Shown: positions 1-64,000 of the stretch, piece after piece
Position numbering within the stretch: position 1 is the first letter of the stretch
How the letters are laid out: each line of letters starts with the position of its first letter
Source: Anolis carolinensis
Taxonomy: Eukaryota
Direction of reading: 5' to 3'
NCBI RefSeq assembly: GCF_035594765.1
Contig: NC_085842.1
Location: 45,856,782-45,920,781 of the forward strand
Length of the DNA stretch: 64,000 nucleotides
Program-made: the position numbers and the translations under genes
The notes under the pieces: generated by a model
What the model saw: only the letters and a program-made list of their open reading frames with translations
What the model was told of the DNA's origin: nothing
Databases searched by the model: none

Positions 1-830
1 AGTAGATCCGAGATTAAGGGCAGGGGATAGCTGTTCCGCTTGGTGATATTGTTCAATGCTCTGTAGTCCACCACCAAGCGTAGTTCCCCTGACTTCTTTT
101 TCACAAACATCACTGGGGAGGCGGCTGGGGATTGAGAGGGTCTAATGAATCCCTTACGAAGGTTTGTCTCTATAAATTCCCTGAGAGCTTCTTGCTCTGG
201 TTCAGTCAGAGAGTATAGATGCCCTCGCGGGATCGGGGCCCCCTCCACCAGGTCAATGGCACAGTCATAAGGTCTATGTGGGGGTAATTTCTCGGCTTCT
301 TTTTCATTGAATACATCCCAATACTCGGAGTACTTCTTGGGCAGGGTGATGATGGGCTCGGTGTCTGTGGCATGGCAGACCTTGGCTACAAGGCAATGGT
401 TTTGGCAGTACTGTGAAGCAAACTGCAGTTCTCTGTTGGACCAGGAGATGTTAGGGTCGTGGAGAGTCAGCCATGGAATTCCCAAAATCACAGGGAAATG
501 GGGAACCTCGGTAACAAAGAAGGAAATCTCTTCCATATGTTCCCTTATCCACATCCTGGTGGGTTCCGACCACTGACTTACGGGGCCCGTCTTGAGGGGG
601 CGGCCGTCTATGGCTTGCACCACACGGGCATTCTTGAAATCATGGTATTGTAATCCCAGAGAGTCGGCATACTCTCTATCAATGAAATTGTTGGTGGCTC
701 CAGAGTCTATCATGGCGTGGATCATGACGGGTCCCCTTTTTGCTGACCATAAGGTGACCACGAGAAGGAACAGGACCCCAGTAGGCGGCTCTTGAATGGA
801 TTTTTTGACCGGGTTGGCGAGCCTCTCTAC
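1..830 (-). CDS. pol: Retrotransposon pol (aspartic protease plus start of RT), partial, in the -1 frame relative to gag
   Basis: Manual translation gives [12 protein letters not shown] (Asp codon at 707-705) and [13 protein letters not shown]...[33 protein letters not shown]; the frame is open to position 1, so it is absent from the ORF track. The upper bound is approximate. Confidence 0.9.
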
Positions 831-1813
831 GCCCGGTCGTTGGCTTCCCCCGCCGGCTGTGTGCCAGTCGGCTCAGACGCCTTCGTCTCCGTGGAGGACG
901 CCGCCGCAAGACGGGCGGCAGGCTTCCCTTTGGCTGGGCACTCTCTGGCGAAGTGGCCCCCGTTCCCGCAGTACCAACAGAGGTTTAAGCGTTGACGACG
1001 GGCCTTCTCGGCGGCATCTAGTCTGGGACGCACGTTGCCCAACTGCATCGGCACCTCCTCGCTTCCTCTGGGGTATGGGGTTGGTGGTGGGGGTCTCCAC
1101 ACTGGACGTGGCTGAACGCTGGCGGGAGCGGGGGGTTTTGCCCCGGCTCTACCGCTCTGGCCTCGAACCCACTGTTTCCTGTTGGCAATCATGACTTCAG
1201 CCCGTAAACATTGATCAATGAGTGCCTCGAGGGTCTGGGGAGGATCCACCTTGGAGATTTCTTCCAGCATTTCAATGTTGAGACCCTCCCGGAATTGTCC
1301 TCTGAGGGCTACATCGTTCCAGCCGGTGTTGTGGGCCAGCACTCGGAACTCGGCTATATACTGAGACATAGGTCTGTCTCCTTGGAAAAGGCGACGGAGT
1401 TTGTGACCGGCTGCCTCCAAATTGTCCTCGATTCCCCAAGTCTCCTTGAGGTGGTCCAAGAAGTGTTGCGCTGATCTTAGGTGTGGAGAGGCTTGGTCGA
1501 ACAGTGCCGTCGCCCAGTTGGCCGCTGGCCCGTCTAGAAGACTGTAAACCCACGCCACTTTGATGTCTTCTTGGGGAAACTCGGCAGCACGGGCCTCTAG
1601 ATAAGCTTGACATTGGCGACGGAAAACATGAACCTTGGAAGCTTCTCCAGTAAACTTGGTTGGCAACGCCATGGCCGGGAGGCGGATTCCGCGCTCCCGC
1701 AAACCCTTTATTTCTCCATCCTGGGCGTTGAGTCTGTCGCGGATGCGATCCACTTCGTCCTTGCTGATGGTGTAGCTCAGTGGCTGCCCACCGGGCACGG
1801 TTCCGGTAGACAT
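827..1813 (-). CDS. gag: Retrotransposon Gag (sushi/RTL-like capsid domain plus CCHC zinc knuckle), 328 aa
   Basis: ORF track; [27 protein letters not shown] and EVPMQLG motifs; [14 protein letters not shown] knuckle. Confidence 0.93.
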
Positions 1814-1843
1814 TCTGGCCGAGGTTAATTGGTGCTTAGGGTG

Positions 1844-1853
1844 GCGGAGTCAA
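1844..1853 (-). promoter_or_regulatory. Self-priming primer-binding site (TTGACTCCGC)
   Basis: Lies 2 nt after the LTR end; exactly complementary to GCGGAGTCAA at 2383-2374, which begins 31 nt downstream of the first base of the LTR TATA box; no TGG tRNA-type PBS. Confidence 0.85.
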
Positions 1854-1855
1854 AC

Positions 1856-2812
1856 TGTCACGACCCAGGCTACAGAGCACCAATAACCATACGCAGAGGC
1901 CAGATTCTATCTAATATCTTTATTAAGGAAATATATAAGATTAATAAAAACAAATGTAATAGTTAGTTCAGAAGCGGACCTTTCAGGAAAGGTCAAAATT
2001 AGTCCAAAAAAGCAATGTCCAATATGAAATATTATGGTCCAAAGTTGTAATCCAATAACCGAACACTCACTTTGCCAGGCAAAGTGAGGGGAATAGACCA
2101 GGTCCTTTAGTCCATAACTTGAAATAACTTGATACTTGAAACAAGGCTTAAACGTGGAACAAGGTAGCTAGGAACAAGAACAAGGTCCGTGGAATAACTT
2201 GGTAAAATCCGTGGAACAAGGCAAGGATTGGTCCTGGGCAACAAGGCAAAGTCCGTAGGTAAACAAGGCTGGGAAGCAAGGCGAAGGCTGAAAAGCAGGG
2301 CAAGGCTTGAGCAGGAGCGAGGCTTGAATCGGAGCGCGCTGTCCAGACACAACTCGCTCCGTAGGCTGACGAATTGACTCCGCGAAGTTACTACGCGGGT
2401 AAAACACCTATATAGAGTCTAACTTTCCCACCGAAGCAGTTCTCTGGGAATCAGAAACGAAAGCTAAACTCTGAGACCAGATGTTAGACTCCTTAAAGAT
2501 TCTCACGAGAAGCAGTCTTAATTGGCTACATTCTTAGCTGCAATTCTCGCACTCCTGCGCGAAGCTGATTCCAAACTTCTCTGTTGTTTACAAAACTCCC
2601 GGCGCAAGAACACGGGAGAAGTAGGCTCTGGGCTTGTTTGACATACTTCTGGGAGACAACTTTCTTGCAGGTGCAAGGTTCCCAGATCTGCCTGGGAAAG
2701 ATCTGGCTGAGAGGAATCCAGTTCTGACTGGGAAGGTAAAAAACCCAAGTTTTCCTCCTCATCAGGAATTACAATGTCCTGAGCAGGACTACAAGGCCCA
2801 TGGGTCATCACA
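1856..2812 (-). repeat. 5' LTR (957 bp)
   Basis: Minus strand starts TGTGATGACCC and ends GGGTCGTGACA (imperfect terminal inverted repeat); TATATA at 2414-2409; AATAAA at 1924-1919. Confidence 0.9.
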
Positions 2813-3018
2813 CCTACTTTACACTGTGTTGGAAGGGGATAGCAATGCTTGAAAGATGATGCTTGGAAGGTGAGTTACCTTTATCTAACTGGATGGTGCT
2901 TTATATATAGTATGTCATCCTACTTCACAATCTGTTCAGGATTAAAGTTACAGGAACTCTGCCCCATTTCCAACCTGGTTATCTTAACATCTGTGGTATA
3001 TTCTCCCTGTGTTTAAAG

Positions 3019-3151
3019 CAGTGGTTCTCAACCTGTGGGTCCCCAGGTGTTTTGGCCTACAACTCCCAAAAATCCCAGCCATTTTCCCAGTTGTTAGGAT
3101 TTCATGGAATTGAAGGCCAAGACTTCTGGGGACACAGGTTAAGAACCACTG
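3019..3151. mobile_element. Short non-autonomous hAT MITE (CAGTGGTTCTCAACC termini)
   Basis: TIRs; 8-bp TSD gtttaaag/gtttagag; sister copies at 10404-10523, 31217-31351 and 44683-44817. Confidence 0.85.
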
Positions 3152-4862
3152 GTTTAGAGAAAGGGGGAAATAAGTGTGCCTTGCAATAGCTTTTCAATTC
3201 AGGGTGCCAACTAGCAATGCCTACTTTCAAGATACTTTCAGGAATGTAGGTAGCAGTAATACGGTTAAATACTAGCTTGAGAGACTCAAAGTGTCCCTCT
3301 ATGGGCACATCTACACTAATCATTTAATATAATTTAAAGGCAGCTTGACAGTGCGTTATTTATATGACGTAGGCTGCAAATGCTGCACAACACTTTAAGG
3401 GCTTTAAACTGAGATAAAGGTGGGAATTACAGTGGAGTAGAGCCTTAATGCACATCAGTGTGTTTTAGTGTTTGAGCTAGTTTGAGATTTAATGAGTTTT
3501 AATGGGTAAATCATCTGTTCAACATTATGAGGACCAGAAAGGGGAGGTGGTAAGGGATATATGTGATTGTGATTTTAATTATGTTTTTAATCTTTGCATT
3601 GTATGGTTTTATCTGTTGTAATTCACCTTGAGTCCACTTGGCAGAGAAATACAGAGAAAGATTTATCTTGAATAAATAAATAGTGTAAGCCACATTTCAC
3701 AGTGAGAAAATTAAGATATAATGTGCCTCTGCAAGCCTCACATGTGCATTATGGAGGGTGGGGGAGATGAAAGCACCTCCATCTCTGTGGCTATCAAGTC
3801 AGTGATGTTGGACCTCTTCATACAGGGCTAAAACAGCCCTGTTTTGTTGCTTTTGGCTGGGACTGGACGGGGACTGCCAAATATCAAAGTGGAGGCGAAG
3901 TGTTGAAAGGCACTTCCTCCATCACCACGGAGAGGAAAGTGTGTTTTGAGTAGCTTGAAGTTATCCTCACTTTCATGCCCATTTTCCTCATATGCCACCC
4001 TTTCTCCCATCTGATGGAGACAGGGACAGGGTGCCAACACACCTTGTCCCATCCCCATCGCATGATGGGGGAAGAAGGGAGGGTGCTGCCCCATGCGCCT
4101 TACCTTTCACCATCAACTGCCGGCAAAATGGCCATGTGAAGAGGTCCATTGTGGATGGTGCATCCTGGATTAGATTTGAGGCCAGTTCATATAAGCATCA
4201 TTCAGGACTCAAACCTGTTTCAAGACTTCACATGTAATTATCTGCACATCAAAATTGCATTCCTCAGAAGGCAGCTATCTGTATAACTTGGAGAATAGTT
4301 TCTTCTGGAATGAAAACTTCACAATGGTCTTAGGGCCCAATCATAATCCATAATTATGGTACTATGATTGCATTAACTACCATAGTTACAACCTATGGAA
4401 TATTAGAATACGAAGATAGTAGTTGTGTTCCTTCAAGTTCTTTCTGACTTATGGCTATCCTAAGGTAATCCTACCTCGGAGTTTTCTGGGACGAAGAGTG
4501 TGATATTACCCAATGGGTTTCCATGGCCAAGCAAAAAATCAAATTAGAATTTTTCAACTATAGATCTTCTGTACACTCTAAAGAAATCCCCCCCCCCCCA
4601 AAAAAAAACACCTTAGGATCACCATAAATCAGAAATTACTTCAGGTCATACAACAACAAAGCAAGAAGAGCAGAGGGAGCAAACTAATTTTTAAATATTT
4701 AACTGAAGCAGCTACTCAGTATTTTATCTTCATGCTTCTAGTGATAATGGATTATGCATACCACATGTGGTTGACATTATTTGAACTATGTATGTTTTCC
4801 TGTATAGAATGTGTACTACTTGGGGGCAAAACCTGAATTTTTTGAATAGGTATAGTTCAGCT

Positions 4863-4880
4863 AAACAACAACAACAACAA

Positions 4881-4911
<31 letters not shown>
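4863..4911. repeat. (CAA)n microsatellite
   Basis: Direct reading. Confidence 0.95.
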
Positions 4912-4912
<1 letters not shown>

Positions 4913-7900
4913 GGAAGTGTGATAGAAAGTGAGAATGATGAGTGGTAGCTGACTTGTGTGGTTTTTAATGAAGATAGAATGGGGTTATATAGTCATGGAC
5001 CTGAATTCCAGGTTTGTCATTTATATTACATTTTGCAGCTTTACATAATTTCTCTGACAAATGCAGAACTAATGTGATATCCATGCAACACATTAGATTA
5101 GTTCCATATGATCAGTCCTAATCCAATGAATACCAGGGAAATTCATGTTGCTCTAATGTGAGTTGCGATTTAATATTCCAATTTGTAAGTACTTTTGTCT
5201 GAATGTAGCATGTAATTTGCATCACTGGCAGTCTCAACTCAAGAGAGATGGCAGCTGTGGAATATTTAGCATTGAACTGTCTAATGTATATTAGGATATC
5301 AGCGCTTCCCCCTTATGATGATGATTTCCTCCTTTGTTACAGATTTCTCCCACTCCTTTGGAATTGTAATGAGAACGAAAGGATAAGGGCCAAATCCAAA
5401 GATAATCTTTCACAAAATGGAGAGGTCCACAGCAATGTCCACATACTGTACAGGAGACTAAATGACTGAAATATCCTGGTTTGTCTTTGCCTTGGATCCA
5501 CTCAGACCAACTTGGCTCATAGGCTGAAGGAAGTGTGGATAAGTTATTTTAGGGTTGACAGATCATCATGGTTAGTTAGTTTTTTTATCAGGGTTTTCCA
5601 AAATACTCAAATCTATTCTTATCTGGCATGGAAATAATTTTAGGGTTTTGAAATGCAGTACAGAAGTCTAACAGCTAAATTCTTAAAAGTCTGACTGAAT
5701 CCTTGCCTCTTCTACTATGTTGAGATGGACACCCCTTTTTTTTGTCTGAGCAACTCTTTTTTTTTCACTTCACACCCCATATTCAATAGGGTTAGGGACA
5801 CAGGACTCATACCAAAAGGAAAAAGTGTGAATAATTTTAAAATGCTATTTTTTTAATCTGAGGGAATATCTCTTTAGGAATATCTAGGCCCTTTAACATA
5901 ACTATATGGTCATTTTCTGCTGGATGTTGACCATAGAATCATGCTGAAGAAACCTCAAATACATAGACAAGGAATACATTTCTAGGAATCTCTATGTCCT
6001 CCAGGACAACCCTACAGATTGTATTTATTGTATTTGGTGAGTGCAAATGGAGGGAAATTTCCTTTCAGGAATTCACCAATATTTGTACCTTTCTCTGTGA
6101 CACTGATGGAAAGAGAGCTAGTGTAATTTTGTGGCAAGAGAGTGTTGGACAGGGACCCTGGAATAAAAAGGCCTAAAGGAGGAAAAGGGCTCAGCTGTGG
6201 AGGCTGGGTGACCTTGGGAAAATCACATTTTTCTAACCTAAAAGGGAGGCAATGGCAACTCTCTTCTGCATGCATTTTGCCAAGAAAATCCTCTGAGAGG
6301 GTTGCTAGCCAAAAGGCAGCTCAAATGTTCATAATAACAGGAAAGCACTGATTTTTTTTTAAACCCACAGAAAACAAGAGAGAGCAAGCCATTCAGATTT
6401 CTTAATTATTTTAGCCAATTCCCTCTTCCCTCTATAATCTATTCACAAAGTGATCTCAATTGTTTGTGGACATAGTGGTGCAGGAGGAAATGGCGTACCT
6501 GTGTGGTGGGAAGTTGAATTGTGTTAAACAATGTCTGAGATCCTGCATCAGAGGGTATGATATGCAACTTTTTGATGATGGAGCTACATTGTCAACACAA
6601 GAAGCAACTGTACTAGTGAATTCTAATGATACACAATGGGACATAACAGAAGCTTCCATTTCACAGTGAAACACATTGAACACTGGTACACATTCTGAAT
6701 TAAGACAGGCTATGCAAAAGGACAGGTGTATTGAACCAAAGGAGTTGTCTTATATAGATAGAACTATTGGTTCATCCATCCCTGAATGGTATCAGTTATC
6801 CAGAGATTCAAGCAGGATTTTTTCCAAGTACAATCAAGCTTAACCTGATGGTCTACCAATATCTCTGCTAAATGGTCTCCCACCTTAGTACTTACCTGGC
6901 CTAACCATGCTTAATTTCTGAAATCAGATGGCATACTGGCTAGCAACTTCCATGTTATAATCATTTGGTGAACTAGTAATGGTATACCTTTATTGTGTCT
7001 TCTCCATCCCTCTCTCGAGCCACCCTCCAACCAGTAAGGAAATTATCTCACCTTCTCTCTTGATTTCTGCTCAGTATCTATGCCTTCTTCCTGCTCTCCA
7101 GTGTACCAGACCAGTACTGCAAACAGATTGTATGTTTTCGTTCCTTGCCTCAATAGACTGAAAACTCCAAGTCTAAGCCAGAGGGCTGACGCAGAATGGT
7201 TTTCTACCAAGAGAGCAAAGGACAAGATGTTTTTGCTGTCTCAGTCTGTGCATGAAACACTGCTGGGCTGGCAAATGACCATTGGTTCAGCAATGATGAA
7301 TTGAGAATGTCCTCTACTGAAGGCAAAAGCTTAGGGGGTGCATGGCAGACAATGTGATACATCATACAGCTCTCTTCCTGCACTGAAGCATTTGTAACAG
7401 TCTGTCCAACCATAGGACCAGACATGCTGAATCATGCATGGGATTCTGCTTCTAATACGAAACAAGTAAGGGAATATGGACATGGCTTTTAATCCTGGTT
7501 TTAATGATATTTTATAATTTGCTTTATTGTTCTCTATGTGATTGTTTGTATGGTTGAATGCTTTTATATTAATTTATAGTTTAATTTATTATTGTATTTT
7601 TATGGCATTGAATGTTTGCCTTTATGCTGTTAGTTGTCCTCAGTCTCCACTGAGAGATAGGGCGGGATATAAATAAAGTTTTACTTTTACTTACTTACTA
7701 AGAATACTGTTAGCATGACAAGAGGCCCATTGTCTGCCAACCCAGCACTTTTTGGAGCTTTTGAATAAAAAAGAAAATAGAAATAATTGAAAAGGTTTCA
7801 AGTTTCCTATATAGGAAATCTAGGAAATTATTCTGGCCTTATTGCCCTTATACCCTACTGTGTGAGCACACAGTATACTTTAAGATTATGTAAGATTCTA

Positions 7901-8895
7901 AGATGTAATGATAGCTTCTTGGAGACTTCAAGATTTCAAACAGGGAATGAGAAGCTGTTTCAAAAGGTCTGGGAAGTGAGTAGAGTTTGTTGTCTTCCAT
8001 ATTAGTGGAACAGTGAATCCAGTCTGGGTTTAGTATGAATTTTAAAGTAGCTATCCAACATTCTTAGCCATGTCTCTCAAATAATTTCAGTTATCTAGAA
8101 TTTTATTGGCTCTGGTTTGGGAAGGAGCTTATACCTCCTCAGTCAAAGTAATGTTCATGTGTGGTTCCACTTTCCAATTATCTTCAAGGTGTAGGCCTGG
8201 AACTTCAGAAATTCAGCTTCAACCTCACATGAAGGCATAAAGCTTATGGGGAAATTTGGAGCTAGCCATTCTCACTCAATCTGGCCTACTTTACAGTCAA
8301 TGTGTGGCGGAAGTAAGGATGACAAGAGTCATGCTCCAAGTACCAGTACCAAGAATGGGATAGAAACATAACAAGCAAACTAAATAAAAACCAATGGGAC
8401 TAGAAAAAGGGATCTTCATTTCTGTGACTCTGTATAGATTTTATTAAAACTACAAAAATACACGTATAACACAAAGCAACAGCAGCATTCTTGGAAATGG
8501 CTATCTGTATACGACAAACATTTTTTTTCTCCAAAATCTATTAATGCCTCAACACAAGAGGTTATCAACAACCTACCAATGCCCTTAAGCCAGTTCTGCA
8601 TAAGTGCTCTGTTTGAAGAACACATGCAGTCTAATGCTGTAGCTTGTCATGGCACCCCATAGTGCCCTATTGCAATGGCGAAGAAACCTCCTTCAACTCA
8701 AGGGTCAATTTCTGTCTGTGTGGACTGCATGCCCATGGTATGTGGCTCACACTGGACAAAAGATAAAATAGTGAGCCCCAAAAGGCCAGTATCTTTTAGC
8801 TTAAACTACAGGCATTTCAGATTTTTAGAACATGGGCAGAAAAAAAACTATAGAATGTTGGATCCTGTTCCCCAGTAATGTCCAATGATCTAGGG

Positions 8896-9030
8896 GAGAC
8901 ATGGGTAAACTTTGACCCTCCAGGTGTTTTGGACTTTAACTCCCACAATTCCTAACAGCTGGTAAGCTGGCCAGGGTTTCTGGGAGTTGAAGTCCAAAAC
9001 ACCTGGCAAGCTGAAGTTTGCCCATGCCTG
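8896..9030. mobile_element. Non-autonomous hAT MITE
   Basis: Palindromic body; perfect 8-bp TSD atctaggg at 8888-8895 and 9031-9038. Confidence 0.85.
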
Positions 9031-9632
9031 ATCTAGGGAAACTGATAGCTGGATTTGGCCCCAGGAGCTGTATCCTACTCCTGTTTTAACCAAACCGTTG
9101 TTACACTGCCCCTCCCCTCATGTATCAATTTATATTCCAAAATGCAAGTTGGGAATCCCACATTGTTAAGCATACTATTGGACATCTTGGAGTATTCATT
9201 AAAACATGCAAAATATAACTAAATTATATCTACTTGAATATGAATTCAAATTAGTCTAGACATATTGGGAGATATACTGCAAAAATAAAATCAGACTGTA
9301 GGGATGCACATATTGAACCAAATATTATTTAGATAACTGATACCTTGGTTTGATGGTTCTTACTTAATAATTTGCAACCAGTCTTATATATGTATTCGAG
9401 GAACCTAGAAATGCTGTCATATTGCACTAATATGTTTGAACAAGAGAAATGGCTTGAGGAAGGCATACCCGCACCAGTGCCTCGCCCCTAATACACAGCA
9501 CATTTCTTGGTTTCATCTGATGGCAAAGAGATTGCAATTTTCCAAAGACAGCAGAGAAAACCCTATGATAGGGTCACCATAAGGAGCTAACCAGAGAGAT
9601 GGCATCTCTTTCTCTTTCATGAAGAGATAGAA

Positions 9633-9638
9633 TTTATT
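9633..9638 (-). terminator. Candidate EEVS polyadenylation signal AATAAA
   Basis: First AATAAA seen on the minus strand, about 190 nt after the EEVS stop codon. Confidence 0.45.
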
Positions 9639-9823
9639 CTAAAGACAGTTACTGCTAATAGGTGATCTTTCCTTCTGGGCTGTTCCTCCATGCGGACAAG
9701 CATTTGAATATTGTCAAACAATTGTGGTTCAGCGTTGTTCATGAACACATCATGTACATTCCTGGTTTACACAGTTTTTAGCAGGAGATTAGTGCTGTTG
9801 CCAGTTGGAAACTTCTCTTGTCT

Positions 9824-9912
9824 TCATGGTCTCATAGAGATAGGTCTGCATTCATTGGTCCAGAGTGTGTAAGCCCTTTCCAGAGTTTCCTCACTGATGT
9901 CATTGAATATAT
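9824..9912 (-). CDS. eevs: EEVS exon 5 (DIFNDISEETLERAYTLWTNECRPISMRP*)
   Basis: Polypyrimidine acceptor ttcttgttttccAG; phase matches exon 4; TGA at 9826-9824. Confidence 0.9.
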
Positions 9913-10913
9913 CTGGAAAACAAGAAAGAAACTTATGATTACACTCTGGGACAAAGACAGCATAAAATCCAACAAATAAAATAAACTCAGAACCATGTTT
10001 TTTTTTTATTCATTCTATCCACCTGTAATGTGGCCTTCCTCTTTTTCTATTCCCTTTTATCTTACTAAACATCCATATCTTTTCTAATGAGTCATGTCTT
10101 CTCATGATATATCCAAAGGATGACAGTTTACTGGCTTCTAGGGAGAGTTCAGACTTGGATTCTTTTATTTGTGAGAGGTTTTTTTGGCAATCCATAATAT
10201 CCATAGAACTCTCTTCTGGCACTACATTTCAAACAAGTTGATTTGCTTCCTGACAAATTTCTTCACAGTCCAGCTTTCACAACCATACGCAGAAATAAGA
10301 AATATGTTGCCAAGGACAATCTTGACTTTGGTGTTCAGCTTTACACTTGAAGATCTTGTCTAGTTCCTTCAAAGATGCCATTCCAAGTCAGAGATCGCAT
10401 GAACAGTGGTTCTCAACTTGTGGGTCCCCAGGTGTTTTGGCCTTCAACTCCCAGAAATCCTAACAGCTGGTAAACTGGCTGAGATTTCTGGAAGTTGTAG
10501 GCCAAAACATCGGGGGACCACTGTTGTAGAGTTAATGTAAGTTGACACCACTTTAACTGCTATGGCTCAATGCTATGGGATTGTAGTTTTTCAAGGTTTT
10601 TAGCCTTCTCTGTCAATGAGTACTAGTATCTCAGATGACTACAAATCCCAGGATTCCATAGCATTGAGCCACGGCAGTTAATGTTGGGGCAAAGTACATT
10701 AATTCTACAGTGTTGATGTAACCATGACATTCCACACTTAGCCATGTCTCCCAAAATTCCATAAAATTGAATCATGCCAACTAAAATGGTATCAAATAGA
10801 TATAACTGTGCAGCATAAATACATTGTGAATGATAGTCTGCAGCAGGTAGCAAGTGGCTTGTAAACATTCTCAGGGTCTAGGAACCCTACAACTCATGAG
10901 CCTGATGATGATA

Positions 10914-10958
<45 letters not shown>

Positions 10959-12535
10959 GTGATGATGGTGATGATGGTGAAAAGAGGAACAATGGATGTT
11001 CAGATGGCATTCATGGAGATGGCAGTCATCTGGATGGAGGAATCAAACCCACCACTCTCACAAACCAGTCCCCACCCATGTCTTTACAAACAGCATTTCC
11101 TATGGGCTAGTCTACCTGTCATGCTCAATATTGCTAGACTCAAAAGTTTTTTGTCTTTTCAGCATTGGCAACCATCCTCCCAAGTAAATGTGTGCAAGAC
11201 AGAAACTGAAGTCTGATTTTTTAATGGGAATTACATACGCTACTTAAAGGCTTTTGATACTCGCTAAGCTTTGTGAAGGGAATTACCCAGCCGTAATGCA
11301 ATTACTTGCAGTTGCCTGTTTAATTACATCTTGGAGGTTGTATAATAATTCTGGTGGTTGTATAATATCTGAGGGGAAATGCTTCGTCAGAGTTTATTAA
11401 AGGGTTGTAATTAAAAATGAAACCCAATTAAAGCTATTAGCATGCAATTATAAATTGTGGGACAAGCACACTGGCATATTAGATGACATCACTTTTATGA
11501 GTTTGGAACTTTTGATCATTTCAAGAGCTAAGATTTTCCCTATCCCTTTTCTCTTTGTCTTAAACTTCATGGTGCAATTAGGAACAAACACATGGTTACA
11601 ACATAAACTGGTGATCTCAAAATTGTCAATTGCATTTTAGGACAGAGTGAGAGAAATACACGACAATAAACCATAGTGGCAGAGTACTGTACCATAATGT
11701 ACACCAATTCCCTGAATTAATTTAAAGAATGCAATGCATACACATTTTTCTTCTTAAGGAAAATTAAGGAAAATTTAAAATTTCTTAAGGAAAATTTTTC
11801 TTCTCTAGGTGGCTTGAAGCTGCATTTAATGGTCAGTGTAGATGCTGTTGACTCACCAAATTACAAATCCAGGATACCATAACATTGAGCTATGGCAATA
11901 AAAGAGGTATCAAACTGCATCCTAGGATAGATGCACCCTAGGAATAGAATCTCAAGTGCATCTCTCTCACACATCTCTCTCTTCTCTCTGTCTATCTCTG
12001 TCTCTTTCTCTCTGTCTCTTTCTCACCTAACAATGGCATCTGATGTCAGGGCTTGCCCTAGTTTGGTTCCTGGGTATTAAATTGAGTCCCTTATTTTCAA
12101 ATGGCCTAAACACAACACAACTAACTAGCCACCACAATACCAACGTACCTGCTGTTCCAAGTCCAGTTGGAAGAGGCATTCTCATCTGGCCAGCACTGTG
12201 TTTCAATCTTTCTGTCAGGGCCTTTTTAATAAGATGCCACGTACATTCTTTATGCCATACTGGGAGCTCCAAAGAACTCATGCATTGAATAATATGACTC
12301 TTCTCCTTGTCATTTAATAACCCCTTCACATAGGACACATAAGTCATGAAAGCCATGTCAACGTTCACAGCTTCTCCGTGCATCAGTGATGGTAAAGCTC
12401 TCTGAAATTAAGGATGAAATACTTATAATGTAATATTTATAGAATAAAAATATTGTGTGATTAGACAGGGGAGGTTTAAGAGACCCAAAACAGTTCTGCT
12501 TGCAGGGTAATTTACCAGAAATGCATCCTTAGGGA

Positions 12536-12588
<53 letters not shown>

Positions 12589-15500
12589 CAACAACTTTAT
12601 TTTTGTACCCCGCCACCATCTCCCAAATGGGACTATGGGCAGTTTACACATGGGGTCAATGCCCCTAGATACCAATACAATAACCCATCAAAACAAAACA
12701 TAGATAAAATGAAAACAATATAAGTAACAAAACAGTTAAAAATACAGTTTCAATAAAACATAAGAATATCAAACAGCTGCATGCAGTGAATTTACCATAG
12801 TTCAATGGGCGTGGTCAGGGTATACAAGGGCATGGCAAAGGCATGGGATAGTGAAAGCAGCACAGATAGGGCCGGGAATTGGATAAAGTGCGATAGTAGC
12901 ATAACTTCTGGAACATAGGGACTGGGCATATATAGCAAGTAATGACCCAAGGTTGGTCAAAGCCCTCACCCTTTTACCCCTCAGCTCTAACCAGGTAAGT
13001 TGAGTCAACAAAAACAATATTTATTGCAGAGCTTGAACTCTAAGCCAACAGCCTTTTACGAAGTGCATCTGAATTTTCTAGATATCTGATATGGTGACTA
13101 TCAGAGACCTATATTGAATTGCTGGTCCAAATTAGAATAGACTTGTCAATGGGATTTGTTGAATGGCATAGGGCGCTTCCGACAGTGTCAAAATGTGGGA
13201 CAAATAAGTAGGGCAAAAAAATCTCAGGACCAGACAGCAAGTCCAAATACTGACCTGTCAGTCCCGATAAATGGACCCCTGCCATCCTGACACTTTAGTT
13301 TGTAGTGGATTTTAGAAATCCACAAGATGGATGGGGGACATCCGGAGGCAGGTAACTTTTTTAAATTGACTCTCAAGATGCTCTGGACCTCATATGCACT
13401 CATGTCGATTTCTAAATGTTCACATAAGCAGATTTCTTATTTCTCCTCACCCTACTGTAAATTCAATCTTTGTTTAATTTCATAAAGATCAGAACATAGG
13501 AATGGTTGCAGAGAGTTCTAATTCGAATTGCTTTCCATTGTGCTTCCGTTTAGCTACCTATGTGTGCATAGTTCCATTTTTTTACAGGCAGGATGAGCTG
13601 TTTCAGGATTTTAAAATGTGCTGGAGCAGTTCACATCAAGGTATAGGAATGATGTCACGTGATTTCCTTGATTTCAGAGATATACAATCATGCAAATATG
13701 AGCATTTTTTTGGCCAAAATTGGATTTTAGGTAGACCTTTTTCACACGTGTTTTTCATCTGTTAATCCAATCAGCGCAGATTTTTGTGAAACGTCATGTA
13801 ACCACTCCTACTTTTATCCTGCTTTCTTCTGTGTTTTAGGAGATATGTAGAAGGGCCCTAAGTTGTCCTCCACTAGCAGAATCAATAGATCTATTCTAGC
13901 TAGGACCAGCAACTGGAGCTGGGCTAGAGTGTCCCAGAGTGATCCCTTGAATGCTCTGTTTCCATATCTATTCAAAATTATAATACACCACAACCTGCCA
14001 GTGACCTTTTTCTAAAGAAGAGCAAATGCAGATAGGAGCTTTACCACACAAGGAAGTGATGCAAGTGTACCAATATATATAATGGCTGGGATCCTGTTCA
14101 GTATTACGAAGCCCCAAAGCTAATCTTATGACTTCATAAATTTTTTCATTCATATTTATGGTTCTGACACCATAGGGGCAACCACAAATGACCACCCCCC
14201 AAATCTACCTATGGCAAGTCAAGTCGTGAGCACCAACCATAGGGGTAATGTGGTGCTAATGAGTACTGAAGAATGAAGGGTCCAGAAACTCCCATCAGCA
14301 AACTGTAACGTGACAAACAGAAGAGGGACAGATTTCTCTATGTTTTTGATTGGAATAATATTTAACATGCTATTTAGCATGTGGTAGTCCTTTAGCTGCA
14401 TAAAAGGAAGGGTACTTTTCACCTCTGGGTACAACAAGCAAAGATGAAAATGTAATGACACATACATCTTTGGGTTTAACAGTACAGACAGCCATTCTGG
14501 TCTGTTCTTGTTGTAAACCAGACTTGCTTGCCCATCTAAAGACAAGACAAAATATAAATTTCTTCAATTCCAAATAAATAAACTCTCACTTACCATTTCC
14601 AGTTCTGGGCTTATAAGGTGACCAAAATCAACCAGTCTGTTTAGATCATCTTCCCAAAGGTTTGGAGCAAGTTCTTCCAGCATAGTTTCTATGGCAATTC
14701 TGGTTGTCTTCAGTGCAGCATCCCCATGATCAACTAACCCATTGTGTGACTGGAATTTGGTATCCAGTAAGAATTTCCCATGGGTTTTCAATAAATCAAA
14801 TAGGCATTTATGTTTCATCAGTGCCATCTTAAATGGAGAATGGATATAAGACATTAGAATGGCTAATATAAAGGTCTCATCCTCAAAATAACGTGAGAGA
14901 AGATGTTAGTTTTATAACAGATATACATGATATACACTTATACATGAGCTTGACTGTTACGTCAGTCTTATGAATAAGTCATCATCATTATCAGCAGCAG
15001 CATTAAAATATCACATTTCTCTATAGAGAAGGATGCACTAGGAAAGAGTATGAAAATATGAAAGTCCCACTTCAGAAGTTAAAAAGAAAAACAGGAAGTG
15101 GAATATGCAGTCTTCCAGTTTCCTTTAGAAGATCAGAACCTCAAAGATGACTCCAGCAAGAGTGATAGAAGTGACATGCAGCAATAGAAATGAGTTTGCA
15201 ATGACATAAGTGAAGTAACCCAATAAAACTGAGATCCAACAGGGGAAGACATGCCATATATACTCGACTATAAGCCGACCTATATATAAGCCGAGACACC
15301 TAATTTTACCACAAAAAACTGGAAAACCTTATTGACTTGAGTATAAGACGTGGGTGGGAAATGCAGCAGCTACTGGTAAATTTCAAAAATAAAAATAAAA
15401 ATAAATACAATTACAATAATTGAGGCATCAGTAAGTTAAATGTTTTTGAATATTTGCATAAAACTGTAATTTAAGATAATAATAAGATGTTAATAAGACT

Positions 15501-18500
15501 GTCCAACTCTGATTATCTATATACTTGAGTATAAGCCAACCCAAATATAAGCCGGCCACGACCTTCACTCAAGTATAAGCCGAGGGGGGATTTTTCAGCT
15601 CTAAAAAGGGGCTGAAAACTTGGCTTATACTCAAGTATATACAGCACATAAAATACATTTTTATACCTTTAAAATTTCTCCAAGACCATTGGAGATATGC
15701 TGGCGTGGGATTGTTTGGATGAAGACTCGGTCCAGAAAAGTGGCAACAGGTGGGACATAGCTTCCAAGCTTGTTTTTGCATTGAAGGAAATTGACTCCAT
15801 TCTTTGCTCCAACGCTGGCATCCACATATGACAGAAGAGTGGTTGGGACCCGGATGTAAGGGGTGCGCCTCCGATAAAGTGATGCTGCCAGACCCACAAT
15901 ATCTAGGCACGTTCCTCCTCCGATTGCAATAATTGGCTCTGTCCGCCTGTCGAGGCCAAAGCTTTGCACTTCTTGCAGGATATCAAGTACCATGTCTATA
16001 GATTTGTTTTCTTCAATTGTGGGCAATGGAAGAATTTTATATTGAACATAGTTGTCATCAAAATACTTCCTAACTATTGAGCCATAAAGCTCATTGACAG
16101 TCTTATCTATTACAATGAAACGCCTCTGTGCTTCTTTATTGTTGAGGGCCTTCTCCAATTCCTCTGACTCTCTGATGTGTCCATATAGCAGTGTCTGATT
16201 GGAGGGATCCAGGAGACTGCATGTTTCCACCACCTTATAGCAGAAGTAGATAGGGGTCTCAATTGTCCAGGATATCTCACCACCTGAGATAATTTCAGTT
16301 CTGTTAGGGATTAGAAACAGAGAAAGTGCTGTGCGTAAGATATTGTTTATGGTTTTCTCCAGAGGAAATGTTACTCATGGTTGTTATATTGTGATTGTTC
16401 TTGTCACCAGCAGTAACATTTTATTAACTTTGAGTTCCATGATAAATGAGAATAAAATGCTCCCATGGGACTCAGTTGTTGCAGTTCACACTGGATTCCT
16501 TGAGCAGTAACTCCTAATTATTTCTGGGGGGTGGGTGGGGAAAGGATGGTTGGCAAATAACAACAGAGATGTTCAGCTGCAGGTTACTCAAAAGATTTTA
16601 AACTGTTACATTTCACTGTATAATTGTTGCTGCCACATAATAGTCACACCCCTCTTTTGGGGTCCTGAAATTGGTTTCTTGCCTTTTTTTCACTTAATCA
16701 TCACATTAGAGCTGATTGGGTCTGGGGCTCTCCCTTCTCCCTCCTGCTTCCCCAGACACAGTTCCTCCTTGGAGGTAAGACAGTTTTGAAAAAGAAATAC
16801 AAACAAAACCAGTTGGATCTTCTCCCTCCTGCCTTCATGGAAGTAAGAGAGGGAAAGCCCCAGACCCACCAGTTGAATTTGTATTTCTTTTTTAAAAGAA
16901 TTTTTAAAAATTCCAAAGAGGTGGCTTGGTGAGGGGCTCTCATTTCTCTCTCCTGCCTCCTTGGAAATAAGAGAGGGAAAGCCCCAGACACAGCCAGTTC
17001 TACACATTATTTCTTCGCATAATAGTCATACCCCCCCCCCCATTTTTCTGAAGAAAAAAGGGATAAAAAGTGTGACTATTACACTGTGAATTATGCTACT
17101 CTTCTTTTTTCTTTTTTTTTAAAGTTATTCCCATATTGGATCTCACACTATCCAGAGCCAACAATTAATAATGTCACTGAAGATGTCTGAATGATTGCCA
17201 GTTTATCTACGTCATATGTCTCCCTTAATTTTCCCCTCCCCTTTCTAATTTGCAAAAAGCTGGAGAGGTTGTGAGTGGATATGGAAGTAACACTGAATCT
17301 TAATGTCATTTGACAAGTAAGTGGAGCTATGGTGGGATTTTGTAAAACGATAGTCTTCAGACTCTTGCCTGCTGCTACCCCCATTCTCTGAACAATATGT
17401 GGGAGATTCAGGAAAGGATTTGGAAGGCTATAGTCTGGTTTCCATCCTTCCTGATGTTGTATGGTGTGTGCCAGAATGGAATCTCTGCCAGAGGCTACAC
17501 ACAAACACCCTGATGATATCTGGGTATGCAGATAAAATGGATTGCATTCATACTTGCTTGCAAAAACAAATAATTTAATAAGGACATCTTTAACCAATAG
17601 TACTCCTGGAAAAATGCTAGATTATGCTACCATGTCAATTGGAGAGAGTTTCTGGGGAGAAAATATGATTGCCTTTTCAACCATCCCAATTCTGCTAGAA
17701 ATGACAACATGGGCCTCATCACAAAGGCCAGTTGAGGTGCCCATTGGAGCCAACACAAAATGGGAAGCTTCCCGTGGTGTGGGGAAAGCCTCTGGGGATG
17801 CTTTCACTCTGGCTGGGGCAAGGCCTCCCCTGGAAGACACACGATGTCATGCTGGCATGGGGTTCCTTCCAGAAGATCGGTTGAAAGCATCATAGAATGC
17901 CAAAATCCTCATCAGATAAGATTGTATGTCACAAATATATTTAAAATGTATCCTAAAACTCTATTCCCACTGAAGTCTGTATCAAAACCTATGCTAATGA
18001 TTTTTGTGTGTCAGAAATATTGGGGGCTATGTAAAAGGAAGTGCTCTGGCTAATCTTCAATGGCTGCAAACAAGTTCTAGATTAAGAAAGGGGAGCTCGC
18101 CCAATCCATAAAGGTTAATTATCTGGAGAGATGACTTTCCTGCAGAAAAAGCAATGTTTGCCCTTAGGGAAAACTTGCCTGGCATCCATCCATCTGTGAC
18201 TTTTCTCTTTAATGCTGCTGCAGGAATGATGCAGACTTCTCCTGACATTTATGGCAAAAGCATTATCATTTTGGACCCTGCTGATGGTTTTGAGTATTTA
18301 TTTTCTCTATTTCTGTAGTTCATTACCCATGCCTTTGGATCTGGATGTATCTTTTAACGAAAAAATGCCTCTGTTCTATTCTTCCCTGACCCTTCCTTCT
18401 TTTCACCTTCAACCTACATCAATTCCCCCTTTAGCTGAAAGCTAAAGTCTATTCATTAGACTTGAATATGAGTGCATGCTGGAGTTTTAAGAAGCTACCT

Positions 18501-21500
18501 CAGACCCTTGGCAGGCTGGGTATGGATAACTGATATTCAGCAAGAGAGAGTAGGCCTGAGGGGCAGACGTTATCTGCAACACATTCATACATCCATGTAA
18601 GCTGCAGCTGAGGTCTCTTCTACACTGTCCTTATGTCCCAGGATCTGATCCCAGTTTATCTGCTTTGAACTGGATTATGTAAATTCCCACTGCCAAGTAA
18701 CTATCTGGGATAAGCAGATAATCTGGAATCATATCCTAGGATATAGGGCAGTGTAGGCCCCTTCTACATTGCCATATAATTCAAATTATCAAAACAGATA
18801 ATCTACATTATCTGCTTTGAGCTAGGTTATATGAGTCTACACTGCCATATAATCCAGTTCAAAGCAGATAATCTGGATTTATATGGTGGTGTAGAAAGGG
18901 CCTAGAAGGGGCTGAGATGAAGTCTCAATGGTGAAAAAGGCAAATACCCAGCATTCAAGAGTTTTTGTGTTCAAAAGGAACTTTTTTGAAACTCTGAGTC
19001 ACAGTAGGAAGTTTACTTGCAAGTAAATCCAACTGAGGACCCTTCCAAACAGGCCAAAAAAATGTGGGCACCCTGAACTGAATAAATGTATCTTAATTGA
19101 ACAAAGAAGGGCACAGTACATCCCTCCAGATTGTTCTAGACTACAATCCCCAGCATTTTGTTTCATGCTGATGTGATGAAAATCTAATAACACCAGGAGG
19201 GCCGCATTTTGCTCACTTCTGCAACAAAACAAATCTTATGGAGGTTTCACACAGGCACAAAATGTAGTCTCAAGCCAGCATGAAACATTTTGGTTTGGGA
19301 TTGCATTATGGCCAGGCAGGGGTGCTGTCAACCACCTCCACAATGGGACACTGACCCCACTCCAAATACAGGCTCCTATATTCTGTTGGAAATCAATAAA
19401 ATTAAGGTGCCCCACAAAAAGGCAGACTATGGCTGCAATCAGTGCATACTTATTTCATATTTGTGTGTCACCTCTACAGGTACTTAGTTACTACTTACTT
19501 TCTTACTAGGCTCATTTAGAAACAAAGAATATAATACTTACATGGGTCATTGTTGAAAACAATTACTTTTGATTATTTGTATTTAAAGCTTAATAATGAC
19601 ATGTGACACATAGACTAAAACCATGACACTTTAAAAAAAGAGGTCTTGTTGCATAAATATTCTGTCAGATCTCCACATTTGCTAGAGTTAGGGGCCGAGA
19701 ACCCACATGTAAATGGGAATAATAATAATTATTCTCTGAGCAGGTGTCCCCAAGCTTCACTGACTGGGAACGGTCCTCCAGGAAGGATAGGAGCCACAGC
19801 AAAGCCATGCCCCGAAGAACCATAACAGAAAGCCACCCCAGAAGGATAACATGGTCAATGGTATCGAAAGGCACTGAGATGTCCAAGAGAACCAGCAGAA
19901 TTACACTCCCCCTGTCTAGCTCTCTGCAGACGTCATCAACTAAGGCGACCAAAGCCATCTCAGTTCTGTATCCAGGCCTGAACCCAGACTGTGACTGGTG
20001 TAGAGAATCAGTTTCATCCAGGAATCCCTGGAGCTGGGAAGCGACCACTCACTCTAGAACCTTGCCGAGAAAGGGGAGGTTGGCAATCGGTCTGTAGTTG
20101 TTTAGTATCGAGGAATCAAGGGATGCCTTATTCAATATTGGCTTCACTATCGCCTGTCTAAAGCTGGATGGAAATGTCTCTTGTTCCAATGATGAATTTA
20201 TTAGCTTCGCAAACCACTCTCTAAGTCCTCCACTGGCTAGTTTGACTAACCAAGAAGAGCAAGGATCCAAAGTCACTCTCACCACTTCAAGGATCTTGTC
20301 CACATCATCAGGCTGCACAAACCAAATGAATCCAATAAAATTGGACAGACAGGTGCCTCAGTTACCTCATCTGGCGTTGCACTAAAGCTGGCATCCAACT
20401 TGAACCAAAGTCACCAACTGGGTGACTTTGTCTGCAAAATGGTGCAAAAAATTGTTGCACCAAGCTGCCGAGCTGTTGGGGTCCTCCCCCCCAAGAAGGT
20501 GAAGGAGTTCACCAACAACCCGAAACAGCTCTGATGATCTGTTTGTTGCAGACGCTATGCAGGCAGTCAAGAAAGCCTTCCTAGCTGCCCGCAGAGCGGC
20601 AGAGTAGGCGTTAATATCGGCTGTAGCCCATGCCCGGTCAGGGATGCTACAAGTTTTCCTCCAGCAGCAGCATTCTAGTCTCCTCGACCATTTCATCACT
20701 GCCAGCTCCTCAGAGAACCAGGGAGCTGGAGTGACTCTACATTGTGTCTATCACCCTGGTCATCTCATTAATGTAGTGATCAACCAAGGCACCAACAGGA
20801 TCGTCAGCCTCCATGACAGGAAGATCCTCAAGAGACCTCAGGAATCCATCCAGATCCATCAGTCTCCCGGGGCAGACTATCTTAATTGGTCCACCACCCC
20901 TGCAGAGGTTTGAGGCCAAGGTGAGTCTTAAGCTGATCAGATGGTGGTCAGACTATGACAATGGAAGAATATTTTGCTCTTCCACTCCAATCACTCCACT
21001 GTCTGCAACAAAAACTAGGTTGAGTGTATGTCCAGCCTGATGGGTGGGACCAGTTATTATTTGGGACAGCCCCATGGTCCTCATGGCCACCATAAAGTTT
21101 TGAGCTGTGCCTGTTAAGGTGGCCTCTTCACAAATGTTAAAGTCTCCCAGAACTACCAGTTGCTGGGAGGCCAACACCAGGGTAGAGACCACCTCTGCTA
21201 GCTCAGGCGGGGAAACTGCTGTGTCTCGGGGTGGACAGTACACTAGCAGAATCCCCAAACTGTCCCGGGTTCCTACTTTCAGGTGGACACATTCAAAATT
21301 CAAAGATTGCAGAACGGTGCATCTGATCAGGGAGAAAGTCTGCTGAAAGACTACGCAATCCCTCCTCCCCGCCCCCCTGGGTCTGGCCTGCTGATGAACC
21401 CCTAAACCCGGAAGACACAGCTGGGTGAGATTTACTCCACCCAGCTCGTCCAACCAGGTTTCAGTGATGCAAGCCAGATCCGCTTTTTCATCCCAGATCA

Positions 21501-24500
21501 AGTCCTGGATGACAGACATTTTGTCATTAACTGATCTGGCATTTAATAGCAGAACCTTCAGCCCAGGGGGTTTGTCATGAAGGCTACTATGACCAACTTC
21601 CACCAGGGTCGCCAGGACTTTGTTGCACTTCTCCCTGGGATGATGGTGGCTGCCATTCCCCTCCCCCACACAACCTCCCCCCAGCTCTAACCCTTCCCAC
21701 CCAGGGAGACAGGCAGGTCAGGACTAATATTTGGGGTTACTAGTCAGCTCTCCAGTAGAGGGGAGCCTCATAGGATCTTATCCTGAGTGGCGAATGAGGA
21801 TGTTTCTTGTGACAGTGAAATGAGGGAGTCATCTGGAGTACGAGGGGGACTAAACAGGGGCAGTGTCTGTGGATGGGATTGGAGGGTGGAGTGGGCAGGG
21901 AATAGTGTAGCTAAGGGGGTCTTTAAGTGGGCTCCTGAGCATGGAGAGGCCCTATATGGAGAGTCACAAGCACTGAAGTTACTGGATCATATTAAGTCCA
22001 AACCAGCAATAAGGGGGCGAATCAGTGGGTCTGTGAAAACCCTCCTGCTATTAATGCCTCAAAACTTTAGCCAGGATCTATATCCAAATAACTCTTTCGT
22101 TAGCTATTTGTCTTCCAGTGTGGTGAGGAGATATATAGAGTAGTCTCAAGATTGATAATCTCTGCAAAGCCAATTGATGGACTCAGATTTGACCTCTATT
22201 GGACTCCTAGATAGTATTTGTGCCAGATAATTCTGGACCACTCTCCTTGAGGTCCATCTATCCCTATTCAATAATGAGTCTGAAACTTCAAATGTTAGCT
22301 TGTTTGGTTGTAGAGGATGTTGATCTTGATGTATTATACTCTGAAACTGAATATCAGACTCAGGTGTTGTGTTAATAGTTGTCCTATGTAAACTAAAATT
22401 CTTTTCCCAAGGACCAGCCCTCCCTTGTCCCCTTTGATCCCGAAAGAATCTTCCCTCTCTCTCACAGTCCTCAGTTTCTATTGTTTCATTCACCTTATGT
22501 TCCTCATGGTCTCCCCTCCTTCCCCATCCATTTCCAGTGTCCAAATGTCCTCAGTTAGGTTGATAAACACAGTGTCCTATTTCTTGAAGATGTTGTATTG
22601 TATAGGGTTTTTCACTATCAGGAAGAGTCCATGGAAAGGATGGTCAATTTTCTCATTCAGTGTCTCAAGTTGTTGAAGAACGAGATTAAATGGCTTCCCC
22701 ATAAGTTCACACAAATGAGACAGTTAATTTCTTCTATGAGTTTCCAGCTGATTATTATCCTAACAACTTCCCAGAACCTTCGTATAATACTACTCACATC
22801 CTCACACCCACACTTTCTTCCTAATTACCTTTTTCTCCCCTTATCTTCCTAAACACTCTCATCCAATTCTTATCCACAAACCTTCAACCTACTTTCTAAA
22901 CATCAATCTTACTTATTCTGACCATCTATCACATTCCAAAACCTAATCAAGAAATGCAATCTCATTCCCGTCCCAAAAATCCTATGCCCTTTCTACCTCT
23001 GAATAATCAGAGTAAATTTTTAAATAGGCTTTTTCGTCCTCACCTCCAGATTTTCTGTGAACAGCAATAATAATCCAAAATTATCTAACCCTTTGCTCTC
23101 CTTCTAAACAAACACTAAACCAAAAATAATGCTAACTCAGTCGAGTAATGGTGGAATATAATTAAAATAATTAAATGGATAAAATAGGCAAGATGGTGGC
23201 AAACAGAAGAACAGAGGGCGAAACGGGGGAAACAGTGAATATGAAACCATTATTTTTTCTATTCTGAGAGGACAGTTCTTTAGGATTCTCTAAGTTCTTC
23301 AGCATAACTCTATGGTCAACATCCAGTGAAAGCTGACCATAGAGTTGCACTAGGACCTCATCACATGGACTTTGAGAAGCATTGGAAACAGTTTGTCTAG
23401 CAAAGGGAATCATACAGTTAGATCTCCAGTCATCTGTTTCAAGTTCTGTCTTCCCATCACACATGTTTCCGACTGTTTTTCCCACATTCAGAAATATCAC
23501 ACGGAGAATCCTTTTCCCTGCCCTCCCCGTATTACTTTTTTAAAAAAAACAGGGAAAGCTTCAATTTCCAAAAGCCAAGATTACTATGGACCTCATCCCA
23601 ATGGGGCTGGGGCAGGTGAGGGAAGTGAGAGAATTTTGAAACCCTTTACCATGATAAGTCTTCCCCATTCTTTCCTTCCCTCCATTATACCTGTGTAATT
23701 ATAAAACCCTTTGCCCTGATCACCTCTTGCAAGGCTTTGCTTCCCCTCATTATACTAGTGTAATTTTGAACCTTTTTGCCTTGATAAGTCTTTCCCATGC
23801 CTTCCTTCCTCTTCATTATATCAGTGTTAATATAAATCGATTGCCCCATCCCCTCTTGCAAGCCTTTGCTTCCCTTTATTACAGCAGTGTAATTATAGAC
23901 CACTTTGCCGTGATCCCCTCCTGCTAGGCTTTCCTTCCTTCCATTAGACCAGTGTTATGTTTAAAAGCTAGCAAGAGCACAATTTCGAGCCTAGATTACT
24001 ATTGAGGAGAAAATGCAGTGAAAGCAAAAGCGATGAGGGGCACCCATTCCTCCATGTCACTGAAATACTTCAACATGGGTGAATCTGTCAGATCCCATTA
24101 CTTGTTCTGATGTGCACCAGAGGCTCAGAACACAATTTCTCACCCTTGTTCTGAACTCTTTTCTTTCAGCATGCTTCAGGTCTATTGCAAGGATGAAAGG
24201 CAATGGATGACAGCCAGAAGTAGACAAATGTCATCTGATGGGCTCCATGTCACTTCATCCTTGAAATGGACCTAAAGTGTCCTACAATGGAGAAAATGCT
24301 TCATGTAATGAGGTCCCTAGAGAAGAGATGCCTAGAAAGGCTGTATTAATCAAATCCATGAATAATCAAATCTGCAAAAGGTAAAACTGCTAATGTAGAG
24401 GGCTAACTGTAAGTAGATCCAGACTTAGTCATACTTACTAATGACACATTGAAATCCATAACTAATAGAAACACCTGTGATCAGGATGGACCTGATCTAA

Positions 24501-25788
24501 GCACCTACATTTGCATATACTTGGTGGCTATTGCTAGCTTCCATGTTAGAGGGACAGTGAATACTCTGGGGTTCAGCTTGAACTTTAAAGGAGCCACCTC
24601 CTTTATGGTCCTAAATGGTAGCTTCGAGATGGAAGTTTGGACTAAAACCCAGGGTAAATTCACTGCCCCAGTGCTGCAGCAGCTGTCACTATACAAACTG
24701 ATGATAATATTCCAGATTGCCGTATGAAAATGTTAGAAGGTCAACTGGGAGATTTCCAGTTAGGTGCTATACAGAACTTTACCTCTATATGGTATCTAGA
24801 AATCCAAGATCACTGGCTTCAAAACAATGATTAGGAATAAGTTTAGGAGTTATTTGTCATCTAATGTTGATACATTCCTGAGAGCAATTATATACCATGT
24901 TCCAGAATTAACTCAAATGAATTAATCTGTCCATGGGGTTGTTGTATGTTTTCCAGGCTGTATGGCCATGTTCTAGAAGTATTCTCTCCTGATGTTTTGC
25001 CCACATGTATGGCAGGCATCCTCAGAGGTTGCGAGGTATCTCACAACCTCTGAGGATGCCTGCCATAGATGTGGCCAAAACGTCAGGAGAGACTACTTCT
25101 GGAACATGGCCATAAAGCCCGGAAAACATACAACAACCCTGTGATCCCGGCCATGAAAGCCTTCGACAACACATTCATCTGTCCATGTCTCTTCTAACTA
25201 ATGCTGACTTTTGCCAGGGGTTCTCAAACTTTTCAGCCATAGAGCCCCTTTTGAAGCAATTTTTTTAGTGCAGCCCCAAGAAATGTTTCTATATTATATT
25301 ATATATAATATATTGTGTGTGTGTGTGTGTGTGTGTGTTAATCTTTATATATTATTGTAATTGTGAAATGTTTATATAGTGTATTATATTATATGTATTA
25401 AGGAAAAATATTTTTTAAGATTCATGGCGGCATTGGACAGAGGAGCGCAGACAGGAGTCACCACCACTGGGATCATGTAGAATCATTTAAGATTCTAAAT
25501 ATCATACCAATCCAAGATTCTTCATACTTAATCCTGATAAAAAAATAAATAGTATTTCTGCTGCTGCAACCCTTTATGTCAGAAACATTAGGCTACCTCC
25601 TGTTCTACTTACATTTTAGCTTGTGAGGAAACGATCTTATCTTCAGACTCATGAACAGATTCACCTTTCTTGATCCGACACCAAGTATTTTTGATCCGCA
25701 CCAGTTGGAAATCTGTCTGCTTGGAAATCTTGGGCATGGTTGCAATAGAAGAGGAATCAGCTAAAAGGATCTCTTTGGATGCTGGCAT
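9824..25788 (-). CDS. eevs: 2-epi-5-epi-valiolone synthase (sedoheptulose-7-phosphate cyclase, DHQS-like superfamily; gadusol pathway); complement(join(9824..9912,12149..12401,14594..14827,15667..16300,25613..25788)), 1386 nt = 461 aa plus stop
   Basis: Five GT-AG exons with compatible phases (2,0,0,1) and no stops; motifs IAIGGG.CLDIVG, RRRTPYIRVPTTLL..VDA.VG.KN, KNKLG, GL.EILK, MLEELAPNLWE, DFGH and HGEAV. Confidence 0.96.
10008..10390 (-). mobile_element. Decayed RTE/BovB-like LINE 3' fragment
   Basis: FGYIMRRHDSLEK...G.RKRGRP..RW motif typical of RTE ORF C-termini; boundaries approximate. Confidence 0.7.
10903..10980. repeat. (GAT)n microsatellite
   Basis: Direct reading; produces the spurious poly-Met ORF. 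Confidence 0.95.
12149..12401 (-). CDS. eevs: EEVS exon 4 (RALPSLMHGEAVNVDM...MPLPTGLGTA)
   Basis: Acceptor aatttcAG; donor G|GTACGT; HGEAV metal-ligand motif. Confidence 0.95.
12536..12595. repeat. (TAA)n/(CAA)n microsatellite, probably the tail of a minus-strand L2-type fragment
   Basis: Direct reading; followed by tttatt...cccgcc...atctcc 3'-end motif. Confidence 0.8.
14594..14827 (-). CDS. eevs: EEVS exon 3 (MALMKH...MLEELAPNLWEDDLNRLVDFGHLISPELEM)
   Basis: Acceptor ccatttaAG; donor ATG|GTAAGT; 78 codons. Confidence 0.96.
15252..15645. mobile_element. Tc1/mariner-pogo-type MITE (termini TACCGTATATACTCGAGTATAAGCC-like)
   Basis: Inverted termini; a fresher copy starts at 63952. Confidence 0.8.
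15667..16300 (-). CDS. eevs: EEVS exon 2 (NAD-binding domain)
   Basis: Acceptor ccctaacAG; donor AAG|GTATAA; contains ORF 15661..16233. Confidence 0.95.
18612..18905. mobile_element. Nested palindromic MITEs (ctacactgcc...attatctgctttgaactggattat family)
   Basis: Internal inverted repeats; same family at 49545-50180 and 53550-53780; boundaries approximate. Confidence 0.7.
19735..21700 (-). mobile_element. Degenerate L2-clade LINE ORF2 (AP endonuclease plus RT), frameshifted, in EEVS intron 1
   Basis: LLNARSV, CITETWL, VVLGDFN, GPTH..GHTL.L, NYRPIANLPFLGKVLE, QSGFRPGY.TE.AL and LLDIS..FDTIDH across ORF fragments. Confidence 0.92.
23640..23960. repeat. Degenerate tandem repeat (about 65-70 bp unit)
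   Basis: Recurrent cttccctccattata..agtgtaattata and ccc.tt.cc.tgat motifs. Confidence 0.65.
24936..25172. mobile_element. Penelope-like element remnant (inverted terminal duplication) with decayed hammerhead motifs
   Basis: About 100-bp arms forming a hairpin; 3' end gccttcgacaacaca; flanking 15-bp duplication att(a/c)atctgtccatg at 24921-24935 and 25173-25187. Confidence 0.8.
25613..25788 (-). CDS. eevs: EEVS exon 1 (MPASKEILLADSSSIATMPKISKQTDFQLVRIKNTWCRIKKG...QAK)
   Basis: ATG at 25788 with an in-frame stop upstream; second in-frame ATG with strong Kozak context (accATG) at 25737; donor AT|GTAAGT in phase 2 matches exon 2; FQLV.IK.TW motif resembles the vertebrate EEVS N-terminus as recalled. 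Confidence 0.85.
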
Positions 25789-25840
25789 TCTTCTACCTTT
25801 TGTTCCACAAAGAGTCTGCTAGAAGTGACTTTCTGGGTGC

Positions 25841-25850
25841 TTTTAAATGC
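25841..25850 (-). promoter_or_regulatory. TATA-like element (GCATTTAAAA) of the EEVS promoter
   Basis: About 55 nt upstream of the first ATG. Confidence 0.45.
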
Positions 25851-25865
25851 TTACTTTGACCAGAG

Positions 25866-26333
25866 TTTTGAATGGGAGGTGTTCCTTTTGAATTGTTTAA
25901 AAAGTGCTGCAGGGGGTTGAATTATAAAACTAGAATTATCTAATCTGTATACATGAAAGAGAGGTGTTCAGATTAGCCTGACATGTAGACTCACGTGTAC
26001 ATAGACAGTGAAAACGGCATCCCTCAGAGTTGTATAATCCTATAGTTTTGTAATGAACAAAAATGCAATTAGAATGCATGAATTAATTTTATGGAATGCC
26101 CTGCACACAATTTTGAATGGGAGGTGTTCCTCCAGGATACATAAAAAGTTTTTTGGGAGAGGGGGAGATGAATTATAAAACTAGCATTATCTCATCTGTA
26201 TACATGAAAGAGAGGTGGTCAGATAACTCAAAAATGTAAGATCACATGTATAGAGGCAGTGAAAAAAGCATCTCCTAGTTATATAACTCTATAGTTTTGT
26301 AATGAACAAAATACAATCAGAATGCATAAATTA
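25866..26333. repeat. Two diverged tandem copies (period 245 bp) directly upstream of EEVS
   Basis: Copies start ttttgaatgggaggtgttcc at 25866 and 26111 and share gaattataaaactag, tatacatgaaagagaggtg and ctatagttttgtaatgaacaaa. Confidence 0.9.
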
Positions 26334-27603
26334 CCTGAGAAGCATAAATTACTTGAGATAAAACAGCTATTGTGAAACTGGATATTTTCCCTGTCACATA
26401 AAAGGAGACTACCATAATTTATTTGACTTAACTCCCTGAACCCTTAGGTTACAACATACCCTTATGCAACCCTCAAATGAATTAATGAATATTGAATATT
26501 TATATAACTCCTGAAAATATTCAAGAGTATGACTAGAATTGGATTCCTGAGTCCTACTAAACATAAAATGATGTTTGTGAAATAGCAGACATGTTTGCAT
26601 TCCATTTGTCTGTCTAGAAGCTTAGATAATCCACAATTTGTCTACGGTAGATCCTTATAAGGTAGATGAAGCTTAAAAGATTGGTGACAGTCTCATCGTT
26701 ACATGGAAAGCTTTGTGAGTAGAAATTTGGGGTCAGGTCTTCCTATTCAAAATCTAACCAATTTCTCACACTGTTAATCACTCCATCACATATCATTCCT
26801 TTCGAATCATCTCCAAATCCTTTATAGATTTATCATTTTATTGTCTATATTTTTATCCCACCTTTGCTTGAAGAAAAAATCACAACAAAATTGTGAAGCA
26901 GGTTAGGCTGGAAGAAAGCAACTTGCCTATGATCACTCAAAGATCTTCACCACTAAAGACCTCATCCCATGCAGCCTTCTCTCCATTTCTCTCCACTGCT
27001 GAAATGGAGTCCCATGGAGACCATCACATGATGCAAGGCCACTTTCAGTGGTTGCCTGCGGGACTCTGTAGCAGTAATGCAGAAAAAAAGAGAAAAGACT
27101 ATGTTTTCAGGAATCAGGTGCTACCTGACTCACAACAAGAAAAGACGGATAGACGTGGGGAAAGGTTTATTTTATTTCATGTTAAAAGCATTGCATAATA
27201 AATAAGTTTAGAAGTGATAAAATAAAGCAATCACAAGCAGCTAAATAGTTTTAGACCAAAAACAGGCAACAGCAACCGCATTGTCCGTAGCTTTAAATAA
27301 CTCCTCCTCGGTACGTGAGGCAGGACATTGTGGGCAAGCATACATATGCGGAGTTGTTTGTTCTGCTCAGCAGTCACACATGGCGGGGAAAGGTGGACAA
27401 AGAGCATGTGATAGCAACTGACCATTGCCATCACAGAAGATGGAAAGGCAAGGGACCTCAGTGGTAGGGAACAAAAGAAGATGCTTCTCTCCACTTCCCC
27501 CCACTTTTCCCTACTCCCCCCCACCTCATATGATGAAGTCCTAAGAGGTAATTTGAATCTAGTTCTTCTCAAGCCCTGAGAGCTACTGTGGTATAGTAGT
27601 TTA

Positions 27604-28491
27604 TAGGTCTGTGCAAAATTATTATTAGTCTTCGTAAGTCAGATCAAATTCATTAAATTCATACTTATAACGCGATACTTGGCACATGGACATGGCCCAC
27701 ACCAAAAACTTAAAAATCAAAACTTATCCAATACTTTTTCATTTGAATTTTGTAAATCTCTGAAGCCTCCTAAAGTCAGTTTCATTTTCAGAACAAGCAA
27801 CCAAGCAAAGGAAAGCTAAAAAGGCTGCCATTTCTTTTTAAATTAATGGCCTCTCAACATTAGGAAAGGGAGGCAACAGGGAGAAAGCAGAATTTTCTGG
27901 GGAAGAGAGTGAGAAAGCACAGAATTCTGGGAAAGGTAATTTGGGAAGGCAAGGAACCCTGTGCCAGAGAATTCAAAAGCCCCTCTCCTGAACTACATTT
28001 CCTAGAATTCTGCTCAGCATCTGAAGAGGGGCCAGCCAAGGGCAAGATGGATGGATATTATCCTTAAAGTGACTGGCTTGACCTTGAAGGAGCTAGGGGT
28101 GGCAACAGCTGACAGGAAGCTCTGGCGTGGGCTGGTCCATGAGGTCATGAAGAGTTGGAAGTGCTGAATGAATAAACAACAACATGCAAACTTTGAAAAT
28201 TCCCCATAAATCCATGGATAAGTGAAATGTTCTGAAACTTGATGGGCTAACAGTGGTAAATGTGTTCTACCATTGTGGCATTAGCTGTAGAAGTGAAATT
28301 GAAAGGAGCTTCTGAAGTTTCCCCACTTGCACAATTACTATAACAAAAAAGTAATGAAATTTCATCACTCTCATTATAGTAATGGAAATTTCACTAACGA
28401 TACTTTAGAAACACTTTAGAAATGAAAAAACAGCACCTCCTAATTTTGTAATGAGTTTTAAAACACTTTTTTCATCAATTGCACAGCTCTA
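27604..28491. mobile_element. Non-autonomous hAT-like element with a nested RTE 3' tail (about 28045-28185)
   Basis: TIR taggtctgtgcaa / ttgcacagctcta; degenerate 8-bp TSD. Confidence 0.65.
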
Positions 28492-28564
28492 GTGGTTTGA
28501 ATGCTGGACTACCACCCTAGAGAGTAGGATTTAAATCCCTGTTTAGCCTTGGAAATCCAGTCAC

Positions 28565-28667
28565 ATGTGGAGAATGAAACACATTCCTTGGCTGGGCACA
28601 TCTGGATTTGTGCAGGTAACAAGCAAGGAAAGCAGTCTCTTCTTGAAACCTGAACGACTCGATCCAG
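28565..28667 (+). CDS. Candidate MT-Ox coding exon 1 (MWRMKHIPWLG...RLDP), with an alternative candidate at 29077-29092
   Basis: Open from ATG to a consensus donor CAG|GTAAGT in phase 1, which the exon at 39438 requires; no homology support. Confidence 0.35.
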
Positions 28668-30676
28668 GTAAGTTTCCCCTCTGCTAGTTTCCCCATAGAT
28701 TCCAGAGAAGGGAAACCTCTTGTTGCATAGGTCCCCATCTCTCATACAGCAAGGCACCAACAACTAGCTTGCATAAAACAAACACACACACACATGAGTG
28801 CTGCCACAAGGCACTGCTGTCATAAGTCCTTATACTCCTTACCCGCAGCACAAAAGAAAGTCCTGCGGGCATCATGCAGCTGGTGTTGAAAGCCAGCCAA
28901 GTTATTCTATAAGAGGGCCCTTGGGCTCCGATTGATACGCTTCATGTGCTGACAGGAGTGGCCCTGCCCCACACATGGAGAACGAAGCACATTCCCTAGT
29001 TGTGGACTTCTGGTCTCACGCAAGTAACACGCAGCAAGAATAGCTTCACTTTGAAGCCTGGGGGAATGCTATCACAATGCCACACTATACAGGTAAACAT
29101 CCCCTCTCTCCGACTCTTCCATTGTTTTCAAAGAGAATGATTAAGAATGGTCCTCTTTAACTGCTTTCTTCTTTAGAATTCTCTTTATTCATATGTGGGG
29201 TTTTTTCTGGCATGAATTTTAAAAGTTTAATTAAAAAGTAAACCAACAGCACTTTGGACAAGTTTGTTCTGGATCGTAAAAGGATCACCTAGATCTGATC
29301 AACTAATAGATTTGATTTTGATTTATACTGGTCAGTTTTTATTAAGTATGTTCTAGAAAGTGAAAAATGAAAACAATACAACCTTGTGGGTCAGGAATTT
29401 TGGATATGACATTTGTTTAATGGTTGAATTATAAATCCTATGGTAAAGGAAATGATACTTGTTCAGGCCTTGGTGGTGGGGTTATGTGTTTGTGAAATGT
29501 TCATTGTTTTCGTGTTTTGTTTCACCGTAAGTTGTTAATGTATTTAAATAAAAAATAATTATAACAAAAAAGAATCACCTTATCACTTAAAATATATATT
29601 GCTTAGCAAACATAACTTATTTAAATATCTCAACAAAATGTTTCTGTTGCTCAGTGGAAAAATGAGTAGTTGAGAATTGATTGTTTTAAAGTGGATGATA
29701 GATGTTAAGTGTTACCTTTATAATAACAAATCAGTTATTATAATCCGTCTCTTTTAGAAAATAGCTGGACTTACTACTATATATAAAAACATCATTTGCA
29801 AAGTATACAGGACGCCTTCTACAGTATGTGAAGAAAATAATGGAAGACCTTTTGAGACATTTCAGGAATATAAACTCTGCTATCCTGAATAGGAAGCTTG
29901 AACAACCAGTATTTCCCCCCCCCCTCTCCCCCAACCTCAGCCCAAATGTAAACACCCTTTAACAGCTACTAATAGTTACTGTGGTTATTTGAAGCCTTAG
30001 TAAATACATTTATATTATATAATAAATGCTATAATGATAATTTTATCAAAGTTAAAATTTTAATCTTAAATTACAATTTTATATAAGGGGTTCAAATTGT
30101 TGTCCCTGTGCTGCACTGCTTGTCTTGTGGAAATACAGAGTTTCAAACTTTGCTTAAAGTTTCTCTTGTAATTTTGAAACACTCTCCACTATTATTATCT
30201 TTAATTGTGTTAATGTTGCATACATTTTTTGAAAAATGCAATTTTTTTCAAAAATCATAAGTTGTTTAGGATGTATTTTAATTTAGAATACCGCCACTTC
30301 TCTTCTTTGTCTGTAGTTAGAATATCCCATCATTAACATTCTGGATACATCTCAACTTTATTTTAAGTAAATGAAGAAAGCAAAAATCAAAACATTGTGT
30401 AAATCTTTTGTGAGGAGTTAATCACTAAATTTTCAATGAATGTCCTGTGTTTTAATATCTGTTCTGTGTTTTAATTATTATGTAACCAGCCTCAAGTCAC
30501 GAGGAGAGGCGGGTAAGAAATAAAATCATTATTATTTTAATATGTATTTTATAGAAATACGTTTTAATATTATCTTTTATAAAAATACATTTTAATATGT
30601 ATGTTTATAGAATTCTTACAATATTTGTGTGTTTTGACTGTGCTGTGACCCGAGTGAAAGGCGGGTAGGAAACAAA

Positions 30677-30707
<31 letters not shown>

Positions 30708-30723
30708 GTAGTAGTAGTAGTAG

Positions 30724-31066
30724 TACTCTGTTTCCCTGAAAATAAGACCTAGTAGAGGTTTTGCTGAATTGCTAAATATAAGGCCTCCCCTGAAAGTAAA
30801 ACCCAGCAAAGTACGTACCATAGATTGTTGTACATGGAAATAATGGACGTAACAAGAAGTCTTTATGGGATTCACAGTTTGTCTGGTTATGCTGGTTTGT
30901 GATGACAACTACTGTACAGTATATCATAAATGTTCATTTTTTGTTCAACAATAAATGTTAATTCTTCTTCATGGAAAAATAAGTCATCCCCTGAAAATAA
31001 GACCTAGTGCATCTTTGGGAGCAAAAATTAATATAAGACACTGTCTTGTTTTCGGGGAAACATGGT
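30724..31066. mobile_element. Tc1/mariner-pogo-type MITE inserted in a (TAG)n tract
   Basis: Termini tactctgtttccctgaaaataag / cttgttttcggggaaacatggta, flanked by TA and (TAG)n. Confidence 0.75.
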
Positions 31067-33472
31067 AGTAGTAGTAGTAGTAGTAGTAGTAAATACATAT
31101 AATAGACTGATTAATGAACAGAACTATTTAAATCAATTACTGAAATGCTTTAGCTGTATATTATGTGTTACGGATGTATATACAGTTGGTCCACTATAGC
31201 AACAGATCCTGTGGCACAATGGTTCTCAACCTGTGGGTCCCTGGGTGTTTTGGCCTACAACTCCCAGAAATCCCAGTCAGTTTAACAGCTGTTAGTATTT
31301 CTGGGAGTTGAATGCCAAAACATTTGGGGACCCACAGGTTGAGAACCACTGCTGTAGCACAAATTCAACCATCAAAATCTTGATTCTGTCATTTTATATA
31401 AGGGACATCACTGTATAATTGTACTCAAGCATCCACAGATTTTGGTCTCTACGGGAAGTCCAAGGTCTCACTTTGTACATAGATATATTTCACACACACA
31501 CACACACACATACGCACACACAAGATGCACACATAGTGTGTATATGTGTTTAACATGCACACATATATGCTCGAAAATTGTACTCTTAGATTACAGCACT
31601 GCAAATACTTCAGCTTAACATGGGAATTATCCGTATTGGCTAGAGATTCTGACAGATATAGTGAAAAAGAAACTCATGCCAATTCTGTGCATCATCTGTT
31701 TATATCACAAAGATTTTAAACAACATACCAGGGGAGCCTGCCTAAGGCTTATACATTGGTTTAAAATTTATGTATTCTTTTATTTAAACTATATACAATT
31801 GATTTGTTTTAATACTTATATAAATTTAATTCCATTGTAATATTTATCTTTTGTACTTTTAAAAAATTATTGCTTGTTACGCATCTTAATTCTGATTAAA
31901 AAGCAGGAATATCAGGTATGTTTTCCATGTAAGAATAAATGTCAACATTCCATTTTTATTTCTTATGCATGAACAATCATTAGCAGCCATATTCTTGGCT
32001 TTTGCAGTTTGAATATAAGGTAAAAATAATGGGTGTGGTTGATTGATGCGACCACTATTGAAATGAAAGCTTTATATTTGGCCACCCAGTCAATCTTCTG
32101 CTTGTTTTAGATATGTAGAGCTCCACCATCCCAAACAGTCTGCTCATGTTTCCAATGGGCAGATTGTCCATCAGATAGGCAGCTCAATGAGAGACCATTT
32201 TTAAAAAATATCTAAACTTCCTAGTGAACTCCTGAAGCATTATTAACAAAAGGAGAGATAAGAACAAACTCTCCTTTCTTTAATTTATACAAGGATCATT
32301 TCAATTTTGGAGCCCTTAGATTGATAGCTGCAATAATATTAACTAAATGATACCTTAAACCTAAAATGCTTACTACAAAACTAAAATGAAGCATGGGCTT
32401 GCCATATGATGAACATATCTGTAGGGGAAGTTTTGTATTTTATAGTGAGCTGGTATCTGGTGTGGCATGAACTAGGGTTTTAGAGATCTAGGGTTTCAGG
32501 AAAAGCTGAAAGAAGTTGTCACACACCAAGGTGGTTTATTCATATGGTGTTCTAGATTACTATCGCTTAACCATAAGGGTGAATAAATATTTACAGTCAC
32601 AGTGCTCCTTTTTATCTGGAAATGATACAGCCGTGTATATGTTAAAAACACTCTCTTATCAATGTGTTGTCACTTTATACTTCTTCCAACTGGCGTCATG
32701 CATAGCTTGTACTGTTGAATCCCATGTAATGCCGCTGAAGGTTTTTTTTTTCATTTTGTCATATAAACACAAAGATTTGAAAAGGGAGACAATGTCAGTT
32801 TTTCTGTATTTTTATGTTACTCTCTGTGTGCTTTTCCCTTTCAAAAAACAATTGTGCAAAAATGTGTTTTTCTACAAAAAGAAGTATTTTGCACATAATG
32901 TCTAATCCTCTCCCCTCTCCCCACCCAAAGAATTATCCAGTGTTTAGAAATGAGGTTCATGCTATGTAAGTTGATAATTTCTTCAACTCAGCTTCATTGT
33001 GGGGTCAGGAGAGGCTTACTTGCTGAGCTGAAGAACATTTGTGAGCTTTCTTTTCATTTCCATCCTTGCTATCAAAAAACATTGTAGAGCTCATTGTAGA
33101 GGCCCAGATTACCATAATGGTTTTTGGAGCAAAATCCCATTTCCCAAAGGTAATAAACTTTTATCTGCTGAGAAAGGGGAAAGGTAGGGTGCATCTCGCT
33201 GCTACATCTTTTTCTAGCTAAAGGCACATTCTGCATGAAATGACTTGAGATCTGGTTCTGGCCATGTCACAACCCATGCAGAAGTCAATGCTTTTTAGCT
33301 GGCAGGCATTCTTTCAAGCAGTAAATTTACCACCTCTAACTTTCTGCTTGGGCAGTCTCTGCCATGTGAGACATAATGCTATATGCAGTGCAGGAAAGGG
33401 TGAAAAGGGAACTGGAGAGAATGTGGGAATGAGTTCATCCCTTTCTACACATTTGCTTTGCTAATATCATCT

Positions 33473-33772
33473 TAGGAGCACCTGGTGACGCAGCGTGTTA
33501 AAGCACTGAGCTGCTGAAGTTGTGGACCGAAAGGTTGCAGGTTTGAATCTGGGGAGTGGAGTGAGCACCTGCTGTTAGCCCCAGCTTCTGCCAACTTAGC
33601 AGTTTGAAAACATGCAGATGTGAGTAGATCAATAGGTACCACTCCAGCGGGAAGGTAACTTTGGAGGTGTCTAGGACAGCTCCAGCTCTTCAGTTTAGAA
33701 ATGGAGATGAGCACCAACACCCAAAGTCGGACACAACTGGACATTAAGTTAGGGGAAAACCTTTACCTTAAC
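33473..33772 (+). mobile_element. Sauria SINE
   Basis: tRNA-like head, ACCTTTACC tail, 12-bp TSD ctaatatcatct at 33461-33472 and 33773-33784. Confidence 0.88.
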
Positions 33773-33809
33773 CTAATATCATCTAAAATTATTCAACAAT
33801 CTGTTTTAC

Positions 33810-34215
33810 TAGCCATGCAGTTATGGAAGGAGCAGCTGAAGGCACTGGGTATATTTAGCTTTGAGAAAAGAAGGCAGAGAGGGGGCATGATAGCCATATT
33901 CAAATATTCAAATATTTGAAAGCATATCATATAAAGGAGCAGGCAGGCTTGTTTTCTGCTGATCTGGAGACTAGGCATAGAGCAATGGATTCAAATTTCA
34001 AAAGAAGATATTCTATCTAAATATTAAAAAAAATATTCATGGTAAGAGATGTTTGGCAGTAGAATATGCTGCCTAGGAGGGTGGTGGAGTCTCCTTCCCT
34101 GGAGATTTTTAAACAAGGGCTGGATGGCTATCTGTCAGGAGTGCTTTGAGCGTGTGTTCCTGCATGGCTCTTGGGGCTCTTCCAACTCATGGCTCTTCCA
34201 ACTCTGTGATTCTGT
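33810..34215 (+). mobile_element. Decayed CR1 LINE 3' fragment
   Basis: LGIFSFEKRRQRGGMIA homology to the CR1 at 38158; ttccaactctgtgattct tail. Confidence 0.8.
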
Positions 34216-34884
34216 GAAGGCATTCTGACTACCCTTCTATGCATTAAAATGCTTGGGGAATATTATTGCTATCTGTCCTGCCATTGTATCGTGGCTTTCT
34301 TATAGCACTGGGAATTATGAGGGAATTAAACATGATAGAATTTAAATCACAGTGGGTGAAATTCTAGTTCTTCTGGACCAATATCCTCCCCATCCTGCTT
34401 TACTGGGCAGCAGCCCCTTCCAAAAAACAGTGGTCTGTTCTCCAGTTGATCAGGGCACAGCATACTGATATTTCCATTTCCCTCCTGCCAGTGATTCCTT
34501 GTGTGACAATCAGAAGTAAGATCCAGATTGCAATTTTTTCTTACACCAGAGATTGTTGGGAGGAGAGGGCTGGAAACATCAGTAATGGTGTGCCCCATTT
34601 GATAGGCGAACAGAACTTTGTTGCACACAGTAGATGCTTCCCTGTAATGGAGGACTGGGGGACTTTTGTGACTACAGCAATTGCTCTTGTGAATACATAG
34701 GGATTGTGAATATGAATCAGTTGCAGATGCACGATTCTACATAATTCTATGTTATCCTACATTACCTCTTGCATAACTTTAGTTTATACATCTGTAAATG
34801 TGATAGTGAATTTCAGCCACTAACATTAAAAACAATTGTTGATCAGCATATTTAAAAACCCTACCAAATTAAAGGCTTTAAAAA

Positions 34885-35580
34885 ATAATATATTTTTAAT
34901 TAAATTTTCCAAAAACAAATGGTAAAAAAGAAGCCACTTATAGCAGACAGGAAAGGGGGCGAGGTATGAGAGGGAAAGAAAGTGGGGAAAGGTAGAGGGG
35001 TGAGAATGGGGTAGATAGACTAGGTGGGGGGAGGAATTAAGGGAGGGGAAGGGGGAGTCTGGGCCTTTTCTTAACTTCCATTCTTCTCTATAGGGTTGTC
35101 TTATCCATTTGTATAATTTCCATTGTTGATATTCTTCACTTCTTTTTGTCTTCTACCATAAACACGTATCCTTCTGTTTGTAGGCATTATAGCAATATTC
35201 TATTCTTTTCTTTTTTCATCCAATCTTTTACCGGTCTCCAATCCATCTTTTTCTTTGGTTTACTATGTGTTGTTGATAGCAAAAAAGTTAAGTGATCCAT
35301 ATTCATTATATCCCATACTTTCTTTATCCATTCTTCTTGCCTTGGTACTATTTTCTTTTTCCATAGTCTAGCAAGTACTAATCTGGCAGTTGTTGTTAAG
35401 TACATACATATTTTATCTTCGTTTTTCCCCCATTGAGTGTTGGTCATGCCCTATAGGAAATATTCTGGTAGTAGTGGTATTTTTATTTTTATTTACATTT
35501 ATCGTGAATTTCTCTCCAGTAAGGTTTTATCTTCCCACAGGACCACCACATATGCATGTATGACCCTTTACCTTTTCCAC
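34885..35580 (-). mobile_element. 5'-truncated L1-like LINE 3' end
   Basis: H.WW.C and ARLVLARLWK...P..EEW ORF2 C-terminal motifs; A-rich tail; approximate TSD ttaaaggc. Confidence 0.75.
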
Positions 35581-36220
35581 ATTTAAAGGCATTTTTAAAA
35601 ACACACCAAACAGAGTAAGACAAAATCTCTGTCTTTCTTCATTAGGCAGTTAATTGCCATAAGCCTGCGTGAATGAAAAGAACAATATAGTTTTAAAGAG
35701 TTTTAATATGTTTAGCAGGTTGAATTGTGTAGATTGTTCTAAGGTTATTTTACTGACATCTTATGACTACTGGCTGGGTGATGAATGAATGAGTAATTGG
35801 AAACCTTCAGTTCAGGAACGAGTGATTGTGTGTGTGTGTTTGTAAGTTTGCATCTACACTGTTGAATTATGGCAATTTGATTTCATTTTAAATACCATGG
35901 CTCAATGCTATTTAATCATAGGTGCTGTAGTTTTACAAAATCTTTAGCCATCTCTGCCAAAGAGTGCTGGTGCCCCACCAAACTCAAATCCTGGAATTCC
36001 ATAGCATTGAACCATAGCAATTAAAGTGGTGTCAAATTTCATTAATTCTGCCGGGCAGATGCATCCAGAGAGAGAGAAATCTTCACAAAGGCTATAGATG
36101 AAAATGATGGTGTTTTGTCGCAGAATGGATCAAGGATTTATATTTGAGAACTTTCTGCAAAGTAATCTGTGAATATTTCCTAGTATTAAGTTGAAATATA
36201 CCCACAATTTTCATTTAAAA

Positions 36221-36455
36221 CAGAGTGGTCCAACCTTTTAGCTACCTGAGGGCCAATCAACCTTTAGTATAGGAATGTGAGGGCCAGAGACATTCCAGAA
36301 AGAAAATGAATAACGTAATTAATATTAATTACATAATTAAAATATTAATATTTAATTTCATAATTAAAATAATTTTCAAATAAGAAGGGCAAGGACCAAC
36401 AAAAATGAATTGGTGAACCGCATGCAACCCTTGGGCTGCAGGTTGGACCAAACTG
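36221..36455. mobile_element. hAT MITE with an AT-rich core
   Basis: TIR cagagtggtccaacc / ggttggaccaaactg; perfect 8-bp TSD atttaaaa. Confidence 0.85.
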
Positions 36456-36949
36456 ATTTAAAATATAATATAAATTTCCAAAGGAAAGCTTGACATGTGC
36501 AATTTACTATTTTTCATTCCTATGGAATTTCAGAACCCTGAACTAGGGCAGGACTGAGTTATAAAACTTTGGATGCTACTGCTTTAATTTGTTGGCACGA
36601 GGCATTGCACTCGACCAATTAGGTGTGTCTTTGTAAGGGAATCATTCCAATATGTTAATTCATTGACTTCAAAGAAATGTTTCAAGAAAACATGTTTTTT
36701 CTTGTTCTTCTCCTCTTCTTTATTCATCTCTTTTCTCTTCTTTTTCCTGTTACGTGACAGTTTAATTTGAATTAAAAGCTGAAAACACAAACAATGCAAA
36801 GGAAGTATGCCACATAAGTATACAAAAAGATTATTATTTAAGAGCATGTGTTGCATTTTAAAAATCATTATATCAGAAAGGCTCTTATACAGTACATGTG
36901 AAAGGAATCTTGGAGTCTTAGCTAAAAAACTGAACAATGTGAGAAACTT

Positions 36950-37460
36950 CTAAGTTGCACCAATAGGAATATGGTGTCTAGATTGAGGGAAATATTAGTA
37001 CTCCTCTATTCTGTTTTGGTCATACCTGGAATACTGTGTCTCATTCTGGACACCACCATTCAAGGATATTGACAAATTGGAATGTGTCCAGAGAAGGGTA
37101 AGAAAAATGGTAAAAGGTTCGGAGGCCAAGTCCTATGAGGAATGGCTTAGGAAGCTGGGTATTAGGCTGGAGAAGAGAAGATTAAGAGGGGACCTGATAG
37201 CCATGTTCAAACATTTGAAAAGATGTCACATTAAGAAGGGTGCATGCTTGTTTTCTGCTGCTCTAGAGATGTTGACATGAATCAATGGATTTAAATTGCA
37301 GGAAAAAAGATTTCACTTAAACGTTAATAAGAATATTCTGATTATAAGATCTGCTCAGTACTGGAATATGCTGACTTGGAGTTGCTTTCTCTGGAGATTT
37401 TAAAGCAGAGGCTGGATGGACTAGATCACCCTTGTGGTGTCTTCCACTTCTATGATTCTA
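36950..37460 (+). mobile_element. Decayed CR1 LINE 3' fragment
   Basis: [31 protein letters not shown]; ttctatgattcta tail. Confidence 0.85.
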
Positions 37461-38157
37461 AGACTGGCATAAATACAAGCAGAGGCTTCCCTACAATATT
37501 ATTTTAGTCTCCTTTCTGCAGGAAGCTTTTGTTAGGAAAGTTAAAATCGAAGATGGTTGCTGTCTCATGAGCTTTTGTATTCTGGATAAGACAGCTGGAA
37601 ACTTAAGAGAGTAGGTTCTGCTATTTGTAACTTAAAGAGAGATTTGATCAAGATAAGAGAGAAGTAGTTAGAGAGGCAGAAGAAAACAAATTTTACTAAG
37701 AATTGTACAAGAATGAGGATTGTGTAATTTAAAAAGTGTATAAATCCCTTTTGAGACAGAAGATGAATCAGTAACAGATAATATGGACCCCAGCTTTTGG
37801 GCACAATGTTCAAATGGATTCATGGGGAAAATATGGATTTAAAAGATATAAAATTTGCTCTGGGTAATAATTTTAAGAGGAAATATGTATACCTGGTATT
37901 TTACTCTAAATAGGATATCAAAAATGTCCAGGGATGTTTCAGATGTCAAGAGAAGGAGGATTATTTTTTGATGGATTTGCAGGAAAGTAAAAATGTTAAC
38001 TTAAAAAAAACCTAAAAGTAGACTTTGCAGTGTTGCCAGAGTTGTTTTTGTTTGGTATTATGGATAAAGATTTAGATAGCAAATATGGATAACTTCTTAA
38101 ATTCATGACAACAGCAGCAAGAATAGCCTTTGCTCCAACATGAAAATAGACTAAAAC

Positions 38158-38862
38158 ATAGAATCATAGAATCGTAGAGTTGGGAGAGACCTCACGGGCC
38201 ATCCAGTCCAACCCCCTGCAAGAAGCAGGAAAATCTCATTCAAAGCACCTCCGACAGATGGCCATCCAGCCTCTGCTTAAAAGCCTCCAAAGAAGGAGCC
38301 TCCACCACACTCTTCGGCAGAGAGTTCCACTGCCGAACAGCTCTCACAGTGAGGAAGTTTTTCCTGATGTTCAGGTGGAATCTCCTTTCCTGTAGTTTGA
38401 AGCCATTGTTCCGCGTCCTAGTCTGCAGGGCAGCAGAAAACAAGCTTGCTCCCTCCTCCCTATGACTTCCCCTCACATATTTGTACATGGCTATCATGTC
38501 TCCTCTCAGCCTTCTCTTCTGCAGGCTAAACATGCCCAGTTTTTTAAGCCGCTCCTCATAGGGCTTGTTCTCCAGACCTTTGATCATTTTAGTTGCCATC
38601 CTCTGGATGCTTTCCAGCTTGTCAACATCTCCCTTCAACTGCGGTGCCCAGAATTGGACGCAGTATTCCAGGTGTGGTCTGACCAAGGCAGAATAGAGAG
38701 GTAGGATGACTTCCCTGGATCTAGATGCTATACCCCTATTTATGCAGGCCAAAATTCCATTGGCTTCTTTCGCCACCACATTACAATGTAGGCTCATGTT
38801 TAACTTGTTGTCCACGAGGACTCCAAGATCTTTTTCACACATATTGCTTTCGAGCCAGGCGA
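38158..38862 (-). mobile_element. Young 5'-truncated CR1 LINE (ORF2 C-terminus)
   Basis: EKDLGVLVD, LYSALVRPHLEYCVQFWAP, LQKRRLRGDMI; (ATTCTATG)n tail. Confidence 0.95.
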
Positions 38863-39437
38863 CATCAACAATAAAATAATAAATTGGTAAAAGTACCATA
38901 TTTGCCCAAATTGTTTTGTAAAGTCTTTTGATATGCAGGTTCATGTGTGTTCTTTTTAATTATATTTACCCTTTTCTTGAAAATTAGCAAATGACCAAAG
39001 AGCTGGATATTTCATACTCCTCTGAATGCGAAACTATTCATACCTTGTTGAGGAAATATATTTTTTGTTGAATTTTCAGGTTGGACGGGATGGCTCTTGT
39101 GATTTCTTCCAACTATGTAATTCTAGGACGATTTTCTAGTCCAACCACTGACAGTGTAGCTGTCTAAAGCACCCCTCAAATGTGGCTTCCAAAACAATGT
39201 TTAAAAACCTCCAGTGAAGACAGTCCAGTCATCTTTTGGAGTAGTCCATTCCACTATAAACCAGCTTTTCATTCTGCCTTTTATTTTTCAACAAATGAGT
39301 TATCTATTGGGTCCACCCAAGTTATTCCATCTTCTTCCCCATCTCCTTCTTTTTCCTCCTTCATCTCAGCTGAGAAATTCTGTGAAATGGAGATGTCTCA
39401 CATATTTTCATTTAAACACTTTGATTTGTTGTTTTAG

Positions 39438-39597
39438 AAATATCCATTAGGTCCATAGCTGAAATGCTTAAGAGAGCCAGAGATATTGCACATCGCACTC
39501 CGGATGTTCCTGAAGAATTACGAACCTGCTTGCAGAAAGCTCTTGATGCAACAAGGGGACTGGAACTTTCCTCAACATCATTGGGCAGTTCTAACAG
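39438..39597 (+). CDS. MT-Ox: MT-Ox exon (ISIRSIAEMLKRARDIAHRTPDVPEELRTCLQKALDATRGLE...)
   Basis: Acceptor gttttAG; donor AG|GTTAAC; P.ELR..LQKALD...GL matches the fish MT-Ox N-terminus as recalled. Confidence 0.8.
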
Positions 39598-42500
39598 GTT
39601 AACACAACATTTATTTTTTACCTAAGTATGACAGGAAAATATTCAAATTGTGGGTGAACTCAAAATGACAACAATTTCAAACTGTTTCATTCACACTGAA
39701 ATGGGTTGTTTGGAGTCACTGAATGAATTGGGGATTATTACAAATAAATATGCTTGATTATTTTTGAAATAATGAATAATAATGAAGCTGCTGCAAGCAA
39801 GGTCCCCTCTCCTCTGACATTCCTTCTGTTGATTGGGTAGAGCAGACTAATTTTTCCACTCAACTCCCACAAACAATATTTGGCTCAAGAAGGCATTTCA
39901 ACAGGAGTTCTGCTTCTGACTCTCACAGTAGATATTGCTTGCAGGAGAGGGTTGAAACATCAGTTTGTTACGTTCTGATTGACAGGAGAATAGACCCATA
40001 TCATACCAGCAAATCAGGATGAGGGGGTTTGGTCTTGGCCACAGCTTCTTAAACCCAATGTGTGGTTTTGTAACTTTATCTGGGGGTTGCACTATATGGC
40101 AGTGTAGATCCAACCAAAGTATACTTAAAGTCTAAGTAGGCTTAGACTATAGCTATGGTATCAACTTCATTATTTTAGTTAGTCTCTAAGGAACTAGAAG
40201 TTCACCTTGTTTTAATATTCTGGCTATAACTTTGAATTCTACTCCAATCAAATTATTTCTGTGCCCCTGGTGAGCAGGCCACTGAAGGACAATGCATTCA
40301 GCCCCCTCTCTCCACTGAGCCAAGGTACAAAAAGCTATTATTATCAGACCCCAGATCCTGCTACGCCATCATAGCTAGTAGATGTCCCATATAGGATTTT
40401 GGCTTTAATGAGAAAGGCACGACTAATCAGTAAACACATAATACATAGTACATAAAACATATATGCCATAGTTGTGGTTTTGATCCAGTAAAGCAAATCC
40501 TTTATGCACAGCAGACCAAAACTTTTGTCTCCAAATAGCTTACTTTACGATCATTAATTAATCTGCTAACTAAATTATGCTACAGTAACTAAACTAATTA
40601 ATTAAGCTAATTTTAGGTATCATTAATTCAACTGTCTTGCTGGTACTCTCATTATTCCTTTCATAGCTACAGCAAGTCGAACACCTAAGCTTGCAAAATA
40701 GTTCCCATTTATCAGCACCTGTTCTGCGACGGGGAAGGAAAGTTGATTCTTTTCTTTGGAATTAACAATGTGTAAACTGTTCCAGTCTGTGGGTGATGGG
40801 AAAACTGAGTGTTAGTTTTGATGCTGAAATAATAGCTGAGAGTTGTTTGATTTGCACTAGTCAGGCGATAATCGCTACACATTATCTTATTAAAGTTATT
40901 GAAGCACGGGTGAGGGGTAGCAAAGAGGTTACCCTAAATGTCCTAATCTCCCAGTCTTGGAATTACTGAGTGTATCTGTTATGGGTTATGAATTCTTTCT
41001 CATATCATGGAAGATGATGTGGGGAACAGAGCCGAACCAGATGATGTGGATTTCAAACTGGCCTGGAGGCCTGCGTGCCCAAACCTTCTGGGGTTCATTT
41101 TGTTCAGTTAGGAAGATCTCACTTCTTTTGAAGGTTGAGGGAAGGAAATATTTGGTTATTCAAAATCTTGCAACTGACATGGTGAGGTTGCCCTGAAAAT
41201 CAGCTACACCAAGTGACATTGCCTATCCACCACTTTAACACACAAAAAACATGTGACAGCCATGCTGCCTACTAGATAGCTCTAAACTAGTCCACTCTCC
41301 AAAATGGGCAATGATCTTTTCACAACACAATCCCATATTTCCACCAATTCAAACAAAGAAGTCTGGCAGGGCAAGTAGAGAGGCTCAAGATTTCTATTTG
41401 GAAACCAATGGTCTTTTCACACTGCACAATTATAGTGTTAGGAATCCTCTTTAACTGCCATGGCAACATCCTATGGAATCCTGAAATCTGTGGTTTAGAA
41501 AAGAATACTGAGACTTCTTAGCCATCGAGTTTTAATGCCTCACCAAACTACAACTTCAAGGATTTCAAAGAGGAGAACCATGACATTTAAAATGATTTCA
41601 TGTGAAAAGACCCCAATCAGCCTTCGACAACACACAGACCCCAATCGATTTCTATTCTAAATATGAATGTGAATTTATCCTGAGAAACAAAGCCACTTTA
41701 GGTGCTTCCAGATATCCCCAAAATGTGAGATTTAGAAGAGGGGCAAAAAAACCTGGGACCTCAGAGCAGGTCTCCACACTGACCTGCCAGTCCTGTTATT
41801 TCTGAAGTGTGTGTCATCTAAGACTGCCTGGAGTTGGAAATCAATTACCTTCTCAATCACCTTGCCCCCAAAAGGAAGGTTAGACACTGGTCTTTAATGA
41901 TTAAGGTCCAGGGGATCTAGGGAGGGCTATTTCAGCTGAGGTCTAACAATTACTGCTTGTTTTAAACAGGATGGAAATTTCCCCTTCCTGACAGATGCTT
42001 TCATAATTTGTTGTATTTGAGATCAAATTGCACCTCCTCCAGAAAGCAAGTTGTCCTCCTTACTAGCCCCAGTAGCTTTTGAAAGTAACAAGATTCAGTC
42101 TGATTCATCACACCTATAAAGAACTTCATTCTTACTAAATTTTTAACTAACTCCATAATGCTAAGTTTTGCTTAAAGGCAATCTTCATCTTCAATTATTA
42201 CTCCTGATATCTGGAAATCAGAGCTACAAGACTTTTGAGTATTGGTGTTCCATTTGGATCTCACGGCCAGAGGCGGTTCAACTACCTGGCCAACTAGGCA
42301 GTTGCCTGTGGCACCATCTTGTTGGGGACACCATCGAGGCAACTCCTGTCTCCTGCGGCCTGCCTCCGCTGCCGCGCCTCCCTCCACAAGGAAGGAGCTG
42401 AGGTTGGCGCTTTGGGGAGCAGGAAGGCATTCGGGGCTTTGCAGAGCAGAGAAGCTGCCAAATGCCTTCCTGGCGAGGCCTCACCAGGAAAGCCTCACCA

Positions 42501-45500
42501 GGAAGGCGTTTGTTGGTTTGGGGAGCAGAGAAGCACCGCTTCTCTGCTCCCCAAAGCCCCGAACGCCTTCCTGGCGAGAACGAATGTCTAGATTTCTCCT
42601 GTTTTCAGAGTGTTGTTCTTTATTTATTGTCCTGATTTTAGAGTTTTTTAATACCGGGGGTTATCTAAGTCCACACTGCCCTATATCCCTGTTCAATATT
42701 TGGTGCTAAATTCGCAAATATAGTAATTCCTACATAACATTACCATGTATTGAATTGTTTTTTCTGTTGATTTGTTGTAAAACATGATGTTTTGGTGCTT
42801 AATTTGTAAAATCTTGATGTAATTTGATGTTTAACAGGCTTTTCCTTAATCCCTCCTTATTATCCAACATTTTTGCTTATCCAATGCTTTTATTTTTCAG
42901 TGATTGGTTTTTTTTGGGGGGGGGTGCCAAAATTCTGTTCGCCTACACTTGAAAAATACCTAGGGCCGGCTGTGCTCATGGCAAATCAATAACACTCATT
43001 TCCCTGATGGATGGAGGAGTCTGGGAACTATGGTCCCAAAAAGTAAACCTTTCAAGCTCTGCTCTACATAAAACCCAACCAAGCTATTGGGGTTCATAAC
43101 TCACAAACAAATTTTCAGGCGATGAATTATATATGCTTATCATGTGCTATGTTTTTATATATAAACTTTTCATGAGGACAAGTGTCACTTGTGAGTGAGT
43201 ACCAGGACAAGAGGGATGTTTACAATGAGTTGGTTTTCATCATTTTCTCCTTTTCATCAGGACAACATCCTCTGTGGATTGCCATCAAAATGACCTATTT
43301 TGTGAAACTAAAATCAAGACTAAGGAAGAACAACCCTCATGTGATGCAGAAGGTGAACACTTTGGATTATAAAACAATAGAATGTTACTCATATTAGTTA
43401 ACACAGAGTTGAATGATCCAGTACCTATGAGTTCTGGATCAAAAGCTCTAGTTACAGAAGACACCTTTACTTCATTTTGGGGGGTAATCAACTTTTCTCA
43501 CCCACACTACATGTCATCCCATTCAGCAGGGTCCTCCAGTCCTTTATGGGGTATTTTCAGGGGTTGAAAGATCTCCTGAAAGAGTATAAGATGGAGCAGA
43601 CCACTTCTGACATCCTTAAATTTGGACTTTGCATCCATATAAAACCCAAGTCTCTTAAAGCAGCAATGTTGGCAGATCCCATCTACAAAGTATGTTTGGA
43701 ATTTGTCTCTCTGAGTAGATCCATGAAAGAGAGAGGTATGCTCTGGCAGATGAGACGTTCAAACATATATACTTTTTGTTGTTGTTGACTCCTGTTAAGT
43801 CTACTTCAACTTATGATGATCCAGCGGATGAAAGACCTTGGGGTTACCTTGTTTTCAACACCCCTGCTCAGTTTGTTCCTCTATAAAGATACTCCAGCAA
43901 ATATCTAGAATTGTATCTCCCAGGTATTGCCATATTTTGAGCAATATATTGTCAAAACAACATTGAGAGTGCATTGCAAAGCATTCATTGTTCAAAGAAC
44001 ACCAGCAATTATAAATTTCTTAAATTGGGTTGTTTTTGAGGAATAATTGGTTCTTCTCTTGACTATGCACAAAGACCTGTGCAACAAAGTAAATGTTTCC
44101 TTGATATATATCATGTGGCTGTATATAAAGTTTTCTCTTAATGACAGATGGCAGAGAGTGTACCATGGTAGGAAATTAGTACTCCCTTCTGTCTACAGAA
44201 CTGGACCCCTACCTACCGAGACACATAAATAGGCATTTTGATAGTTTTCTGTTTGGCTTGGAGATTGTTTGTTCTTGAGATAATGTGTCTTCCAGAGAAG
44301 AACAAATCTCTTCTCTCTTTTGATTTCTAAAAGTGCATGAGCTTTTATACAGAAGGAACTGGGCCAACAATTCATTGCTCAAAATATCAGTTGTCCTTCT
44401 CTAACATTGGTCATGATTATCTCTACTAAATCTCACAAGATTTGGACAATTGGCACATAGATACAAGGAACGACATTTGCATAAACATCCTGAAGCACAG
44501 CCAACAATTTATTTAGCCTCTGGGTTCTTTCCTCATGATGCTGATGTATTTGTAGGCTGGCCATGTGCATGGTTTGACTTTTAAAAATGTATGTCTGGCT
44601 TGTAATAGCAGCTCCTCTTTCAGTTTGGGCCTTGTCCCCTTCCACACCACTTTCCTCAGAATTACTTTGGGAGCATCTACACCAGTGCTTCTTAACCTGC
44701 GGTCCCCAGATGTTTTTGGCCTACAACTCCCAGAAATCCCAGCCAGTTTACCAGCTGTTAGGATTTCTGGGAGTTGAAGGCCAAAAACATCTGGGGACCC
44801 CAGGCTGAAAACCACTGATCTAGACTGTAGTATTAATGCAATTTGTCACCACTTTAACTGCCATGGCTCAATGTTATGGACTCCTAGTTTGGTGAGGCCC
44901 CAGATCACTTTTGTAGAGAAGGCTAAAGATCTACAGCTCCCATGATCACATAGCCTTGAGCTATGGCACTTAAAGTGGTGTCAAACTACAATAATTCTAC
45001 AATTTAGATGGTCCCCTTGTGATTAGGGGCACTCCTTTTTGTGGAATTGCTCCAGTTGATTCATAACAACGCTTTCCAGCATTGCAGGGGCAATTCTCAT
45101 GAAGGAGGAAGACTCTCTTCTCCACAACTTATTTTCCACAGGAGAAAAGCAAGCAAAGCAATATCAGAGAAAAGCAGGACTACAGAACTTTCTATTTTCT
45201 CATACAATGTAGAAAAAAAATTAAATTAGGAAAGGTGAATAAATTCAGCTAAATACTGTGGAGCTATGGCAGTGTAGTACTATACTTTATTGTAAGCTAT
45301 CAACCACATTATGACTAATGTTGTACTTCAGTTCCCATCCTCCTCCACTATTGGCTTGCTGTCTTTGCTTGCGGGGGGATATAGTCCAGCAGCATGTGTG
45401 GAGTTATCTAACCCTTGCAAAGATTTGAAGGGTTTGCTTTTTTTTGTTTCCCTTTGTGTCTAGGCCAACTTTATAGAATGCTGGTGCAGATGATGAGAGC

Positions 45501-48500
45501 CAGAAGAATTTTAGTAATAGGCATGTTCAACTTTCCATGCCTTCTGGCTATGGTTGATGTGGTTCCAGATGATGGGAAGATAACTCTATGTGCCCCACAG
45601 TCATATTTGGGAGAAGCCACCCAGAAAGCACCTGATTTCTTATCTCATAGGAAGAAAATAAGGGAGAAAAATGGACCTATAACAGACTCTCTTAAGGTAT
45701 CATTTTGATGTTTATATTGGACATCTGTAGCATAATAATTAATTAACAACTAAACCACATCTTATATCTGAGGATATCAGGCCAGTTGTATAATAAAATC
45801 TGTTTAGAACAATTTAAAAGAATGGCAATAATTTTAAGACTAAACATGTATGAAATATGTTTAGCACTTATCATAATTAAAAACTGGTTAAAATAATTTT
45901 GATTTGAAGGACACCAGTGTTGATTTGAAGGCCTTTGGGGGGGGGGGGAACAGTATTCCATAACTGGGGAAAACAACAATTGCAAGTCAGTTGTAATTTG
46001 ACATGTATTTTATTAGAAGCCCTTTCACACTATACAGTTATAGCACTAAGATTCCACTTTAACTGCCATGGCACGTTTTTAAGGTTGATTTTGGACTAAC
46101 ATTTGTAGACTTATACATAAGTATACAAGGTAATTGCTCAAGATCTGGGAAGTTCAGTTTTGGACTCCAACTTCCCAAAGCCCTCAGCCAACACACAATG
46201 ACTGGGGCATTCTGGGCATTGCCCAAGTTCTGTGGTTGCTAATATGATATGGGCTCGATGTAGCTTAATTTCTATTCATGGTAGAGTTTTAAGTTTGGCT
46301 TTCATTGAAATGATAACTAGCTATTTAACCCTTTTTTCTGTCATGATGATGTTGTCAGGGAATAGAAAATATCCATATCAGAGAATAATTTTGGCAACTA
46401 TGTCAATTGCCGGGGGGGGGGGGGGGGAGGGAAAGAAAGCATATTACAGATCACCCGCAATGTGTAATGATGGAAATCTTTGACTCCCCACAGAGAGTGT
46501 GAAATTAATTGAACTGCTGTTGCTCTCTAGTGCTCATTTTGTGTAACTGAATAAAAATTACTTGAGGCAAGCAAAGTACATATGGTGTGAAGATTAAGGA
46601 AGGAAACAGGAGGACAGCCAAGCATGTAAGTGAAACCTTTAAAGGAGACTGCATCATCATCACCATCATCATAATTATGTTTTGCCCAGACATGAGAAAA
46701 GGTTAAGTGATCCAAATAGTCAAAAGGAATCTGAAAGAAGAACTTCTTCAGATATGCTCAGTATTTCAAAATGGGTTTAACCAATATCCAATATGCTCTG
46801 CAGCATGGACATCGTAGGAAGTGTATTGCTTTTTCTGTTTTAACCCCACAAATCCAAAATGTGAAGAGACTTCTAAAATACATGGCAAATAAGAGATATA
46901 AGGCAACTCTGGAATAGCAAGAAGCAAATAAATACAGTTATGAATCTTGTTGCTAGTCCCAGTCAAAGTAGACTCATTGAGTCCGCTGTTGATTAGTCAG
47001 TAAAAAAAAATAGGTCAATGGATCTACTCTATTTGTAACTAACAATAGGATTCAAATTATGTATGTCTGTCCATGTATCTGTCTGATATTAATATAAATA
47101 TATTTTCCAGGATATTTAGAAAGAAGGCAGTGGCAACAGCATCATTTAACCTACTCAGAACTTAAGGTGCATTTACACTGTAGAGTTACTACATTTTGAT
47201 AGAACTTTAAATGCCATAACTCAATGCTATGGAACCCTGAGGGCGCTTCCAGACATGACTTAAATTCACACTGAAATGGGGTTAAAAACCCCACGTCGGA
47301 ATGGATTTAAAGCCCCACAAGCCATCCAAAACCTGGGTTTTCCTGGGGCAGGTGGCTACATGTCATTCCGATTACAGTCACCTTGAAGCCCCCAAAAGAA
47401 CCCCCAATTTCCTTCATGGTGCAAGGAAATGATGCCCCAGGAGATAGGGGCAGACTCCTTGGCACCCCCGTCCCATGGCATGTCATTTCCTTGTGCCAGG
47501 AGGATGTGAGGAGGACCATAATGGTGGCTGGGTATGTTTTAAAAACTTTTTAGAGGTTCTTTTGGGATTTCGTGGGAGGGAGTGGGTGCTCTTTCAGTTT
47601 TTTTAGCTCCTGGAAACCAAGATGGCTGTGTAGATTGGGCCTGGGTACCATGTGGCACGGTCCCCGAGACCAATCCACACTGGGCCCACACCCGATAAGA
47701 CCAAAGTTCTGGATCTTACCAGGTGTTTAATTAATTTGGAACAAAGCAGAACCCTGCTTTGTTCTGAATTAATTTGGTTTTACCAAGGTGTCATTTGGAC
47801 ACCTCCAATAAAACCCAGACTGGTCTCACTTTTAAGGCCTGTCTGGATTAGGAAAGCACCAGCTGTCTTTGGCAGAGAAGGCTAAAGCCCTTGTAAAACT
47901 ACAACTCTCCATGATTCCATAGCAATGAACCAAGCACTTTAAAGGGGTGTCAAACTGTAGTAATTCTACAGTGTAGATGCCTCTTCATTGCATAGGTAGG
48001 CATGAATAATTTTCTACTGCATTCCTTGAAAATATTGGGAAATTCTGCCAAGCTTTTTCTTATCTTTGCTTTCTATCTGTCCACTAAGAAACTGCACAAA
48101 GGAAAATGTGTCCCATTCTAAAGTAAGTTCCTTCTGTAACTTACCCTCTTCTTAGGCAGAGTGTAGTTTAACAAGAGGATAGAAAGTAATCTTTTAAAGA
48201 CTGTTGTTGCATGTCCTCAACTAACTTTTGACTTCTGGTGACCCTAAACCAAACCTATCACCGGGTTTACTTAACAGGGATTGTTTAAAAGTGGCTTGCC
48301 CTTGCTTTCCTCTGAACCGAGAGAGTGTGATCACTCATTGGGTTTTCATGGATGAAATGGGAGTCAAATTCTGGTCTCCAAAGTTATAGGGCATTTACAG
48401 ACAACTCCAAAATCCTAGTTTTATAGCTGAGATTAAACAATCCCGAGACCTGACAGAAGATCCACACACAGTCCTGTAAGTCCTAGGAAATGCTTCCCCA

Positions 48501-51500
48501 CCATCCTCACATCTTTTTAAGGAGATCAAAATGGGGGGGCAGATGAGGGACATCTGGAGGAAGGTGTTTTTTTTTTAATCACTTGGTTATGTGCTGTATC
48601 TCATATACACACAACTGAATATCTTAAAGAAAGACAAGCAGATTTGCTTGTGCGCATATGAGATCCTGTGCATAACAAAGTGACATCTTTTTTTCCATCG
48701 GGTTTCTATCTTCACCCAATTGTTAATTCAAACTCTCTTTAATATTACAAAGTTGAAAATAAATATTTTCAGAAAGTTCTAATTGCTTCCCACTTGTGCT
48801 TGCCTTGAGCCACCTGTGTGTCCGTGGCTCCATGTTTAACAGCCTGATCAGCTGATCAGCTGTCTCGGGCTTTTAAAAAGTGCATGTGCACTGGCAGTCC
48901 ACACAGGGGGAAAGGAAGTAAAGCAAATGTTTTGTATGGCTGCAGGGACATACACTCATGCAATGGTGTGCATTTTTCAGGCCAAATCAGGTTTTAAGCA
49001 CACCTTTTAAACTTGTGTTTTTCAGTTGTTAACCCAATTCCACTCGCACTTTGGCTAAATGTTGTTTAGCCCCCCCCCCCCCCCCGTTTACTTTTAACCT
49101 GGTTACTTCTGGGTTTTTAGCCATGTGTAGAAGGGCCCGTGGTCTAAAACTCAAACCATTATATCACACTGCCTCTCAAAAATAACATGAGTGAAAACAG
49201 CACCATTCTCTTTTTAAATGAATATTGAAAGAAGCTTTTTATTTACAGTTAGTGATCTTTAAAGGAAGTTTTTAGAAACATTTGGGGTGGCTTCTTAAAA
49301 AAAGTCTACCATTATCATCACTGATGGGATTTTTAAAAAAGTAATGAAAAACAAATAGCTAGTTTTAACATGTTCCTGAAAATAAACAACCACCCTTTAG
49401 AAAGCAATGTATGAACTCCTGACAATGAAGTCCTTTAAAGTCAAAACTAAATCCTGCTTTGATTCATTGCCCCATGCTGATTCTTTAGGCCCTGATCTGT
49501 TCCACTGTGAGTTTAGATTTCATCTGAACTCAGTATCTCTCAGGCTGGAGCTACACTGCCCTATATCCCAGAATAAGATCCCAGGTTATCTGCTTTGAAC
49601 TGGATTATATGCGTCTACACTACCATGTATTCTGTGTCAGGGTATTGTGTATTGTGAAATGTTAAAATCAATCTGGGTTATTAGAAATGCCTTATGTGTT
49701 AGTTTTTCGGCAAGGCATTTCAGCAGTTATGGAGTTAATGAGAGTCTGCTATGATTGACGTATCACAGGACCAATGGGGTCAAGTTTGTTTTGACCGGGA
49801 CTTTCTTTCTTGTTCCTGTGGAATGCAGAGGAGTGTCTTCAGGAGAGCAGTCTGGAAGAGCAGTAGAGCAGTGTCTGTGTGTGCATGAGTCGTTTCGGCA
49901 AGAGCACTCATGGAGAGAAGGACTGATTTGCTCTGTTTGTATATAGTCATGTAAATAAAGATATATTGCCATTGGATTTCCAACCGAACCCTCGTCTGCT
50001 GGAGTGTGTTTGTCCAGTGCTGTTTTTCCACACCGGGAGACAGTCTGGAGAAGGAGGTGAAGACTGGGATGGTGAATTTTTGGATTTCACTCTGCTACCC
50101 ATCATCCCCTGACATTCTGGAATAAGCAGATAATCTGGGATCAGATCCTGAGATATAAGGACAGTTTAGAAAGGGCCTCTGTGTGTATTTAGAAAGCTCA
50201 TGGCAGTGGGTTCAATTGCACCATTTGGAGTGCAATTGAGGCCCCTTCACACAGCTGTGTAAAATCCACATTGAACATTCTGGGTCATATGGCTGTGTGG
50301 AAGGGTCCTCCGTGATGTCTTGGGGGTACATGGGGCCTGCTCCTCCTCTTCTTCTTACGTGCTGCATGTTTATTTCCTCCTGAAATCTCCCTTATTTTTT
50401 TCAAGTGATACAGCAACATGTAACAACAGAAAAGAAGGAGGAGCCAGATTCCAGTAGGGAAGGGAAGTGGTACAGTGTGTGGGATCACAGCAAGGGGCTG
50501 AAACAGCAATGCCTCATTAACTCCCCTCTCCAAGATATCCATGACTTTTCATTAATTTAGGTATATCTGTACTTAGTTGCTTGCTTAATCCAATCACCAT
50601 CCACATTTGCTGTTTTGACAAATTTGACATTACCCTACCCTAGCCGACTTTCTCCTGCTTTCTAGGACAGAAATGACACTTGGCTCAGGTTGTTTAGCCC
50701 ATAGAGGTAGGAATGTAGACTGAGTTAAAGCCCCCCAAACCTTGTGCCAGTCTGTTTCTTATCTAGGTGGGCTCAGAAAAAGTGATTATCTGGTAGCTTG
50801 GTGCTAACCCCCTGCAGATTTGAAAGAAACATATCCCCTTTGTTCCCTCATCTTGACAGGGAAGCCCATGGACAACTGGGAAGAGAGAGCAGAGTGGAGA
50901 TTGCTTCTTTCAGAGTCTCCCAACACAGACTAAGCACCTACCAGGCACTGGGAGGTTACTCCATGCTGGAAGACCCCCAAAGATGTACACAGCAGCTCCA
51001 GCTTTGGGTGACAGTAGTGATCACTGTCCTTAGCCTTGAAACTGGGGCTGTTTTTCTGAATGGGCATACAACAGCTCTAGCTATGGAAGGTGGTCAGTGG
51101 TCAAAATCTGCCTCTTTCCTGAAGCTGGGCTGCTATGTGAATGTGCATATGGTCCCAGACTTTGAAAGGGGATCAGCACAAGGGACTGGCAACTAGGCAT
51201 ACATTCTTTCTGCTCATTTTCATCCAGAGAGTCCCTCAGCTGCCCAATTGGCAAGCCTGGGGTGCACTCAGGAGTCTTGCCCCTGCCTGCACTGTATTCA
51301 CATTCCCCCCCCCCACTTTTGTGAGGATCATGCAACCCTATCCTCTGCAAATGTGGAGGTCCAACTATATATTGCAAGATAAAGATACCTCATCTAGAAT
51401 TGCAAAAGCCAAAATACCCCCAAATCTGAAATCGTCCCCATGGGTGGTTGAGATAGTGATGGCTTTACAATTTGATGGTTCAATATACATGAGCTTTTTA

Positions 51501-54500
51501 TGCACAAAATTACTAACATTAATTTATATAAAATTACCTTTAGGCTATGTGTATGAAGTGCACAAGAAACAAAACTGAATTTCATGTTTAGACTTGGGTT
51601 CCATCTCCAAAGTAACTCAGTATGTATGTATATGCAAATATAGTTATTACGAAATCTGAAAAAACAACAAAAACAAACAAAATCCAAAACACGTTTGGTC
51701 CCAAGCATGTTTGATTTGGACAACAACAAAAATGTTATTTAGATATACTTCTTATTGAACCTTGCCTCTAACATTTTGAAATGTCCTTGTTTATAAAAGT
51801 CTTTGTCCTTGCAATAAAGAGACAGAGTTTTAGGAGAGGCAGGTTTTCATAGACTCACATGGAAGCACCTTTAAGTCAAAGCCACAGATTTCCTATTAGG
51901 ATACTTTGGAAGAGGTTGAAGGAAGAAGGATCTTTACCAAAGACTACAGAGTGAAGGATACTGCAATCCCACAGGTCACAGCTGGCTCCACAAGAGGGAA
52001 TTCAGGTACAAAACGCAAAAAAACAGCAGATGGTTGTACCCACAGGCTGGACTTACTCCCACATGTTCTCCCATCCCTCTACAGATGCTGCTCTGAACAG
52101 CTGCCAAACTAAATTATCCCACAGTAGCCTTCTGTTGTATAGCCTTTGTTTGCTTGTTGATATGCTGGAACCTGAACAGAACATATGCACAGGCCCTCAG
52201 TTAATTGTGTCTCTTTTCTAAGACCTGCTGTTCAGGTAATCTGAATTTCAGTTATAGCTGGAATCATGGTATGCTGTTTGTTGAGTTTTATTTGCCTGGG
52301 TCTTAAATATACACTTTATGTTTTTAAATTGAAACACAAAAGAAAAGTGGTTTAAATTAGAAGGGACATTAATGGTCCCTTCTAATCGTCTATACCAATG
52401 GTTCTCAACCTTCCTAATGCCGCGATCCCTTAATACAGTTCCTCATGTTGTGGTGACCGCCAACCATAAAATTATTTTCATTGCTACATCATAACTGTTA
52501 TTTTGCTACTGTTATGAATTGTAATTCCACAGTTTGAAGACTTGGATGTTCCAACATGCTTTTGAACAGTAGGTTTGTTTTTATCACCATCCAGTCTTAA
52601 CTATTTACTGCCCTAACCCTCAGCACTTTACCCTATTCCTGAATCTCATTGCCTTGCGTTTTTGCACATGCCTGCCTTCCCTGTAATTTCTTAGTAGCCC
52701 CACTGTTTAGTCCTGATGCTTGCTGATGTATCTTATGAATGTTATTTTACTGTTTTTGTTTTAATTTATATGCTGTCATCATATTGTTTTATCTATTGAT
52801 TGGGCTTGGTCCCCATGTGAACCGCTCTGAGTCCCCTTGGGGAGATGGAAGCGGGTTATAAATAAAGTTTTTTATTATTAGTAATGTAAATATCTGATGT
52901 GCAGGATGTATTTTCATTCACTGGACCAAATACATGATATGGCCAAATTTGAATACTGGTGGGGTTGGGTGGTGGTGGTGGTGATTTTGTCATTTGGGAC
53001 TTGTAGTTGCTGGGGTTTATAGTTCACCTACAATCAAAGAGCATTCTGAACTCCACCAATGATGGAATTGAACCAAACTTGGTATACAGAACTCCCATGA
53101 GCAAAAAGAAATACTAGAAGAGTTTGGTGGGCATTGACCTTGAGTTTGGGAGTTGTAGATCACCCAGGAAGCTCTGGTGTGGGCTGGTCCATGAGGTCAC
53201 GAAGAGTCGGAAATGACTGAACAAATAAACAACAACACAAGTTCACCCATAAAGCACTGTGGACTCAAACAATGATGGATCTGGACCAAACTTGGTACAA
53301 ATACTCAATCTGCCCAAATTGGTGGGGTTTGGGGAAAAATAGACCTTGACATTTGGGAGTTGTATTTGATGGGATTTATAGTTCACTTACACTCAAAGAG
53401 CCCTTTGAACCCCACCAATGATTAAATTTGGGCAAAACTTCCCACACAGAACCCCTATGACCAACAGAAAATACTAGTCTTTGGCGACCTCTCTGAACAC
53501 CCCCCTGCAACACCCCCAGGGGTCCTGATCCCCAGGTTGAGAAACGCTGGTCTACACTGTCCTTATATCCCAGGATTTGATCCCAGATTTTCTTCTTATC
53601 CCACATTATATGGAGACACATATAATCCAGTTCAAAGCAGATAACTTGGGGCCCTTCCACACAGCCCTATATCCCAGAAGATCAAGGCAGAAAATCCCAC
53701 AATATTGGCTTTGAACTGGGTTATCTGAGTTCACACTCAAACAATGTGGGATTTTCTGCCTTGATCTTCTGGGATATAGGGCTGTGTGGAGGGGCCCTGG
53801 GATTAACTCGGAAGTCCCTGAACAGACTCAGAAGCAGAGTGGGCAGATCAAAAGACAACCTAGAAAAATGGCACTACCTACAAGAATCCTCCATCTTGTG
53901 TGACTGTGGAACAGAACAAACAACTCTGCATCTGTATGCTTGCCCACAATGCCCTGCCTCATGCACAGAGGAAGAATTGTTTACAGCTACAGACAATGTG
54001 GTCTCTGTTGCCCATTTTTGGTCAAAAACTATTTAACTGCTGTGTTCCCTCTATTTTTAACAATTTTATACTTATTTATGCAGTGCTTTTGATGCAAAAT
54101 AATAATAACCGGGGATGCGATCCTGGGATATAAGGACAGTGTAGAAGAGGCCTGAGATGATGAGAACAATAACAATAATACTTAGCATTTCCGGTGTCCT
54201 TTCTTAGGCTTGATACATCCCATTGTAACAATATGACATGGACAGACTATGGTATTAGAATGGCATACCCCACCATAGTTGCACTGTATTGATTTATTTT
54301 AGCTTTGGAATTTTCAGGTTTATTATTTAGATTGTGCTGAAGTTTCAGATCCCACCATTTGAAAGCCTTAACAAGATCATACTGGGAAGTAATAACACCA
54401 TATTTGCAAAAGATTCCGGTAATTGCAGCACACTGTGGAAGCATGTTAGGGACTTTGGCTGCCTTTTTCATCCCCTCCTCTCGTTTATTCGACAGGCTAG

Positions 54501-64000: not shown

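Follow-up and report, generated by a model that had tools for sequence, protein, structure and literature searches.

The window, that is the whole 64,000-nucleotide stretch of Anolis carolinensis DNA analysed here, contains the gadusol gene pair of vertebrates, with EEVS on the minus strand (9824-25788) and a divergent MT-Ox gene on the plus strand, running from 29077. The same pairing of EEVS and MT-Ox is found in loci L001-L004 and L006-L009, and in sturgeon MITF lies adjacent to it. The exons of the two genes and an N stretch are located as follows.

9824-9912, minus strand: last EEVS exon, with the stop codon (per-exon homology, splice check)
12149-12401, minus strand: EEVS exon 4 (per-exon homology, splice check)
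14594-14827, minus strand: EEVS exon 3 (per-exon homology, splice check)
15667-16300, minus strand: EEVS exon 2 (best PDB match ValA, 4P53, E=1.9e-43)
25613-25788, minus strand: first coding exon of EEVS, divergent from MT-Ox
29077-29092, plus strand: MT-Ox start exon (ATG, 16 nt), matching the N-terminus of the annotated A. carolinensis protein P0250
39438-39597, plus strand: MT-Ox exon encoding N-terminal helices (160 nt)
43261-43352, plus strand: MT-Ox linker exon (92 nt), shorter and diverged in tetrapods
45464-45696, plus strand: MT-Ox exon with SAM motif I and beta2 (233 nt; Pfam PF01596, E=4.7e-7)
54533-54784, no strand: N stretch, intronic (between 45696 and 55902), within a conserved non-coding element
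55902-56138, plus strand: MT-Ox exon with DADQ and VRN (237 nt; Pfam PF01596, E=1.4e-9), under strong synonymous constraint in sauropsids
60075-60152, plus strand: MT-Ox exon closing the MT domain, with QGG inside (78 nt); the SDR exons lie past the window end

EEVS is a sugar-phosphate cyclase with ValA as its nearest relative. Its five coding exons (1386 nt) form an open frame with canonical splice sites and are each 64-89% identical to their fish, frog and bird counterparts, which bears out the original prediction that the partner gene is pristine. In animal EEVS proteins the 14 active-site fingerprint residues are reported to match (Osborn et al. 2015, PMC4426668). The five MT-Ox exons between 39438 and 60152 total exactly 800 nt, and a check of the sum, the phases and the AG/GT sites confirmed that they are free of stops and bordered by canonical splice sites. 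Translated, the MT-Ox exons of the window give the first 272 residues of P0250 (UniRef R4GB59, LOC100554218), in which a PF01596 domain, the part matched by these exons, is fused to a C-terminal SDR. Sequence searches were run exon by exon, the full-length protein being the database record, and it was on this record that the SDR was examined, its exons being outside the window. Exon 55902-56138 was present in 18 sequencing runs from 6 studies, most of them guessed to be RNA; the splicing predicted for anole MT-Ox rests on conservation and annotation. Among the database models, the RefSeq anole protein P0252 carries an unsupported insert of 52 residues, and turtle models P0001 and P0120 wrongly take part of an intronic conserved element (40778-40865 in the window) as an exon.

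Repeats were also recognised. Positions 3-1849 hold, on the minus strand, open frames resembling gag and protease that belong to an element of the LTR retrotransposon type, positions 19668-21717 hold broken minus-strand frames like LINE endonuclease and reverse transcriptase, and CR1-like pieces occur at 36981-37277 and 38157-38959. The intron after the last MT exon contains a tandem array (60794-62361) made up of 10 copies of a 156-bp unit, 98% identical.

An intact MT exon that had escaped notice, or a second copy of the MT part, was looked for in the window and in eight related loci and none was found, nor did the relatives' loci contain either at the position of the N stretch. The MT-Ox exons on its two sides meet in phase 0 and directly follow one another in every homologue, and the distance between its flanks is approximately 251-252 bp in A. 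sagrei, Lacerta and pigeon, with a similar spacing in turkey and turtles; given these exon-free relatives, the N stretch hides no exon. It falls within the last of the intronic non-coding elements at 40515-41164, 43877-44025, 46441-46643 and 54320-54898, which show 70-90% identity among anole, Lacerta, birds and turtles and are candidate regulatory elements of the MITF-FOXP1 interval.

In PF01596 enzymes, the Glu of motif I and an acidic residue at the end of beta2 serve SAM binding, an Asp-Asp-Asn set binds the metal and a Lys-Asn-Asp triad is responsible for catalysis (PMC6153501, PMC11407090, bioRxiv 2023.01.28.526015). In an alignment with alfalfa CCoAOMT (1SUI), the residues of the fish MT-Ox MT domain pair one to one at D163/D165/K166, D189/N190 and D238. 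Five motif changes had been described for the anole domain, and each of them reads as it had been given.

45511-45537, plus strand: degenerate SAM motif I, LVIGMFNFP (fish LEIGMFTGY), the motif acid and a glycine being absent
45589-45597, plus strand: CAP at the end of beta2 (fish CEL), the SAM-ribose-binding acid lost
55944-55955, plus strand: DADQ, the first metal Asp kept and the catalytic Lys changed to Gln
56025-56033, plus strand: VRN, a metal Asp changed to Arg (Glu in most sauropsids) and the Asn kept
60090-60098, plus strand: QGG, the triad Asp lost

The catalytic triad of the anole protein reads Gln-Asn-Gly instead of Lys-Asn-Asp, and among the metal ligands Asp, Asp and Asn the first Asp and the Asn remain, the second Asp being Arg. 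Compared with cation-dependent class I OMTs (CCoAOMT 1SUI/5KVA, SafC, SynOMT 3CBG, COMTD1 2AVD), the domain has in common the fold, the PF01596 family, the first Asp of DADK and the Asn of VDN, but is without the motif I Glu, the beta2-end acid, one metal Asp and the triad's Lys and Asp. With both SAM acids and the other catalytic and metal positions gone, the MT half of MT-Ox is very probably dead as a catalyst, as the original prediction had proposed.

The fold itself appears to have been kept. In the AlphaFold model of P0250 the MT region, mostly with pLDDT values of 70-90, has the class I Rossmann-type methyltransferase fold, and Foldseek returned 3TR6, 3R3H, 2AVD and 3CBG (E ~1e-12), with an rmsd of about 2.5 A to cation-dependent OMTs; the SDR half of this model was of low confidence and was left out. 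The PF01596 score drops from 175-184 bits in fish to 95 in the anole and 48-68 in frogs, all above the cut-off. A retained fold and family score are what would be expected if the tetrapod domain still methylated through a non-canonical active site and gadusol were made as in fish, and variant triads do exist in active bacterial enzymes: bacterial COMTs with the Lys mutated show anything from no activity to a slight reduction, and the triad of DesAOMT, an active enzyme, is R-N-K. We nevertheless regard continued methylation as very improbable, since at least five essential positions, both SAM-anchoring acids among them, have been lost together, the replacements are clade-specific, motif I is unrecognisable in frogs and the Pfam scores have fallen so far.

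The distribution of these losses was followed in 208 MT-Ox proteins from three homologue searches (71 ray-finned fish, 86 bird, 10 turtle, 11 squamate, 1 tuatara, 1 alligator and 28 frog), a database sample biased to intact models and with salamanders, caecilians and lungfish absent from the matches. Used as a query, exon 55902-56138 brought up proteins of turtles, birds and alligator in which the DADQ-type change recurs. In Channa numbering, E117, T122, E143, K195, D220 and D263 are kept in all 71 ray-finned fish. E117 is kept by none of the tetrapods having a residue there. K195 is replaced by Gln in 84 of 85 birds, 10 of 10 turtles, 11 of 11 squamates, the tuatara and the alligator, with Glu taking its place in 27 of 28 frogs. 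At 220 the Asp is retained in one bird only; Glu is the residue in most sauropsids, with Arg in Anolis and Sceloporus and Lys in Phrynosoma, and most frogs have Gln. D263 is kept in one turtle only, and E143 in no sauropsid, where Ala, Ser, Thr or Gly is found instead; the frog alignments are noisy near both of these positions. At position 122, in the SAM loop, the Thr has given way to a fixed Lys in turtles, tuatara and nearly all birds. The residue following the lost beta2 acid is a Glu in birds, and in several frogs an Asp immediately precedes the lost triad Asp.

The inactive domain had been presented as a trait of this lizard. The alignment over fish, frogs, turtles, birds and squamates that had been suggested as a check instead places the main losses in all sauropsids and, with other end residues, in frogs, which rules out lizard-specific decay. 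Only two changes are late, the squamate-restricted loss of the second motif I Gly and the appearance of Arg at the metal site, so that this Arg offers weak ground for the altered ligand binding once read into it. The picture is quite different in the SDR half. The glycines of TGxxxGxG, the NAD-selecting Asp after beta2 and the Asn-Ser-Tyr-Lys set (the original prediction had asked for the glycine motif and YxxxK to be inspected) are present in P0250 and near-invariant over the 208 proteins, the exceptions being gaps and a few aberrant models. The 186 SDR positions invariant in fish are kept at 176-180 in each tetrapod group; the figures for the 103 fish-invariant MT positions are 33 in frogs, 49 in squamates, 62 in birds and 65 in turtles.

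Since bacterial and plant relatives carry the fish residues, the change lies on the tetrapod side, and the relaxation of the domain would have started on that side of the fish-tetrapod split. When branch lengths were fitted to a fixed species tree, those of the MT part exceeded those of the SDR 1.9-fold within teleosts and 7.4-fold on the branch between fish and tetrapods; for the stems of frogs, sauropsids and squamates the factors were 7.8, 3.6 and 5.8. These values favour a relaxation that began before the frog/amniote split and was followed by separate decay. A single origin of the loss is only likely, because frogs and sauropsids differ in their end residues and salamanders, caecilians and lungfish are absent from the matches.

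Selection was analysed in ten MT-Ox loci. Among six sauropsids the SDR had an omega of 0.093 and the MT core one of 0.38, and overall the MT domain lies at about 0.3-0.45; exon 45464-45696, less touched by synonymous constraint, gave 0.32, and the omega of exon 55902-56138 is inflated through a low synonymous rate. Pairwise MT values were 0.20 for two anoles (CI 0.09-0.43), 0.24 for pigeon-turkey, 0.23 for two frogs and 0.50 for anole-Lacerta. That MT-Ox simply became a pseudogene early on in the lineage of the anole might be read into the higher MT omega of squamates (about 0.5) and the death of the gene in snakes and gecko, but stops, frameshifts and broken splice sites are absent, the SDR is intact and under strong purifying selection, the value for the two anoles is far from 1 and birds and turtles have the same losses; this explanation is largely refuted and is given next to no weight. 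Because the SDR omega is 0.09, the SDR motifs are kept and the MT omega is below 1, MT-Ox is, to judge from the coding sequences, not a pseudogene, and its MT domain remains under a constraint that is weakest in squamates and frogs. The prediction of an intact gene thus stood up to the per-domain dN/dS comparison. Five Logan contigs of 1.8-2.8 kb (P0303, P0356-P0359) encode full-length, tree-frog-type MT-Ox of 518-520 aa; being so short and yet full-length coding, they must be spliced transcripts of a fusion between a pseudo-methyltransferase and an SDR.

Part of the remaining constraint acts at the nucleotide level. In sauropsids 7 of 199 synonymous sites of exon 55902-56138 have changed, versus 152 of 684 in the SDR exons (Fisher p=1e-11), and between pigeon and turkey the figure is 0 of 71; the constraint is absent in fish and borderline in frogs. 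This suggests an enhancer or a splicing element overlapping the exon. An antisense coding frame was rejected, the minus strand of the anole exon being without a recognisable protein, as was a conserved RNA structure (no Rfam match; weak covariation, in 3 of 49 pairs). A second near-frozen exon, the 72-nt SDR exon at L001:49519-49590 and its orthologues, lies beyond the window; its synonymous changes in sauropsids number 0/20, 1/19 and 0/20, and the freeze is not seen in frogs or fish. The constraint on exon 55902-56138 means that part of the persistence of the MT domain is explicable without a role for the protein, and the overlapping DNA element may account for part of it, the fixed Gln and Glu included.

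This bears on whether the sauropsid MT domain gained a non-catalytic or altered function, for example the binding of metal, product or a partner, or regulation of the SDR. Gln195 is sauropsid-wide, Leu117 and Lys122 are shared by birds, turtles and tuatara, and Glu220 is found in most sauropsids. Birds and turtles further retain D192, D194, N221, the Glu at 220 and both glycines, leaving three potential metal ligands, and, measured against the SDR, their MT domain is evolving at about the slow pace seen in fish, the ratio within birds being distorted by a poor kiwi model. On these grounds a binding or residual role is possible in birds and turtles. As a general explanation a new function seems improbable, for the exon with Gln195 and Glu220 is also frozen at synonymous sites, so that fixation need not be protein-driven, and in squamates and frogs the domain is eroding much faster.

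The published route to gadusol consists of oxidation of EEV by the SDR, enolisation and then methylation (PMC4426668). The zebrafish enzyme (zgc:113054) is an orthologue of that of the anole, alike in the divergent EEVS pair, the exon structure, the MT and SDR fusion and the SDR motifs; it differs in that its SAM, metal and catalytic residues are intact, these being lost in the anole and the sampled tetrapods. The SDR half of the anole protein, with unchanged cofactor and catalytic residues, would oxidise EEV as proposed for zebrafish, and its product would then enolise. The MT half, from the residues that it has lost, would be unable to methylate, and it is at this step that conversion of EEV to gadusol with SAM and NAD+ is predicted to fail in the anole. 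The end product would be desmethyl-gadusol, an ene-diol of formula C7H10O6 with m/z 189 [M-H]-, a mass obtained by arithmetic from the m/z 203 of gadusol. The MT domain would stay folded as an obligatory N-terminal part of the fusion, with one of its exons additionally frozen by the overlapping DNA-level element. Our main reading, to which we assign a probability of roughly 0.55, is that MT-Ox has, from the tetrapod stem onward, consisted of a pseudo-methyltransferase joined to a live NAD+-type dehydrogenase and yields desmethyl-gadusol rather than gadusol; an unmethylated cyclitol is the best prediction for the tetrapod enzyme.

Two other products have to be weighed against desmethyl-gadusol. 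With the MT half dead, gadusol could still be made if a separate OMT (COMT or COMTD1) methylated the intermediate, an ene-diol, in trans. Ascorbate, itself an ene-diol, is a known substrate for O-methylation by COMT (PMC3475673), COMTD1 (2AVD) is among the closest structural matches of the MT part, and such a bypass would account for a relaxed fused domain with the end product unchanged. Acceptance of the substrate by COMT is only presumed and gadusol has never been reported outside fish, even though tetrapod copies have been called functional (Rice 2023), and we consider methylation in trans unlikely. About equally unlikely is that the SDR, no longer pulled by methylation, acts as a reductase or epimerase on EEV, or that other enzymes process its product further, giving a valiolol-type C7 cyclitol or another compound that does not absorb UV. 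SDRs are reversible, databases name MT-Ox proteins after polyol dehydrogenases, and the loss of the MT function would be explained equally; the Asp selecting NAD(H) over NADP(H) is kept, though, and the SDR is almost without fixed tetrapod-specific change. Joint loss with EEVS in dim-light lineages also suits a light-related product. EEVS together with MT-Ox has disappeared from snakes, gecko, crocodylians and mammals (bioRxiv 127654), a joint loss that still links the enzyme of tetrapods to the EEVS product.

A comparable arrangement exists in animal fatty acid synthase, which has a structural psi-MT region, a dead methyltransferase fold fused to active enzymes. There too the dead fold stands before an active oxidoreductase, a likeness of description; unlike the psi-MT region, MT-Ox has an active ancestral form surviving in the fish orthologues. 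Desmethyl-4-deoxygadusol, the DDGS product of the MAA pathway, is likewise an unmethylated cyclohexenone precursor, methylated by a separate OMT. It differs in being made directly by DDGS and in having no 4-hydroxyl, the route envisaged for the anole being EEVS plus SDR.

Amphibians, reptiles and birds were counted as having the pathway by Osborn et al. (PMC4426668), who assayed only the zebrafish enzyme, to which the demonstration of gadusol production is confined. A 2026 preprint repeats that gadusol has been detected in fish only and treats its role in tetrapods as an open question. Little searching of tetrapods may be the cause of this; loss of the MT function in tetrapods is another possible reason. 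The literature searched, with subscription journals, theses and patents outside its coverage, contained no mention of a degenerate MT domain or of desmethyl-gadusol, and searches with desmethyl-gadusol names and tetrapod locus identifiers were empty. The pathway is known; what we take to be new, and a real feature, is the apparently tetrapod-wide pseudo-methyltransferase in a live fusion enzyme, which is wider than one lizard.

Desmethyl-gadusol is chemically a reductone like ascorbate. More tentatively than for the enzyme itself, at somewhat less than even odds, the pathway, which was acquired horizontally, may have been rewired in the transition from water to land by switching off one domain, so that frogs, turtles, birds, tuatara and lizards would have made an undescribed endogenous ene-diol cyclitol, desmethyl-gadusol in place of gadusol, for some 350 million years; the same tentative reading has the ene-diol serving as an ascorbate-like antioxidant or UV absorber that was lost with EEVS in dim-light lineages. 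If true, most non-mammalian land vertebrates would make a small molecule that has gone unrecognised, and MT-Ox would be a clean case of pathway change through the inactivation of a domain. It would also be a caution, an intact reading frame having been taken as proof of an intact pathway. The puzzle of fish-only gadusol would gain a direct, sequence-based explanation that is testable through the mass of the product.
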